64,000 nucleotides of DNA from an uncultured Candidatus Binatia bacterium (GCA_965213675.1 OZ243916.1:2048001-2112000), one strand, 5' to 3'; positions 1-64,000 are shown, counted from the first letter of the stretch. Notes: a model not told the origin generated them from the letters alone. Made by a program: numbers and translations.

Positions 1-927
1 CGTCCCGGCGTCTTCCAGCAGTTGGCGTACGACGTCGAGCTGGTGGTAGCGCGGCCAGACTTGGGTTTTCTTCCTCTTGCCGCTCTTCTCGTCCCTTGAC
101 TCCACCACCTGGGCATAATTCTCCAGGATGTTGGTCAGGCTCTCGCGGGCCAGTACGACGCGCCACAAATAGTCGGTCTTGAGCCCATTCGCGTTGGGCG
201 GGTTGCCCGCGCCGTCGTTCCAACCCCGGTCGAAGGGCAGGAACCACGAGGACTTGCCCTGGAGGTGGGTGCAGAAGCGTACCTCGTTCTCGTCCACGGC
301 AAAGTGGGCCACGCAGCGGCCGAACTCGAACAGCTTCTCGCGTGGGTCGCGGTCCTTCTTGTACTGCCACACCGCGTCGTCCACGGTCTGCTTGGTCAGG
401 CTGTTCTTGAGCTCGAAGGTGAAGACCGGCAGGCCGTTGACGAACAGCCCGATGTCCAGCGCCCGCTGAGTTTCATCGCGGCTGTAATGCAACTGGCGAG
501 TGACGGTAAAACGATTCTGGCTAAAGCGTTGCTGCGCTTTTTCGTTCCCTGGCGACGGTGTTCCGTAAAATAGTTCCAGGTCATGCACCTGATGCTTGAT
601 GCCACGGCGCAGCACGTCGATGGTGCCACGCTTGGATATCTCACCCTGGAGTCGGGCCAGGAACTTGCGCCGTGTCGGGCCGTCTTCGGATAGTCCCAGC
701 GACGCCGCGGCTTTGGGTTGGGTAGCATGCAGAAAGGCGGAGAGTTGAACAAGATCGACGCAGTGCTCGCGGTCGAAGTCGCGAAAGTTGCCGCCGCTCC
801 AGCCCACGCCGTCGTAGTCCGCTAGCGGTTCGGCCACCGTGCCCGCCGCGGGCGGCTCGCAGGGATGGCCGGTCAGCGCGGTGCAGATGAGGCGTTCGAG
901 GCCACGTTCGGAGGTGTCGGTGGTCAT
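1..927 (-). CDS. hsdR: Type I restriction enzyme R subunit (N-terminal part, runs off the window)
   Basis: Not in ORF track. Manual translation from ATG at 927: MTTDTSERGLERLIC...FTVTRQLHYS...DIGLFVNGLPVFTFELKNSLTKQ...PRYHQLDVV; HsdR nuclease motif D-x-ELK; downstream of hsdM/hsdS. Confidence 0.93.
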   Translation of the reverse strand, partial: MTTDTSERGLERLICTALTGHPCEPPAAGTVAEPLADYDGVGWSGGNFRDFDREHCVDLVQLSAFLHATQPKAAASLGLSEDGPTRRKFLARLQGEISKRGTIDVLRRGIKHQVHDLELFYGTPSPGNEKAQQRFSQNRFTVTRQLHYSRDETQRALDIGLFVNGLPVFTFELKNSLTKQTVDDAVWQYKKDRDPREKLFEFGRCVAHFAVDENEVRFCTHLQGKSSWFLPFDRGWNDGAGNPPNANGLKTDYLWRVVLARESLTNILENYAQVVESRDEKSGKRKKTQVWPRYHQLDVVRQLLEDAGT

Positions 928-1358
928 CAGGCTGGAGATTCTTCCAAAAACGGGTTTATGACCCGGAGACCGTCGTAGTCCTGCTGTGGGCTCAGGTCCT
1001 CGGAATAGACCGCGTCGCAGCCCAGGATGCGCGCCGCCGCGAGAATCGCCCCGTCCCAGTATGAAAGCCCGAAGCGCCGGCTGACAACAACGCCCGTGCG
1101 AAACACCTCGAAGGTGACATCCTGCACCGGAAAGTGGCTGACGCTCTCAATGAATCGCAGCGCATGGTCCTGGCTGATCGCTCCCCGGCGGCTGGCGCGG
1201 GTTGCCTGGTGATAGAACTCTTGCAGCACCTGCACCGACAGCGCCAGGTCTCCCGCTTCCAGCAGCCGCTGCGCCGCGTTCTGCTTGTCCGCTTCGTCAG
1301 GAGCGGGACTGGCCGCGTATATCAGCACGTTCGTATCGACAAAGCGCACGGCGCTCAC
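927..1358 (-). CDS. vapC: PIN-domain (VapC-family) toxin
   Basis: FVDTNVLIYA, QVLQEFY, LSYWDGAILAAA, YSEDL PIN acidic motifs; overlaps upstream antitoxin by 4 nt. Confidence 0.92.
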   Translation of the reverse strand: MSAVRFVDTNVLIYAASPAPDEADKQNAAQRLLEAGDLALSVQVLQEFYHQATRASRRGAISQDHALRFIESVSHFPVQDVTFEVFRTGVVVSRRFGLSYWDGAILAAARILGCDAVYSEDLSPQQDYDGLRVINPFLEESPA

Positions 1359-1696
1359 CCACGCTTGAGGTCTTCGTCTTCGGGGCTGGCCGCCGCCTGC
1401 GCTTCAGCCCTGGACCCGGCCCGGTCGTACAGCTCTTCGCGGGGCAGGTTATCGGCGGCACTGAATCCGCTCGAAGCGGCGCGTATATCCGCAATCACCT
1501 CACGCAATCCCCGGCGGCGGCGTTCGGCCCCTGTTTCCCCATCTCGCAATCCGGGCGCAGGGTCGCCCCCCGTGTCGCCAACCAGGCTTCTCAGGTAGTC
1601 CCGCACCAGGGCCGAAACCGAGGTCTCCAACTCTGCCGCCCGGATACGGGCGAGCCGATGGGTTTCTTCGTCAACGGATACCGTGATGTTTTTCAT
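1355..1696 (-). CDS. Ribbon-helix-helix antitoxin (VapB/FitA-like)
   Basis: MKNITVSVDEETHRLARIRAAELETSVSALVRDYL RHH pattern; C-terminal REELYDR typical of PIN antitoxins; directly upstream of PIN gene. Confidence 0.85.
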   Translation of the reverse strand: MKNITVSVDEETHRLARIRAAELETSVSALVRDYLRSLVGDTGGDPAPGLRDGETGAERRRRGLREVIADIRAASSGFSAADNLPREELYDRAGSRAEAQAAASPEDEDLKRG

Positions 1697-1705
1697 TTAC
1701 ACAGC

Positions 1706-1722
1706 CTCACAGTTTCTGTGAG
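1706..1722. promoter_or_regulatory. Palindrome CTCACAG-TTT-CTGTGAG, candidate antitoxin operator
   Basis: Perfect 7-bp inverted repeat 10 nt upstream of the antitoxin ATG; RHH antitoxins usually autoregulate at such sites. Confidence 0.5.
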
Positions 1723-1744
1723 ACACTGCATAGACTCTCATCGA

Positions 1745-3184
1745 CTAATGGGCAACGTCTACGGCGTCGCGTGGGACCGGTCCGGTCGGGGCGTCGGTAT
1801 CGAGGGTGTCGTCCAGGGCATCTTCGGCACCGAGGGGATCGACTTCGGGCAGCGCAGCCGCCGCCTCGCGCACGTCGAGCTTGCCGGTGACGACATCGGC
1901 GATCAGACGGGTGCGGTATTCGTGGAGGAGGTCAATTTGGTGACGAGCGCGAGAACCCGCATGGTCAGCCTGCTTCAAACTAACATCAAGAAAACTCACT
2001 AACGACTCCTGCTCCGTTACAGGAGGGAATGGAAAGCGATGTGCTCTCAACTTTTCACCTGTCAAGTGGGCGATAGTGCTGAGATGCCCATCATTGAAAG
2101 CGTTGCCTCTCACCGCAGCACGAAGGGCATAATGCATGAAGCGCGGCGTATCCTGACCGGCATGCCGCGGGCGGAGGCGGTGCAGTGCCTTCTGAAATCC
2201 GCACTTGGGAAGTTCACCCGACCACAGCGCGCAGCGGCCTACTTCTCCTCCTTCGCATACCAGCAAGTCGCCATGTTGGATGGTGTAACGCTCATATTCG
2301 TCGGGGGGAATGTCCATCGTCGGAAGGTTTTCGATGTTGATCTGATCCCACTGAACGTCAACATTCCGCAGATACGGGAGCGAGTGGTCGCCTGTGATTC
2401 GTTTAGAGTCGAGCATCTTACCAAGACACTGCGAATATCTATGGTGCAGAGCGGCGACCTCCCAATGCGCCGGCACCTCCCCCAGCCACTCGACGCCGGA
2501 GGGCTTGTATGCCGGGTAGGGCTGGCCGGTGCGGACATCGATCTGGCCGGTGACGGCCTGGTGGATGATGGCCTGCTTCTGCTCCTCCAGCAGCGCAATC
2601 AGCTTCTGCTTGGCGCGGATGTAGCGCCGGATGCGCCGGTCGGCGTGGTCGAGGAAGCGGACGATGGCAGTTTGTTCGGGGAGGGGGGGAAGGGGAAACG
2701 GTGCTCCGAGAAATGCTTCATCGGTCAACTGGAGTCTTGAAACCCAAATTCCCTTTGAGCGTACTTGTAACTCCCATTGAAAAGGGACGGACCGTACCAG
2801 ATTGTGTACGAACTGAGAGTGCGTCTTGCAGTCTGGCGACAGGCGATAAACGCCGTAAGCGGAACTTACGATACCGTGATATTGGGATACTCCCAATCCT
2901 CGTGCCCACGCCCATAGGCTGTTGATTACCAAGTCATCAGGCCAGCAGAGTTTGTACCCCACATACGATTCTGCTTTGAACATCGTCACATTGGCAGAGG
3001 CTCTCGGGACAACGCCTCGCTCCGATGAAACGGTTAGTAATTCCTCTTCTCCCGTCGTGGAACGGACGTCAATGGGCCGAAACAACATTTTGCCCCGCCG
3101 TACCTCCCAATGCGCCGGCACCTCCCCCAGCCATGAAACGCCGGAATCCTGATAGGCAGGATAAGGTTTGAGGTTGTGGATCAT
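1745..3184 (-). CDS. hsdS: Type I R-M specificity subunit
   Basis: YPAY..SGV.WLGEVPAHWEV twice, PLPPLPEQ..I..FLD and RTRLIADVVTGK helices flanking two lower-GC TRDs. Confidence 0.95.
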   Translation of the reverse strand: MIHNLKPYPAYQDSGVSWLGEVPAHWEVRRGKMLFRPIDVRSTTGEEELLTVSSERGVVPRASANVTMFKAESYVGYKLCWPDDLVINSLWAWARGLGVSQYHGIVSSAYGVYRLSPDCKTHSQFVHNLVRSVPFQWELQVRSKGIWVSRLQLTDEAFLGAPFPLPPLPEQTAIVRFLDHADRRIRRYIRAKQKLIALLEEQKQAIIHQAVTGQIDVRTGQPYPAYKPSGVEWLGEVPAHWEVAALHHRYSQCLGKMLDSKRITGDHSLPYLRNVDVQWDQINIENLPTMDIPPDEYERYTIQHGDLLVCEGGEVGRCALWSGELPKCGFQKALHRLRPRHAGQDTPRFMHYALRAAVRGNAFNDGHLSTIAHLTGEKLRAHRFPFPPVTEQESLVSFLDVSLKQADHAGSRARHQIDLLHEYRTRLIADVVTGKLDVREAAAALPEVDPLGAEDALDDTLDTDAPTGPVPRDAVDVAH

Positions 3185-5172
3185 GACCCCCTACTATCCC
3201 CCATGATGTCGCCGAGCAGCCCCTCGGTCTCCTTTTCCAGCGCCAGAATATCCGCCCGAATCTCCTCCAACGAACGCAGTGGCTGCGGCTTGTAGAAGTA
3301 GCGTGTAAAGCTGATCTCGTAACCGACCTTCACATTTTCTGCCTGATACCAGGCGTCCGGAGCGTAAGGCAGAACCTCGCGTTCAAGAAAAACCTCGATG
3401 CCACCCGCCTCCTGCAATGGAATCTGCTCAGTGTCGCGCAGGTCGGTGTCCGGCTCGTATTCCACCACGGCGGACCGGCCGTCAACGGTGGCTGCGAACA
3501 GCCCGCGTAACGGGTCGGCCTCGGTTCCCCGCTCGTGAATCTTCCTGATGACGGGCGGGGCGTCCTCGCTGCGCTCGCCGTCTTCTTTGAGCTTCTTGAT
3601 CTCGGCGGCCTTGTACGCGCGGTTGGGATCGATGCCTTGGATGCGTAGCGGCCGCTCGACCGTGACCTTCCAATAGCCGAAGGCGGCATTGTCGAGAATC
3701 TTGCTCTGGTCGCTCTCCTTGAAATCGAGGAAGGTGTCACAGATGCGAATGATGTCCTCCTCGCCCAGCTCACAGTTCTTCTTGCCCAGGTTCTTGCGCA
3801 GGGGCCGGTACCATGTGGTGGCGTCGATCAACTGTACCTTGCCTCGGCGGTGCGCGGGCTTGCGGTTGGTCAGCACCCAGACGTAGGTGGCGATGCCGGT
3901 GTTGTAGAACATGTTGAGAGGCAGGGCGACGATGGCCTCCAGCCAATCGTTCTCGATGATCCAGCGGCGGATGTTGCTCTCGCCTTGTCCGGCGTCGCCG
4001 GTGAAGAGCGAGCTGCCGTTGTGCACCTCGGCGATGCGGCTGCCGAGCGGGGTGTCCTGCTTCATCTTGGAGAGCTTGTTGGCCAGGAACAGCATCTGGC
4101 CGTCGCTGGAGCGGGTGACCAGGGAATACTCGGGATCGCCGGCATGTTCGATCACGAAGCGCGGGTCGCGCATGTCGCTCTTGCCGCCCATGCGCTCCAG
4201 GTCGGTCTTCCAGCTCTTGCCGTAGGGCGGGTTGGACAGCATGAAGTCGAACTCCCGCGAGGGGAACGCGTCGTTGGCCAGGGTCGAGTGCTCCGGGCCG
4301 CCCACGATGTTGTCGGCGGCTTCTCCCTCGCCCTTGAGCAGGAGGTCGGCCTTGCAGATGGCGTAGGTCTCGGCGTTGATCTCCTGGCCGTAGAGATGGG
4401 TGGACACCTCCTTGTCGTATTCGGTGGCGAGCTGTTGCAGGGTGTCCTCGGCCACGGTCAACATGCCGCCGGTGCCGCAGGCGCCGTCGTAGAGCAGATA
4501 GGTGCCGGATTTGATGGCGCCTGCAACGGGCAGGAACAGCAACTTGGCCATGAGCGTGACGGCGTCCCGTGGGGTCCAGTGTTCGCCGGCCTCTTCGTTG
4601 TTCTCTTCGTTGAAGCGGCGCACCAGTTCCTCGAAGATCGAGCCCATGCCGTGGTTGTCGAGGCCGGGGTGTTTGACCGAGCTATCGGTGTTGAGAACCG
4701 GAATCGGGCTCAGGTTGATGTCGGGCGAGGTGAGCTTCTCGATCAGCGTGCCCAGGGCATCGGCTTTGGACAGGCGCGGAATCTGGTTGCGGAACTCGAA
4801 GTTGTCGAGAATGTCCTGCACGTTGGGCGAGAACCCGTCCAGATACGCCTCGAAGTCGGCCGTCAATTGCTGGCGATTGGCACGGGCTCTGAGGTCCCGC
4901 AGGGTGAACTGCGAGGTGTTGTAGAACGCCTGTCCCGCGGCCTGTCGCAGGGCCTGATCCTGTTCAACAACCTCCGCAGCGTCGAGGGTCGCCTTCATGT
5001 CGAGGACGACCTGCTTGCTGTCTTCCAGTACCGCATCGAGCCGGCGCAGCACGGTCATGGGCAGGATCACGTCACGGTACTTGCCGCGCACGTACAGGTC
5101 GCGCAACACGTCGTCGGCAATACCCCAGATGTAGTTGGCAATCCAGTTGAGGGCGTTGCTCCCCATGCCCAT
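3181..5172 (-). CDS. hsdM: Type I R-M N6-adenine methyltransferase
   Basis: YDGACGTGGML SAM-binding motif, SNPPYG catalytic motif, GEHWTPRD. Confidence 0.96.
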   Translation of the reverse strand: MGMGSNALNWIANYIWGIADDVLRDLYVRGKYRDVILPMTVLRRLDAVLEDSKQVVLDMKATLDAAEVVEQDQALRQAAGQAFYNTSQFTLRDLRARANRQQLTADFEAYLDGFSPNVQDILDNFEFRNQIPRLSKADALGTLIEKLTSPDINLSPIPVLNTDSSVKHPGLDNHGMGSIFEELVRRFNEENNEEAGEHWTPRDAVTLMAKLLFLPVAGAIKSGTYLLYDGACGTGGMLTVAEDTLQQLATEYDKEVSTHLYGQEINAETYAICKADLLLKGEGEAADNIVGGPEHSTLANDAFPSREFDFMLSNPPYGKSWKTDLERMGGKSDMRDPRFVIEHAGDPEYSLVTRSSDGQMLFLANKLSKMKQDTPLGSRIAEVHNGSSLFTGDAGQGESNIRRWIIENDWLEAIVALPLNMFYNTGIATYVWVLTNRKPAHRRGKVQLIDATTWYRPLRKNLGKKNCELGEEDIIRICDTFLDFKESDQSKILDNAAFGYWKVTVERPLRIQGIDPNRAYKAAEIKKLKEDGERSEDAPPVIRKIHERGTEADPLRGLFAATVDGRSAVVEYEPDTDLRDTEQIPLQEAGGIEVFLEREVLPYAPDAWYQAENVKVGYEISFTRYFYKPQPLRSLEEIRADILALEKETEGLLGDIMGDSRGS

Positions 5173-5247
5173 CCCTTCTGAGTGAGTTTACTGGAGACGC
5201 GTCAGTGTGAGTGAGTCAGGCCACCAGCTTCGCCCCTGAGAGACTGT

Positions 5248-5526
5248 TCACCCAGCCGCCATCTCTCGCTTCACGTCGGCAAACGCGGCCTCTTCGAGAT
5301 CGAGGCGGTCTCGAATAATCCGTTCGATCCAGACGTCCACGCTCTTCTCCCGGTGGAGGCGGGCGAAAAACGCGGCTCGCGTGGCTACCGGCGCAGACAA
5401 TGGGACGCTAGTGGGCTTGGCTTTCCGGGCTCGGACAGGTTTTCCCCAAGCCGCGTCGTCGTCGGCTTCGGCAACGACGGCGTCATCAACTTCTCTTTCG
5501 GTTAAGGGTTTTGTCTTTTTCTTCAT
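5248..5526 (-). CDS. Antitoxin, BrnA/CopG-like
   Basis: Small protein with C-terminal RHH-like segment; ATG at 5526 overlaps the toxin stop (ATGA). Confidence 0.7.
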   Translation of the reverse strand: MKKKTKPLTEREVDDAVVAEADDDAAWGKPVRARKAKPTSVPLSAPVATRAAFFARLHREKSVDVWIERIIRDRLDLEEAAFADVKREMAAG

Positions 5527-5774
5527 AGGGGCCATCCTGTAATGATCCGGACGACATCACCCGGTTTCAGTTGAAAAATGACTTTCAAACGCCGGCCGCC
5601 AACCGTTCGTCCGAGGAGTTGGTAACGATCTCTGTACGACTTGTTGCGACGGATTTCAAAGTCCGAGAAGAAGCACTCGACCGCTTCCTCGAAAGTGATT
5701 CGGTGGGAAGCAAGTTCATCCCGCTCGAAGTCATACTCAAAGTCAACTGGTGTAAATCGCGCCCAATTCACCAT
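5523..5774 (-). CDS. brnT: BrnT-family ribonuclease toxin
   Basis: FEYD...HRITFEEAVECF...RYQLLGRT..GRRLKVIF...VRIITG pattern of BrnT/DUF497. Confidence 0.8.
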   Translation of the reverse strand: MVNWARFTPVDFEYDFERDELASHRITFEEAVECFFSDFEIRRNKSYRDRYQLLGRTVGGRRLKVIFQLKPGDVVRIITGWPL

Positions 5775-5806
5775 TTTTCGTTCTTCGAATACGTCCGAGC
5801 AAGCGG

Positions 5807-5899
5807 TGGCGGAGGGGGCGAGATTCGAACTCGCGGTCCGCTGTTTAGGCGGACGCCGATTTTCAAGACCGGTGCCTTAAACCACTCGGCCACCCCTCC
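5807..5899 (-). tRNA. tRNA-Ser (anticodon TGA)
   Basis: Reverse complement GGAGGGGTGGCCGAGTGGTTTAAGGCACCGGTCTTGAAAATCGG...long variable arm...GTTCGAATCTCGCCCCCTCCGCCA with encoded CCA. Confidence 0.96.
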
Positions 5900-5929
5900 G
5901 TATTCGGGAAGACCCGCGACGCCCCGGTG

Positions 5930-6409
5930 TCAGGGACGCTCCTTTGAATTTTGCCACTTGGTGAAGGGATTTGCCACAAGATTGGCGTTGTAGAAGCGGG
6001 GGTCGTAGGTGACTTCCTCGCCTACCCACGGGGGCTTAGTGAACGGGCGGTCTTCGCGGTCCAGCTCGACTTCGGCCACGACGAGGCCCTGGTTGTCGCC
6101 GAGGAACTCGTCGACTTCCCAGATGAGGCCGTCGTGTTCCAGGCGGCGGCGGACCTTTTCAATTAGCGGTGGCTCGCAGAGCCGCAACAGCTCGTCGGCT
6201 TCCTCAGGCGGGATTTCGTACTCGTACTCGGAACGGGTGGCGCCGCGGGTGAGCCCCTTGATGGTGAGGGCGGCCTTGTCGCCTTCGATGCGGACGCGCA
6301 CGGTGCGTTCCGGCTGGGTGCTTAGGTAACCCTGCCGGAGGACGACGCCTTCGGACGCGCGCCACCCGTCTCCGGTGACCAGGAACTTGCGCTCGATCTC
6401 CAGCGCCAT
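5930..6409 (-). CDS. CYTH-domain protein (inorganic triphosphatase / class IV cyclase-like)
   Basis: EIERKFLV, LRQGYL, RSEYEYEIP, WEVDEF, VAEVEL. Confidence 0.92.
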   Translation of the reverse strand: MALEIERKFLVTGDGWRASEGVVLRQGYLSTQPERTVRVRIEGDKAALTIKGLTRGATRSEYEYEIPPEEADELLRLCEPPLIEKVRRRLEHDGLIWEVDEFLGDNQGLVVAEVELDREDRPFTKPPWVGEEVTYDPRFYNANLVANPFTKWQNSKERP

Positions 6410-6504
6410 GGGTTTCTCGCTGCCGCGCCCCTTTGTGTCACACGGTCCCTGGTACGACAGGGGCGCTTCGCGCCATTCGTGCCGCCACCGCTGCCCGCCG
6501 CGGC

Positions 6505-7500
6505 CTACTTCATCCGATGCAGCACATTCTCCGCCAGCCCCTGCAGGTATTCCTTCCGCCCCGACAGGTCCTTGGGCATGTTGAGGAGCGTCATGCCCAC
6601 GTATTCCACGCCGTCTTCGGCCAGCCGGCCGAGATCCTGCAGGCAGTCGTCGCCGTTGCCGGTGACGGCCCAGGCGTTGACCTCGGAGTCGGAGGCGATG
6701 TTGATCTTGACCATGGTGTCTTCCTGCATGTTCCAGCTGCTGTACATCTTGTAGGAAGACGCCGCGGACTCGCGCGCCTGAGCGATGGCGGTCTCGCGGT
6801 TGGGGGCATAGGCCACGCCCCGGGAGATGGTGATGCGGCCGGGGTCCTGGCCGGTGTTGCTGCGCTCGTCGCGGTAGATGGAGATGAGATGGGCGACGTC
6901 GTCGAAGCCCACCTGGGGCGCCAGATAGGCGGCGTCGGCGATGCGGGCGGAGCGGCGCACCGCGCCTTCGCTCTGGCAGGCGATCCAGATGGGCGGGTGG
7001 GGCTTCTGGATGGGCGTGAATCCCATCTTGGCGCCGTGCACGGTCCAGTACTTGCCCTCGTGGTCGATCTCCTCGCCGGTCCAGAGCTTCTTCATCACTT
7101 CAATGGACTCGGTGAGGCGGGACACCCGCTGCTTGCGGTTGGAGGCCACGGCCTCGAGCTCGGTGTCGCGGTAGCCCAAACCCACGCCGAGGACGAAGCG
7201 GCCCTTGGCGATGTGGTCCAGGGTGGCCACGTCTTCCGCCACCTGGAGCGGGTTGTGGAGCGGCAGCAGCACGATGCCGGTCTGGAGCCGCATATCGCCC
7301 ACCTCCGGGGCCAGCCGCGCCAGCATGGGGAAGGGCTGGGGCCAGATGGTGGGATGCGACACCCAGTGCTGGGGCATGGTGATGGCGGCGAAGCCGCAGT
7401 CACGGGCGACGTGGCAGATCTCGACGGCGTCGTCGATCTGCTCGTGCAGGGGCCGTGTCGGGTTGGTGAAGAAAGAACGGAAATAGATGCCAAGTTCCAC
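6505..7500 (-). CDS. LLM-class flavin-dependent oxidoreductase
   Basis: LLPLHNPLQVAEDVATLDHIAKGRFVLGVGLGYR, PIQKPHPPIW; GTG start at 7500 after AGGAGG. Confidence 0.9.
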   Translation of the reverse strand: MELGIYFRSFFTNPTRPLHEQIDDAVEICHVARDCGFAAITMPQHWVSHPTIWPQPFPMLARLAPEVGDMRLQTGIVLLPLHNPLQVAEDVATLDHIAKGRFVLGVGLGYRDTELEAVASNRKQRVSRLTESIEVMKKLWTGEEIDHEGKYWTVHGAKMGFTPIQKPHPPIWIACQSEGAVRRSARIADAAYLAPQVGFDDVAHLISIYRDERSNTGQDPGRITISRGVAYAPNRETAIAQARESAASSYKMYSSWNMQEDTMVKINIASDSEVNAWAVTGNGDDCLQDLGRLAEDGVEYVGMTLLNMPKDLSGRKEYLQGLAENVLHRMK

Positions 7501-7597
7501 GGGAATCCTCCTGAATGGTGAGGCTACTTCATGGCAAGCGGGGGGCGGGGTTGTCAAACTCGACGACGCCCCGCACTCCGCCCGGATCCCCGACTCC

Positions 7598-7836
7598 CAG
7601 ACTGTGTCAATACTCCACTCAAACTAGAGATGGCACCGCCACCCCGGATCGTCATTCTCGCGAAAGCGGGAATCCAGGGGCGGTGGCGGGGCACTACAGC
7701 GGCGTTTTCCCGCCTCCCCGCCCCGCATGCCTACCCCTCAAATTGGCCGATCTGAGGGGTTCTCTCAACATACAAATGCCGATCCGTAGGGTCTCTGCCT
7801 CACGAATTTGACGCAGCCTGCTCCGTGGAAATGACG
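7598..7836. repeat. Composite intergenic element: 223-bp unit with CAG(A/G)CTG(T/C)GTCAA inverted ends enclosing a dRS3-like palindrome, plus a palindrome half-site
   Basis: CAGACTGTGTCAA (7598) vs TTGACGCAGCCTG (ends 7820); GTCATTCTCGCGAAAGCGGGAATCCAG at 7651-7677. Confidence 0.65.
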
Positions 7837-7946
7837 ATTCGTAGCAAACGTGCCCGGTGAGTCGGGCGCAGCCTTTTTCGTGGAAATGGCGGGAGGCATG
7901 GCGGGAATGTTGACAGAAACGGGTGCGTCCACTAACACGTAGCGTC

Positions 7947-9365
7947 ATGGCTTCTTCATCCACCGGAGGGGGTTCGGGAGGGGTTCCCGAGGTCGATGTG
8001 CTCATCGCGGGCGGTGGGAACGCGGCGATGTGCGCGGCCATCATGGCCCGTCACGGGGGCGCCAGCGTGTTGGTGCTGGAGGCGGCGCCCAAGGCGTTCC
8101 GGGGCGGCAACAGCCGCCACACGCGGAACCTGCGTTACATGCACGAGGGCGAGGACGGGTTCCTCACGGGCACGTATCCGGAGGACGAGTTCTACGAGGA
8201 CCTGCTGCGGGTGACGGGCGGCGACACCAACGAGGAGCTGGCGCGCTACTGCATACGGCAGTCCCAGGACGCGGGCGAATGGATGTCGGCCCACGGCATC
8301 AAGTGGCAGCCGTCCTTGCGCGGCACCCTGCAGCTTTCGCGCACCAACGCGTTCTTCCTGGGCGGCGGCAAGGCGTTGATGAACGCCTACTACGACACCG
8401 CCGAGAAGATGGGCATCCGGGCCGAGTACGACACCGAGGTGCGGGACCTGAACATCGAGGACGGCATGTTCCGCTCCGCGGTGGTGGAGCACAACGGCCA
8501 GAAGCGCGAGGTGGCGGCCAAGGCCTTCATCGGCGCCTCCGGCGGCTTCGAGGCCAACGTGCCGTGGCTCAAGGAATACTGGGGCGAGGCGGCGGACAAC
8601 TTCATCATCCGCGGCACGCCCTACAACAAGGGCCGGGTGCTGCGTCAATTGTTCGACGCGGGCGCCAAGCCGGCGGGGCGGGCCAAGGGTTTCCACGCCA
8701 TCGCGCTGGACGGGCGCGCGCCCAAGTTCGACGGCGGCATCGTGACCCGGCTCGACTGCGTCCCCTTCGGCGTCGTGCTCAACAAGAACGCCGAGCGCTT
8801 CTACGACGAGGGCGAGGACTTCTGGCCCAAGCGCTATGCCATCTGGGGCACCCTCATCGCCGGCCAGCCGGAGCAGGAGGCCTACTGCATCGTCGACGCC
8901 AAGTCCATCGACATGTTCCTGCCCTCGGTCTTCCCGCCCTTCGAGGCGGACTCGGTCCGGCAACTCGCCGCGGCCATGGACTTGAACCCGGCCAAGGCGG
9001 AGGAGACGGTGAACGCGTTCAACAGCGCCGTCAAAGCGGGGACCTTCGACCCCACGACACTGGACGACTGCTCCACCGAGGGCATGGACCCGCCCAAGAG
9101 CCACTGGGCGCGGGTCATCGACACCCCGCCGTTCTACGGCTATCCGTTGCGGCCGGGGATCACCTTCACCTACATGGGCGTGGCCGTGAACAAGCAGTGC
9201 CAGGTTCTTTTCGGCGAAGACCAGCCGTCTCCGAACATCTTCGCAGCCGGGGAGATGATGTCGGGAAACATCCTCGGCAAGGGGTATCTGGCGGGATTCG
9301 GCATGACCATCGGAACGGTGTTCGGCCGCATCGCAGGAAGGGAGGCCGCGCGTGCCGTCGTCTGA
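7947..9365 (+). CDS. tcuA: FAD-dependent tricarballylate dehydrogenase
   Basis: GGGNAAMCAA, RGGNSRHTRNLR, RTNAFFLGGGKAL, FYDEGEDFWPKRYAIWG. Confidence 0.93.
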   Translation: MASSSTGGGSGGVPEVDVLIAGGGNAAMCAAIMARHGGASVLVLEAAPKAFRGGNSRHTRNLRYMHEGEDGFLTGTYPEDEFYEDLLRVTGGDTNEELARYCIRQSQDAGEWMSAHGIKWQPSLRGTLQLSRTNAFFLGGGKALMNAYYDTAEKMGIRAEYDTEVRDLNIEDGMFRSAVVEHNGQKREVAAKAFIGASGGFEANVPWLKEYWGEAADNFIIRGTPYNKGRVLRQLFDAGAKPAGRAKGFHAIALDGRAPKFDGGIVTRLDCVPFGVVLNKNAERFYDEGEDFWPKRYAIWGTLIAGQPEQEAYCIVDAKSIDMFLPSVFPPFEADSVRQLAAAMDLNPAKAEETVNAFNSAVKAGTFDPTTLDDCSTEGMDPPKSHWARVIDTPPFYGYPLRPGITFTYMGVAVNKQCQVLFGEDQPSPNIFAAGEMMSGNILGKGYLAGFGMTIGTVFGRIAGREAARAVV

Positions 9366-10470
9366 GCATCTCAAGGAAGCCGACCGGGTCATGACCATCT
9401 GCAACGCCTGCCGCTATTGCGCGGGCTTCTGCGCGGTTTTCCCGGCCATGGAGCGGCGGCGCACTTTCGACACCAAGGACCTGGTCTACATGTCCAACCT
9501 GTGCTTCGAGTGCCGCGCCTGCTACTACGCCTGCCAGTACGCGCCGCCCCACGAGTTCGGGGTGAATGTGCCCCAGGCGCTGTCGCGGCTTCGGGCCGAC
9601 ACCTACGAGGACTACGCCTGGCCCCGGGTGCTCAAAGGCTTCTACAAGAACAACGCCTTCCTGGTGGGGCTCGTCACCACGGTGTGCATCGTGCTGGCCT
9701 TCGTGCTGACCCTGGTGTTTCAGGGCAGCACCACGCTGTTCTCCGCCCACCAGGGCTCCGGCGCGTTCTACGCGGTGGTGCCCTACGGCGCCATGGTATT
9801 CCCGGCCAGCGTGATGTTCTTCTACGCCATCTTCGCGCTGCTGGCGGGGTTCGTGAGCTTCTGGCGCCGCACCCGCGGCAGCCTCGCGGACCTGATCGAC
9901 GTGTCCGCTTTCGCCCGCGCCGTGAAGGAGGCCTTCGGCCTGCAGTACATGAAGGGCGGCGGCGACGGCTGCAACTACCCCGACGAGAAGTTCTCCAAGA
10001 GCCGCATGTGGCACCACCACTTGGTGTTCTACGGCTTCGCGCTGGACTTCGCCGCCACCACCGTCGCGGCCTTCTACCACCACTTCCTCCACTGGGATGC
10101 GCCCTACCCCTACCTGAGCCTGCCGGTGGTGTTCGGGACGGTGGGCGGCGTCATGATGTGCATCGGCACGGTGGGGCTCCTCTACCTCAAGTCCAAGAGC
10201 GACCTGGACCCGGCCGAGGAGAAGATGCTCAGCCTGGACAGAACCTTCCTCTGGATGCTCTTCCTGACGAGCTTCACCGGGCTCCTGCTGCTGGTGTTCC
10301 GGGAAACCGCGATGATGGGAACGCTGCTGGTGATCCACCTGGGCGTGGTGGCCGGGCTCTTCCTGACCATCCCCTACAGCAAGTTCGCCCACGCGGTGTA
10401 CCGCTACGCCGCGCTGATCCAGAACGCCATCGAGGTGCGGGAAGACGAGAGCAAGATCGTGCTGGGCTGA
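9352..10470 (+). CDS. tcuB: Tricarballylate utilization 4Fe-4S membrane protein
   Basis: ICNACRYCAGFCAVFPAM, LCFECRACYYACQYAPPHEF, multiple TM helices, PYSKFAH; overlaps tcuA. Confidence 0.93.
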   Translation: MPSSEHLKEADRVMTICNACRYCAGFCAVFPAMERRRTFDTKDLVYMSNLCFECRACYYACQYAPPHEFGVNVPQALSRLRADTYEDYAWPRVLKGFYKNNAFLVGLVTTVCIVLAFVLTLVFQGSTTLFSAHQGSGAFYAVVPYGAMVFPASVMFFYAIFALLAGFVSFWRRTRGSLADLIDVSAFARAVKEAFGLQYMKGGGDGCNYPDEKFSKSRMWHHHLVFYGFALDFAATTVAAFYHHFLHWDAPYPYLSLPVVFGTVGGVMMCIGTVGLLYLKSKSDLDPAEEKMLSLDRTFLWMLFLTSFTGLLLLVFRETAMMGTLLVIHLGVVAGLFLTIPYSKFAHAVYRYAALIQNAIEVREDESKIVLG

Positions 10471-10535
10471 CCGGGCGGACGACGTCGGTCCTCCCTGCGA
10501 GTTTCGGCCCAATCCCATTACCGCGGCCTTGGTGC

Positions 10536-10622
10536 GTCATTCCCGTCACATCGGTGTCGTGTCCGCTCCTCGTCTCCGGTCATTCCCGCGAAAGCTTGCC
10601 CTCGCCCCCGATCGGGGGCGGG
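10536..10622. repeat. dRS3-like palindromic repeat, long variant
   Basis: GTCATTCCCGCGAAAGCTTGCCCTCGCCCCCGATCGGGGGCGGG at 10579-10622, nearly identical to 56752-56795. Confidence 0.8.
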
Positions 10623-10705
10623 GAGGACGTTCCGGGAGAACGGGACGGTTGCGGAGAAGGCGCGTTGGGGACACCCGCCAGCGGACCAGGCGCCGGAGCT
10701 TGTGC

Positions 10706-11704
10706 TCAGTACGTGTCGAACATCCGCTGGATGGCGTCCGGGTCGTCGGTGACGCTGAGGGCCAGCGCCAGCAGCACCCGGGCCTTCCAGGGCTGGAGGT
10801 TGTCGGCGGTGACGACGCCGCGCTCGGCCAACTTCGGGCTGCGGGCCACCCTCCCCGAACCCACCCGGCTGCCGATGCACAGGACCACACCCTTTTCCCC
10901 GGCGCGCTCGAAAGCCTCGTCCTGAGCCGGCGTGGGGCGGCCCGCCCCGGTGGCGGCGCACACGATGCCCCTGGCCCCCGCGGCCACGCAGGCGTCGATC
11001 ACGGCGCCGTCCGCGCCCGCGTGCGAAACCACCACGTCCACCCGCGGCAACGACTCCATCCCCTGTACGTCGAACTCGGTGCCGGTGGTGTGCTGCTTGA
11101 CCGTCCGGTGATGGTAGCGCACCCGGCCGTCGGCGTCCGCGAAGCCCAGCGGTCCCAGGTCCCGTCCCTGGAACGCCTCCACGCGGTAGGTGGCGGTCTT
11201 GGTCAGGTCCCGGGCGCCGAAGATCCGGTCGTTCATCACCGCCAGCACGCCGTGTCCACGGGAAACCGGATCCGCCGCCACCCGCACGGCGTTGAGCAGG
11301 TTCAGGTAGCCGTCCGCGCCCAGCGCGGTCGCCGGGCGCATGGACCCCACCAGCACCACCGGCCGGTCGGTCTTGAGCACGAGGTTCAGGAAGTACGCGG
11401 TCTCCTCCAGCGTGTTGGTGCCGTGGGTGATGACCGCCCCGTCCGCCTCGTCCCGTTGGAAGATTCCGTGCAGCACCCCTGCCAGGTCGAGCCAGTCCCG
11501 GTCCACCAGCGCATGGCTCGGCAGCCGCCGGAACGGCACCTGCTCCACCTCGGCGATGGAGGCCAACTCGGGCACCGAGCCCACCAGCTCACCGTCGCCG
11601 AGCCGCTTGTTGTTCTCGATGTACCAGGCCAGGTCCAGGCGATCGGCGCCGACGGAATCGATGGTGCCTCCGGTGAGGATCAGGGCAATTCTGGGCGTGG
11701 CCAT
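10706..11704 (-). CDS. Asparaginase/glutaminase family protein
   Basis: TGGTI and ITHGTNTLEETAYF catalytic Thr motifs, VGSMRP. Confidence 0.92.
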   Translation of the reverse strand: MATPRIALILTGGTIDSVGADRLDLAWYIENNKRLGDGELVGSVPELASIAEVEQVPFRRLPSHALVDRDWLDLAGVLHGIFQRDEADGAVITHGTNTLEETAYFLNLVLKTDRPVVLVGSMRPATALGADGYLNLLNAVRVAADPVSRGHGVLAVMNDRIFGARDLTKTATYRVEAFQGRDLGPLGFADADGRVRYHHRTVKQHTTGTEFDVQGMESLPRVDVVVSHAGADGAVIDACVAAGARGIVCAATGAGRPTPAQDEAFERAGEKGVVLCIGSRVGSGRVARSPKLAERGVVTADNLQPWKARVLLALALSVTDDPDAIQRMFDTY

Positions 11705-11747
11705 CTCAATCCTTGAAAAACAGAAGTGTCAAAGCTAACTTTCCCGC

Positions 11748-12616
11748 GTGGAGTACCGGCAACGTCACCTCGAAGCCAGAATAGCGCGCCTGCGGCAAGC
11801 CGTGCCGGTGATCCTGGTGCTGGGGGCGCGACAGGCTGGCAAGAGCACGCTCCTGTCCCACTTGGCCCCGGACGCCCACCGTGTTGTATTCGACCCGGTC
11901 ATCGACGTCAACAACGCGCGAGAAGATCCTGAAGTGTTCCTCGACCAGTACCAGCCGCCGCTCATCCTCGACGAGGTTCAATACGTGCCGGACCTGCTTG
12001 GGGTCATCAAACGGCGTGTGGAAACCTGTTCGCCCGCTTTGTAGGCCTGTGTGCCGCCCACTCCGGCCAGGAGATCAATCACACCCAACTCGGGCGTGAG
12101 CTCGGCATCACGTACCACACGGCGCAGCGCTGGCTGGCCGTCCTGCGAGCGACCTTTCAGTGGCTTGAGGTCCCGGCGTATTCCGGCCATCCCACCAAAC
12201 GAATCTCCAAGCGCCCCAAGGGCTACTTTGCCGACACCGGACTGGCGGCATGGACTCAGCGCATTTCCAGCCCAACGGCGCTGATGTCCAATCCGATCCA
12301 GGGCGCGCTGTTCGAGACCCATGTCGTCCTGGACCTGCTCAAGCAGACGCAGACCATGAGCCATCCGCCGGCCGCCCATCACTGGCGCGCACACTCCGGC
12401 AGCGAGGTGGACCTGCTACTCGAGAGGGACGGAATGTTCGTCGCCGTGGAAGCAAAGAGCAGCGCGCGCGTCACGCGCGCGGACACCAGCGGCATACGAA
12501 CGTTCCGGGAGACGTATCCTCGTCTCAAGCACGGCATCGGAGTGGTGGTGGCCGGGGTGCGTGAGACCGCACTGGTGGCCGACGACATCATCGCCGTCCC
12601 CTACGACATGGCCTGA
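11748..12616 (+). pseudogene. AAA ATPase with DUF4143 C-terminus, internally deleted and frameshifted
   Basis: GARQAGKST and ILDEVQ in 11748-12044; a second frame from about 12040 reads GQEINHTQLGRELG...KRPKGYFADTGL...GALFETHV...EVDLLL...VEAK; the central segment is missing. Confidence 0.8.
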
Positions 12617-12659
12617 AACCTGCGAGACGAGACAGGAGCCTCGGTCAGCGTCATCCATT

Positions 12660-14587
12660 TCACGGGGACCGCCGGGGCAGCCGTAGCCGCACCACGATCG
12701 GGTCATGGTCGCTGGCCCGGGCCGCGGTCTCGGCGAACTCGGCGTTGACGTGAACGATGTCCACCTCGGTCGCCGCCCTCAATGGCGGACTCACCAGGAT
12801 GTGGTCCAGGGACTGGGCGTTGCCCTCGAAGATGTAGCTGTAGCGCTCGTTGGCCGGGAGATCGTTGGTGAGGTTGTGGAGGCGTTCTTCGAGGATCTTC
12901 AGCGGGGACACGAACTGGAATTCGTTGAAGTCGCCGACCACGACGATATGTGCGTCCAAGCGCGCGGCCAGCTTGCGCGCCGCGAAATCGCGGACGGCGC
13001 GCGCTTGCCTCCGGCGGCGCTCCACCGCGCCGTTGACGGCAGGATCCTCCTGCCGTTCCGTGAAGGGCTGCACCTGCCCGAACAGCGGAGCGCTGCCGCG
13101 CTTGGAATTGAAGTGGTTGTTAACCACGGTCACGGCCGCGCCGCCCGGCGCCCGGGACCGGAACGAGGCCGCCAGCGGCAATCGCCCGTTGAAGAACGGG
13201 TTCCGCGGGTTGGTGCGCTGGTCCGCCGGGTCCGTGACCGTGGCCACCGAGCCGGGAACGAGTTCCACCCGCGCGGGGTTGTAGAGAAAGGCCACGCGGA
13301 TGTTGCCGCCGGGCTGGCCGCCGCTGGTGTCGTCGCCGATGAACCGATGGTCGATGAAACGGTAGCGCACCCGCGCCACAGCGGCGATGCGCTCCACGAG
13401 CAGCCGCAGCGTGGCGCTGGCGGACCTGACCCCCGTCTTGGCCGTGCCGTCGTTGTCCTGGACCTCCTGGAGCGCGACGATGTCGGGATGGCGCAGGTTG
13501 CGGGCGATGATGGACGCCACGGCGTCGAAACGGCCGCTGGCCACATCGGTGTCGCCGTCGGCGTCGTTGGGATCGAGATTGAGCACGTTGAAGGTGGCGA
13601 TGGTGAGGTGATCGTCGCCGGCCCGCAACGGAGTGGTCTCGGGCTTCAGCCCGCCGCGCGCAGGCCTGAACTTTTCGGTGAAACGCACCTCGTAGTTGCC
13701 GAAGCCGTAACTCATGACGCCGGTGACGTCGCCCAGGGAATCGCCCACCTGAACGTGCGGCGTGGCCATGGGGCTCAAGCCGAAGTCGTCGTCGATCTGA
13801 ATGCGTTCGGGGTTGAAGTCATCCGGGCGTAACGTGAGGGCGCCGCGCTCACTCAGGCCCGAAGGCGCCGTGCCGCGGGCGCGCACGAAGATCTCGCCGA
13901 ACCGGCTCGCGGGGCTCACGGCCACCGCATCCTTGACGGTGACGCGCATGCCTTCGAGGGTTTCGTAGAAGTCGATGCCGTCTTCTCCCGGGTCGAATGC
14001 GCCGAATCCGTCGTTGTCGATGACCCGGCCGGGCGGAACCCTGCCTCCGGATCCCAGCGCCACAGGCGCGGGAAGGCGATGGCCGCGGGACAGGCGTGTG
14101 AGCCGCGGGCGCGTGATCTGCGTGATGGTGAGGTTTCGGGTGGACGGCCCGCCGGGCTGGAACTCCGTGACCACACCGCGCACACGCAGCCTGTCGCCCG
14201 CGGCGGCGGCCGGCGCCCCTCGCGTAAAGACGAAAATGCCGTCCGAGGTTTCGGGGTCGCCGTCTCCCGCCGGATCCTGCAGGTAGAAGCCATCCGTATC
14301 CACGGCGGTCACGATGCCGCTGGTGGTCACCTGTCGCCCACGAAGGGGAGAAATATGGCCGCGTCCCTGGACCCGCCCGATGCGGCTCTCGCCCGCCGCC
14401 TGCGCCACGCGCAAATCCCTGGCCGAACCCGCCTCGCCTGACGGATCGGAACCCTTCGCGGCGTGCGCCGCAGGCGTGGCGGTGGCTGCAGCGTTACCAA
14501 GAACAGCGTGCCAAAAAACAACGTCCCCACCGCCGCAAGCCACCGCGGCAGCCCAACCAGAACCGAACGTGTCACTCGCCGTGCCAT
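12660..14587 (-). CDS. ExeM/NucH-like extracellular endonuclease/exonuclease/phosphatase (possible 5' frameshift)
   Basis: OB-fold GFYLQD...SDGIFVF, ATFNVLN, ALQEVQD, VGDFN, LDHILVS, SDHDP; signal-peptide-like N-terminus from 14587 lies in another frame. Confidence 0.85.
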
Positions 14588-14746
14588 GCCGAGATCGTGT
14601 AACAGGGAGGAGGGTGAGCCTCAAACCCGGCTTCGCCGCCGTGCTTCCCGGCCGATTGTTGCCTGTTCGCTGTCCCGGCAGTATGCTGCCAACTTGAGTT
14701 CAAGCCGGAAATGGTGCCGCGCCCCTTTTGGAAAGGAGAGATCGTC

Positions 14747-15562
14747 ATGTCGGTGATCATGATCTACGAAGGTATCCATGGAGCGGAGGAAGTCGCCAAC
14801 CGGGTCGCGAAGTCCCTCGACTACAAGTGCGTGGGACGACGGGATCTGGCGGCCACCCTGCCGAATTACGGCGTGCCGCGCGCCAAGCTGGACGACATCA
14901 CGGAGAAGGAGCCGCACTGGTGGGAGCAGTGGCTGCAGGACTTGCGGCCCTATCGCATCGCACTTCAGGCCGCCATGTGCGAGATGGCTCAAGGCGGCCC
15001 CATGGTCTATCACGGCCACGTGGGCCACGAACTCCTTCCCGGGGTATCCCATGTGCTCAAGGTGTTCGTGACGGGCTCCATGGAGCTGCGCATCGACACG
15101 CTCCGTTCACGCCTGGAAGTCGACGAAGGCACCATTCGCAAGCAACTCGAGTACACCGACCGGGCTCGCAGCCGCCGGCTCCAGTCCCTGTTCGGCCACG
15201 ACTGGCAGGACCCGACCCGCTACCACCTCGTGCTGAATCTGGCCATGGGCGTGGACGCAGCCAGCGAGGTCATCGCCAGCACGGCGCGCCTCCGGGCGTT
15301 TGCCAAAACCGCCGTCTCCACCCTGGCCTTCAACGACCTGGCGCTGGCCAGGAAGACCCAGGCGGTCCTGCTGCAGTCGGACCTGTACCGCGGCCTGCCC
15401 ATCGACGTAAAGGCGTGCGAGGGAACGGTGACGGTGTCCGGAATGGTGCCCTCGCCGATCACCGTGGACGGCGTGGTGGCCGCCATCAAGGCCATCCCGG
15501 ACGTCGAGCATGTGACGGCAAATCTCGTGGTGGTGCCGCGAAGCCATTCCGATATCGATTAG
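14747..15562 (+). CDS. Cytidylate-kinase-like family protein with C-terminal BON domain
   Basis: VYHGHVGHELLPGVSHVLKVFV, DWQDPTRYHLVLN; C-terminal IDVKACEGTVTVSG...IPDVEHV BON pattern; GGAGAG before ATG 14747. Confidence 0.8.
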   Translation: MSVIMIYEGIHGAEEVANRVAKSLDYKCVGRRDLAATLPNYGVPRAKLDDITEKEPHWWEQWLQDLRPYRIALQAAMCEMAQGGPMVYHGHVGHELLPGVSHVLKVFVTGSMELRIDTLRSRLEVDEGTIRKQLEYTDRARSRRLQSLFGHDWQDPTRYHLVLNLAMGVDAASEVIASTARLRAFAKTAVSTLAFNDLALARKTQAVLLQSDLYRGLPIDVKACEGTVTVSGMVPSPITVDGVVAAIKAIPDVEHVTANLVVVPRSHSDID

Positions 15563-15609
15563 CCGGTCCCTCCGGAAGGGCTCCGGAGTGCCCGGCGGCC
15601 ACGGGAACC

Positions 15610-18354
15610 ATGAACGAAATCGCGATCCAATTCGAGCTGAACGGCGAGACACGCCGGGCCAGCGTGGCTCCGGAACGCTTGCTGGCGGACTTTCTGCGCC
15701 GCGACCTCGGGCTCAAGGGAACCAAAACGAGTTGCGAGGTAGAGGTGTGCGGCTCCTGCACGGTGCTGCTGGACGGCCGCCCGGTGAGCGCCTGCACGAC
15801 CCTGGCCCACGAGGTGGGCGGCCGCGCGCTCACCACCATCGAGGGGCTCGGCAACGGCGACGCGCTGGACCCGGTGCAGGAGGCGTTCTGGGAAGAAGGC
15901 GGCTTCGAGTGCGGCTTCTGCACGCCGGGCATGATCCTTGCCGCCCGCGCCCTGCTGGACGAGAACCCCGAACCCTCGGAAGAGGACATCAAGGCGGCGC
16001 TGGACGGCAACATCTGCCGATGCACCGGCTATCGCTCCATCATCCGGTCGGTGGACCGGGCCGCGGCGCGGCTGCGCGGGCACGATGCACCGTGCCCGAG
16101 GCCCCTCGAGGAGCGCCGCCTGGACGGCGCCGCCAAGGTCCGCGGCGAACCGGTGTACACCGCCGACCTGACGTATCCGGGCATGCTCTACGGGCGGATC
16201 CTGCGCAGTCCCCACGCCCATGCGCGCATCCTCGGCATCGACACGTCGGCGGCCGAGGCCCATCCCGGCGTGGCGGCGGTGCTGACCGTGGCGGACCTGG
16301 GGGACATCGCGCACTACCACGGTCCCTTGGTGAAGGACACCCCCGTGCTGGCCACGGACAAGGTGCGCTACGAGGGCGACGCGGTGGCCGCGGTGGCCGC
16401 CGAGACCCTGGAGGCGGCCACCGCGGCGCTGGCCCTCATCCGCGTGGCGTACGAACCCCTGCCGGCGCTGATGACCATGGACGAGGCGCTGGCGCCGGAT
16501 GCCCCGGCCATCCACGAGTCCGTCAGCGACGACGTCCCGAGCTTTCCCGGGTATCCCCGCGTCGACGACGAGGCCAGGAAGTATGCCAACGTAAGCTTCC
16601 ACTACGAGCGCGGCAGGGGCGATGCCGACGAAGGGTTCGCCGCCTCGGAGCGCGTCTTCGACCACACCTTCGATTTCCCAAAGATCGCCCACTACTCCAT
16701 GGAGCCGCAGCTCGCCGTGGCCGAGTGGCGCGCGGACGGGTTCACCGTCTGGGCATCCACCCAGCATCCGTTCATCGTGCGCGACGAACTGGCCGAGATG
16801 TTCGGCGTGCCGCGGGAGCGCGCGCGGGTGGTGGTGCCGCTGGTGGGGGGCACCTACGGCAACAAGAACCACACCAAGCTCGAGCCCTTGGCGCTGGCGC
16901 TGGCCCGCAAGGCGGGACGGCGGGTGTTCCTGCACCTGTCGCTGGAAGAGGAGTCGCGCACCGTGAGCAAGCCGGCCGCGCGCGTGCGGCTGCGCACCGG
17001 CGTGGACCGGAACGGCAAGCTGGTGGCGCGGGACTGCCTCGTGCACGTGGACGGCGGCGCCTACTCGGACTCCGGCCCCCGAGTGACCCAGAAGGCGGGC
17101 TACCGGGCGCCCGGCCCGTACCGCATCCCGCACCTGCGGTCCCACGCCTACACCGTCTACACCAACACGGTGCCGGCGGGCGCGTTCCGCGGCATGGGCA
17201 CGCCCCAGGTGGTGTGGGCCTACGAATCGCAGATGGACATGATCGCCCGGGAGATGGGCTGGGATCCGGTGGAGTTCCGGCTCAAGAACCTGCTCGACAA
17301 GGGCGAGGAGTTCGCCCCCGGCGAGACCCCCCTGGACACCGACCTCAAGGAAGGACTCCTGCGCGCCGCCAGGGAGGTCGGCTGGGGCGAGGCGCTGGAG
17401 CCGGACTGCGGCATCGGCGTCAGTTGCGGCTGCAAGGACGGCGGCGGCAACTTCAAGATCTCGTCCGCGCGGGTGGAGGTGGACGACGGCGGCGGCCTCA
17501 CCCTGCACGAGGGCACCATCGAGATCGGCCAGGGCTCCCACACCGCCCTGGCGCGCATCGCCGCGCGGGAGCTCGGCGTGCCGCCCACCGCCGTCCGGGT
17601 GGCGCCCCAGGACACGGACTCCACCCCCTTCGACATGGGCACCTACGCCAGCAGCGCCACCACGGTCATGGGGCTCGCGGTACAGAAGGCCGCCCGGGCC
17701 GCGCGCGAACAACTCGTGGAGGCCGCGCGGGAGCTGAGCAAGAGCGCCGGCGCAGCCGCGACTCTGGCCAACGGCGAGGTGCGCCTGGCGGAGATCGCCT
17801 TTCCCTTTGCCGCCCTGGTGCGGCACGTCAAGGGCGCCGGCGGGGTCATCACCGGCGAAGGCCGGCAGGAGAGCGAACGTGACCCCAACGCCCCGCTGGG
17901 CGCCAAGGCGCCGTTCTGGGAGGTCGGTTGGGGCGCCGCCAGGGTCCGCGTGGACCGGGACACCGGCGCCGTGCGCGTGCTCAAGTACGTCGGCATCGCC
18001 GACGCCGGCAAGGCCATCAATCCCCAGGTTTGCCAGACCCAGGAGCAGGGCGCGTTTCTGCAGGGACTCGGGCAGGCGCTGTTCGAGGAGACCGTGTACG
18101 AGAACGGCCTGATGCTCACTCCCGACGCCCTTACCTACCGCCTGCCGAAGATCTCCGACCTGCCAGACGAGCACGTGAACATCCTCTTCGAGAACGGCAA
18201 CGGCGCCGGCCCCTACGGCGCCAAGGGGCTGGGCGAAAGCGGCATCCTTCCTGTGCCGTCGGCCATCGCCAACGCCGTGGATCACGCCGTGGGCGTGCGC
18301 ATTACCGATTTGCCGATCACGGGTGAGAAGGTCTGGCGGGCGCTGAACAAGTGA
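15610..18354 (+). CDS. Xanthine-oxidase-family molybdoenzyme, (2Fe-2S) domain fused to Mo-binding domain
   Basis: SCEVEVCGSCTVL, ECGFCTPG, NICRCTGY, then LRSPHAHA, GAFRGMG, GAKGLGE in one frame; likely start ATG 15610. Confidence 0.92.
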   Translation: MNEIAIQFELNGETRRASVAPERLLADFLRRDLGLKGTKTSCEVEVCGSCTVLLDGRPVSACTTLAHEVGGRALTTIEGLGNGDALDPVQEAFWEEGGFECGFCTPGMILAARALLDENPEPSEEDIKAALDGNICRCTGYRSIIRSVDRAAARLRGHDAPCPRPLEERRLDGAAKVRGEPVYTADLTYPGMLYGRILRSPHAHARILGIDTSAAEAHPGVAAVLTVADLGDIAHYHGPLVKDTPVLATDKVRYEGDAVAAVAAETLEAATAALALIRVAYEPLPALMTMDEALAPDAPAIHESVSDDVPSFPGYPRVDDEARKYANVSFHYERGRGDADEGFAASERVFDHTFDFPKIAHYSMEPQLAVAEWRADGFTVWASTQHPFIVRDELAEMFGVPRERARVVVPLVGGTYGNKNHTKLEPLALALARKAGRRVFLHLSLEEESRTVSKPAARVRLRTGVDRNGKLVARDCLVHVDGGAYSDSGPRVTQKAGYRAPGPYRIPHLRSHAYTVYTNTVPAGAFRGMGTPQVVWAYESQMDMIAREMGWDPVEFRLKNLLDKGEEFAPGETPLDTDLKEGLLRAAREVGWGEALEPDCGIGVSCGCKDGGGNFKISSARVEVDDGGGLTLHEGTIEIGQGSHTALARIAARELGVPPTAVRVAPQDTDSTPFDMGTYASSATTVMGLAVQKAARAAREQLVEAARELSKSAGAAATLANGEVRLAEIAFPFAALVRHVKGAGGVITGEGRQESERDPNAPLGAKAPFWEVGWGAARVRVDRDTGAVRVLKYVGIADAGKAINPQVCQTQEQGAFLQGLGQALFEETVYENGLMLTPDALTYRLPKISDLPDEHVNILFENGNGAGPYGAKGLGESGILPVPSAIANAVDHAVGVRITDLPITGEKVWRALNK

Positions 18355-18412
18355 CGTCAGGCCAGAAGGCCGAAGCCCCGGCAATGGCCGCCGGTGTGCC
18401 CGTCGAGACAAC

Positions 18413-19177
18413 GTGAGCGAACAGCCGCCCAGGGACCGCTTCTACTTCAAGCTCTTTGAGACTCTCGACGAGCCCGGTTGTCCCATCTGCACCATCGTGC
18501 TCCGGGACAGCCGCGCCTACCTCGACAGCGTCTTCTACGAACGCATCACCGACGTGCCCACCCGCATGGGCCTGCGCGACTCCCTTGGTCTGTGCAACCT
18601 GCACACCTGGCTGCTGCGCGACCTCCCTGGCTCCAGCGCGCCGGACCTGGGCTTCGCCATCATCGCCAAGGATCTGCTGAGCCGCTTCCAGCGCATGGCC
18701 GTGGAGTCTGGCACTCCACGGCGGCGCTCCCTGCGGGTTTGGTTCACGCGCGCCCGCTCCCGGCTGCGCGCCAGGCTGAAACGCAATCCCTGCCCCGCCT
18801 GCGTGTACGCCGCGCGCTCCGAGTCCGTGCACCTGCGGCAACTGCTGGACCGGCTGGGCGAAACCGCGTTCTTCGAGAAATACCGCCGCTCCGCCGGCAT
18901 ATGCCTGCCCCACTTCCTCATGGCCGAGGAAAGCCACCCGGACCACGCTCATCTCCCGCGGCTCCGCGAACAGCAGATCCGCGACGCCGGGTTCCTGCAC
19001 GACACCCTCGACCGCTTCATCGAGAAACACGACCACCGCGCAAAGGACGAGATCACCCCCGCGGAAGCCAAGGCCTGGATCGATGCCGTGGCATTCCTGA
19101 GCGGGAAGCGCGGCGTGTTCGACAGCGAAATGCGCAGGCCGACTCGGTGGGGACCGCTACGGATATTCAAGCGCTAG
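18413..19177 (+). CDS. DUF6062-like protein with duplicated CPxC...CxxH motifs
   Basis: GCPIC...GLCNLH and CPAC...GICLPH, C-terminal FIEKHDHR...AW..AV.FLSG. Confidence 0.7.
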   Translation: MSEQPPRDRFYFKLFETLDEPGCPICTIVLRDSRAYLDSVFYERITDVPTRMGLRDSLGLCNLHTWLLRDLPGSSAPDLGFAIIAKDLLSRFQRMAVESGTPRRRSLRVWFTRARSRLRARLKRNPCPACVYAARSESVHLRQLLDRLGETAFFEKYRRSAGICLPHFLMAEESHPDHAHLPRLREQQIRDAGFLHDTLDRFIEKHDHRAKDEITPAEAKAWIDAVAFLSGKRGVFDSEMRRPTRWGPLRIFKR

Positions 19178-19201
19178 TGTGCTTGCTGGAGCGCCTGGCT
19201 G

Positions 19202-21178
19202 TCAGGGGTCCGGCGGCCCGTTGTCCGGCGCCGCGGTCAAGAGTTGTACCGCGCGGTCGAGATCGGCGTGGCTTCCCAACAGCACCAGGATGTCGCCGGG
19301 GCGCAGCCGGTGGTTCATGGGTGGGCTCTCCATCGAGACGCCGTCCCGCACCAGCGCCAGGACGCTGGTGCGGCCCTGGAAGTGTTGCTTCAACTCGCCG
19401 ATGGTCATGGACGCGCCCGGCGCCTCCTCCTGCACCAGGAACGTGTCCGCGGTGGCGCCGGTGAGAAACTGGCCGAACCGGGCCAGGCTCTTGCCCTCCA
19501 GGCGCAGCCCGCGCAGCATGCTGTAACCTTCCCGTCGCACCATCTCCACCTGCAAGGTGATGACGTTGCGCGGCACATGGTATTCCTGGAGCACCCGGGC
19601 GAAGATCTCCACCGAGGTCTCGAACTCCTCCGGGATGACCTCGTTGGCGCCAAGCCGCATCAGGTGCGGGATCTCGGCGACGTAGCGCGTCCGCACGACG
19701 ACGTAAAGGTTGGGGTTCAACCGCCGCGCGTGCGCGACGATGCGCGATGTCGCCACCGGGTCGCTGATGGCCACCACCAGGACACGCGCCCGCTCCACTC
19801 CCATTACGCTCAGCACCGCCGGACGCGTGGCGTCGCCGAAGTCGATGTTCTCGCCCTCGGCGCGAGCCCGGCGCGCCGTCTGAGTATTGAGATCCAGGAT
19901 CCTGTGGGGGATGTCTACCTCACGCAGGACACGCGCCAGATTCTGGCCATTGAGTCCATAGCCGACGATCACGACGTGTCCGGCCATGGCGTCCGCCGCC
20001 GGCTCCTGGCGCGTCCCGGCGCCGCCGTGCAGCGCGAGCCCCAACCGGCTCCCGGCAAGGATCAGCAGCGGCGTCGCCAGCATGCTGAGGATCACGACCG
20101 CCAGGAACATCTGTTCCTGGGCCGGTGAAAGGAGCGCGAACTCGCCGCCCATGCGCGCCAGGATGAGCGAGAACTCGCCCACCTGGGCGAGTGCCAGCCC
20201 CAGCAGCAGGCCGAGACGGAACGACCGCTGCATGGTCGCGAAGATGGCGGTGATGAGTCCGCCCTTGATGAGCACCAGCAACAGCAAGGCGCCGGCGATG
20301 GCGGCGAACTCCTCGCTCACGAAATGGAAATCCACCTGCATGCCGATGGCGATGAAGAAGATGCCGGCGAACGTGTCGCGCAGCGGGTGGATGTCGGCGA
20401 TCACTTGATGGCTGTATTCCGAGTCGGAGATCAGGAGACCGGCGACGAACGCGCCCAGCGCCAGGGAAATGCCGGTCTGAAACGCCGCCCACGCGGTGCC
20501 GAGACAGATGAGCAGTACGAACAGGACGAACACTTCCTGGTTCCGCAGGCGCGCCACCTGATGCAGGAACCACGGCACGACGAAGCGCGACGCGGTGAAG
20601 ATCACGAATACCGCGAGAATCGCCTTTCCCAGCGTGAAGGCCACCACCTGGAAGGACAACGCCTCGGTTTCCCCGAGCACCGGCACCGACAGCATCATGG
20701 GCACGGCGATGATGTCCTGCAACAGCAGTGTCCCCACGACGAGCCGGCCGTGCAGGGCCGCCAACTCGTCGCGGTCGCTCAGGATCTTGAGCACGATGGC
20801 GGTGCTGCTGAGGGACGCCAGCATGCCGAAGAAGAAACTGATGCGCACCGGAAAGCCGAGATGGACGCCCACCGCGGTCACGGCCAGGGCCGTGAGGGCC
20901 ACCTGCAGCAGGCCGCCCGTAATGATCTGCCCCCTCACGGCCATGAACCGTTCGAAGGAGAACTCCAGCCCGATGGAAAAGAGCAGCAGCACAACGCCGA
21001 TCTCGGCCAGAAGCTCGAGCTCGGCCCCATGGCCGATGACCTCGAGGCCGTGGGGGCCCATGACCACCCCCACCGCGAGATAGCCGATGACCGCCGGGAC
21101 CCTCAGCTTGTGAAACACCGAGACCGTGGCCACCGTGACGGCGAGGACGGTCACCAGGCTGGTAAGTACGTGTGGCAT
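19202..21178 (-). CDS. CPA2/Kef-type cation:proton antiporter with TrkA-N and TrkA-C domains
   Basis: LAEIGVVLLLFSIGLEF, LSSTAIVLK, LAQVGEFS, IVGYGLNG, FGDAT. Confidence 0.93.
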   Translation of the reverse strand: MPHVLTSLVTVLAVTVATVSVFHKLRVPAVIGYLAVGVVMGPHGLEVIGHGAELELLAEIGVVLLLFSIGLEFSFERFMAVRGQIITGGLLQVALTALAVTAVGVHLGFPVRISFFFGMLASLSSTAIVLKILSDRDELAALHGRLVVGTLLLQDIIAVPMMLSVPVLGETEALSFQVVAFTLGKAILAVFVIFTASRFVVPWFLHQVARLRNQEVFVLFVLLICLGTAWAAFQTGISLALGAFVAGLLISDSEYSHQVIADIHPLRDTFAGIFFIAIGMQVDFHFVSEEFAAIAGALLLLVLIKGGLITAIFATMQRSFRLGLLLGLALAQVGEFSLILARMGGEFALLSPAQEQMFLAVVILSMLATPLLILAGSRLGLALHGGAGTRQEPAADAMAGHVVIVGYGLNGQNLARVLREVDIPHRILDLNTQTARRARAEGENIDFGDATRPAVLSVMGVERARVLVVAISDPVATSRIVAHARRLNPNLYVVVRTRYVAEIPHLMRLGANEVIPEEFETSVEIFARVLQEYHVPRNVITLQVEMVRREGYSMLRGLRLEGKSLARFGQFLTGATADTFLVQEEAPGASMTIGELKQHFQGRTSVLALVRDGVSMESPPMNHRLRPGDILVLLGSHADLDRAVQLLTAAPDNGPPDP

Positions 21179-21328
21179 GATGATATGGGCTGCGTCGCGC
21201 GATCTTGGAACAATATGTGCAGGATTTCCTGTCTCCGGCAAGGTACAGCGGTCGCGGGGTGTTGAATTGTCGCGGGGGTTCCATGATGATGAAGCGGCAG
21301 CCTTTCAGAGCGCGGCAACGAGGAGACC

Positions 21329-22108
21329 ATGAGCGAAGCAAACAGAGTCATGGGCATTGATATCGGCGGCACCGGGGTCAAGGCGGCCGTGGTGGACACC
21401 GGGAGCGGAACGCTGGCGACGGAGCGCGTGCGCCAGCCCACGCCGAAACCGGCGACTCCGGCGGCGGTCATGAAGACCATCAAGGAGTTGCAGCGGCAAC
21501 TGCAATGGCGCGGCGCCGTGGGTTGCGGTTTCCCTGGCCTGGTGAAGAGCGGCCGGGTGCAGCGCGCGCCCAACCTCGACCCATCCTGGATCGGCTACGA
21601 CCTGACCGGCCGGCTCGAGGCGGAGTTGAACGCCCCGAGCGTGGCCATCGGCAACGACGCCGACGCCGCCGGCTTGGCGGAGTTCGAATTCGGGGCGGGC
21701 AAGGGCGTGTCCGGCACCGTGCTGGTGCTCACCCTGGGAACCGGCATCGGCTCCGCCGTGTTCCGTGACGGCGTACTGTTACCGGACACCGAGCTGGGCC
21801 ATCTCGAGATGCGCGGCAAGATCGCCGAGAAACGGGCGGCCGCGAACGTCCGCGAGAGCAAGCGCCTGAGCTGGAAGAAATGGGGCAAGCGGCTCAACGA
21901 CTATCTGGTTCACGTCGAGTACCTGCTGGGAGTCGATCTGTTCATCATCGGGGGCGGAGTCAGCAAGCGGCCCGAAAGGTTCTTCCCTTACCTCACCGGC
22001 GTGGGCTGCCGGGTGGAAGCCGCCCGCCTCGGCAACGGGGCCGGCATCATCGGCGCCGCGCTGTTCCCGTCGCGCCGCGCAACGCAGCCCCAGGAGCTTG
22101 CGCCGTAG
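21329..22108 (+). CDS. ppgK: ROK-family polyphosphate glucokinase
   Basis: GIDIGGTGVK, NDADAAGLAE, TLGTGIGSA, TELGHLE, IGGGVSK. Confidence 0.85.
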   Translation: MSEANRVMGIDIGGTGVKAAVVDTGSGTLATERVRQPTPKPATPAAVMKTIKELQRQLQWRGAVGCGFPGLVKSGRVQRAPNLDPSWIGYDLTGRLEAELNAPSVAIGNDADAAGLAEFEFGAGKGVSGTVLVLTLGTGIGSAVFRDGVLLPDTELGHLEMRGKIAEKRAAANVRESKRLSWKKWGKRLNDYLVHVEYLLGVDLFIIGGGVSKRPERFFPYLTGVGCRVEAARLGNGAGIIGAALFPSRRATQPQELAP

Positions 22109-22131
22109 GACCGGCGTCCTTCGACTCCGCA

Positions 22132-23679
22132 CTACGACGGGCGCAGCCAAGGCAGCAGCAAAGCGTACGGCGGCTCGGTTGCGCGCAGGCTGCGCTGGAA
22201 CTTGACGAACAGCCCCCGGACCCGGGCGCACTCCCGGTCCCTTTCCGCGCGCATGCGCGACACCAGCGCGTCGACCGCCGGCAATGCCGCATCCGCCCCC
22301 GTCTCGGACAAGGCCCGGGCGAAATCCTGTGTCCGGGACTCGTGAACGGTCAGGTCCTGAATTCTCCCGAGCGCGTCCTGCAACTTCTTGAGGCGCTGCG
22401 TCACGTCCCGGACCTCGGGAGACAACTCCGCAAGAATCTCCGTAAGGTAGCGGAGCTGCTTGCACTCGATGCGCAGCGAATGCAGCGCGTCCGGGGCGGC
22501 GTCATCCGGAATGGCGTAGCCCTGCTCCAGAACCGCCCGGCACTTCCGCGCCACGCGCGCGCCCACCACCCGCGTGAGGGGCTTCGAGCCATGCCGCCCC
22601 GGGCGCAGCCCACTCTCCTCATCCTCCACGCACACACGCCAGCGCTCCAGCGCCTTCCGATAAGCGGCCGAGCGTGTCAGGGTCACGACCTCCCGCTGGG
22701 CCGCATCCCGCGCCCGCGCGGCGTGGTCGAACAGCGGCGCGAGGTCCCCGGCCAGGGGATCGCCGAGCAGATTCCGGTATTCCTGCCGGTGTTCCAGATA
22801 AACGTCCAGATCCCTCAAGTCATTGGTGGACCGGGCCAGCCGCGAAAGGCTCTTTCTCAACTCGGCCGCTCGGGCGGGCTCGAAGACATCGCGGAGTTGC
22901 CCGAGAAAGGACCGGGCACGTCGCACGGCCACCCGGAAGTCGTGCAGAAACTCGACGTCCGTATCGTTGCGAATGCCCTCCTCGTTGACGCGCGCCACCC
23001 GGTACTGGGCGCGCAGGACGGCCCGGATCGCATCCGCCGAGGACATGGAGGCGGTGAGCTGGGTCCGGGACAGGGAGGCCGCGGCCAGCGGATCCACCCC
23101 CAGCGCCTTCAGGGCCTCACCGAAGCGGGAGGCCCCCCCACGCTCGACGCCCTGCCGCGCCCACCATTGGCACACTTCGCGAAAGGCATTCCCGTACCCA
23201 CGCACCTGACGAACCTCCACCTGGCGACCGAGCCCCTCGACACACCCGCCGGCCTCCGCGTCCTCTTCACGGAGCGCCACGCGCAGCACCGTCTTCTCGT
23301 CGCGATTCGTCAGCCGCCAGGCGCGAACGTGGCAGCGCACCGAGAACAGCCGCCGCAACGCACGATTCCGGGAGAGTGGCCGCAACGCGTCTTGCAGCGC
23401 ACCGGGAGGAAGCTCGCCGGCAAATGTGGGGGGGTCCGTGACGGCGGCGCGGGCCAGTTCTCCGGGCGGATCGAGGCCTTCGAGGCACAGTTCGCCCTGG
23501 CTGAACCGCAACGCGCGGGAACGGGCGAAGAGGCGTCCGTCAAAGGTGTCGTAGTATTGCGTTTCGAGCCTGGAACCGCGGTCCTCACTCAGGACAAAGG
23601 CCTCGCGAAAATCGCTGAGCATGCGCTGCCCCGCCTCGCCGGCCGGGATAGCGAAGGACCGTTCCAGAGGTTCCTTCAA
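22132..23679 (-). CDS. Degenerate-CYTH + CHAD domain protein (polyphosphate-binding)
   Basis: YYDTFDGRL N-terminal CYTH remnant; CHAD motifs LHDFRVAVRRAR, RDLDV, LHSLRIECKQLRY, LQDALGRIQD; in-frame TTG at 23679 overlaps ParA stop (TTGA). Confidence 0.88.
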   Translation of the reverse strand: MKEPLERSFAIPAGEAGQRMLSDFREAFVLSEDRGSRLETQYYDTFDGRLFARSRALRFSQGELCLEGLDPPGELARAAVTDPPTFAGELPPGALQDALRPLSRNRALRRLFSVRCHVRAWRLTNRDEKTVLRVALREEDAEAGGCVEGLGRQVEVRQVRGYGNAFREVCQWWARQGVERGGASRFGEALKALGVDPLAAASLSRTQLTASMSSADAIRAVLRAQYRVARVNEEGIRNDTDVEFLHDFRVAVRRARSFLGQLRDVFEPARAAELRKSLSRLARSTNDLRDLDVYLEHRQEYRNLLGDPLAGDLAPLFDHAARARDAAQREVVTLTRSAAYRKALERWRVCVEDEESGLRPGRHGSKPLTRVVGARVARKCRAVLEQGYAIPDDAAPDALHSLRIECKQLRYLTEILAELSPEVRDVTQRLKKLQDALGRIQDLTVHESRTQDFARALSETGADAALPAVDALVSRMRAERDRECARVRGLFVKFQRSLRATEPPYALLLPWLRPS

Positions 23680-24464
23680 GAGTCCGGTTCCGAGCCGCGG
23701 CCATTCATGCATTCCGCGACCTGTTGCCACAATTCCCGATAACGCTGGCTCGCCACCGCTCCCGGGGACAGGAACGGGAGGGGCGCGCGGGCAAGCCCCA
23801 TGTTCTCGACATTCACGGTGTAGGGGATCGCCGCCGGCAAGCATTGCGGGAATTGCTCCCGCATGGACTGCATGGTGGCGCGATGCATCTTCTTGCGGGC
23901 TTCCACCATGGAAAAGAAGGTCCACACCTTGGCTTCATCGTATCCCCTGCGCCGGAGGAAGAGGCGCAGGTCCGCATAGGCGCGCACCGCAAGTGTGGTC
24001 GGGACTACGGGAACCAGCAGGAGGTCGGCGACCACGAAAAGGCACTCGGCCAGCACGGTCGCGGTCGCCGGACTGTCCAGGACGATCAGGTCGTACTCGT
24101 CACGGAAGGGATCGAATATCTCTTTCAGCCGGCGCCGGGATCGCTTGACACGCCCCAACAAGGAGGGCAGGTGCCGGTGGGACCAATCCGCAGGCAAGAG
24201 ATCCAGACCTTCGAAGTCGGTTCCCTTGATGTTGCCGGCGATCTTCGTCCCGCCCTTGAGGAGTACCTTGCGGGCGTGCTTGAGCGCCGGTTTGACGCGG
24301 AAGAAGTAGGTCGTCGAACTCTGCGGGTCGAGATCGCAAATCAGCGTCTTGAGACCCGAAACCGCACTTAGATAGGACAGATTGACCGCCGTGGTGGTCT
24401 TGCCGACTCCTCCCTTCAAGTGGTAGAGCGCCAGCACCCTGCCCTGTCCGGACTCCCCCGCCAT
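23676..24464 (-). CDS. ParA/MinD-family ATPase (orphan, no N-terminal HTH)
   Basis: KGGVGKTT deviant Walker A, DLDPQ, IVLDSP, LVPVVPT. Confidence 0.92.
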   Translation of the reverse strand: MAGESGQGRVLALYHLKGGVGKTTTAVNLSYLSAVSGLKTLICDLDPQSSTTYFFRVKPALKHARKVLLKGGTKIAGNIKGTDFEGLDLLPADWSHRHLPSLLGRVKRSRRRLKEIFDPFRDEYDLIVLDSPATATVLAECLFVVADLLLVPVVPTTLAVRAYADLRLFLRRRGYDEAKVWTFFSMVEARKKMHRATMQSMREQFPQCLPAAIPYTVNVENMGLARAPLPFLSPGAVASQRYRELWQQVAECMNGRGSEPDS

Positions 24465-24543
24465 GTTTCAACGTACGCCGAGTCCGTCGCCGCACCCAAC
24501 CTCCAGGAGGCAATTTTCCATCACCCCCCGTCTGGAGTCGGTG

Positions 24544-24924
24544 TCAACTCCGAGGCTTCTTCGGCGGTACGATGGCGTCCTTGCAAGCCTTGGCCACGCG
24601 AAACTTCACCACGCGCCGGGCGGGAATCTTGATGCTCTCGCCGGTGGCGGGATTGCGTCCCATGCGAGCCTTGCGGCTGTCCTTCACCAAGCGGCCGATG
24701 CCCGGCACGATGAAGAGCCCGTTCTTCTTGACCTCTTTGACCGCCAAGGCCGCCAGATTGTCGAGGAAGTCCTTGGCCACCGTCTTGCTGAGATCGCACT
24801 TGGCCGCCAGATCGGTGACGATCTGCGCTTGAGTCATCGTCTTCGCAGTCTTGGCGGCTGCCTTGGTGGCTGTCTTGGCCGCCGTCTTCCGGGCGCCTTT
24901 CGCGGCTGTCTTTGCCTCTGCCAT
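24544..24924 (-). CDS. HU-family DNA-binding protein with Lys/Ala-rich N-terminal tail
   Basis: ARMGRNPATGESIKIPARRVVKFR; GGAGGG before ATG 24924. Confidence 0.93.
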   Translation of the reverse strand: MAEAKTAAKGARKTAAKTATKAAAKTAKTMTQAQIVTDLAAKCDLSKTVAKDFLDNLAALAVKEVKKNGLFIVPGIGRLVKDSRKARMGRNPATGESIKIPARRVVKFRVAKACKDAIVPPKKPRS

Positions 24925-25046
24925 AACCCTCCCTTTCCACGTCCCGGTTGCCCGGGGCATCGGATAAACAAAAACAACTGGTTCAGCAATGGTATTTGGA
25001 TTTCACGAAGTTGTAAAGATGGAATCACGCCATGGCGACAGCCGCG

Positions 25047-26474
25047 TTATACGGCCACACACTCGCGCGCGGCCACACCGTTGGAGATGCCGCGATACGC
25101 GAAGGGCGGCAGGTCCGCGTCGAGGCCCGAATAGTGTCTCATGAGGATCAGGTAACGCTTGACCAACTCGGGGAGGAGAAAATTCCGGCGCACATGCTCC
25201 TGCCCCTGCCGCCCCAGCGCGGCCGCGGCGTCTCCGTCGTCGAGCACCGCCGCCATGCGCGCGGCGATGGCCTCGACATCGAGGGGGTCCACGAGATGAC
25301 CCGTGACCTGGTCGATGATCTGCCGCTGGATGCCGCCCACGCGGGAGCCTATGACCGGCGCCCCTTGCCACAGGGCCTCTGCCACCACCAGCCCGAAGCC
25401 TTCCCGGGTCGACACGTGCACGAACCCTCGCGCGATGCGCATCAAGGCGCCCACCACCCGGTCGTTGTCCTCCACGTTGACCCAGAACCGGACATCCGCG
25501 CGGCCCCCGGCCTGCCGCCGCAACTCGTTCAACACCGCATCTCCCTCCGGGTCGTCCGTGGCGGTGTTGCCGATGAAGATGAGACAGGGCCTCGGCCCCC
25601 GCGGCCGTTCCTCGACCAGGCGCGAGAACGCCTTCAGTATGGTCTCCTGATTCTTGTGGCGGTCGTAGCGGGAGATGGCCGCGAAGATGGGCCGTTCGGG
25701 GTCCACGTTGTCGGCGGTGAACAGCGGTTGGAGAATATCCAGCGCCTGGGTCCGGGTATAGTGCTGGTTCTTTGGCGCCAGGGGATCGATGCACGGCATG
25801 ATCTCGTACACCGGGACCTTGAGCCCCGGCCCCACGAACTCGCGCGTCGTGAAGATGGCGCCGTCGTGCTGATTGATGTACGGCAGCAGAAAGCGCCACA
25901 CCGCCTTGTTGGGCATGGAGGTGTCGATATGGCAACGCCACAGCGTCTTGCCCAAAATCGGCGCGCTCATGATCATGGCCGCAGGTTGCGGGTCGTGCAG
26001 CACAGTGAGATCGGCGTCGATGAACGCGTCGCGGGCGTTCTCCTCGATGGTGTCGAGATAGGCTCCGAAGATGTCATCGAGGGTAATCGGGCCGTCCGCT
26101 CCCTGAAGCAGGTTGTGGAACTTCTTGGTAACCTGGAAGAATGCGTCATTGCCGCGAATGGTGCACCAGCGAGCCGTCAGCCCCAGCGTCCGGGCGAAGG
26201 GAATTGCGCTGCGCAGCATCTCGGCGACACCGCCGCCCACGGACGTGGAGTTGACGTTGACCCACGTGCGTCCCGTCAACGGTTCCGCCAGCCGTTTGAT
26301 TTCATCCATGCGCTCGGCGCCGATGACCGCCTCGTAATCGGACAGATCGAAGGAACCCTCCGGGCGGTGTTCTTCCAGGCCCGCGATCACGTCGTCGCGA
26401 GCGCTGCCGGCGAGAAATCCGGACCCGGACGAAGGATGCTCCGAAGCGCCAGTGGTGTCGCTCAAAAACGTCAA
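25047..26474 (-). CDS. treT: TreT-like trehalose synthase (GT4 glycosyltransferase)
   Basis: VNSTSVGGGVAEML, VTKKFHNLLQG, HDPQP, WRCHID, STREGFGLVVAEALW. Confidence 0.85.
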   Translation of the reverse strand: MTFLSDTTGASEHPSSGSGFLAGSARDDVIAGLEEHRPEGSFDLSDYEAVIGAERMDEIKRLAEPLTGRTWVNVNSTSVGGGVAEMLRSAIPFARTLGLTARWCTIRGNDAFFQVTKKFHNLLQGADGPITLDDIFGAYLDTIEENARDAFIDADLTVLHDPQPAAMIMSAPILGKTLWRCHIDTSMPNKAVWRFLLPYINQHDGAIFTTREFVGPGLKVPVYEIMPCIDPLAPKNQHYTRTQALDILQPLFTADNVDPERPIFAAISRYDRHKNQETILKAFSRLVEERPRGPRPCLIFIGNTATDDPEGDAVLNELRRQAGGRADVRFWVNVEDNDRVVGALMRIARGFVHVSTREGFGLVVAEALWQGAPVIGSRVGGIQRQIIDQVTGHLVDPLDVEAIAARMAAVLDDGDAAAALGRQGQEHVRRNFLLPELVKRYLILMRHYSGLDADLPPFAYRGISNGVAARECVAV

Positions 26475-26645
26475 GGTTCCTACTCCTGTGCTGTAAAATC
26501 GGGCAGAGAATTCGCCGACTCTACAATGAGTTAGGCAATATTGTCAATAGCGCGCGCAGGCCTCGGCCAAGGCGCTTGCCACGGCGCGGGGCTTGGCGTA
26601 TTCTTTGCCGCATCACGCGCGCCGAGCGAGCGCGAACGAGCACTC

Positions 26646-27338
26646 ATGGCAACAAGGAAATCTCATTTTCTGCGAAACGCGATGATTACGGGGGTGCTGA
26701 TCCTGATCCCCGTATTCGTGACGTACCTGCTGATCGCGTTTCTGTTCAACCTGCTCAGCAACGCGGGTACGCCGATCCTGGGCTGGGTCCTGTCGGCCTT
26801 CGATCTGGATGGCCTTCTCTGGCTGACACCGCTGATCCCCTTCATCAACCTGCTCATCGTCCTGTCGATCATCTTTTTCGTCGGACTGTTCGGCACCAAC
26901 ATCGTCGGCCGCCGGATCCTGGCCGCGGTCAACCAACTGGTCATGCGCCTGCCCCTGGTCAGCACGATCTACGGCGCCGTCAAGCAGTTGGTGGAGACGC
27001 TGCACGGCCCACGACGAAGCTTTCAGCGGGTCGTGTTGATCGAATATCCCCGGCGGGGAGCGTGGATGATGGGCCTCGTGGCCACGCGCCGTCCCGACAC
27101 TTTCAACCTCTCCTCCGCCGACACCCTTCTATCCGTCTTCATCCCCACCACGCCGAACCCCACGTCCGGCTTCCTGGTGCTGGTGCCCGAGAACGAGGTG
27201 ATCGATACCGACTACAACGTCGAGGAGGCCTTCAAGTTCATCGTCTCTTCGGGCATCGTCGGCCGGGACTTCGCCCCCCCGAACAGCGCGGAGCTGCCCA
27301 GGGATCTCCCGCTGGCGCCAGCTTCGGACGAATCGTAG
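26646..27338 (+). CDS. DUF502 membrane protein
   Basis: PLVSTIYGAVKQL, VLIEYPRRG, FIPTTPNPTSGF. Confidence 0.92.
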   Translation: MATRKSHFLRNAMITGVLILIPVFVTYLLIAFLFNLLSNAGTPILGWVLSAFDLDGLLWLTPLIPFINLLIVLSIIFFVGLFGTNIVGRRILAAVNQLVMRLPLVSTIYGAVKQLVETLHGPRRSFQRVVLIEYPRRGAWMMGLVATRRPDTFNLSSADTLLSVFIPTTPNPTSGFLVLVPENEVIDTDYNVEEAFKFIVSSGIVGRDFAPPNSAELPRDLPLAPASDES

Positions 27339-27364
27339 CGCGCCCGCCGGTGACCCCGCCGTCC

Positions 27365-28819
27365 TTACACGGAAGGCGGGTCGGCCCGGTCCGTGTGGCC
27401 GCCGGGGTTTGTGAACTGGTCGTTGAGGGACTGGACGTAACCGTTGGCTTCGGCGATCACCTTGGAGAGCTGCCGGCGCGCCGACGGGCTCCAGCCGGAG
27501 GGCCGGGTCAGGAACACGTTGCGCCACGGACTGATGTTCTTGCGAAAAGCCATGCCAAGGGCGTCCAGCACGTCGGTGTCGCGCTCGCCGGCCAGTGAAC
27601 GCCGGAGCGTTCTCAGAACCCTCCCGGCGGCCCATCGGCGCGCGCTATGGTGGACATACCCGGCCACCAGGGCCGCGACTGCCAGGATCCCGTAGGTCCA
27701 CGCCGACGCCCCCGTCAACACCGCCCAGTACTCACTCCACGCGCCCTGCCACACTGCCCAACCCAGCACCGCGGCCAGAATCACGGCGAAGACGATGCCG
27801 TCCAGCCGCCGCACCAGGCGGCGCCAGTCCGTGATCATCTCCTGGAGGCGCGGTATCAGGCTCAGCTCGATGTCGCGCGCGGTCTGTTCGAGAACACCCA
27901 TGATGCGATAGCAGCGGTCCACCCCCACCTGCCGGACGCGTCCGTGGATTTCGTCAAGATCCGCATCCCGCTTCTGCTCGAAACTCGCGCGCAGACCGTC
28001 GTCCTCGATGACCACCGCGGCACTGGGGCTGTAGATATTGTAGAAGCGCCCGGCCGTGAGCCCTTTCTGAGACAGCGCTCGCTGCCACGACCCGACGATA
28101 TCCTCCGGGTTGTTCTCGCGGGCGGCGTGGTCCATCTGGTTCAGGATATAGAGAAACTTGCTCGAATCCGTCCGGTGAATGGTCTCCGCCACCAGGTGCT
28201 CCAAGGTGTCCTGCATGGCGCCGGGCTCGGGATGGCGGGCGTCGAAGAACACCAGCACCAGGTCCGCCAGATCAACGATGCGATCCGTAACCCGCAAGGT
28301 GGCGGTGCGCTGCTGGTCCGCGTCGAAACCCGGCGAGTCGATGAGGATGCGGCCGCGCAACACATCCCCGGGACAGGTCTTGAGTTGGAGGTAGGCATCG
28401 ATGCGGCTCCCCTCCCCCGGGCTGATCTCCTCGATGGCGCGGCTCATCTTGTAGAACGGGAAGCGCGGGTCGGCGTCCAGAGCCACCCCGGGCAACACCC
28501 GCACGTCCGGTTCCGTGCCGAAGCACAACACGGAGAAACGGTCGTCCACCGCCTGATTGCCGGTAACCTGCACCCTTTGGCCAAGAAAGTCGTTGATGAA
28601 GGTGGACTTGCCGGAGGAATAGGTTCCCAGCACTGCCACCAAGGGCCACCAGGGGATGCGCGTGGCATAGGACTCTTCCTCGCCCAGCAGACCCAGCCCG
28701 CGGGCGATGCCGTCCAGCCGGCGAAAACTCTGCACCGCGCCCAGCAACACGGGATTCTCCGCGCGCAGGTGGCCCTCCAGGCTTTGCAGCCGTGCTTCCA
28801 GTTCGGTGGATACCGCCAT
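27365..28819 (-). CDS. Dynamin-superfamily (EHD-like) P-loop NTPase with two C-terminal TM helices
   Basis: LGTYSSGKSTFIN, LIDSPGF, VFFDA, ILNQMD; hydrophobic hairpin near C-terminus; likely start ATG 28819. Confidence 0.85.
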   Translation of the reverse strand: MAVSTELEARLQSLEGHLRAENPVLLGAVQSFRRLDGIARGLGLLGEEESYATRIPWWPLVAVLGTYSSGKSTFINDFLGQRVQVTGNQAVDDRFSVLCFGTEPDVRVLPGVALDADPRFPFYKMSRAIEEISPGEGSRIDAYLQLKTCPGDVLRGRILIDSPGFDADQQRTATLRVTDRIVDLADLVLVFFDARHPEPGAMQDTLEHLVAETIHRTDSSKFLYILNQMDHAARENNPEDIVGSWQRALSQKGLTAGRFYNIYSPSAAVVIEDDGLRASFEQKRDADLDEIHGRVRQVGVDRCYRIMGVLEQTARDIELSLIPRLQEMITDWRRLVRRLDGIVFAVILAAVLGWAVWQGAWSEYWAVLTGASAWTYGILAVAALVAGYVHHSARRWAAGRVLRTLRRSLAGERDTDVLDALGMAFRKNISPWRNVFLTRPSGWSPSARRQLSKVIAEANGYVQSLNDQFTNPGGHTDRADPPSV

Positions 28820-28839
28820 GGCTTCCCTTTCCGGCCCGG

Positions 28840-29865
28840 TCAAACGGGCACCGCACCCGCACCGGCGGCGGGGGCGCCACCGTCCGCGAGTTGCCGCAGT
28901 GCGCGCGTGACGTACACGCGGGTCATGCGCTTGCGATACCAGTAATCCATGTCCGCGTTGTCCAGTGGATGAGACACGCGCATGGCCAGTTCCGCCACTT
29001 CCTCGATGGCAGCGGCGTCCACGGGCCTGCCGCACAGCACGCGGGAGGCGTCCTCCACGGCCTTCGGCGCCGACGCCACCGCGGTCAGGACTATGCGCGC
29101 CGCCTCGCAGATTCCCGCTGCGTCGATCCGCAGCGCTCCCGCCACCCCCAGCACAGGGAAGTCGAAGGACCCCCGGCGGCGCAGCTTGAGGTAGACGTTG
29201 CGCCAGCCGAAGGAGGCCTCCGGGACCCACACCCCTTGCAGCAACTCGTCGGGCCGCTTGGCGAGGTAGTCGATGCCGTCGTCGCGGTACAGACTCGCCA
29301 GCGGCGCGCGGCGGCTCTCCGCGGCGCTCACCAGCACCGCCTCGGCGCCCAGGCTGCTCAGCACCGGCGCGGTGTCCGATGAGCAGATGGCGAGGCACAC
29401 CCGGCTCCCGGGCGCCACCAGGCAGATGTCGCCGTCCTTCTTGAGGCAGAAGCCCACGGCCTGACGCCAGAAGAAGGACTGATCGTAGTAGTTGCAGCGG
29501 GTATCCACGAACAGGTTGCCGCCGATAGTGCCGGCGTTGCGAAGCTGCAAGGTCGACACCAGGCCCGCGGCCGCCGCCAAGGCGGGAAACTCCCGGCGCA
29601 CCGTTTCGTGGCCTGCCACCGAAGTCAGCGTCTCGCCCGCGCCGATCCACAGCCCGCGGCCCTCCTCCCGGCGGATGCCCCGGTGCTCCTGGATGCGGCT
29701 CAGCGACACCAGATACCGCGGGGTGAACTGCCCCCGCTTCATCTTGGGATAGACGTCGGTGCCCCCGGCCACGGCCATGGCCTCCGTCCCCAGTTCCTGG
29801 AGCGCGCCGGAGGCCTCCGCCAGGGTGCGGGGCCGGATGTAGGTGAAATCGGGAAGTCGCAGCAT
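28840..29865 (-). CDS. hcrB: 4-hydroxybenzoyl-CoA reductase beta subunit (FAD, extra 4Fe-4S)
   Basis: AGGTD, RNAGTIGGNL, insert RCNYYDQSFFWR...CLKKDGDIC...RVC, KLRRRGSFDFP. Confidence 0.85.
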   Translation of the reverse strand: MLRLPDFTYIRPRTLAEASGALQELGTEAMAVAGGTDVYPKMKRGQFTPRYLVSLSRIQEHRGIRREEGRGLWIGAGETLTSVAGHETVRREFPALAAAAGLVSTLQLRNAGTIGGNLFVDTRCNYYDQSFFWRQAVGFCLKKDGDICLVAPGSRVCLAICSSDTAPVLSSLGAEAVLVSAAESRRAPLASLYRDDGIDYLAKRPDELLQGVWVPEASFGWRNVYLKLRRRGSFDFPVLGVAGALRIDAAGICEAARIVLTAVASAPKAVEDASRVLCGRPVDAAAIEEVAELAMRVSHPLDNADMDYWYRKRMTRVYVTRALRQLADGGAPAAGAGAVPV

Positions 29866-29879
29866 GGCCCGGCCTCAAC

Positions 29880-32249
29880 TCAGCTCTTTTGGGATACCTC
29901 GACGCCCTGGCCCGGCGCCCAGCGAATGGGCGCCGGGAATTCGAACTCCGGCACCGCGGGGTCCTTGAGGCGCTGGTCCAAGGCCCGCAGGATCTTGTCC
30001 GGTGTGATGGGGATCTCGTGAATGCGCACCCCCACTGCATCGAACACCGCGTTGGCCACCGCGGGGATCACCGGCAACAGCGGCCCCTGCCCGGCCTCCT
30101 TGGCGCCGAAGGGTCCCTCGGGGTCGTCGGTCTCCACCAGAATGGTCTCAATGGGCGGCGTCTCCAGGGTGGTGGGGCTCTTGTATTCGAGGATGGACGG
30201 GATCTTGTGCACCCCCGACTTGCGGAAGATCTGCTCTTCCATGAGCACCTCGCCCAGCGCCATGTAGACGCTGCCCTCCACCTGCCCCTCCACCCACAAG
30301 GGGTTGAAGGCGCGGCCGCAGTCGTGGGCGATCCACACTTTGTCGATGCGGATCTCGCCGGAATCGCCGTCGCAGTGGAGCTCCACCACCGCGGCGGAAT
30401 AGCTGTAGGACGGGGTGGGTCCGACGCCGGCGCCCTTGTAGTCGCCGGGATGACGCGGCGGCCGGTAGCTGCCGGTGGCCCCCAGCGTGCCGAAACGGGT
30501 CTCGGCGCGCTCCACGCATTCGGCGAAGGCCATGCCGCGATCCGGCAAACTGCGGCTCCGCACCTGCCCGTCCTCCATCTCCAGGTCGCCGGCGGGCACC
30601 TCCAGCACGTCGGACGCCACCTCGAACAGCCGCTCCTTGAGATTGCCGCAGGCCTCGATGGCGGCATTGCCGGTCATCACCGTGACGCGGCTGGAGTAGC
30701 TCCCCAGGTCCACAGGCGTGAGATCGGTGTCGGCGGTCACCACGCGCACATCCGCCGGCTGAAGCCCCAGTTCCTCGGCCACGGCGAAGGCCAGGATCGA
30801 GTCCGAGCCCTGGCCGATGTCGGTGGAGCCGCAGAACACCGTGACCCCACCGCCCCGGTCCGCCCGGAGCTGCACGCCCGAGTGGGGCATGTCGTTCCAG
30901 TAGATGGGCAGACCCGCGCCGCTGATATACGAGCTGGCGGCAAAACCGATGCCGTGGCCGTGGGGCAGCGCGCGGTGCTTGTCCTTCCAGCCCGCGCGCG
31001 CCGCCGCCTTCTCGATGCACTCCCGCAGCCCGATGGTGCTCACCCGCAGACCGTTCACCGTGACGCTGTTGGGCTCCACCACCTGCTTGAGGCGCATCTC
31101 CACCGGGTCCAACCCCAGCTTCTCGGCGATCTCGTCGAGCTGCACCTCCATGGCGAAGCGCGGCTGGGGCGTGCCGTGGCCGCGCTTGGGACCGCACGGC
31201 GGCTTGTTGGTGAACACGCGCACGCCCTCGAACTTGTAGGCCGGCAGTTCGTAGGTCACCGTCTGCAAGGCGCCGGTGTAGTAGACCGTGGCGAGGCCGT
31301 AACTGCTGTAGCCGCCGCCGTCGAGGAAGGAACGGAACCACATGCCGGTGAGGGCGCCGTCGCGCTTGACCCCGGTGCGCATCCACATCTTCACCGGGTG
31401 GCGCCCCCGGTGCACGTAGAACGATTCCTCCCGGGTGAGGGTGATCTTCACCGGCCGTCCGGTAATCATGGCCAGTTTCGCCACCGCGATCTCGTGGGAA
31501 AACGGGTCGCTCTTGCCGCCGAAGCCGCCGCCCACCGGCGTGGCCACCACCCGGATGCGCCCCATGGGCAGGCCCAGCACCCGGGACAGGGCGCGGTGCA
31601 CGTAGTGCGGCGTCTGGGTGGAGGACCACAGGGTCAGCTTGCCGTCGGGCGTGCAGTTCGCCAGCGCGCAGTACTGCTCCATGGGCAGATGCGTGTTGCC
31701 CTGAAAGAAATACGTCCCCTCGAAGACTTCGTCCGCCTCCTCGAAGCCAGCGTCGATGTCGCCGAACTCGAAAGACACGGCCTTCTGGATGTTGGCGCGC
31801 CGGTTCCAGGTGTGGATGCGCTGGTCCTCGGCCGCCAGCGCCCCTTCGATGGTGAGGATCGGGTCGAGCACCTGGTAGTCCACGTCGATGAGACCCAGCG
31901 CCGCCTCCGCCACCTCCTCGCTCACCGCCGCCACCGCAGCCACCGGGTCGCCGACGTAGCGCGCCTTGTCCACCGCCAGCGCCTCCTCGTCCTGGGTGGA
32001 GGGCATGATGCCGAACTTCGTGGGCACGTCCGCGCCGGTGATGACCGCGTGGACGCCGGGCAGTTCCAGCGCCCGTTGCGCCGAGACCCCGTGCACCAAG
32101 GCATGCGGATGCGGGCTCCGCAACAGACGGCAGAACAGCATGCGCGGCAGCGCCATGTCGTCGGCGTAGCGCGTGTCCCCCGCGCACTTGGCCGGGCCGT
32201 CGATGCGCGGCAGCGGCTTGCCGATGACCGAGAACTCCGTTTTCTTCAT
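29880..32249 (-). CDS. hcrA: 4-hydroxybenzoyl-CoA reductase alpha subunit (Mo-binding)
   Basis: GGGFGGK, HRGRHP, CGPKRGHGTPQ, DLGSYSSRVT, GAKEAGQG; adjacent hcrB/hcrC-like genes. Confidence 0.8.
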   Translation of the reverse strand: MKKTEFSVIGKPLPRIDGPAKCAGDTRYADDMALPRMLFCRLLRSPHPHALVHGVSAQRALELPGVHAVITGADVPTKFGIMPSTQDEEALAVDKARYVGDPVAAVAAVSEEVAEAALGLIDVDYQVLDPILTIEGALAAEDQRIHTWNRRANIQKAVSFEFGDIDAGFEEADEVFEGTYFFQGNTHLPMEQYCALANCTPDGKLTLWSSTQTPHYVHRALSRVLGLPMGRIRVVATPVGGGFGGKSDPFSHEIAVAKLAMITGRPVKITLTREESFYVHRGRHPVKMWMRTGVKRDGALTGMWFRSFLDGGGYSSYGLATVYYTGALQTVTYELPAYKFEGVRVFTNKPPCGPKRGHGTPQPRFAMEVQLDEIAEKLGLDPVEMRLKQVVEPNSVTVNGLRVSTIGLRECIEKAAARAGWKDKHRALPHGHGIGFAASSYISGAGLPIYWNDMPHSGVQLRADRGGGVTVFCGSTDIGQGSDSILAFAVAEELGLQPADVRVVTADTDLTPVDLGSYSSRVTVMTGNAAIEACGNLKERLFEVASDVLEVPAGDLEMEDGQVRSRSLPDRGMAFAECVERAETRFGTLGATGSYRPPRHPGDYKGAGVGPTPSYSYSAAVVELHCDGDSGEIRIDKVWIAHDCGRAFNPLWVEGQVEGSVYMALGEVLMEEQIFRKSGVHKIPSILEYKSPTTLETPPIETILVETDDPEGPFGAKEAGQGPLLPVIPAVANAVFDAVGVRIHEIPITPDKILRALDQRLKDPAVPEFEFPAPIRWAPGQGVEVSQKS

Positions 32250-32536
32250 GCCCGCGTCCCTTCCTCGCCCCGCATTCCCCCGGTTCTTTCGATGAGTACC
32301 CGCATGGCGTCAGCCTGAGTGGCCAGCGACTGCATTGCTTCACGGTGACGCACATCCAGCGCCTGCATCGTTTCGCGGTGACGCGCATCCTCGCGCTTCT
32401 CACGCTGGTCGCCAGCCCTGCGCATTTGCTGGAGGCCCCTCCACACGAGGATGACTCCCGTGATCCCGATGGCCAGTTGTCCGGCTCCGATGGCCAGTTG
32501 TCCGGCGGCGAACCATTCCACCATTGTCATGTCCAT
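32246..32536 (-). CDS. Small hypothetical single-TM / coiled-coil protein
   Basis: 96 aa ORF, hydrophobic N-terminus with GQLAIG duplicated, ATGA overlap with hcrA start. Confidence 0.6.
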   Translation of the reverse strand: MDMTMVEWFAAGQLAIGAGQLAIGITGVILVWRGLQQMRRAGDQREKREDARHRETMQALDVRHREAMQSLATQADAMRVLIERTGGMRGEEGTRA

Positions 32537-32557
32537 CCCGACGCTTCTCCGGACCCC

Positions 32558-33052
32558 TTAACCGCGCATCGCCCCCACCGCCCGCTCCACCGCTTCGATG
32601 ATCTTCGTGTATCCCGTGCAGCGGCACAGGTTGCCCGACAATGCCTCTTCGATGTCGGCGCGCTTGGGCTCCGGCTGCCTGTCCAGCAGCGCCTTGGCCG
32701 CCAGCAGGATGCCGGGAATGCAGTAGCCGCATTGAGCCGCGCCCAAGTCCGAGAACGCCTCCTGCAAGGGGTGCGGCCGGCCTTGCCGGGCCAGCCCCTC
32801 GACGGTGGTGATCTCCCGGCCCTCGGCCTCCAGCGCCAGCATCAGGCACGAGTAGACGGGCTCGCCGTCCACCAGCACCGTGCAGGCGCCGCATTCTCCC
32901 AATTCGCAGCCGTGCTTGGTGCCGGTGAGGCCCAGATCCTCCCGGAGCACCTCCAGCAGGCTGTGGGCGATGTGGCCCGCCACCTCGTGCGGCTCGCCGT
33001 TGACCTGGAGCCGCATCAGACACTTGCCGGTAATGGTATCGCTGTCGGACAT
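32558..33052 (-). CDS. hcrC: (2Fe-2S) subunit, 4-hydroxybenzoyl-CoA reductase gamma
   Basis: GTKHGCELGECGACTVL, QCGYCIPG, GNLCRCTGY. Confidence 0.85.
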   Translation of the reverse strand: MSDSDTITGKCLMRLQVNGEPHEVAGHIAHSLLEVLREDLGLTGTKHGCELGECGACTVLVDGEPVYSCLMLALEAEGREITTVEGLARQGRPHPLQEAFSDLGAAQCGYCIPGILLAAKALLDRQPEPKRADIEEALSGNLCRCTGYTKIIEAVERAVGAMRG

Positions 33053-33060
33053 CGCGTAGC

Positions 33061-34302
33061 TCAACTTTGAAAGAACCTCCTGGCCTTCAATTCGAAGCGG
33101 GGCAGCGTCCCCGGCGCCACCACCACCACCTCCGGGCGCACATGCAGATTTTCCCGGATGGCCTCGGTGACGCGCGCCCCGAGCCCCGCCGGCGTCGCCG
33201 CCTCGCCCGGCTCCAACGTCACCTTCAACGCGGCCAGGCCCTCGGTCCGAACCACGTCCACGCGGAATTCCTCCACTTCCGCAAACCGCCGGACGATGTC
33301 CTCCAGCGCGCTCGGAAACACGTTGACGCCCCGCACCACCACCATATCATCCACACGCCCCAGAACACCCCCCTCCAGCACCAGCGAGTCGCGTCCGCAC
33401 GCGCAGCCGCGGCGCGGCTCCACCAGGTCGCCGGTGCGGTAGCGGATGACCGGGCTCCCGACCCGGCCCAGGTTGGTCAGCACCAGCTCGCCGCGGGCGC
33501 CGTCCGGCAGCCCCGCGCCGCTCTCCGGGTCCACCACCTCGGCGATGAACTCGTCCTCGTTGACATGCACGGCCCCGGGCCGGACGCCGCAGGCGAAACC
33601 GAAGGCGCCCACCTCGGTGGCGCCGGCGTGATCGAAACAGCGGGCGCCCCAAGCCTCCTCGATGCGCCGCCGGGTCGCCGCGATGCTCGCCCCGGGCTCC
33701 CCCGCGTGGACCGTGATGCGCACCGCCGACTCCCGCGCCAGGTCCAGGTCCGCCCGGCGCGCCTCCGCGGCCATGTGCAGCGCGTAGGTAGGCGTGCACA
33801 CCAGCACGGTGGCGCCGTATTCCACGAGGCTATTGAGCCGCTGCCGCGTGGACTGCCCGCCGCCGGAAATGGCCAGCGCGCCCAGCTTGCGCGCGCCCTC
33901 CCAACCGCTCCAGAATCCCACGAACGGCCCGAACGAAAACGGAAAGAATATGCGGTCGTCCGAGCGTGCTCCGGCCGCCTCCAGCACGGTCCTCCAGCAC
34001 TCGCCCCACCAATCCCACGACGCCTCGGTATCCAGCCAATACATGGGGCGCCCGGTGGTGCCCGAGGTCTGGTGCACGCGCACGTAGCGGTCCAGAGGAT
34101 ACGTCAGGCCGCTGCCGAACGGCGGATGGCGGCGTTGGTCGTCCACCAGCTCCTGCTTGGTCGTGAAGGGCCACTCCGAGATCTGGCGCAGCGCTTCCAG
34201 CGGCCGTTCGACGCACCCGGCGAGCTTGCGCCGGTAGAACGCGTTGGTCCGGAGGACCTCGTCGATCATGCCGTTGAGCCTGTCCAGCCGGTGGCATCCC
34301 AT
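33061..34302 (-). CDS. Phenylacetate-CoA ligase (PaaK)-family acyl-CoA ligase
   Basis: PFTTKQEL, HQTSGTTGRP, DHAGATEVG, IRYRTGD, GRVDDMVVVRGVNVFP. Confidence 0.9.
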   Translation of the reverse strand: MGCHRLDRLNGMIDEVLRTNAFYRRKLAGCVERPLEALRQISEWPFTTKQELVDDQRRHPPFGSGLTYPLDRYVRVHQTSGTTGRPMYWLDTEASWDWWGECWRTVLEAAGARSDDRIFFPFSFGPFVGFWSGWEGARKLGALAISGGGQSTRQRLNSLVEYGATVLVCTPTYALHMAAEARRADLDLARESAVRITVHAGEPGASIAATRRRIEEAWGARCFDHAGATEVGAFGFACGVRPGAVHVNEDEFIAEVVDPESGAGLPDGARGELVLTNLGRVGSPVIRYRTGDLVEPRRGCACGRDSLVLEGGVLGRVDDMVVVRGVNVFPSALEDIVRRFAEVEEFRVDVVRTEGLAALKVTLEPGEAATPAGLGARVTEAIRENLHVRPEVVVVAPGTLPRFELKARRFFQS

Positions 34303-34578
34303 GTCCCGTCAACCTTGCCACGGAACCCCGGCCCGGCTCAACCAATGTCCAGGAATGCACCGCAAGGCATGGAACGCATCCGTGGCGATGACGTATCGCC
34401 AGGAAACCCACTGGCGTCATGTCATCGAATCCCTGACCGATGGTCCCTGGAATAGGGTGTCCGTCTGCACTATGGTACTTTGGTTTCGATTCCTGCTCCG
34501 CAAACCAAAAGACGTTCGGGCTGGTGGCGGACTGCCAGAAGCGGAACACGGGGAAGTGGCATCTGGAGGCATTTCGGG

Positions 34579-35505
34579 ATGGCCGACAAGCGTTGTTTCG
34601 TTCAATTTCCGCATCCTGGAGACGAGCACAAACCAGACCGCAATGGCAAGATCGGTTGGAACCAGAGGCGCTACGCTCACAAACGGAAGTTCATGCAGTT
34701 TCGTGGTGAGTGGATCGACGAGGACGGCGGCCGGCATCGTGGGGACCTGCGCGCGTGGGGCGAGTGGGAGCCCGAATCGGAGCTCATCCGCAGGCTCCAT
34801 CCCCCGAAGGGCAGTCCACGTCATCCCCGCTACCTTTGGAAACCGTATTGGGTTCCGAGGAGCAACTACGAGGGATTGCACGACACCGATCCATTCATCT
34901 TCGACAATGGCTTCCTTTATTCGAACTGCGGCCAGTCGGCCCCGAACAAGCGCGGGCTGAAGCGCCTTGCCGCAGGTTCCGTGATCGCCTTTGGAAGTTG
35001 CAAGAAGATCGACGGGACATGGAATTGGGTGCTCGATACCGTGTTGGTGGTCAGGAACAGTTGCCTGTACGAGCCGCGAGATCCACGGGAATCACTGGAG
35101 GGCAAGGTGTCTGACGCATTTCTGGATGTGACCGGCGGACCTTTGTCCGATAACGATGGGGAACCCTATTCTTCAGGGTATTGTGCCCCGACATCTGAAC
35201 CACTTCGGCTCTACCGGGGTGCGACACCCGACGATCCGGTGGACGGCATGTTCAGCTTCTTTCCCGCTATACCGGCTGATGGTGAATCGAGCTTCGCGCG
35301 GCCGGTCATCCAACTTTCGAGCGAACACCTCAATCCCGGAAATTTGCGGGCTCCCAAAGGGCACGGGCACAGTCGCCAGGCTCAAGAGTTGCGCGGCCTG
35401 TGGGACTCGCTCGTCAAACAGGTCCGCAAGAAACAACTCGTCCTGGGCACGCACGCTGCAATGCCGGAACCCAAGTCCGTTGGGCGCCAGTGTCGTGTCC
35501 CGTAA
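34579..35505 (+). CDS. Hypothetical protein (visibly lower GC)
   Basis: 308-codon ORF after GGAGG; motifs FVQFPHPGDEH, WGEWEPES, DTDPFIF..FLYSNCGQ, LDTVLVV. Confidence 0.75.
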   Translation: MADKRCFVQFPHPGDEHKPDRNGKIGWNQRRYAHKRKFMQFRGEWIDEDGGRHRGDLRAWGEWEPESELIRRLHPPKGSPRHPRYLWKPYWVPRSNYEGLHDTDPFIFDNGFLYSNCGQSAPNKRGLKRLAAGSVIAFGSCKKIDGTWNWVLDTVLVVRNSCLYEPRDPRESLEGKVSDAFLDVTGGPLSDNDGEPYSSGYCAPTSEPLRLYRGATPDDPVDGMFSFFPAIPADGESSFARPVIQLSSEHLNPGNLRAPKGHGHSRQAQELRGLWDSLVKQVRKKQLVLGTHAAMPEPKSVGRQCRVP

Positions 35506-35650
35506 ACAACTGCGACAAGTTGTGCAGGATTTTTGTTGTCGGCAAGGCGCGATGACGAGCAGTGGCGGTTACCACGCGAGGAAGAGCAACACAGCCGGCG
35601 GCGAATAAGGACAGCCAATTATCGCAGGAATTGGCGGGACACGACACCAG
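35487..35650 (+). mobile_element. MITE-like element family B (164 bp)
   Basis: Inverted ends CCAGTGTCGTGTCCCG / CGGGACACGACACCAG; core GCAAGGCGCGATGACGAGCAGTGGCGGTTACCACGCGAGGAAGAGCAAC shared with inverted copy at 58253-58416. Confidence 0.85.
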
Positions 35651-35821
35651 GCGCCTGCGCCGCAGGACGCATGGTGGCGAATCAAACGAAGGGAGTTGTT
35701 GCGCGGGAACCGCGTTGACAGCATTTGGCCGCTCTGGTAACGGCGTGTCAGAGGTTGCGGCGGCGAAGACATGCTTCCGAAGTCATCCTGCAACCAACCC
35801 GCCGAAACGAGGAGGAAACCG

Positions 35822-36862
35822 ATGGAAGGACATGAACCGCGGGGCGTCGTGCATTGGATCGATCATTTTATCGTGGGCACCAACGACATGGTGAAATGGG
35901 TCGATTGGGCGGTGAACGCCACGGGCATCACCCGCAGGCCCATCGTCGGCATCACCACCACCGCGCGCAAGAAGGATGTCCCGATCATGTGCTTCCTGTG
36001 GTGGGATGGCGAGTCCTGCCGCATCGGCGCGTTCCTCCAACCCGAGGTCTACCCGCAGGCCAGGCCGCTGGGCGAGGAGTTGCCGCGGTGCGGCTTCTAC
36101 ATCCGGCCCGAGGATGTGGACCGGCACGTCAGGCGCCTCGACAGTCATGGAATTCCGCACACGGACCCGGTGCGGACCGCGGACGGCGGCGACGAGGGCA
36201 CGGTGATCTACTTCGCCGACCCCGACGGCAATCAGTTCGAGTTCTGGGCGCCGGAGCACATGCCCGAAGGCGCCATGGAAATGGCCACCACCGAGGGCGT
36301 GGGCCGCATCAGCCATGCCGTCTACGGTTCCCGGAACCTGGGCCGCACCGCCGACTTCTTCGGCAAGTATTGCGCCCTGGAGCCGGAAGTGAACCCCAAC
36401 GTGGCCGAGGGCAACCTGGTGCTGCGGCTGCACGCCGGCGGCCGGATCATCTACAAGCTCGTGGACCGGGTGGACGAACGCGTGGCCGGGCACGGTCCGT
36501 GGTGGGACATGCACACGGCGCTGACCGTGCGCGCCGATGAGTTCATGCCCAACTACCGGCGCATGTGGGAGACCCTGCCCGAGGAAGCCATGGCCAAGGA
36601 AGAAGACAGCCTGACCCTGGAGCAGGAGGACGCCCTGCCCGCCCGTACGGGCCTGCACCGGAGTCCGGTGGGCTACCGCTGGAAAGCCATGTTCGAGCGC
36701 GGCGACGAATTCTACGACTGGGACGGCCACGCATTCCATTTCTTCGGCGGCAAGCCCATTAAGGACGACGGTTCGCTGGCCCTGTACACCATCGTGGAGC
36801 AGCAAGAGTACCTCACCGAGGTGGCCGTGGAGGCCGGGAAGGCGCGGGCGGCCCACGGCTGA
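35822..36862 (+). CDS. Tandem VOC (glyoxalase/extradiol dioxygenase fold) protein
   Basis: IDHFIVGTND, IYFADPDGNQFE, ISHAVYG, FYDWDGHAFH; GGAGG before ATG 35822. Confidence 0.85.
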   Translation: MEGHEPRGVVHWIDHFIVGTNDMVKWVDWAVNATGITRRPIVGITTTARKKDVPIMCFLWWDGESCRIGAFLQPEVYPQARPLGEELPRCGFYIRPEDVDRHVRRLDSHGIPHTDPVRTADGGDEGTVIYFADPDGNQFEFWAPEHMPEGAMEMATTEGVGRISHAVYGSRNLGRTADFFGKYCALEPEVNPNVAEGNLVLRLHAGGRIIYKLVDRVDERVAGHGPWWDMHTALTVRADEFMPNYRRMWETLPEEAMAKEEDSLTLEQEDALPARTGLHRSPVGYRWKAMFERGDEFYDWDGHAFHFFGGKPIKDDGSLALYTIVEQQEYLTEVAVEAGKARAAHG

Positions 36863-36987
36863 CGGCCATTTCACCCACGCTCAAGATCAGCCGCGGCCCA
36901 GTTTGGCCGTGGTCAAAGACGGCGCACAACCGGCCCGCACCCGTTTGCGACATCCGGCGACGCGTCCGGTTCAGCCAGGAGGCATTC

Positions 36988-37872
36988 ATGGAAGTGGTCA
37001 AGGTCGATTTCAGGGGCACCAAGGGTATTCCCCCCTCGGGGTTGTGCGTGGGCGTGCATCGTGCCGGGGCCGTGCACCAGAAGATGGTGGAGAAGTATGG
37101 CGACGGCATCGCCGTGTGGTCCCTGCGACCCGAGAACGACTTCATCGCGTTCAAATCGCTGGAAGACGAGGAGGGCATCCGCTCCACCAACGACATGGAC
37201 TCCATCAAGGATGAGAGACTCATCTATGGTGTGCGCGGCGCGCCTCCGGAAATTCGCAGGCAGGCCAGGGAGCAGGGGCTGGAGCTTCTGGCCGACGCCA
37301 CCTGCCCGTTCGTGGTGCAGCAGGAGGAGGCGGAGCTGGAGTTGCTGGAACAGGGTTGTCACCTCGTGATCCTGAGCAGCCGCACGCACCACGGCATCCC
37401 GCGCCTCATGGGCATCGCCAAGGAGAAGGAGCGGGAGGTGTTCATCGTCGAGACGGAAGCGGACGTGGCCGACATCCGCCTGACCCGCTTCGAGCCGGTG
37501 GGAGTCATCGTACAGACCACCTTCTGGATGGAGAGCTATACCGGGATCATGACCCGGATCCTCGAACGCTTCGCCAACGTGCGCATCCGCAACACCGCCT
37601 GCATCGACTCGCTGCAGCGCCTGCCCAAGGTGGAGGCGCTGGCGCGCGACGTGGAGGCGGTGGTCATCTTCGGCTGGACCGAGGGCATGACCAACCGCAT
37701 GGAGGAGGTGGCGCGGGCGTTCAACGACCATGTCCACCGCATCGAGAAGATCGACGACCTGGAGCGCTCGTGGTTCACGGGCAAGTCGCGGGTCGGCATC
37801 GTCGGCGCCAACGAGACCACCGACGAACTGGTGAACGAGGCCGTGGAACGCATCAAGTCCATGGCCGCCTGA
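36988..37872 (+). CDS. Divergent IspH/LytB-fold Fe-S protein
   Basis: GLCVGV, DATCPFV, VQTT, NTAC, WF...VGIVGANET match IspH architecture; substrate-binding residues altered. Confidence 0.8.
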   Translation: MEVVKVDFRGTKGIPPSGLCVGVHRAGAVHQKMVEKYGDGIAVWSLRPENDFIAFKSLEDEEGIRSTNDMDSIKDERLIYGVRGAPPEIRRQAREQGLELLADATCPFVVQQEEAELELLEQGCHLVILSSRTHHGIPRLMGIAKEKEREVFIVETEADVADIRLTRFEPVGVIVQTTFWMESYTGIMTRILERFANVRIRNTACIDSLQRLPKVEALARDVEAVVIFGWTEGMTNRMEEVARAFNDHVHRIEKIDDLERSWFTGKSRVGIVGANETTDELVNEAVERIKSMAA

Positions 37873-37916
37873 GGGCACAGCCGCCGGGAGAAACCCCACG
37901 CGGGAGGGAACCGCAC

Positions 37917-39383
37917 ATGTCGACGATCGAGACCATGGAAGCCAGACTCCCCTATCACGACCTCCGCGAGTGGATGGCCCGGGCCGACGCCTTGGGCGAG
38001 TTGCGCACTGTCACCGGCGCGAGCTGGGAAGAGGACATCGGGCTCGCCGCCGACGCGGTCATCCGCGTGGACGACGGCCCCGCGGTGCTGTTCGACGATA
38101 TTCCCGGATGCCCCAAGGGTTTCCGCGTGCTCATCAACGCGTTCGCCGGCAAGCGGCGGAACATGACCCTGGGGTTCCCGGAGCACCTCACCAAGCAGGA
38201 GCTGAGCCAGGCCTTCTTCGACCACTACATCAAGGTGCAGCGGCGCCTGCCCCACGTGGTGGTGGACGACGGACCGGTGTTCGAGAACATCCTTACCGGC
38301 GACGACATCGACGTCATGAAGTTCCCGACCCCCAAATGGCATCGGGACGATGGCGGCCGCTACATCGGCACGGGCTGCTTCTGCGTCACCATCGACCCGG
38401 AGGAGCGCTGGATCAACGTGGGCACCTACCGCGCCATGGTGCAGGATCCGAAGTCCGTGAGCCTGCTGTTCGTTCCGGGCAAACACGCCTACATGCACCG
38501 CAAGAAGTATTTCGACAAGGGACAACCCATGCCCGTGGCCCTGGTGGTGGGCAGCGACCCCATGTCGTTTTTCGTGGGCGGCACGGAGTTTCCCTACGGC
38601 GTGTGCGAGTTCGACGTGGTGGGGGGGTTGCGCGGCGCGCCCGTGGAGGTGGTGCGCGGCAAGGTGACGGGGCTGCCCATCCCGGCCAACGCGGAGATCG
38701 TGCTGGAGGGCTTCCTGACCCAGGACAAGCGCGCGGTGGAGGGCCCGTTCGGCGAGTGGACCGGCTACTATGCCGGCGGCGCCAGCGAACAGCCCACCCT
38801 CGACATCCGCGCCATCTACCACCGCAACGACCCCATCATCCTGGGCGTGCCGCCGCTGGGGGCCGGCTCCGACGAGATGGCGCGCTACCGCGCCATCATG
38901 CGCTCGGCCATGCTCAAGCACGAGTTGGTCAACGCCGGCGTTCCCGACGTCACCCAAGTGTGGTGCCACGAGGTCGGCGCCTCGCGCCTGCTGCACGGCA
39001 TCGGCATCAAACAGCGCTACCCCGGCCACGCGAGGCAGGCGGGCGTTCTGGCATCGTCGTGCGGCTCGGTGGTGTACGGCTGCAAGTTCGTCATCGTGGT
39101 GGACGACGACGTGGACGTGTCCAACCTGGATGAACTCATCTGGGCCATGCTCACTCGCACCGATCCCGAGACCTCCATCGAAATACTGCGAAAGATGCGC
39201 ACCTCCCCCGCCGACCCCCGGGTGACCCCGGACCAGCGCAAGGTCCAGGACCTCACCAATTCCCGCGTGGTGGTGGACGCCTGCCGTCCCTACGAGTGGT
39301 TCGACAAATACCCCAAGGTGAATGCGCCCGCCCCCGACGTGGTGCGCAAGGCGCGTGAGAAGTTCGGCTACCTGCTGGACTGA
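37917..39383 (+). CDS. UbiD-family prFMN-dependent (de)carboxylase
   Basis: DGGRYIGT, NVGTYR, EGPFGEWTGYY, VVDDDVD; GGAGG before ATG 37917. Confidence 0.95.
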   Translation: MSTIETMEARLPYHDLREWMARADALGELRTVTGASWEEDIGLAADAVIRVDDGPAVLFDDIPGCPKGFRVLINAFAGKRRNMTLGFPEHLTKQELSQAFFDHYIKVQRRLPHVVVDDGPVFENILTGDDIDVMKFPTPKWHRDDGGRYIGTGCFCVTIDPEERWINVGTYRAMVQDPKSVSLLFVPGKHAYMHRKKYFDKGQPMPVALVVGSDPMSFFVGGTEFPYGVCEFDVVGGLRGAPVEVVRGKVTGLPIPANAEIVLEGFLTQDKRAVEGPFGEWTGYYAGGASEQPTLDIRAIYHRNDPIILGVPPLGAGSDEMARYRAIMRSAMLKHELVNAGVPDVTQVWCHEVGASRLLHGIGIKQRYPGHARQAGVLASSCGSVVYGCKFVIVVDDDVDVSNLDELIWAMLTRTDPETSIEILRKMRTSPADPRVTPDQRKVQDLTNSRVVVDACRPYEWFDKYPKVNAPAPDVVRKAREKFGYLLD

Positions 39384-39444
39384 ACGCCCGGCGCTGCCAA
39401 CGGCCCGTTCAGGGAACCCGTAGAAGCGCCATGGGAATCGATTC

Positions 39445-39993
39445 ATGACAACGGGCGCCGGACGTTTCGCACAAGCAGCCCTCATCGGGGACTCGGACGC
39501 CTCCGACCCGAACCTGGAGTTGGCCGAGCAGGCCGGCGAGTTGCTCGCGCGCCGCGGCGTGACGCTGGTCACTGGCGGCCGCGGCGGCGTCATGGAAGCG
39601 GCGTGTCGGGGCGCCGCCCGCGCTGGCGGCCTCACCGTCGGCATCATGCCTGGTTCGGACGCGCGTTCGGCCAACCCGTGGTGCGCTGTCGTCATCCCCA
39701 CCGGTCTGGGCCACGCGCGCAACGTGCTGACGGCGCTGGCCGGCGACTTCGTCGTGGCCGTGGGCGGCGGCGCCGGCACCCTTTCCGAACTGTGCTTCGG
39801 CTGGATCCACGGCCGGCCCCTCTACGTGCTTGGGGGATCCGGAGGATGGTCCGACCGGCTCGCAGGCGGCGACCTGGACCACCGCATGTCCTCGGTGATC
39901 GTCCGTTGCGACGGCATTCAGGCACTGGAACGCGAAGTCGTGCGCTTCTGTGCCACGAAGGGACTCCGTACCCGGGAGCCAGCGCCGGAATGA
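39445..39993 (+). CDS. LOG-family (TIGR00725-type) protein
   Basis: VTGGRGGVMEAACRGA, TGLGHARN, GGGAGTLSE. Confidence 0.9.
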   Translation: MTTGAGRFAQAALIGDSDASDPNLELAEQAGELLARRGVTLVTGGRGGVMEAACRGAARAGGLTVGIMPGSDARSANPWCAVVIPTGLGHARNVLTALAGDFVVAVGGGAGTLSELCFGWIHGRPLYVLGGSGGWSDRLAGGDLDHRMSSVIVRCDGIQALEREVVRFCATKGLRTREPAPE

Positions 39994-40048
39994 CCTGGGC
40001 GCTTGCGTCCCAAGCATCTCCTCGCTTTCAGATTCCGCAACATTGGGT

Positions 40049-40812
40049 TCACTGGGTGAGCTTGCGCTGCATCAGTCTGGCGGCGCAGGCCACCAGGACG
40101 GTGGAGAGGCCGAGGATGTAGGCGACGTCCCAGATGAGCGTGGCGGACGGCTGGCCCTGGAACGCGGCGCGGGCGAGGCGCACGGGGTGGAGCAGCGGCA
40201 GGCACTCGGCGACCCACAGCCAGGACGCGGACAGGCGTTCCTCCAGGGGAAAGAAGACCGACGAGAAGAGGAACAGCGGCGTCAGGAACAGGGTGAAGTA
40301 GAAGCTGTAGAGCTCGATGGTGCCAATGCGCAGGGTGAAGGCCAAGCCGATGGCGGAGAAGAGGAGGCCCGTGAGCGGTATCACCGGCAGCACCCAGAGG
40401 GCATGGGGCAGCGGCGCGAGCCCGGCCAGGGCCACGACGAGGGCGAAGCACAGCCCGTACATGCACGAACGCGTCATGGCCCAGAGCAACTCGCCGGCAA
40501 CCACGTCCACGGGCTGGATGGGGGTCGTGAGCATGGCGTCGTAGGCCTTCTCCATTTTCATGCGCACGTACACGTTGTAGGTCACCTCGAAACTGGCGCC
40601 GTTCATGGCGGCCACGCACACGAGCCCCGGAGCGAGGAACTGGATGTAGGAGGTGCCGCCCATGGTGGTGATGTAGGCGCCCAGGCCCACGCCAAGGGAA
40701 ACGAGGTAGAGCACCGGCTCGAAGAAGTTGGGCAGGAGGTTCCATTTCCAGGTGCGGCGGTACATGGCGGCGTTGCGCCGCCACACCGACAGAGCGTGCC
40801 GCCAGGACAGGT

Positions 40813-40816
<4 letters not shown>
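40049..40816 (-). CDS. ABC-2 permease (NodJ-like)
   Basis: FFEPVLYL, YIQFLAPG, PLFLFSSVFFP; GTG start overlaps ATPase stop. Confidence 0.9.
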
Positions 40817-41736
<920 letters not shown>

Positions 41737-41764
41737 GCGCCGGCCGTGGGCATGGAGCGGCGCA

Positions 41765-42829
41765 TCAGTTGAGACCGTAGAAGCGGCGCGCGTTGTCCCC
41801 GAGGACGGCCGCCTTGTCTCCTTCCGACAGCCCCGTGTGATCGCGCGTCTCCTCGATCATCTTCCGCGCCGCGGGCAGATCCACCTCGTGGGGATAGTCC
41901 GAGGAATAGGCGAAGGGCTCGATGCCCACGCGCCCGGCCAGGTAGGGCAGACTCGCGTCGTTGCCCTCGCAGCCGATGAGGATCTGGCCGCTGGCGATGT
42001 ATTCGGGCAACGGCTTGCACGACAGCCCTTCCAGCTCCGCGTCCCGCTCCATGCGGTCGGCGATGCAGGTGAGCCAGGCGCATCCGCCCTCCAGGAACGC
42101 CACCTTGAGGGTCGGAAAACGGTCGAACCAGCCGTGGTAGATGAACGACACCAGGGCGATCATCAGCGGGATCGGGTGGTGCAGCAGGCGAGAGCCCAGG
42201 CGGCTGGTAAACGAATCCATGCCCACGCCGCGGTTGGAGCCGCCGTGGATGCCCAGCACACAGCCGAGCTCCGCCGCCTCCTCGTACACCGGCGCGAAGA
42301 ACGCGTGCCCCAGGTTCAACTCCAGGCCGGTGGACGGGAGCGTACCGCCCAAGAGCCCCAGCTCCTTCACGCACCGGCGCAGTTCCAGGGCCGCCGCCTT
42401 GGGATCCTGCATGGGCAGCAAGGCGATGGGATGCAGCCGCTTGCTGATGCCGCGGTAGCGCTCGGTGACGTAGTCGTTGTAGGCGCGGCACACTTTCACC
42501 GCGTAGCTGGGCTGCTGGATGAAGCCCATGGAGAGTCCCTCGGTGGCGTAGAGCACCGAGTCGGTGATCTCCGCCTTCTTGACGAACTCGAAGATGTCCT
42601 CGCCGGAGCCGGTGCGTTCGTCGCTGGCCCGGACCGGGTGGACGCGACTCTGCGCGGTCATCTCCTCGGTCTCGGGGTAGTGCATCCCATCGATGGACGG
42701 GAACACCCCCGCGCGGTTCCGCGGCGGATGCAGCGCGTAGTCCTTGGCATCCGGCGCCATGTACTCGGCCATCTCGGGTATGGATTCGATCAGATGGCCG
42801 TCGGCATCGACAACCGAAACATCGCTCAT
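41765..42829 (-). CDS. Amidohydrolase-2 family protein
   Basis: DADGH, IHGG, FLEGG, SSDYPH. Confidence 0.9.
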   Translation of the reverse strand: MSDVSVVDADGHLIESIPEMAEYMAPDAKDYALHPPRNRAGVFPSIDGMHYPETEEMTAQSRVHPVRASDERTGSGEDIFEFVKKAEITDSVLYATEGLSMGFIQQPSYAVKVCRAYNDYVTERYRGISKRLHPIALLPMQDPKAAALELRRCVKELGLLGGTLPSTGLELNLGHAFFAPVYEEAAELGCVLGIHGGSNRGVGMDSFTSRLGSRLLHHPIPLMIALVSFIYHGWFDRFPTLKVAFLEGGCAWLTCIADRMERDAELEGLSCKPLPEYIASGQILIGCEGNDASLPYLAGRVGIEPFAYSSDYPHEVDLPAARKMIEETRDHTGLSEGDKAAVLGDNARRFYGLN

Positions 42830-42909
42830 GTCAAACCTCCGGTGGGGTCGGGATTCGAGAGTTGGCCTAACACCGGCGCGCCGGCGGCGTCAACCGGCGG
42901 GCTTCGCGC

Positions 42910-43040
42910 CGTCATTCCCGCGGGAGTGGCTGCGTCAGGACTCGGTCTGAACAGGAACCGGCAACAAGCCCCCGAATCGTCATTCCCGCGGAGGCCTGCC
43001 CCCGACCCTTGTCGGAGGAGGCTCTCGCGGAATGACGATG
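42910..43040. repeat. dRS3-like palindromic repeat cluster
   Basis: CGTCATTCCCGCGG at 42910 and 42978, closing CGCGGAATGACG ending about 43037; GGCTGCGTCA end as at 7810. Confidence 0.75.
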
Positions 43041-43080
43041 TGGGGGCAGTTGCCTGATGCGAGGCATATCGCCGATGTTC

Positions 43081-44292
43081 TCAGTCTCTGCGGAGATTCA
43101 GGGGAATGACCATGCACGCGCCCACCAGCAGGCACACACCCGGGAAGAAGAAGGCTGCCATGATACCGAAGCGCTCGCTGAGAAATCCCGCCAGCGTGGG
43201 CGCCGGAACCACCAGGATATGTGTGCCCAGGGACACCAGTCCGAAGGAAGATGCCTGACTGTCCTTGTCCGCGACGTCGAGCGCCACCGTCGTGGTCACG
43301 TTGGCCACCGTGTAGAAGAGAAACCCCATGGCGAAGACGACGGCCCCCAGGGCCAGGCCCGGGGGCGCCCATCGCAGCAGGAAGTAGGTGAACCCAAGAG
43401 CCACCAGCGAGGGCGCCAGAACCACCTTGCGACCCAGCCGGTCCGACAAGACTCCCATGATGGGCTGGGCGATGAGGCCCGACACCGCCATCGGCGTCAG
43501 ATAAATTCCCATCTCGGGGTTGGACAGGCCCAGGTGCTCGACGAGGTAGATGGGCAGGAAGGTAATCGCCACCTGCCGCGCGATCTGATTGAAGCTTCGC
43601 ACCAGCGTCACCACCAGGATCGCCCGGTTTCGCGCCAGCACCTTGAGTTCCTGAAACGGTCTGGGTTTCTTCGTCGGGACCTCGTCGCCCTGGAACATGC
43701 GCGCGCCGTACAACCACACCAGGCCGGCGCACGCCAGCGCCACCAGGAGCTGGCTCTCCGCCAGGGCCTGCCACGAGAAGCTGGCCAGCATGAAGCCCAC
43801 GGTCACGTAGGTGACGGTGTTTCCCAAGGTGGCGCCCATGCCGTAGATCGCCACCGCGGTGCCCCGGCTCTCCGGGAACCGGTTCGACAGCGATGCCACC
43901 GACGCCGGATGGAACAGAGTGGTCCCGGTGGCGAGGAGCGCCACGGCGAAGAGCGCCCAGCCATACCCGGGCAACGTCCCCAACACCCAGTAGCAGAGCC
44001 CCATGCACACCAGCGAGGAAGTCACGATGAGTCCGCGCAGGCGCACCCAGGTATCGGCCAGGATGCCGGACGGAACGTCCAGGACAGCCTGACCGAACAT
44101 CCGCATGGAGGCCAGACCCCCCACCTGAACGTCGTTGAGCCCCATGCCGGCCTTGAGGGCGGGAAGGAGCATGGTGATGAGTTGCATGAACCAGTGGATG
44201 GCAAGGTGAGCCACGGTGATGAAGCCCAGGAACCGGAGGCGTTCCCGGCCCACCTGCGCGGTCAGCGTCCGGAGTTGGTCCAATGCCTTCAT
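43081..44292 (-). CDS. MFS transporter
   Basis: About 12 TM helices, GILAD.W, GVLSDRLGRK, FHPAS. Confidence 0.92.
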   Translation of the reverse strand: MKALDQLRTLTAQVGRERLRFLGFITVAHLAIHWFMQLITMLLPALKAGMGLNDVQVGGLASMRMFGQAVLDVPSGILADTWVRLRGLIVTSSLVCMGLCYWVLGTLPGYGWALFAVALLATGTTLFHPASVASLSNRFPESRGTAVAIYGMGATLGNTVTYVTVGFMLASFSWQALAESQLLVALACAGLVWLYGARMFQGDEVPTKKPRPFQELKVLARNRAILVVTLVRSFNQIARQVAITFLPIYLVEHLGLSNPEMGIYLTPMAVSGLIAQPIMGVLSDRLGRKVVLAPSLVALGFTYFLLRWAPPGLALGAVVFAMGFLFYTVANVTTTVALDVADKDSQASSFGLVSLGTHILVVPAPTLAGFLSERFGIMAAFFFPGVCLLVGACMVIPLNLRRD

Positions 44293-44337
44293 GGGGCGCC
44301 TTGAAAGGAGAGGATGGCGGTGCAGGCCGGGCGCGGG

Positions 44338-45816
44338 TCAGCCCGCACCGTTGACGCCGCGGGCCTGAAGGATCAGTTGCGTCTTCATATCGTGCAGCCG
44401 GGCCTCGAGCCCCACCGGGTATTCGTGCGGGTTCACCCGCCGCTTGATGCTGGCGTGGAAACCGGCCAGCTCGGTGCGGGCGCGCTCCCGGGCCTCATGC
44501 ACCGAGGGAACTTCATAAACCGGCTCCCCGCCGCGGAACACCGGCACCAGCAGATCCCGGCATGGCGTGCCGGCGGGAACGGGCTTCCGGCGGGTCATGT
44601 TCATGGGATCGACGATGGTGCAACCGTCGGCGATGCCCAAAGTCTCGTCGTAGACGGCGTCCGCCACGAAGCGGTCCCCTTGGCGAAAGCGCCGCGCTTG
44701 AAGAATGCCGGGCGTCGACACCTTGATGGCCTGCTCCGAGAGCTTCACCTTGTTGATCCATGCACCGCCGTCGGAACGCACGCACGACAGCTTGTAAACA
44801 CCCCCCAGCGCGGGCTGGTCATAGGCGGTGGCGAGCTTGGTGCCGACGCCCCAGACGTTGATGCGGGCGCCCTCCTCCTTGAGCGAGGCGATCACGTGCT
44901 CGTCGAGATCATTGCTGCCGACAATCACCGCGTCCGGGAAGCCGCCCTCATCCAGGATTTTCCGCGCCCCGATGCTGAGGAAGGCCAAGTCGCCGGAGTC
45001 CAACCGGATTCCCACCATCTCGTGCCCCCGCTCCCGAAGCCTGCGGCCGATCTCCACCGCCTTGCGCACGCCGTTCAGACTGTCGAAGGTGTCCACCAGC
45101 AGCAGGCAGTTGTTGGGCATGGCGTCGGCGTAGGTCTCGAAGGACTCCATTTCGTCGTCGAAGGACAACACCCAACTGTGTGCGTGGGTCCCCTTCACGG
45201 GTATATCGAAGAGCTTCCCGGCAAGCGCGTTGGAGGTCCCCGCGCACCCTCCCACATAGGCTGCCCGGCTCGCCGCCAAGGCGCCGTCGAAACCCTGGGC
45301 CCGCCGCAGACCGAACTCCAGCACCGGCTCGCCACGGGCGGACTGACAGACCCGCGCGGCCTTGGTGGCGATGAGCGTCTGGAAGCAGACGATGTTGAGC
45401 AGCACCGTTTCCAGGATCTGGCACTGCAGGATGGGACCCCGTACCCTCACCAGGGGCTCGTGCGGGAACACCACGGTCCCCTCGGGAATGGCGTCCACGT
45501 CGCAGGCGAAGCGGCAGTTCCTCAGATAGTCCAGGAACGCTGCGTCGAACAGCCGCTCTCCGTCATTGCCGCGCAACTGCGCCATGTAGTCGAGATCGCT
45601 GGCGTCGAACCCGAAACGGGTCAGCACCCCCATGGCGTGCCCTAGTCCGCACGCCACGGCGAATCCGCCCTGGTACGGGTTCTCACGGAAGGACAGGTGA
45701 AAGACCGCCTCTTTCCGGGCTGTGCCCGACTTCCAGTAGGCGTACGCCATGGTGAGCTGATAGAGGTCCGTCAGCAACGCCAGCGAGTTGCGGTAGAGCT
45801 GTTCGAGGGTATGCAT
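44338..45816 (-). CDS. pncB: Nicotinate phosphoribosyltransferase
   Basis: [45 protein letters not shown]. Confidence 0.96.
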
Positions 45817-46029
45817 CAGCGGCGTGGCCGACCGATCCTGTGTGACCGCCCGGAGGGAACGCGACCGCCAGTGTAGGGTCTGGCAGGCCGGTAATCAAGC
45901 GGCCTGATCAGGCGCGGTTGCGCCGTCCGCCCGATTGTTACACACTCGCCTGCGCGTGATTCGGGCCGCGCGCCCGGTTCGCGGCATCCGTCGAGGCAGG
46001 CGCGACGCCCGCGCCCAGGAGGAGCCATC

Positions 46030-46794
46030 GTGGTCAAGCGCAGGGACAGTCTTTCATACAACGGCGAAGCGGCCAGGCAGGCGCGTCTGGACCTCGCCGC
46101 CGCCTACCGGCTCGCGGTCCGCTTCGGCTTCCATGAGGCCATCGACAACCACTTCAGCCTGCTCTTGCCCGGACAGGACGAGCTGATGCTGCTGAACCCC
46201 TATCCGCTCCACTGGTCGGAGATCACCGCTGGCAATCTTATTCTCGCGGACTTCCAGGGCAACCGCGTCGAGGGGGAGCACGAGGTGGAGCCCACCGCGC
46301 TGCACATCCACGCGCCCCTGCACCAAGCCAACCCGCGCGGGTTTCGCTGCCTGCTGCACACCCACATGCCCTATGCCAGCGCCATCGCCTGCCGTCAGGG
46401 CGGACGCCTGGAGATGGTGCACCAGGTGAGTAGCCGATTCGACGGCGACGTCGCCTACCTCGAAGACTACAATGGACTCGTCCTGGACCGTACGGAAGGA
46501 CACCGCATCGCGCGCGTGATGGGCGACAGGAACGTGCTCTTCATGGCCAATCACGGCGTGATCACGGCCGGCCGAACCGTGGCGGAAGCCTTCGACCGAC
46601 TCTATTTCCTGGAACGCGCCTGCAAGGTGCAGGTGCTGGCAGAAACCGGCGGTCACCCGCTCCAGCGCATCGGCGGCGAAGCCCTCGACCTGCTGCGGCG
46701 CCAAAGGGGCGAAGGCGAGAACCGGGCGGCCGAGCGGCACTTCGCCGCCTTGAAACGCATCCTTGATCGGGACGAGCCCGACTATGCGAGTTGA
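46030..46794 (+). CDS. Class II aldolase/adducin family protein
   Basis: DNHFS, IHAPLH, LHTHMPY, MANHGV. Confidence 0.92.
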   Translation: MVKRRDSLSYNGEAARQARLDLAAAYRLAVRFGFHEAIDNHFSLLLPGQDELMLLNPYPLHWSEITAGNLILADFQGNRVEGEHEVEPTALHIHAPLHQANPRGFRCLLHTHMPYASAIACRQGGRLEMVHQVSSRFDGDVAYLEDYNGLVLDRTEGHRIARVMGDRNVLFMANHGVITAGRTVAEAFDRLYFLERACKVQVLAETGGHPLQRIGGEALDLLRRQRGEGENRAAERHFAALKRILDRDEPDYAS

Positions 46795-46817
46795 TGCCGG
46801 CGCCGCGCGGCATCGCG

Positions 46818-47549
46818 CTACGCTTTGCGCCCGAAGAGATACGCCACGCCGATGCTCACGAGATAGAGACCGATGAGCGGTCCCGCCAGCAGCACCTGCG
46901 AGACGACGTCCGGCGGCGTCAACACCGCGGCAAGCACGAACATCACCAGAACTGCGTAGCGGAAATGGCGCCACAGGAAGCGGTGGTCCCAGATTCCCGC
47001 CCGCGCGAGGAAGAACGCGAACACCGGCATCTGGAAGGTGACGCCGAACGCCACGACAATGCGGAAGAAGAATGAGAAATACTCGGAGACGCGGATCTCC
47101 GGTTCAACGCGCAGGGACCCGTACTGATCGAGGAAATACAGGAACGCCACCGGCAGGACCGTCTGGTAGCAGAAGAGCGCGCCGGAAAGAAACAAGGCTG
47201 TGGTGGCGCCGACAAAGCCCCACATGTAACCGCTCTTCCCGGCGGCGCCGAACACCGGCGCCAGCATGCGCCACGACTGAAGGAAGATGACCGGACTTCC
47301 AGCGAGGACTCCAACGAGGAACGCCGCCTTGATCTGGACGAAGAAGACCTCCGCAACCCCCGTGCCGATAAGGCTCTGCCCCGGTTCAAGCCGGCTCTTG
47401 AGCGGCTCTACCCATATCTCGAAGATCTGCGGAGCAAGCAGGAAAGCCAGAACGAAGGGGACGAACACAGCGGCGAGGGACCATGCCAGACACGAACGGG
47501 CCCGCTCCATCTGGCGCATGAAGTCGGGCAGGATCGGGGCGTTGGTCAT
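46818..47549 (-). CDS. tatC: Twin-arginine translocase subunit TatC
   Basis: AFGVTFQMP, RYAVLVMFVLAAVLTPPDVVSQ. Confidence 0.92.
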   Translation of the reverse strand: MTNAPILPDFMRQMERARSCLAWSLAAVFVPFVLAFLLAPQIFEIWVEPLKSRLEPGQSLIGTGVAEVFFVQIKAAFLVGVLAGSPVIFLQSWRMLAPVFGAAGKSGYMWGFVGATTALFLSGALFCYQTVLPVAFLYFLDQYGSLRVEPEIRVSEYFSFFFRIVVAFGVTFQMPVFAFFLARAGIWDHRFLWRHFRYAVLVMFVLAAVLTPPDVVSQVLLAGPLIGLYLVSIGVAYLFGRKA

Positions 47550-47700
47550 TTGCGAACATTCCGGAAGCCGGCGGCCCGTATTCGTCCGTCGGAAGCGGCC
47601 TTCCTGTGTGTATCAGATCCTCGAATGTCACGCGACGGGATCGGCGCGAACGACCCCGGTGCCCGGGAGAGGCTGAACAGGCCTGGGCGCCTGCCACGCA

Positions 47701-47726
47701 TGGATTCCCGCTGCCGCGGGAATGAC
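47701..47726. repeat. dRS3-like palindrome
   Basis: TGGATTCCCGCTGCCGCGGGAATGAC (ATTCCC-N8-GGGAAT). Confidence 0.8.
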
Positions 47727-47855
47727 CGGAAGATCCTGTGACAATTGCGACGAAACTGTTGAGTTTTGTCAGGATACCGGCTAAGTATGCCAGCTATCCA
47801 CGTCACCCTTAACGCGACGTCAACGGTTCATGTGACGTCCCAGAAGGAGGCATCT

Positions 47856-48188
47856 GTGAAGTTTTCAATGAAATCCGCCAGTTTGGTTGGCAAATCGGCC
47901 GTCGCAGTGGCGGCCCTCGCGTTGCTCGGCGCCGGCTGTACTCCCGAGCATGAGCATCCAGATTACAAAGTGAACGTCCAGGCGGTGGAAAACGCAACCA
48001 AGAAGGCGGAAGGCGCGGGCTCGGGCGCGAATGCCGCCGCCGGCAAGGCCCAAGCCGCGGCCGGGCAGGCTGCAGCGGCTGCAGCGGCGGCCGCCGACGC
48101 CGCCGCCAGAGCCGAGGCTGCCGCGGAACGCGCCGAGCGCGCGGCCGCGAAGGCGGAGGCCGCCTTCGAAAAGTCCATGACGAAGTAA
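47856..48188 (+). CDS. Alanine-zipper lipoprotein (Lpp/OprI-like)
   Basis: AAGGAGG + GTG, signal peptide ending LLGAGC, Ala-rich coiled coil ending FEKSMTK. Confidence 0.75.
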   Translation: MKFSMKSASLVGKSAVAVAALALLGAGCTPEHEHPDYKVNVQAVENATKKAEGAGSGANAAAGKAQAAAGQAAAAAAAAADAAARAEAAAERAERAAAKAEAAFEKSMTK

Positions 48189-48215
48189 GCGAGTCCGCTT
48201 ACTACCCGCTTCGCA

Positions 48216-49895
48216 TCATTTCCTCGCAGGAACGATGGTGAATCTCTCGATAAGAGAGCTTCCCATCTTCCTGGCCAGCGGCCAATCCGGACTACGCAAC
48301 AGCCAAGTGGCTGTGGCATACAGCACCACTCCGCCCACGAGCAGCGCAAGGAAACCCAACACTTGGGCAGACAGCGTTGCCGACCCCCACGGCATGCGTC
48401 CCGCCAGCAGCGCCAAGGGAGCCGCCATGGCGACAGCGGCGGCGAGATTGCGCCACAGGGACGATCCATAGTCACCCCAGCGGAATCCCTTGAGGCGCCG
48501 CGCCATGAGCCAAAACAGCGCCGCGAACTGGAAGGTCGCCGACAGTGAGTTGGCCAGCGCCAGCCCGGCGTAGGACAGGCTCAGCACGCCGATGCTCCCG
48601 CCGAGGGCGGTGACCGCCGCAACGAACGCGTTCGCCGACCCCGCCGTTTCCACCCGTCCCATCAACGCCAGGCTCAGAAGGAAGTTCACCGCGAAGGTCC
48701 AGAACGCCACCCGCATCGGCGTCCGCGTGTCCTGCATGGCGTGGAACATGGGAACCAGCACGCGCGTGGCGGACACGGCCCACAAGCCCAAGGCGAGAAA
48801 GATCAGCGCGCGCGCGCAAGCAGCGACATCGGCCGCGCCGAAGGCGCCCCGTTGAAACAGCAGGGAAAACGCCGGCACGGCGACAACCACCAGCCCAAGC
48901 GCGCACGGCAGCGCGATGAAATTCACCATCCGCAGGGCGTAGCCGAGGGCCGTCCGCAACCCGTCCACATCCCGGCGCGCCGCCAGCGAGGAAAAGCTCG
49001 GCAACGCGGCCGTACCCAGGGCCACGGCGAACACGCCCAAGGGAAACTGCAGCAGGCGGTCGGCATAGTAGAGATAGGAAACACTTCCGGGCTCCAGCAA
49101 CGAGGCCAGGATGGTGCTCACCAGCACGTTCAGCTGATAGACGGCGGCGCCGATGACCGCGGGACCCATGAGCCGCAGAAATCCGGAGAGCGCGGGGCTG
49201 CGGAAGTTCGCGCTGGGCATCCAGGAAAAACCGTACCGGCGCAGGAACGGCAGTTGCAACGCAAGCTGCGCGGCGCTGCCCAGCAGCACCCCGTAGGCCA
49301 GGCTCATGACCGGCTGCGACAGCAGCGGGACCAGCAGAAAGGCCGCCGCGATGATGGACAGGTTCTGGAGCACGGGCGCCAGTGAAGGCGCCATGAAGTG
49401 GCGAAACGTGTTCAGGTACCCCATGCACAGGGCCACGAGGCTCACGAAGAAGATGCTGGGGAACATGATGCGCACAAGGCGGACCGTGAGGGAGAACGTC
49501 TCGGGCGCGGCGGAGAAACCTGGCGCGAACAGCCACGTCAAGGGCGACGGGAAGAGCACGCCGGCGGCGGTCACCACAAGAAGGCTGAGGACCGCGAAGG
49601 TCATGATCACGCGGCTCGCCTCGATGGCCTCCTGGCGCCCCTGGGTGGCAAGTATGCGGGCCAGGACCGGCACGAAACCGGCGGACAAGGCGCCCTCCGC
49701 GGTCAATCGCCGCAACAGGTTGGGAATGCGGAAGGCAACGAAAAACGCGTCGGCGGCGCTCCGGGCGCCCAGCAGGTATCCGATGACGATATCCCTGGCA
49801 AGACCCGAGAAACGGCTCAACAGGGTCATCGAGCCCACGACCCCCGTGGCCTTCGCGACCCGGCCCAGCTCCCTCGCCGTTGACTCATCACCCAT
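48216..49895 (-). CDS. murJ: Lipid II flippase
   Basis: ADAFFVAFRIPNLLRRLTAEGA, YLYYADRLLQFPLGVF. Confidence 0.96.
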   Translation of the reverse strand: MGDESTARELGRVAKATGVVGSMTLLSRFSGLARDIVIGYLLGARSAADAFFVAFRIPNLLRRLTAEGALSAGFVPVLARILATQGRQEAIEASRVIMTFAVLSLLVVTAAGVLFPSPLTWLFAPGFSAAPETFSLTVRLVRIMFPSIFFVSLVALCMGYLNTFRHFMAPSLAPVLQNLSIIAAAFLLVPLLSQPVMSLAYGVLLGSAAQLALQLPFLRRYGFSWMPSANFRSPALSGFLRLMGPAVIGAAVYQLNVLVSTILASLLEPGSVSYLYYADRLLQFPLGVFAVALGTAALPSFSSLAARRDVDGLRTALGYALRMVNFIALPCALGLVVVAVPAFSLLFQRGAFGAADVAACARALIFLALGLWAVSATRVLVPMFHAMQDTRTPMRVAFWTFAVNFLLSLALMGRVETAGSANAFVAAVTALGGSIGVLSLSYAGLALANSLSATFQFAALFWLMARRLKGFRWGDYGSSLWRNLAAAVAMAAPLALLAGRMPWGSATLSAQVLGFLALLVGGVVLYATATWLLRSPDWPLARKMGSSLIERFTIVPARK

Positions 49896-49909
49896 GCGGT
49901 GCTACACAG

Positions 49910-50026
49910 CTAGTGCTCCGCGTCACAAGGAAACGCATGAATCCGCCAGCGCAGGTCGCAAGGCGTGACGAGCAGCGGTGTCGGCACCCGCGGATTCACA
50001 GGCTTCTTTGCGACCCGGGACACAAG
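49910..50026. repeat. Short degenerate relative of MITE family B
   Basis: CTAGTGCTCCGCGTCACAAG...CTTTGCGACCCGGGACACAAG imperfect inverted ends, internal TGAATCCGC/GCGGATTCA, core GCAAGGCGTGACGAGCAG. Confidence 0.55.
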
Positions 50027-50043
50027 ACTCCAGGAGGTACATC

Positions 50044-50364
50044 TTGGCGAACCACAAGTCGGCCATCAAACGGCACAAGCAAAGCGAGCAACGCCATCTG
50101 CGCAACCAGGCGTTTCGCTCACGCGTCAGAACCTTGGTCAAGAAGACACGGGTAGCGATCGAGAGCAAGGACCGCGATGCCATCGCGGAGCGTATCAGGG
50201 AAGTGAACGGGTTGCTGGACAGGGCCGTGCTCAAGGGTGTGCTCAAGCGCAACACGGCCTCCCGCAAGATGGCGCGGTTGGCGCGGGCCGCGCACCAGGC
50301 GGTTCCCCAGGAGTCGCCCGCAGAGACATCCGTCAGTACCCCTCCGCCATCCGCTGCCGGATGA
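50044..50364 (+). CDS. rpsT: 30S ribosomal protein S20
   Basis: ANHKSAIKRHKQSEQRHLRN...KGVLKRNTASRKMARL; GGAGGT + TTG start. Confidence 0.95.
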   Translation: MANHKSAIKRHKQSEQRHLRNQAFRSRVRTLVKKTRVAIESKDRDAIAERIREVNGLLDRAVLKGVLKRNTASRKMARLARAAHQAVPQESPAETSVSTPPPSAAG

Positions 50365-50926
50365 CACGGGCCAGCCGCAGCAGCAACCGTTCCCTCGCAG
50401 CCATTCGAGAACTCTCCGCGACCACGGCGTCGCTCAGACGGCCGACATCCCCGGCATCCAGATTGTCGCGCAGAAACTCTCCGGAGCCCGGGACCACGGC
50501 CCCACGGGCGCCTGCGTAGACTTCCTGCAACCGCACTCCCTGTCGCGGCCACAAGACTTCCCGCGGCGAACGCCGCCGCAGCGTGATCTCCACGTCGAGT
50601 TGGGCTTCGGACTGCAACACCCGCTCCGCTCTGTCCACCGCGAGATTCCGGGTGCGGTAGTGCCGGATCACTCCGGACAGGACCGCATCGGCATCCTCGA
50701 ACCGCTCCACAACCCGTGGCCGCTCCATGCCGGCAAACTCCCGTCGCAACGCCAGCCCGAGCCCGTGCTCCAGTCCGGTGATACCGGTCTGATTGAGGAA
50801 ACGCTCAAGGTAGACGGTTCGGACGCCGTCCGGCAATCCGGCGCCGGAGCCCACGAACCGGTAGCCGCAGGCCCCCGCCAGCAGCGTGGCCGCCAGCGCC
50901 AACGCCAGACCCAGGGCGCCACGCAA
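50333..50926 (-). CDS. lptE: LPS assembly lipoprotein LptE
   Basis: Lipobox LAGACGYRF; position directly after leuS. Confidence 0.85.
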   Translation of the reverse strand: MRGALGLALALAATLLAGACGYRFVGSGAGLPDGVRTVYLERFLNQTGITGLEHGLGLALRREFAGMERPRVVERFEDADAVLSGVIRHYRTRNLAVDRAERVLQSEAQLDVEITLRRRSPREVLWPRQGVRLQEVYAGARGAVVPGSGEFLRDNLDAGDVGRLSDAVVAESSRMAARERLLLRLARVIRQRMAEGY

Positions 50927-50930
50927 GCCT

Positions 50931-53420
50931 TCAACCCCCGATCACGATATTGACCAAGCGCCCGGGCACCTGAATGATCCGCTTGACGGAGCGGCCGTCC
51001 AGGAAACCCGCCACCTTGGGATCCGCCAGCGCCGCCGACTCGATTGCCTCCCCGGCGGCGTCGGCCGGCACCGATATCTTGCCGCGCAGCTTGCCGTTGA
51101 CCTGGACGACGATGAGCCGGGTCTCCTGCACGAGGGCGGCTTCGGAGTAGCCGGGCCAGGCCACGTCCGCCAGAGAGTCGTCGTGTCCCAGGCGTTGCCA
51201 CAGTTCGCTCGCCACGTGCGGCACGAACGGCGCCAGCAGCACCACCTCGGTCTCCAGCGCCGCCTTCATCAGCGCGGCGCTTTCGTCCCGCTCCAACTCC
51301 CCGGCGCTCAATGCATTGAGAGCGTTGTGCAATTCCATGACCGCGGCGATGGCCGTGTTGAAGTGGAAGCGCTCGACGTCTTCGGTGACTTTCTTGATGG
51401 TCCGGTGGATACGCCGGCGCAGCTCCCTCAATGGGTCCGACGCAGGCTCGCCGCCGGCGTCGGCCGTGACCGCCGCCAGCCGCTGGCCATGGCGCATGGC
51501 GAAGCGCCACACCCGGTTCAGGAAACGGTGCGCCCCCTCGACGCCCTGATCGCTCCAGTCCAGGTCCTTCTCGGGCGGGGCCGCGAACAACGTGAACAGG
51601 CGCGCGGTATCCGCGCCGTAGCGCTGGATCAACTCGTCCGGATCCACCACGTTGTTCTTGGACTTGGACATCTTGGCGCCGTCCTTGATGACCATGCCCT
51701 GGGTCAACAGGTTGCTGAAGGGCTCGTCCACGGCAAGCCAGCCCATGTCCCGCAGGACACGGGTGAAAAAGCGCGCGTACAGCAGATGCAGCACCGCGTG
51801 CTCGACGCCGCCGACATACTGGTCCACGGCCATCCAGTAGCGGGTCCGCGCCCGGTCCAGCGGTTGCCCATCCTCGTCCGGGCAGGCATAGCGCGCGAAG
51901 TACCACGACGACTCCACAAACGTGTCCATGGTATCGGTCTCGCGACGGGCCGTCCCTTGGCACGTGGGACAGGCCGTCTCATGGAACTCCGGCAGATTCG
52001 CCAGCGGTGAGCCGCCGGCCCCGGTGAACTCCACCTGGATGGGCAGCCGCACCGGCAACTCGTCTTCCGGCACCGGCACCATGCCGCACGCGTCGCAATA
52101 CACCACCGGGATGGGCGCACCCCAATAGCGCTGGCGCGAGATGCCCCAGTCCCGCAGCCGGTAGCGCACCGTGCCCTTGCCCCAGCCTTTCTCCTCGAGC
52201 CAGTCGGCGATGCGGGCGCGCCCCTCGGCGCTGGCGAGCCCACTGAAGGGGCCGCTGCCGGCCATCACCCCGTCGGCCACGAATGCCTCGGTCATGTCTT
52301 CGGCCACCAGCTCGGCCCCGGCGGGATGGATCACCGGACGCACCGGGAGGTCGTATTTCCGGGCGAACTCGAAGTCCCGCTGATCGTGGGCCGGGACGGC
52401 CATGACCGCCCCGGTGCCGTACTCCATCAGCACGAAGTTGGCCACGTAGATGGGGATCTTCTCTCCGGTGAAGGGGTTGACACAGCAGGATCCGGTGAAG
52501 ACGCCCTCCTTTTCCATGTCCACGTCATCGCGCCGGGAATGACTCATGCGCTTCACGTTCCCGGCGAACTCCCGGACCGCCTGCTGTTGCGACGTGCCCT
52601 CCGCGAGTTCCAGCGCCAGCGGGTGCTCCGCCGCCAGGGAGACGAAGGTCGCGCCATAGATCGTATCCTGACGGGTGGTGAAAACCGTGAGGTCGCCGTC
52701 CCGTTCCACCAGCGGAAAACGGATCTCCGCGCCAATGGACTTCCCGATCCAGTTGCGCTGCATGGTGAGGACCTTGTCGGGCCAACCGCCTGCAAGATCG
52801 TCGCACGCCGCCAGCAGTTCCTCGGCGTAGTCCGTGATGCGGAAGAACCACTGCGGCAGCTCGCGCATGACCACATTCTGCTCGCAGCGCCAGCAGACCC
52901 CGTCCACCACCTGTTCATTGGCCAGAACGGTTTGGCACCCGGTGCACCAGTTGACCGCCGAACTGCGCTTGTAGGCGAGTCCGCGCTTGAGCATCTCCAG
53001 GAAGAACAACTGCTCCCAGCGGTAGTAGTCGGCGTCGCACGTGGCCAGTTCCCGGCGCCAGTCGTAGCTGAAGCCCATCTTCTTGAGCTGGCCGCGCATG
53101 TAGTCGATATTTTCCACGGTCCAGCGGGCGGGGTGCACCTTGTTGGCGATGGCCGCGTTCTCGGCGGGCAGTCCGAAAGCGTCCCAGCCCATGGGATGGA
53201 GGACGTTGAAACCGCGCATGCGCTTGTAGCGCGCGATGACGTCGCCGATGGAGTAGTTGCGCACGTGTCCCATGTGGATGCGCCCGGACGGATACGGGAA
53301 CATCTCCAGCAGATAGTACTTGGGGCGGGGCGAGTCTTCGTCCACCCGGAAGGTCTCCTCGCCCTCCCACTGGCTCTGCCACTTCTCTTCGATCTTCCAG
53401 AACTCGTACTTCTCGATCAT
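50931..53420 (-). CDS. leuS: Leucine--tRNA ligase
   Basis: [26 protein letters not shown]. Confidence 0.98.
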
Positions 53421-53869
53421 GGTTCCGGCCGCTCGCTCTCCTTGGTCTCGTCTGCCTCCTTGAGGCCGTTGGCACGGGCCACCTGGTCGAGCACCCCGTT
53501 GATGAAGGCGGGGGAATCATCCGAACCGTAGCGGTTGCCGATTTCGATGGCTTCGTCGATGCTTACCTTCAGCGGGACGTCCGGACAGTCGAGCATCTCG
53601 TAGGTGGCGAGGCGAAGAATGATCAGATCCACCCGGGACATGCGCCCAAGCTTCCAATGCACCACCGCGCTCTCGATGAACCCGTCGATCGCGTCACGAC
53701 GCGTCGTGACGCCGGCGATCAGGCGCTGGGCGAAATCCCGCGCCGCCGGGCGCGAAGGGAAATGGCCCCAGAAGCCTTCCGAACCGAGGGGGGCCGGTTC
53801 GCCGGTGATCTCCATCTGGTAGAGCACCTGCAATGCCAGCTCCCGGGCCTTGCGGCGGATACTTGCCAT
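53417..53869 (-). CDS. nusB: Transcription antitermination factor NusB
   Basis: [27 protein letters not shown]. Confidence 0.96.
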
Positions 53870-53891
53870 CCACGAAGGAAGGTTGTCGAGG

Positions 53892-54359
53892 TCAGGCCAG
53901 CTGCTTGCCCAAGCTCGCCATCTCGATGGCGGTGACCGCGGCCTCGAACCCCTTGTTACCCATTTTCGCGCCGGCGCGGTCCACCGCCTGCTCCACCGTG
54001 TTGGTGGTGAGCAGGCCGAAGGCGATGGGGACGCCGTGCTGGTTCATGGCGTGGCCCACCCCGCGGGAGGCTTCCGCACAGATGTAGTCGAAGTGGGGGG
54101 TATCGCCGCGGATGACCGCACCGACGCAGATCAGCGCGTCGTACCTGCCGCTGGCCGCCATCTTGTGGGCGCAAAAGGAGATTTCGAAAGCGCCGGGGAC
54201 CCACGCGACGTCGACGTTCTCATCCATGTCGGCGCCGTGCCGCCTCAAGCCGTCCACGGCGCCTTGAAGAAGCCGCTCGGTAATGAAGCTATTGAAGCGG
54301 CTGGCGATGATCCCGACACGCATCCCCGTCGCGTCCAGTTGCCCTTCGATCAATCGCAT
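53892..54359 (-). CDS. ribH: 6,7-dimethyl-8-ribityllumazine synthase
   Basis: [30 protein letters not shown]. Confidence 0.97.
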
Positions 54360-54380
54360 GGCCGGTCCTCTCGGGACAAC

Positions 54381-55622
54381 TCACTTCCCTTCCAGGTGGG
54401 TGAGGAGGTGTCCGAGCTTGTCGCGCTTGGTCCGCAAATAGCGAGCATTGCCGTCGTTGGGCTGGATCTCCAGCGGCATGCGTTCGCTCACCGACAAGCC
54501 ATAGCCTTCGAGGCTGACGATCTTGCGCGGATTGTTGGTCAACAGGCGCAGGCGCTGGATACCGAGATTCCGCAATATCTCGGCCGCCACCCCGTAGTCC
54601 CGCAGGTCCACGTCGAAGCCAAGCTCCAGATTCGCCTCGGCGGTATCACGTCCCTGGTCCTGCAGCGCGTACGCCTTGATCTTGTTGGTCAGACCGATGC
54701 CGCGCCCTTCCTGATGCATGTACACGATGGCGCCGCACTCCTCGTCGTCGATGAGGCGCAGGGCCGCGCGCAACTGTTCGCCACAGTCGCACCGCTCCGA
54801 CGAGAACACGTCGCCGGTGAGACACTCGGAATGCACCCGTACCAGGACGTTGTCACTGCCGCTGACGTCGCCCTTGACCAAGGCCATGTGCTCGAATGGA
54901 TCGAGGTTCGTGCGGTAGAGAATCGCCTTGAAGGAACGGCCGTGAATGCTCGGGAGGTCCTCTTCCCAGACCCTGCGTATGGTGGCTTCATGGCGCAGGC
55001 GGTGCGAGATGATATCCACGACGGAAACCATCCGCAGATCATGCGCACGCGCGAATTCCCGAAGCGCCGGCCCAACGGCGACGGCGCCGTCCTCGCCCAG
55101 CACCTGGCAAAACGCCGCCGCCGGCTGCAGGCCGCCAAGTGTTGCCAGATCCACCGAAGCCTCGGCCGCGCTTGCCCGGACCAGCACGCCCCCTTCGCTG
55201 GCTTGCACCGGCAACACGTTGCCCGGCATCACGAAATCACGGGAACCCGCGTCGGGGCGAACGCACGAGCGGATGGTATGGGCCCGGCCCGCGGCGGACA
55301 CCTCCAGCCCCAGCGCCGAATTGGCGCCCACGGGGACGCCCACCGGAGCATGACCCGGAACCAGGTTGGCAGGCTCCTCGGCGCGGAACCCCAGCCGCTG
55401 CATGTACGAAGGATGCAGCGCCAGGTAGAGAACGCCCCGGGCATGGCGCAACATGAAGTTGATGGACTCGGGGGTCACCCTTTCCGCAGGCATGCACACG
55501 AAGCCCACGCCGTTATCGCTTGGCTCGTCCACCAGCAGGATCGGGCGACCGTGACGGAGTTCTTCCGAGATTTCTTCAATGGGAGTCAGAGACATGGGGG
55601 TTCGAGGCGCCGTTCCCATCAC
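54381..55622 (-). CDS. ribBA: RibBA fusion: intact GTP cyclohydrolase II, degenerate DHBP synthase domain
   Basis: RVHSECLTGDVF..RCDCG, QEGRGIGL, TNNPRK intact; N-terminal RibB fold with catalytic motifs substituted. Confidence 0.9.
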   Translation of the reverse strand: MMGTAPRTPMSLTPIEEISEELRHGRPILLVDEPSDNGVGFVCMPAERVTPESINFMLRHARGVLYLALHPSYMQRLGFRAEEPANLVPGHAPVGVPVGANSALGLEVSAAGRAHTIRSCVRPDAGSRDFVMPGNVLPVQASEGGVLVRASAAEASVDLATLGGLQPAAAFCQVLGEDGAVAVGPALREFARAHDLRMVSVVDIISHRLRHEATIRRVWEEDLPSIHGRSFKAILYRTNLDPFEHMALVKGDVSGSDNVLVRVHSECLTGDVFSSERCDCGEQLRAALRLIDDEECGAIVYMHQEGRGIGLTNKIKAYALQDQGRDTAEANLELGFDVDLRDYGVAAEILRNLGIQRLRLLTNNPRKIVSLEGYGLSVSERMPLEIQPNDGNARYLRTKRDKLGHLLTHLEGK

Positions 55623-56239
55623 CGGGTTTCCGGCGTGCGCGACGGAGTGCGATAGGCCTTCACGAATTGCTGCACGTATTTGCCGATGATGTCGGCTTCC
55701 AGGTTGACTCTATCACCAACACCCCGCTCCTGCAAATTCGTGTGCGCCAGCGTGAACGGGATGATAGCCACCGAAAAGGCGCGCGACGTGCACTCGTTGA
55801 CGGTCAGACTGATGCCGTCCACGGCGATGGAACCCTTGGCCACCAGCAGGCGGCCCACGGGCGCGGGCGCTCGGAAGCGGAAGGAGGTGAAGTCGCCGCT
55901 CGGCTCCACCCGGGTGATCTGCCCCACGGTATCGACATGTCCGGTGACCATGTGACCGCCGAGCCGGTCGTTGAGTTGAAGCGGCCGCTCCAGGTTGATG
56001 CGGCCTCCTTCACGCAGGTCCGCCAGGTTCGTGCGCTTGAGCGTCTCGGGCGAGACCTCCACCGTAAGCCGCCGGCCAGCCTTCTTCACCACCGTCAGGC
56101 AACAGCCGTTCACCGCGATGCTGTCGCCCAGCGACACCTCCCGCCCGGGAAGCGCCGTCTCGAAGGTCAGTTCGCCGCCGTCGGCGCCCGCGCGCCAGCG
56201 GCGCACCCGCCCCACGTCCTCGATCAGTCCAGTAAACAT
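55619..56239 (-). CDS. ribE: Riboflavin synthase (alpha chain)
   Basis: MFTGLI, GDSIAVNGCCLT, GGHMVTGHVD, KGSIAVDGISLT. Confidence 0.97.
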   Translation of the reverse strand: MFTGLIEDVGRVRRWRAGADGGELTFETALPGREVSLGDSIAVNGCCLTVVKKAGRRLTVEVSPETLKRTNLADLREGGRINLERPLQLNDRLGGHMVTGHVDTVGQITRVEPSGDFTSFRFRAPAPVGRLLVAKGSIAVDGISLTVNECTSRAFSVAIIPFTLAHTNLQERGVGDRVNLEADIIGKYVQQFVKAYRTPSRTPETR

Positions 56240-56393
56240 GATGGATAGTACGGCTCTTGAAAGTACGAGTTGGTGTCGCCGATCCCTTGTTCGAAATCAG
56301 CCATCCCACCCTCCCGTTGTCGTTGCAGCGGATCATATCAACCGGCCAAGTCCACGGCAAATCGTTCCGGTGTGTTTCCCGGCCCCACCCCAC

Positions 56394-56802
56394 CTGGATT
56401 CCCGCTTTCGCGGGAATGACGTGCCGGGGGTAGGAGGTGTCATTTCCTGTTCGTGCCAAGTTCAGCACCACGCTTTCGCGGGAATGACGCGCCGGGGGGT
56501 AGGATGTGCCATTTCCTGTTCGTGCCAAGTTCGGCACCACGCCTTCGCGGGAATGACGCGCCGGGGGGTAGGATGTGCCATTTTCTGTTCATGCCAGGTT
56601 CGGTACCACGCCTTCGCGGGAATCATCCAGGTCGGTTGGGAGCCGACGCACGAGGGGATGAAATCGGCCCCACAGTCATGTCATTCCCGCGAAAGCGGGA
56701 ATCCAGATTTGGGGTCGGCCCCCATACAAGGCGTGATTGGTCCACGGTCATGTCATTCCCGCGAAAGCTTGCCCTCGACCCCGATCGGGGGCGGGAATCC
56801 AG
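56394..56802. repeat. dRS3-like palindrome array: three 68-69 bp tandem units plus oppositely oriented copies
   Basis: CGC(T/C)TTCGCGGGAAT starts at 56403, 56471, 56540, 56609; GTCATTCCCGCGAAAGC at 56680 and 56752. Confidence 0.9.
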
Positions 56803-56825
56803 GGGGTGGGGAATGGTGTCCCGCG

Positions 56826-57923
56826 TCACAGATACGCCGACACCAGGATGTCCTCGCCCAAACGCCGGACCGCAGGGGTCTTCAGTCGTGGCGTCTGGCG
56901 CATGCGCTCGATGCCGAGGTCGCCCACCATGGGCAGACCCTCGGCGCCGACGAACTTGGGGGCGTAGAAGCACAGCACCTTGTCCACGGCCTTCTCGGAT
57001 ATGGCGCGGGCAGCGGTCACGGCGCCGCCTTCCAGCAGGACACTGAGCACACCGGCGCGGGCGAGCCGGCGGAACACGCGCCGGAAAGAGATGCGGCCGC
57101 GGTTCACAGGGAAGCGCCACACCTGGACGCCCAGATCTTCCAGGGGTTTGCAGGCGTCCGCGGACGTGTCGTTGCCGGTGATCAACACGGTGTTCTCGGA
57201 GTGGGGCTGGGTGACGAGTCTGGCGGTCACGGGGGTGCGCAGCCGCCGGTCCAGAACGATGCGCAACGGGTCGCGACCGCCCGGCAGGCGGCAGGTGAGC
57301 TGCGGGTCGTCGGCGAGGACGGTGCCCGAGCCTACCATCACGGCATCCAACTGGTTGCGCAGGCGGTGTACGTAACGGCGCGCCGCCGGTCCGGTGACCC
57401 AACGGGAGTCTCCCGTGGCGGTGGCGATGCGGCCGTCCAGGGACGCGGCCAGCTTGAGGGTAACGAAGGGCAACCCGCGGGTGACGTACTTGACGAAGGC
57501 CTCGTTAAACTGCCGGCACGCATCTTCCCGCACCGGCGCGTCCACGCGGACGCCGGCCTCGCGCAGCGCCTGCAGGCCGCGGCCCGCCACCGCAGGGTTG
57601 GGGTCGACCATGCCCGCCACCACCCGCGTGACGCCCGCCTCAAGGACGGCGCGAACGCATGGAGGGGTGCGTCCGAAGTGACTGCAGGGTTCCAGGTTGA
57701 CGTAGAGGGTGGCGCCGCGCGCGGCGCTTCCGGCTTCGCGCAGGGCCACCACCTCCGCATGGTCCGCGCCGGCGCGGGCATGATGGCCGCACCCCACCAC
57801 CCGGCCGTCCCGCACCACCAACGCCCCCACCATGGGGTTGGGACTGGTCCTGCCCGCTGCCCGGCGCGCGAGCCGCAGGGACGCGCCCATGTAGCGCTGA
57901 TCGCTCTCCTCGGATGCGTGCAT
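56826..57923 (-). CDS. ribD: Bifunctional riboflavin deaminase/reductase
   Basis: SPNPMVG, HAE, LEPCSHFGRTPPC, KLAASLDG, LLEGG. Confidence 0.97.
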   Translation of the reverse strand: MHASEESDQRYMGASLRLARRAAGRTSPNPMVGALVVRDGRVVGCGHHARAGADHAEVVALREAGSAARGATLYVNLEPCSHFGRTPPCVRAVLEAGVTRVVAGMVDPNPAVAGRGLQALREAGVRVDAPVREDACRQFNEAFVKYVTRGLPFVTLKLAASLDGRIATATGDSRWVTGPAARRYVHRLRNQLDAVMVGSGTVLADDPQLTCRLPGGRDPLRIVLDRRLRTPVTARLVTQPHSENTVLITGNDTSADACKPLEDLGVQVWRFPVNRGRISFRRVFRRLARAGVLSVLLEGGAVTAARAISEKAVDKVLCFYAPKFVGAEGLPMVGDLGIERMRQTPRLKTPAVRRLGEDILVSAYL

Positions 57924-58000
57924 GTCGGTGCCGAAATAGCGGCGCTCAAGGGGACACTGCGCAATCGGAACAGCGCCTTTCGTGTTCGCTCCGCTTGCGC

Positions 58001-58075
58001 TCCACCACGCTCAGGACGAACGATGAATCAGGAGACCGATCGAATATCCTCGTTCGTCCGGAGCCCGTCAAAGGG
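58001..58075. repeat. REP-like inverted pair
   Basis: GCTCAGGACGAACG (58009-58022) and CGTTCGTCCGGAGC (58051-58064), one mismatch. Confidence 0.6.
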
Positions 58076-58096
58076 CTCAGGACACCCTCGGGTCCA

Positions 58097-58253
58097 GGAG
58101 CCTGTCGGATTTATCGAATCGTAGCGAGAGGCAGAGAAAGGCCAGTTTTGGGCGGATTTGAGGAAAACATTGGTAATATTGGACGAAAATCCAACCGGAA
58201 ATGGACCCATTTCCCTGCCTCGCAGTAGATTCTTGATAAACCCGACAGGCTCC
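58097..58253 (+). mobile_element. MITE-like element family C (157 bp)
   Basis: Inverted ends GGAGCCTGTCGGATTTATC / GATAAACCCGACAGGCTCC; inverted homologue at 60435-60614. Confidence 0.85.
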
Positions 58254-58416
58254 CAGTGTCGTGTTCCACGTAAATGTTGACAAATTTGCTGGTCTTTACC
58301 GTCGTCGGCTGCGTTGCTCTTCCTCGCGTGGTAACGGCCACTGCTCGTCATCGCGCCTTGCCGACAACGAAAAATCCTGCGCATCTCTGTCAAGATTTAC
58401 GTGGACACGACACTGG
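58253..58416 (-). mobile_element. MITE-like element family B (164 bp)
   Basis: Inverted ends CCAGTGTCGTGTTCCACGTAAAT / ATTTACGTGGACACGACACTGG; homologous to 35487-35650. Confidence 0.85.
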
Positions 58417-58527
58417 CTCGGAACAGGCCCTGCACCAGGCACGGAAAAGGCGTGCGGAGCGCAAACCGAGCGACGTTGAAGAGCGGCCATGAATCAGAGC
58501 TTCTCCGGTGTCCCGTCACATGAGATC

Positions 58528-59061
58528 TCACGCTGTGGGCTCATCCGCGGGCGCCGACTTCCGCCGCGTCTTGCGCGGGGCTTTGCGCTTGCGCGGGGCG
58601 CGCCTGGTGCGCTCGTTCAGCAGGTCTTCCAATTCCGCCATGAATTCGTCGAGGTCCTTGAAGGAACGGTATACCGAGGCGAAGCGAACGTAGGCCACAG
58701 GATCGGTGTCGTGCAGCTCGCGCATGGCGGACTCGCCGATGATGGAGCCCGGCACTTCCTTCTCGCCCCGTTCCTGTAAACCGCGCTCGATGCGGTCGGC
58801 CATGGCCTCGATGGCGTCCATGCTGACCGGACGCTTCTGACACGCGCGTTTGAGGCCGTTGGTGATCTTGAGACGGTCGAAGGCTTCCCGGCGTCCATCC
58901 TTTTTCACCACCATGGGCATGGCTTCTTCCACGCGCTCGTAGGTGGTGAAGCGGCGCGCGCAGACCATGCACTCCCGCCGCCGCCGGATCATTTCGCCGT
59001 CCTTCCCGAGCCGGGAATCGATGACGTGGCTATTGGACTGGCGGCAAAAGGGGCATTTCAT
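58528..59061 (-). CDS. nrdR: Transcriptional repressor NrdR
   Basis: [31 protein letters not shown]. Confidence 0.97.
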
Positions 59062-59097
59062 GGCGAAGCCCGACCGCGCGGCCGCATGGCAACGAGG

Positions 59098-60375
59098 TCA
59101 GATCTGGGTGTCCCGGCCCGGCGCCGTTGCCTTGCCGCGGTACACGGGGAAGCGCCCGCACAGCGCCCGCACGTCGGCGGCAACGGCCGCGAGGCCCGCG
59201 TCATCTCCGACGTGGGCAAGAGCGCGCTGGATCAGTTCGGCGACGAGCCGCATCTCCGGCTCTTTCATGCCGCGGGTGGTGACGGCCGGGGTGCCGATAC
59301 GCACCCCGCTGGTGACGAAAGGCGAGCGGGTGTCGAAGGGCACGGTGTTGCGGTTGGCGGTGATTCCCGCCTGCTCCAGAGTCTCCTGCGCGAGCTTGCC
59401 CGTCAACTCGGATTCCCGGAAGTCCACCAGCATCAGGTGGTTGTCGGTACCCGCGGAAACCAACCGGAAGCCGCGCTCCATCAACGCGCCGGCCAGGGTC
59501 CCGGCGTTGGCGACGATCTGCCGCTGGTAGTCGGCGAACTCCGGGGTCGCCGCTTCTTTCAAGCCCACGGCCTTGGCCGCGATGACGTGCATCAGGGGCC
59601 CGCCCTGCATGCCCGGGAACACCCGGCTGTTGAGGGTCTTGGCGTGTTCCTCGCGGCACAGGATCATGCCCCCGCGCGGTCCGCGCAGGGTCTTGTGCGT
59701 GGTGGTGGTGACGAAGTCCGCGTAGGGCACCGGACTCGGGTGGCATCCGGCGGCGACCAAGCCGGCGATGTGCGCCATGTCCACCATCAACAGCGCCCCC
59801 ACTTCATCCGCGACTTCGCGGAACCGGGCGTAGTCGATGGTGCGTGGATAAGCGCTCGCCCCGGCCACGATAAGGCGCGGGCGATGCTCCCGGGCGAGGT
59901 CCGCCAGCGCGTCGTAGTCGATGGTCTCGGTTTCCTCCGAGACGCCGTAGGGCACGACGTTGTACAACCGCCCGGAGAAGTTCACGGGACTGCCCATGGA
60001 CAGATGTCCGCCGTGGGACAGATTCATGCCGAGGTAGGAGTCGCCGGGATTCAACACCGCGAAGTACACGGCCATGTTCGCCTGGGAACCCGAGTGCGGC
60101 TGGACGTTGACGTGCTCCGCACCGAACAGCGCCCTGGCCCGATCCACCGCCAGACGCTCCACCACGTCGACGTACTCGCAGCCGCCGTAGTAGCGCCGCC
60201 CCGGATAGCCCTCCGCGTACTTGTTGGTCATGAGCGAGCCCTGGGCCTCGAGCACCGCCTCGCTCACCACGTTCTCGGAGGCGATCAGCTCCAGGTTGGA
60301 CTCGAGGCGCTCGCTCTCATCGGCGATCGCTTGAAACACCTCGGGATCGACTTGCTCCAGGCTGGCTGAAATCAC
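59098..60375 (-). CDS. glyA: Serine hydroxymethyltransferase
   Basis: [37 protein letters not shown]. Confidence 0.98.
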
Positions 60376-60434
60376 TCTGAATTCCTCGTCGTGGAGCGTG
60401 ATGACACGCCCACGCTGTATCCATGTCCGCCCTG

Positions 60435-60614
60435 GGAGCCTGTCGGGTCTATCAAGAATCTACAGCGAGGCATGGGAATGGGTCCATTTCCGGTTGGATT
60501 TTTCGTCGGATATTACCGGGATATTACCAGTGTCATACCAATATCATCCGCAAATCCGCCCAAAACCGGCCTTCCCCTGCCTGTCGCTACGATTCGACAA
60601 ACCCGGCAGTCTCC
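60435..60614 (-). mobile_element. MITE-like element family C (180 bp)
   Basis: GGAGCCTGTCGGGTCTATC...GACAAACCCGGCAGTCTCC; reverse-complement match to 58097-58253 with internal GGATATTACC duplication. Confidence 0.85.
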
Positions 60615-60669
60615 TGGACAACGTTCCCGCCGGACTCGTGAGATCGGGGGTGAACGGCCGTTCCGGACG

Positions 60670-60906
60670 CTACCGGTGGCTCTCGATGTAATCGATGACG
60701 TCTTGCACGGTCTTGATCTTTTCCGCATCCTCGTCCGAGATTTCCATCTCGTACTCTTCCTCCAACGCCATGACCAGCTCGACGATGTCCAGAGAGTCGG
60801 CCCCCAGGTCCTCGATGAACGAGGCTTCCGGGCTTACTTCTCCGTCGCTCACTCCCAGTTGCTCACAGATGATCTCCTTGACCCTCGCCTCGACGTCTGT
60901 CGCCAT
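60670..60906 (-). CDS. acpP: Acyl carrier protein
   Basis: [19 protein letters not shown]. Confidence 0.98.
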
Positions 60907-60987
60907 CTTGTACCCTCCTCTTCGTATCCGTGCCCTGTTCGTGGTGACGGGCGCCCCGTGCTCGCCGCCGGTGGTGGCGTCACGGGG

Positions 60988-61740
60988 TCACATATACAGG
61001 CCGCCATTGACCGCGACGGTCTGCCCCGTGATGTACTCGCCTCCCGGTCCCGCCAGAAACGCCACGGCCCGCGCGACATCGGCGCCGCTGCCGAACCGCC
61101 CCAAGGGAATCGCCTCGAGATAACGGCCGCGGGTTTCCTCGTTCAGGCTCGCCGTCATCTCCGTCTCGATGAAGCCCGGGGCCACCGCGTTGACGGTAAT
61201 GCCGCGGGGCGCGAGCTCCCGGGCCATGGACTTGGTGAACCCCTCGATGCCCGCCTTGGAAGCGGCATACACCGACTGGCCAACGTTTCCCATTTGTCCG
61301 GCCACCGAAGTCAGGTTCACGATCCGGCCGTACCGTTGCCGGATCATCCGCCTCGCGGCCGCTTTGGTGCAGTGGAAAAGGCCCCTCAGATTGACGTCGA
61401 TGATCCGATCCCAGTCCGGGGACGATTGGCGCAGCAGCAAACCGTCGACGGTTACCCCCGCGTTATTGATTAAAATATCAAGTTTTTCGTGCCGGTCAAT
61501 GATTCCCTTGACGGCCTCGTCCACCTCGTCGGCGCGTCCCACGTCGAACGGCGCCAACTCGGCCTGGCCGTTCCCGCTCAGGACTTCCTCCAGCACCTGT
61601 CGGGCCGCGGCATGGTTTTCCCGGTAATTGATGACAACGCGCACACCCAGCCCGGCCAGGCACAGGACCACCGCCCGTCCGATGCCTCTGCTCCCGCCCG
61701 TGACCAGCGCGACTCTGTCCGCCAGCGGTGCCGCTTCCAT
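60988..61740 (-). CDS. fabG: 3-oxoacyl-ACP reductase
   Basis: TGGSRGIG, NNAG, YAASK, VAPGFIET; likely start ATG 61740. Confidence 0.95.
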   Translation of the reverse strand: MEAAPLADRVALVTGGSRGIGRAVVLCLAGLGVRVVINYRENHAAARQVLEEVLSGNGQAELAPFDVGRADEVDEAVKGIIDRHEKLDILINNAGVTVDGLLLRQSSPDWDRIIDVNLRGLFHCTKAAARRMIRQRYGRIVNLTSVAGQMGNVGQSVYAASKAGIEGFTKSMARELAPRGITVNAVAPGFIETEMTASLNEETRGRYLEAIPLGRFGSGADVARAVAFLAGPGGEYITGQTVAVNGGLYM

Positions 61741-61745
61741 GCGCG

Positions 61746-62696
61746 TCAGGCTCCCGGCTCCGTCAGGAGCTTGTCCACGTCCTCCGGCGCCTCCACGTGG
61801 AGGCTGCGCACCCCCCGGTCGATGCGCCGGATGAGTCCCGAGAGGACCCTGCCCGGACCCAGTTCCACGGCGCGCTCGCAACCCAAGTCTACCAGCGTGC
61901 GCACCGACTCGTCCCATCGAACCGGCGCCACCACCTGTTCCACCAACAGGGGCTTGACCCGCGCCGGATCCGTGTTCACCGTCGCCTCCACGTTGGTGAC
62001 CACCCCCACCGACAAGGAATTCACCTCCACGTCCTCCAGCACCTCCCGCAAGCCCTCCGCCGCGGGCTGCATCAACGCGCAGTGGAACGGCGCGCTCACC
62101 GCCAGTTCCACGACCTTGCGCGCGCCTCGCTCTCGCGCCAGTTGCGCCACCCGTCGCACGGCCGCGCGCGCGCCCGACACCACCACCTGCCCGCCGCCGT
62201 TGAGGTTGGCCGGGGCCACCACCTCGCCGTCCGCCGCCTCGGCGCAAACGTCCCGTACGTCAGCCGCCTCCAGCCCGAGAATGGCGGCCATGCCCCCCTC
62301 TCCCTCGGGCACGGCCCGCTGCATCAGACGGCCGCGCTCCCGCACGACCCTCACCGCGTCCGCCAGCCGGAGCGCGCCCGCGCACACCAAAGCGCTGTAC
62401 TCCCCGAGGCTGTGCCCGGCCACCCACGCAGGCTTGAGGCCCGTCCGGCCTTCCAGCGCACGCAGGGCGGCCACGGACGCCGTCAGGATCGCCGGCTGGG
62501 TGTTTTCCGTGCGGTCGAGGTCAGCCTTCGGGCCGTGGAAGCAAAGCTCACGCAAACCGAAGCGCACGGCATCTTCCGCCTCCTCGAATACGGCCGTGGC
62601 TTCCGGGAACCGATCACACAAGGCTTGGCCCATGCCCACGTGCTGGGAGCCTTGCCCGGGAAAGACAAAGGCGGTTTGTGTCTGATCCGTCGCCAT
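61746..62696 (-). CDS. fabD: Malonyl-CoA:ACP transacylase
   Basis: FPGQGSQ, GHSLGEY, VSAPFH. Confidence 0.97.
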   Translation of the reverse strand: MATDQTQTAFVFPGQGSQHVGMGQALCDRFPEATAVFEEAEDAVRFGLRELCFHGPKADLDRTENTQPAILTASVAALRALEGRTGLKPAWVAGHSLGEYSALVCAGALRLADAVRVVRERGRLMQRAVPEGEGGMAAILGLEAADVRDVCAEAADGEVVAPANLNGGGQVVVSGARAAVRRVAQLARERGARKVVELAVSAPFHCALMQPAAEGLREVLEDVEVNSLSVGVVTNVEATVNTDPARVKPLLVEQVVAPVRWDESVRTLVDLGCERAVELGPGRVLSGLIRRIDRGVRSLHVEAPEDVDKLLTEPGA

Positions 62697-62698
62697 TC

Positions 62699-63685
62699 TC
62701 AACCAAGCGCGCTCACGATATCGTTGTTGATGTCTTGCGACGCGGCCTCGGCCGCGACCCGGACGGCGTTCTTGATGGCCTTGGCGGAAGAGCCGCCGTG
62801 GGCGACGATGGCAATACCGTTCAAGCCGATCAGCGGCGCACCGCCGTAGTGCGCGTAGTCGAGACGGTCGTAAGCGCGTCTGATGGCGCTGCGGCTCAAC
62901 AGGTAACCCAACCGGCTCGACAGACTGCTGCGGAACGAGTCCTTGAGCACCGTGGAAACGAACTGTCCGAGACCCTCCATGGTCTTCAGCGCGACATTGC
63001 CCGTGAAGCCGTCGCAGACCACCACGTGCACCCGCCCGTTGGTTATATCCCGGCCCTCCACGTAACCCACGAAGTTCAAGTCCGAACCGCGCAACTCACC
63101 AAGCGCGTCACGCGTGAGGTCATTGCCCTTGCTCTCCTCCTCGCCGTTGCTCAACACACCCACGCGCGGGCGCGCGACGCCGAGGATCTTCTCGGAATAA
63201 ATGGCGCCCATATGCGCGAACTGCACAAGCTGCCGGGGCTTGCAGTCGGTATTGGCGCCCCCGTCCACCAACACCGTCCCCCCGGATAGCGAAGGGCTTA
63301 CCGCCAGGATCGCTGGCCGGTCCACGCCTGGCAACCGGCCCAGCACCAGCATGCCGATGGCCATCATGGCCCCGGAATTGCCCGCGCTCACCACCGCGTC
63401 CCCTTCCCCGGCCTTCAGCCGGTCGAAGGCGACTCTCATGGAGGAGTCCTTCTGCTTCAACGCGCGACTGGGCGAGTCGTGCATGTCGATGAAGGTCGCC
63501 GCGGAAAGGACGTGTACAGCCGACGGGTCGTACCTGCGCGCCGACAGTTCAGACTCCACGGCGTCTCCCTGGCTGACCAGCGTCACCTCCACCCCATACT
63601 CCGCCGCGGCTTCCAGAGTTCCGGCCACAACGACGCCCGAGCCGTGGTCACCGCCCATCGCGTCAACGATGATCCGCCGCATCAC
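62699..63685 (-). CDS. plsX: Phosphate acyltransferase
   Basis: VDAMGGD, VSAGNSGA, CDGFTGNVALK. Confidence 0.97.
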   Translation of the reverse strand: MMRRIIVDAMGGDHGSGVVVAGTLEAAAEYGVEVTLVSQGDAVESELSARRYDPSAVHVLSAATFIDMHDSPSRALKQKDSSMRVAFDRLKAGEGDAVVSAGNSGAMMAIGMLVLGRLPGVDRPAILAVSPSLSGGTVLVDGGANTDCKPRQLVQFAHMGAIYSEKILGVARPRVGVLSNGEEESKGNDLTRDALGELRGSDLNFVGYVEGRDITNGRVHVVVCDGFTGNVALKTMEGLGQFVSTVLKDSFRSSLSSRLGYLLSRSAIRRAYDRLDYAHYGGAPLIGLNGIAIVAHGGSSAKAIKNAVRVAAEAASQDINNDIVSALG

Positions 63686-63715
63686 GCACCGGGGACAGGC
63701 GCACTCCGGGACACC

Positions 63716-63898
63716 CTAGGTGTCTTCGCCGGTCGTCACCGGCCGCGCCTTGTAGTAGCCGCAAGCGTCACAGACCCTGTGCCGCAGCATCGCCGCGCCA
63801 CAACGGGAACAAGTCACCCACTGCGGCGCGGCGATGGCGTCATGGGAGCGGCGCTTGTTGCGTTTGCTGTTGGAAGTTCTTCTTTTGGGTACGGGCAT
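63716..63898 (-). CDS. rpmF: 50S ribosomal protein L32
   Basis: MPVPKRRTS...RRSH, CSRC...HRVCDACGYY. Confidence 0.96.
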   Translation of the reverse strand: MPVPKRRTSNSKRNKRRSHDAIAAPQWVTCSRCGAAMLRHRVCDACGYYKARPVTTGEDT

Positions 63899-63910
63899 GT
63901 CCTTGTCCTG

Positions 63911-63977
63911 CCTGGTGTGGCGTGCCGCAAATACGTTGATGCATATGCGCAGGAATTCTTGTCGCCGGCAAGGCGCC
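63911..63977 (+). repeat. Partial degenerate copy of MITE family B
   Basis: CCTGGTGTGGCGTGCCGCAAA...GCAGGAATTCTTGTCGCCGGCAAGGCGC aligns by eye with the left end of 35487-35650. Confidence 0.55.
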
Positions 63978-64000
63978 ATGCCTTGCCGGAGCGGCCGGCG

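Follow-up and report, generated by a model that had tools for sequence, protein, structure and literature searches.

A rebuilt IspH-fold protein with a dedicated 2Fe-2S ferredoxin in Candidatus Binatia: probably an unstudied reductase

Background

The E. coli enzyme IspH (LytB) is a three-domain trefoil protein in which three cysteines bind a [4Fe-4S] cluster and leave its fourth iron open. Its electrons come from ferredoxin or flavodoxin, and variants of its catalytic glutamate, E126, are inactive. The IspH-like protein described here shares with it the fold, the cluster ligands and a ferredoxin as the likely electron donor; it differs from it in most of the residues of the diphosphate site, in two insertions, and in being encoded alongside a canonical ispH with a dedicated 2Fe-2S ferredoxin gene of its own. 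In the latter respect it resembles the ferredoxin-dependent two-component catabolic systems: the enzyme gene is followed, at 4-140 nt, by one for a Fer2-type ferredoxin of approximately 93 aa, and the two share a phyletic pattern. The client of this ferredoxin, however, has the IspH fold and is an Fe-S enzyme rather than an oxygenase.

A second group of relevant systems concerns the UbiD-family (prFMN-dependent) decarboxylases, one of which is encoded next to the IspH-like gene. The phd operon of Mycolicibacterium fortuitum encodes the UbiD-family member PhdA and also a UbiX, PhdB. UbiX, LpdD and PhdC/YclD are the products of small genes found beside UbiD genes, and they condition UbiD activity. 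Two reports describe LpdD and PhdC as dedicated prFMN helpers (PMC10865409, PMC13040415), the former a prFMNH2-binding chaperone and the latter, the prFMN maturase of the PhdA system, an HpaC-like flavin reductase. The helpers differ in fold from the IspH-like protein and none is an Fe-S protein, and the operon described here has IspH-like and SLOG genes instead of a maturase; furthermore, the IspH-like family is mostly not encoded beside UbiD.

Gene organization of the locus

The window analysed here is a stretch of 64,000 nucleotides from an uncultured Candidatus Binatia bacterium (GCA_965213675.1 OZ243916.1:2048001-2112000). As the initial annotation had indicated, it contains a row of four co-oriented genes on the plus strand, namely a VOC gene of the glyoxalase/dioxygenase superfamily (35822..36862, 346 aa; PF00903), the IspH-like gene (36988..37872, 294 aa; LytB fold, PF02401), a UbiD-family decarboxylase gene (37917..39383, 488 aa; three Pfam UbiD domains) and a gene of the SLOG cluster 4/TIGR00725 family (39445..39993, 182 aa; PF18306). 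From first to last, the genes are separated by 125, 44 and 61 nt; the second distance had been given as 45 nt. A ribosome-binding site, GAGGAGG, precedes the VOC ATG at 35822, and AGGAGG lies 6 nt ahead of the IspH-like ATG. A metatranscriptome contig from a sponge library covers 37027-38041, the IspH-like/UbiD junction of a relative, and gives a weak hint that this junction is expressed there, RNA contigs being no proof of transcription or of a single transcript.

The row is flanked by two minus-strand blocks, assigned on the basis of Pfam matches. The divergent block (29880..34302) encodes a PaaK-like acyl-CoA ligase (33061-34302), a 2Fe-2S subunit (32558-33064) and the molybdopterin-binding subunit of a xanthine-dehydrogenase-type hydroxylase (29880-32249), a trio also present upstream of VOC in several relatives (e.g. 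L014, L024 and L028). The convergent block (40049..42829) encodes an ABC-2 permease (40049-40816), an ABC ATPase (40813-41736) and an Amidohydro_2 family protein (41765-42829), all three of which are kept downstream in most loci of the window's genus.

The outer two genes of the row required some redefinition. The last, initially called a LOG-family gene, is more exactly a member of SLOG cluster 4 (PF18306, 137.5 bits) and TIGR00725 (129.7, above the cut-off of 106.9), with a score of 23.2 on Pfam LOG (PF03641), below the cut-off of 27; it follows UbiD in all 23 loci of the genus. For the first, described as a tandem VOC gene, one VOC domain is recognised: there is one PF00903 match (27.9 bits, residues 30-158 of a longer 363-aa ORF), and resemblance to a VOC domain, by sequence or by fold, is confined to residues ~15-144 of the protein, in the N-terminal half. 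Its AF2 model has a mean pLDDT of 60.8 and is confident in the N-terminal half only; neither Pfam nor the low-confidence C-terminal half of the model (pLDDT ~36-65) reveals a second domain, and the two halves have no significant similarity to each other in BLASTP (E = 0.26). Linkage of the VOC gene to the rest of the row is loose: it is found within 6 kb upstream in 12 of the 23 genus loci at spacings of 28 nt to 4.5 kb, and in some relatives on another contig or 29 kb off.

Sequence and structure of the IspH-like protein

The IspH-like protein matches Pfam LYTB (PF02401) along its full length with 138.3 bits against a cut-off of 24.5. This single domain is its sole Pfam match; on this ground an assignment to the flavin prenyltransferases, to the LpdD family or to the HpaC-like proteins was rejected, and the same search found no DNA-binding or signalling domain. 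The AF2 model (pLDDT 92.6) has the closed, substrate-bound form of IspH as its best structural match (TMq 0.83-0.85), with a Foldseek TMq of 0.85 against the E. coli IspH:HMBPP complexes (3szu/3ke8).

Residue equivalences were derived from a HMMER alignment to the E. coli IspH chains and from a MAFFT alignment in which 92 canonical IspH proteins were set beside 122 members of the family, and the two agree; the E. coli residue numbers are those of the IspH literature, checked against the chain numbering in the alignment. C20, C106 and C205 are the equivalents of the cluster cysteines C12, C96 and C197, and they are kept in 122/122 members of an alignment composed mostly of close relatives (~119/122 are at least 69% identical to the window's protein). 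As part of the reading favoured below, the protein is predicted, with better than even confidence, to have kept a [4Fe-4S] cluster with one open iron site. H124 and T167 are also retained, as H134 and T177. The rest of the pocket is rebuilt: E49 replaces H41 (E or D in 122/122) and R83 replaces H74 (122/122), while P125 and the catalytic E126, a glutamate in 89/92 canonical IspH proteins, have become H135 and G136 (both 122/122). In place of S225, S226 and N227 there are E232, G233 and M234, with E232 and M234 in 121/122 members, and S269 is replaced by E276, the register being G-A-S against A-N-E. Hence, among the diphosphate ligands H41, H74, H124, S225, N227 and S269, H124 alone is kept and five of the six have conserved replacements. 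R47, P48, R83, H135 and G136 are present in 122/122 members, and two insertions, KGIP at 12-15 and DFIAFK at 51-56, are specific to the family. The most distant pair of members, P0128 and P0134, lacks E232, M234 and E276, so any argument from an acidic pocket is limited to the main clade. The initial annotation had anticipated most of this picture: the IspH layout with three cluster cysteines, and the loss of the H41, H74, E126 and SSN-loop equivalents, hold in both alignments, and profile and model together indicate a kept LytB fold with changed pocket residues. Its reading of GAS as GAN was correct in the loss of the serine and off by one in register.

A separate canonical ispH is indeed found elsewhere in the genome, beside hpnE, and passes the equivalog cut-offs (318.7 on TIGR00216; 479.4 on NF002188, cut-off 420). 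The IspH-like protein, by comparison, scores 116.2 on TIGR00216 against a cut-off of 187.85 and falls below the cut-off of all eight NCBIfam IspH models. In a phylogenetic tree a long branch (SH-aLRT 100) sets 64 canonical IspH proteins apart from the family plus the distant P0145, and just 23 representatives among 1.84 billion reach 1e-30 or better. By these sequence measures it is a member of a small, strongly conserved Binatia-type family. The earlier proposal of a repurposed IspH paralogue is well supported by the presence of the canonical copy, the missed equivalog cut-offs and the replacement of the catalytic glutamate and diphosphate ligands.

A dedicated ferredoxin

The constant partner of the IspH-like family is a dedicated 2Fe-2S ferredoxin, not UbiD. 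Outside the window's genus, a ferredoxin gene lies directly 3' of the IspH-like gene, on the same strand and at 6-137 nt, in 27 of the 28 loci with room for it, including the 52%-identical L060; the exception is the genome locus L055. In metagenomes it is found within 200 nt of the IspH-like gene in 69/73 loci with room, the remaining four being L074, the sole locus found for the deep P0134-like branch, L149, L150 and L083, the last with the gene farther off at +303. The window's genus has retained the ferredoxin without the linkage: the 93-aa Fer2-type protein of this genome, 66% identical to the L038 copy, is encoded at G000:C1:2482005-2482286. With ~395 kb between this position and the window, it escaped the initial annotation. 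A survey of 151 genomes of the class found the ferredoxin in 10 of the 11 with an IspH-like gene and in none of the 140 without one, a match that reflects few independent events, since the three lineages behind it (one genus and two genera of another family) are kin to each other. The single IspH-like genome missing the ferredoxin is a 93%-complete assembly of 100 contigs.

The neighboring UbiD

The UbiD protein was described as intact, and this is confirmed by matches to PF20695, PF01977 and PF20696 and by a TIGR00148 score of 269.6 against a cut-off of 244.85. N167, R172, H190, E231, E275 and E280 are invariant across 14 orthologues and paralogues; in the Fdc1/PhdA literature these form the Glu-Arg-Glu network and metal ligands. 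Like PhdA, it has the Arg/Glu network, the metal ligands and a GPFGEW motif with the catalytic glutamate (Glu269 of PhdA). Its nearest solved structure is PDB 7pda (369.7 bits, full length), identified as the phenazine-1-carboxylate decarboxylase PhdA (PMC10850782). It differs from PhdA in being one of about 31 UbiD paralogues in its genome. There is no ubiX in the window, as had been noted; the single genomic copy is at G000:C1:1315283-1315828.

The link between the two genes holds in one part of the family. The order IspH-like-UbiD-SLOG is kept with short gaps in 23/23 loci of the window's genus, and UbiD adjoins the IspH-like gene in 0/28 and 0/80 other family loci (108 in all). The UbiD coupling is a genus-specific arrangement and not the defining context of the IspH-like family. 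With UbiD adjacency confined to one genus, the three UbiD-centred functions proposed initially are weakly supported.

Functional inferences

We favour, with fair though not strong confidence, the interpretation that the IspH-like protein is a ferredoxin-driven two-component reductase, in which a neofunctionalised IspH/LytB fold acts on a new, non-diphosphate substrate. A tentative alternative, to which we give a lesser but real chance, is that it is a pathway partner of the PhdA-like decarboxylase, reductively dehydroxylating or otherwise reducing the substrate or product of the latter; along this route the two enzymes would dehydroxylate and decarboxylate a (hetero)aromatic or unsaturated acid. 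The IspH-like-UbiD-SLOG order stays invariant in the genus while flanking genes vary on both sides, and the window's island also has PaaK-like ligase, Mo-hydroxylase, VOC and Amidohydro_2 genes. A second, apparently independent juxtaposition occurs in the distant locus L060, which encodes, in this order, an enoyl-CoA hydratase, another UbiD paralogue with 30% identity, the IspH-like protein and the ferredoxin, adjoining a Rieske dioxygenase. The 31 UbiD matches in this 4.5-Mb genome amount to roughly 1 gene in 140 (an estimate), a density at which two chance adjacencies would be uncommon; however, the genome of L060 has 38 UbiD matches in 2.9 Mb, so chance adjacency there is not negligible. 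The 23 loci also all come from one genus, and the other 108, with no UbiD beside the gene, argue against this reading. Moreover, the orthologue of this UbiD stands apart from the IspH-like-ferredoxin pair in two genomes having both, occurs in 5/8 genomes of the sister family that lack the IspH-like gene, and did not turn up in 2/2 genomes of another family that carry it.

That it supplies dimethylallyl monophosphate to UbiX, or oxidises or matures prFMN for UbiD, is suggested by its position 44 nt upstream of an intact UbiD without ubiX in the window; cofactor maturation of some UbiDs is an active question for which helpers such as LpdD and PhdC are known. The chances of a cofactor role are slim: with Glu, Met and Arg in place of phosphate-binding residues a prenyl phosphate is an unlikely substrate, the ferredoxin that is the conserved partner is a reducing one, and LpdD and PhdC belong to other folds. 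The genome has one IspH-like gene for its 31 UbiD matches, none of eight sister-family genomes with 27-66 UbiD candidates each (from a loose first look, with 10 per genome scored) has the gene, and the wider family is not beside UbiD in 108 loci. In the reading favoured here it is not a general prFMN factor, and any prFMN role is unlikely. Loss of the catalytic glutamate could also point to a non-catalytic redox or iron sensor, or an electron-transfer subunit without a substrate of its own, and for IspH-RPS1 fusions it has been proposed that the IspH domains moonlight as cluster-based switches (PMC4746011). This we consider improbable, given that the new pocket residues vary little or not at all across the family (121-122/122), as expected of a ligand site, that the model best fits the substrate-bound form, and that the single LYTB domain is joined to no DNA-binding or signalling domain. 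Finally, a second, divergent HMBPP reductase isozyme would agree with the full-length LYTB match, but is scarcely credible for a protein below every NCBIfam IspH cut-off, with E126, H41, H74, S225, N227 and S269 all replaced, a canonical copy in the genome, and a long, fully supported branch separating it from canonical IspH.

In the favoured two-component reductase, the protein would neither bind nor reduce HMBPP any more, and the small ferredoxin would be the electron-supplying second component. By analogy with IspH and from the fold, the enzyme would most likely use 2 electrons and 2 protons to dehydroxylate reductively, or to reduce in a related way, a substrate on the unique iron, with H135, beside the retained H134 and T177, perhaps standing in for E126 as the proton relay. 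The old diphosphate pocket would now be bordered by E/D49, R83, E232, M234 and E276, a lining that argues against a diphosphate; the substrate would more probably be a hetero-aromatic acid, or else a small organic acid bearing a nitrogen group that is cationic or polar. Given the operon with a PhdA-like UbiD and SLOG, the IspH-like protein and UbiD may serve one catabolic route in the window's genus.

A more far-reaching idea, which we regard as a long shot, is that the organometallic mechanism of IspH was recruited for a second natural reaction, the ferredoxin-driven, oxygen-independent reductive dehydroxylation of a non-phosphorylated nitrogen-containing acid, coupled in the window's genus to a PhdA-like UbiD decarboxylating a related hetero-aromatic acid. 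A candidate substrate would be the hydroxyproline-derived 4-hydroxy-pyrroline-2-carboxylate or a similar cyclic imino acid, since this fits the acidic pocket with R83 and the neighbor genes of soil relatives, which include an ornithine-cyclodeaminase/pyrroline-2-carboxylate-reductase family gene, a PrdB-like selenoprotein and AhpD-like selenoproteins. Taken together, the presence of a normal IspH, a second copy unfit for the usual isoprenoid precursor and a small ferredoxin of its own suggest that this rebuilt copy is probably an unstudied reductase.

Sequence and structural features of the IspH-like protein

The gene at 36988-37872 of the window (forward strand, with a ribosome-binding site) encodes a 294-aa protein that matches the Pfam LYTB model with 138.3 bits and falls below all eight NCBIfam IspH cut-offs (116.2 against 187.85 for TIGR00216). 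Its active site was mapped through an HMMER alignment to solved IspH chains and a MAFFT alignment that set 122 family members against 92 canonical IspH proteins, and the two agree. The three cluster cysteines (C20, C106 and C205) are retained, as are the equivalents of E. coli H124 (as H134) and T167 (as T177). Other positions are replaced: H41 by E49 (E or D in 122/122 family members), H74 by R83, P125 by H135, E126 by G136, S225 by E232, N227 by M234 and S269 by E276; two family-specific insertions occur at positions 12-15 and 51-56. E232, M234 and E276 are absent from the two most distant family members. The AlphaFold model, for which a 91-row alignment was used, is confident (pLDDT 92.6), and its structural matches are exclusively IspH, the best being the closed HMBPP-bound E. 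coli forms (TMq 0.83-0.85). The changed active site proposed in the initial annotation is confirmed, with a small correction: it had read the GAS motif as changed to GAN, and the serine is indeed lost, but the register was off by one residue, E276 being the equivalent of S269.

The window's genome (4.53 Mb in 21 contigs) encodes a second LYTB protein (C1:3156379-3157209 on the same contig; 326 bits), which passes the equivalog cut-offs (TIGR00216 318.7; NF002188 479.4 against 420). A separate canonical ispH, for which the initial annotation had suggested a search, is present, and the window's gene is a paralogue. This canonical ispH lies directly after hpnE, the hydroxysqualene dehydroxylase gene (TIGR03467 399.8 bits against a cut-off of 283), both within L001:87-2436 (C1:3154965-3157314), an adjacency that points to a hopanoid-linked isoprenoid cluster.

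Phyletic distribution and relationships

With a threshold of E <= 1e-10, a word-indexed search recovered 371 relatives. Among the 120 matches listed, identity in the best local alignment is 70-95%; JGI labels the proteins HMBPP reductase, and NCBI has them as hypothetical proteins from MAGs labelled Binatia or 'Deltaproteobacteria'. When 1.84 billion representatives were searched exhaustively, no more than 23 reached 1e-30 or better, and beyond a few family representatives (P0125 at 74%, P0128 at 42%, P0134 at 39% and P0145 at 35% identity) the matches are canonical IspH proteins sharing about 30% identity. A quick maximum-likelihood tree, built on 76 rows, sets the family and P0145 apart from the 64 canonical IspH proteins by a branch whose SH-aLRT support is 100 and whose summed length is about 1.1. 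Taken with the active-site alignments, this defines a conserved and distinct IspH-fold subfamily, in which the predicted cluster site is intact and the substrate site has been rebuilt.

Within the class, 11 of 151 sampled genomes carry the gene, namely the window's own, 8/8 others of its genus (at 86-94% protein identity) and 2/2 from a second family. No copy was found in the 8 genomes sampled from a third family of the same order (0/8) or in the rest of the sample. A metagenome scan with P0128 alone as the query found no relative; repeated with the alignment A5 it yielded 80 loci, of 71-76% identity plus one P0134-like at 36%. These add to 52 genome loci, 23 of them 86-95% identical to the window's protein (the genus loci) and 29 of them 52-77% identical.

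Contextual analysis: a dedicated ferredoxin

The most persistent neighbor of the IspH-like gene encodes a Fer2-type 2Fe-2S ferredoxin of about 93 aa, which lies 6-137 nt downstream in 27 of the 28 non-genus genome loci with room for it, and within 200 nt in 69 of 73 such metagenome loci. The misses are L055, L074, L083 (where the ferredoxin is found at +303), L149 and L150. In L150 two PIN-domain genes of the toxin-antitoxin type follow the IspH-like gene (L150:7262-8606), and the ferredoxin is absent from the locus. In the window's genome the orthologue (66% identical to the copy in the soil-type locus L038) is unlinked, being situated about 395 kb away at C1:2482005-2482286 among unrelated genes. 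At E <= 1e-15 the orthologue is present in 10/151 class genomes, all of which carry the IspH-like gene, and in 0/140 genomes that lack it; the eleventh positive genome, which has no ferredoxin match, is 93% complete and in 100 contigs. As the positives come from three genera, the number of independent co-occurrence events is small. A dedicated ferredoxin gene co-occurs with the IspH-like gene, and the housekeeping ispH sits elsewhere in the genome.

Other frequent neighbors in the non-genus loci encode ornithine-cyclodeaminase (OCD)/mu-crystallin family proteins, cupins, two-domain VOC proteins, NMT1-type binding proteins, reductive-dehalogenase (RDH)/QueG-like Fe-S proteins and AhpD-like 'peroxidase-related' proteins, with a PrdB-like gene in a few. 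The possibility that the OCD family, RDH/QueG-like and cupin genes (the clade-B neighbors) have counterparts around the window's gene was rejected, the best genome-wide matches being of 38-45% identity and located elsewhere. In soil relatives, a frequent neighbor of the IspH-like-ferredoxin pair is a protein of about 300 aa with two 4Fe-4S motifs (L046:8369-9274 and orthologues), whose best match, the reductive dehalogenase/QueG family, is below cut-off (TIGR02486 108.6 against 160). Three AhpD-like genes and one PrdB-like gene of these relatives (L046:4114-4800, 4797-5444 and 9495-10049; L038:8620-9501) contain an in-frame TGA, situated within a C-x-x-TGA-x-x-H motif in the AhpD-like (CMD family) genes, which adjoin the IspH-like gene, and in LPF-U-PQC in the PrdB-like gene; they are probable selenoproteins. 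In the AhpD-like copy that immediately precedes the IspH-like gene, CxxC takes the place of the TGA motif.

The gene cluster in the window

In the window the IspH-like gene is the second of four forward-strand genes separated by short gaps, the others of which also have ribosome-binding sites. The preceding VOC gene (35822-36862) shows a single Pfam Glyoxalase domain, in its N-terminal half only; BLASTP detected no significant similarity between the two halves of the protein, PDB sequences gave only weak FosB/ChaP-type matches (E >= 0.019), and the structure model is of low confidence. The UbiD gene (37917-39383; 488 aa) matches all three Pfam UbiD domains and TIGR00148 (269.6 against a cut-off of 244.85), and the SLOG gene (39445-39993; 182 aa) belongs to SLOG cluster 4 (TIGR00725 129.7 against 106.9), its score with the Pfam LOG model being below the cut-off. 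Upstream of the VOC gene, the opposite strand encodes a PaaK-like CoA ligase together with two subunits (2Fe-2S and molybdopterin) of a hydroxylase of the xanthine-dehydrogenase type, and it carries ABC-2 transporter, Amidohydro_2 (41765-42829; more than 80 tblastn matches in the genome) and MFS genes downstream of the SLOG gene. Between the PaaK-like and VOC genes a 341-aa ORF (34480-35505, forward strand; GC 0.605 against about 0.67) has no Pfam match, no counterpart among the 52 relatives' loci and a single partial paralogue at C1:2773478-2773999 (53% across 175 aa), and looks like a genome-specific insertion.

Rfam models matched nothing in 34000-40300 at E <= 1, a promoter scan found no sigma-70-like sites, and terminator-like sites were no more frequent than in shuffles; none of these scans offered a clue to a regulatory RNA or a ligand. 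Logan contigs of four runs were compared with the window at >= 85% likeness. In a sponge metatranscriptome library, a 1008-nt contig of a relative spans 37027-38041, across the IspH-like/UbiD junction, and a contig of 1262 nt extends over the VOC gene before passing into unlike sequence; apart from one bin, RNA contigs give no cover from 38902 onward. With DNA carry-over possible, these contigs are a weak hint of IspH-like/UbiD expression and no proof of transcription or of a single transcript.

The association with UbiD and the question of prFMN

The best solved relative of the window's UbiD is 7pda (369.7 bits), the phenazine-1-carboxylate decarboxylase PhdA (PMC10850782). Across a set of 14 orthologues and paralogues, the GPFGEW motif, which holds the catalytic Glu, is invariant, as are N167, R172, H190, E231 and E275, and the enzyme looks intact. 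The genome has 31 Pfam UbiD-domain matches against one ubiX found (C1:1315283). Comparable expansions occur in relatives (G001-G003 and G154), with 27, 63 and 33 matches at E <= 1e-30 in three genomes and 38 in a 2.9-Mb genome.

The initial annotation had linked the IspH-like gene to ubiD and, beyond a repurposed paralogue, suggested as examples functions centered on UbiD or its prFMN cofactor. The order IspH-like, UbiD, SLOG is indeed found in 23/23 genus loci, but UbiD, SLOG and this type of VOC are absent nearby in all 28 genome loci of 69-77% identity, and UbiD is found in 0/80 metagenome loci. UbiD orthologues (E <= 1e-180, 71-98% identity) are present in the 8 genus genomes and in 5/8 sister-family genomes that lack the IspH-like gene; at the same threshold none was found in the 2 other-family genomes that carry it. 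Two soil-type genomes that carry the IspH-like-ferredoxin pair have their UbiD orthologue (72-75%) at another site, where genes of the SLOG, VOC and IspH-like types are all missing from the surroundings. In L060, which at 52% identity is the most distant member whose context is available, an enoyl-CoA hydratase gene is followed by UbiD, IspH-like and ferredoxin genes, opposite a Rieske dioxygenase; its UbiD is a different paralogue, 30% identical to the window's, and with 38 UbiD matches in that 2.9-Mb genome chance adjacency is not negligible. Complex prediction of the UbiD (alignment A3) with the IspH-like protein (A2) scored 0.00 and 0.01, where the mark is 0.32, which speaks neither way. 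A general prFMN role fits poorly with both the phyletic data and the loss of the phosphate ligands, and the IspH-like gene is unlikely to be a missing prFMN factor. Of the initial interpretation, the repurposed paralogue is supported, and the function centered on UbiD or prFMN weakly so.

Two further neighbors were considered as constant partners of the IspH-like gene and rejected: SLOG, whose close orthologues (>= 74%) are confined to the genus, and VOC, which is within 6 kb upstream in 12/23 genus loci (28 nt to 4.5 kb) and in some relatives is 29 kb off or on a different contig. An AI-2E-family transporter gene follows SLOG in 21/23 genus loci (e.g. L012:9128-10195); it is absent from the window (39994-40048), where an ABC-2 permease gene ends 55 nt past the SLOG gene.

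Proposed function

The IspH-like protein is probably a ferredoxin-driven reductase, with IspH-like chemistry at the open iron, in which H135, together with H134 and T177, would stand in for E126. As the pocket of the main clade (the family minus its most distant members) contains three acidic residues, one Arg and one Met, we infer that the substrate is not a diphosphate. The gene families around the window's gene and L060 are commonly involved in aromatic-acid catabolism, whereas the context in the soil relatives is of redox and amino-acid-type genes; as these contexts differ, either several routes share a substrate or the clades differ in specificity.

Implications

To our knowledge IspH, a drug target, has been treated as a one-reaction enzyme family. 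In the parts consulted, a 2015 IspH sequence-network paper discusses only HMBPP reductases, their fusions and taxonomic clusters (PMC4746011). The literature searched yielded no IspH-fold protein with a non-HMBPP substrate, though the supplementary network files of that paper could include such a cluster, and nothing on Binatota together with UbiD. For the UbiD field, the question of a prFMN factor is separable from the UbiD richness of the Binatia, whose genomes, with 27-63 copies each, are a large pool of uncharacterised decarboxylase systems. As JGI labels the relatives 'HMBPP reductase', recognition of the subfamily would correct a systematic mis-annotation. A conserved subfamily that has its own ferredoxin, and in which the pocket is rebuilt around an intact cluster site, would extend the chemistry known for the IspH fold, and would be a natural second example for enzymologists testing the organometallic mechanism.
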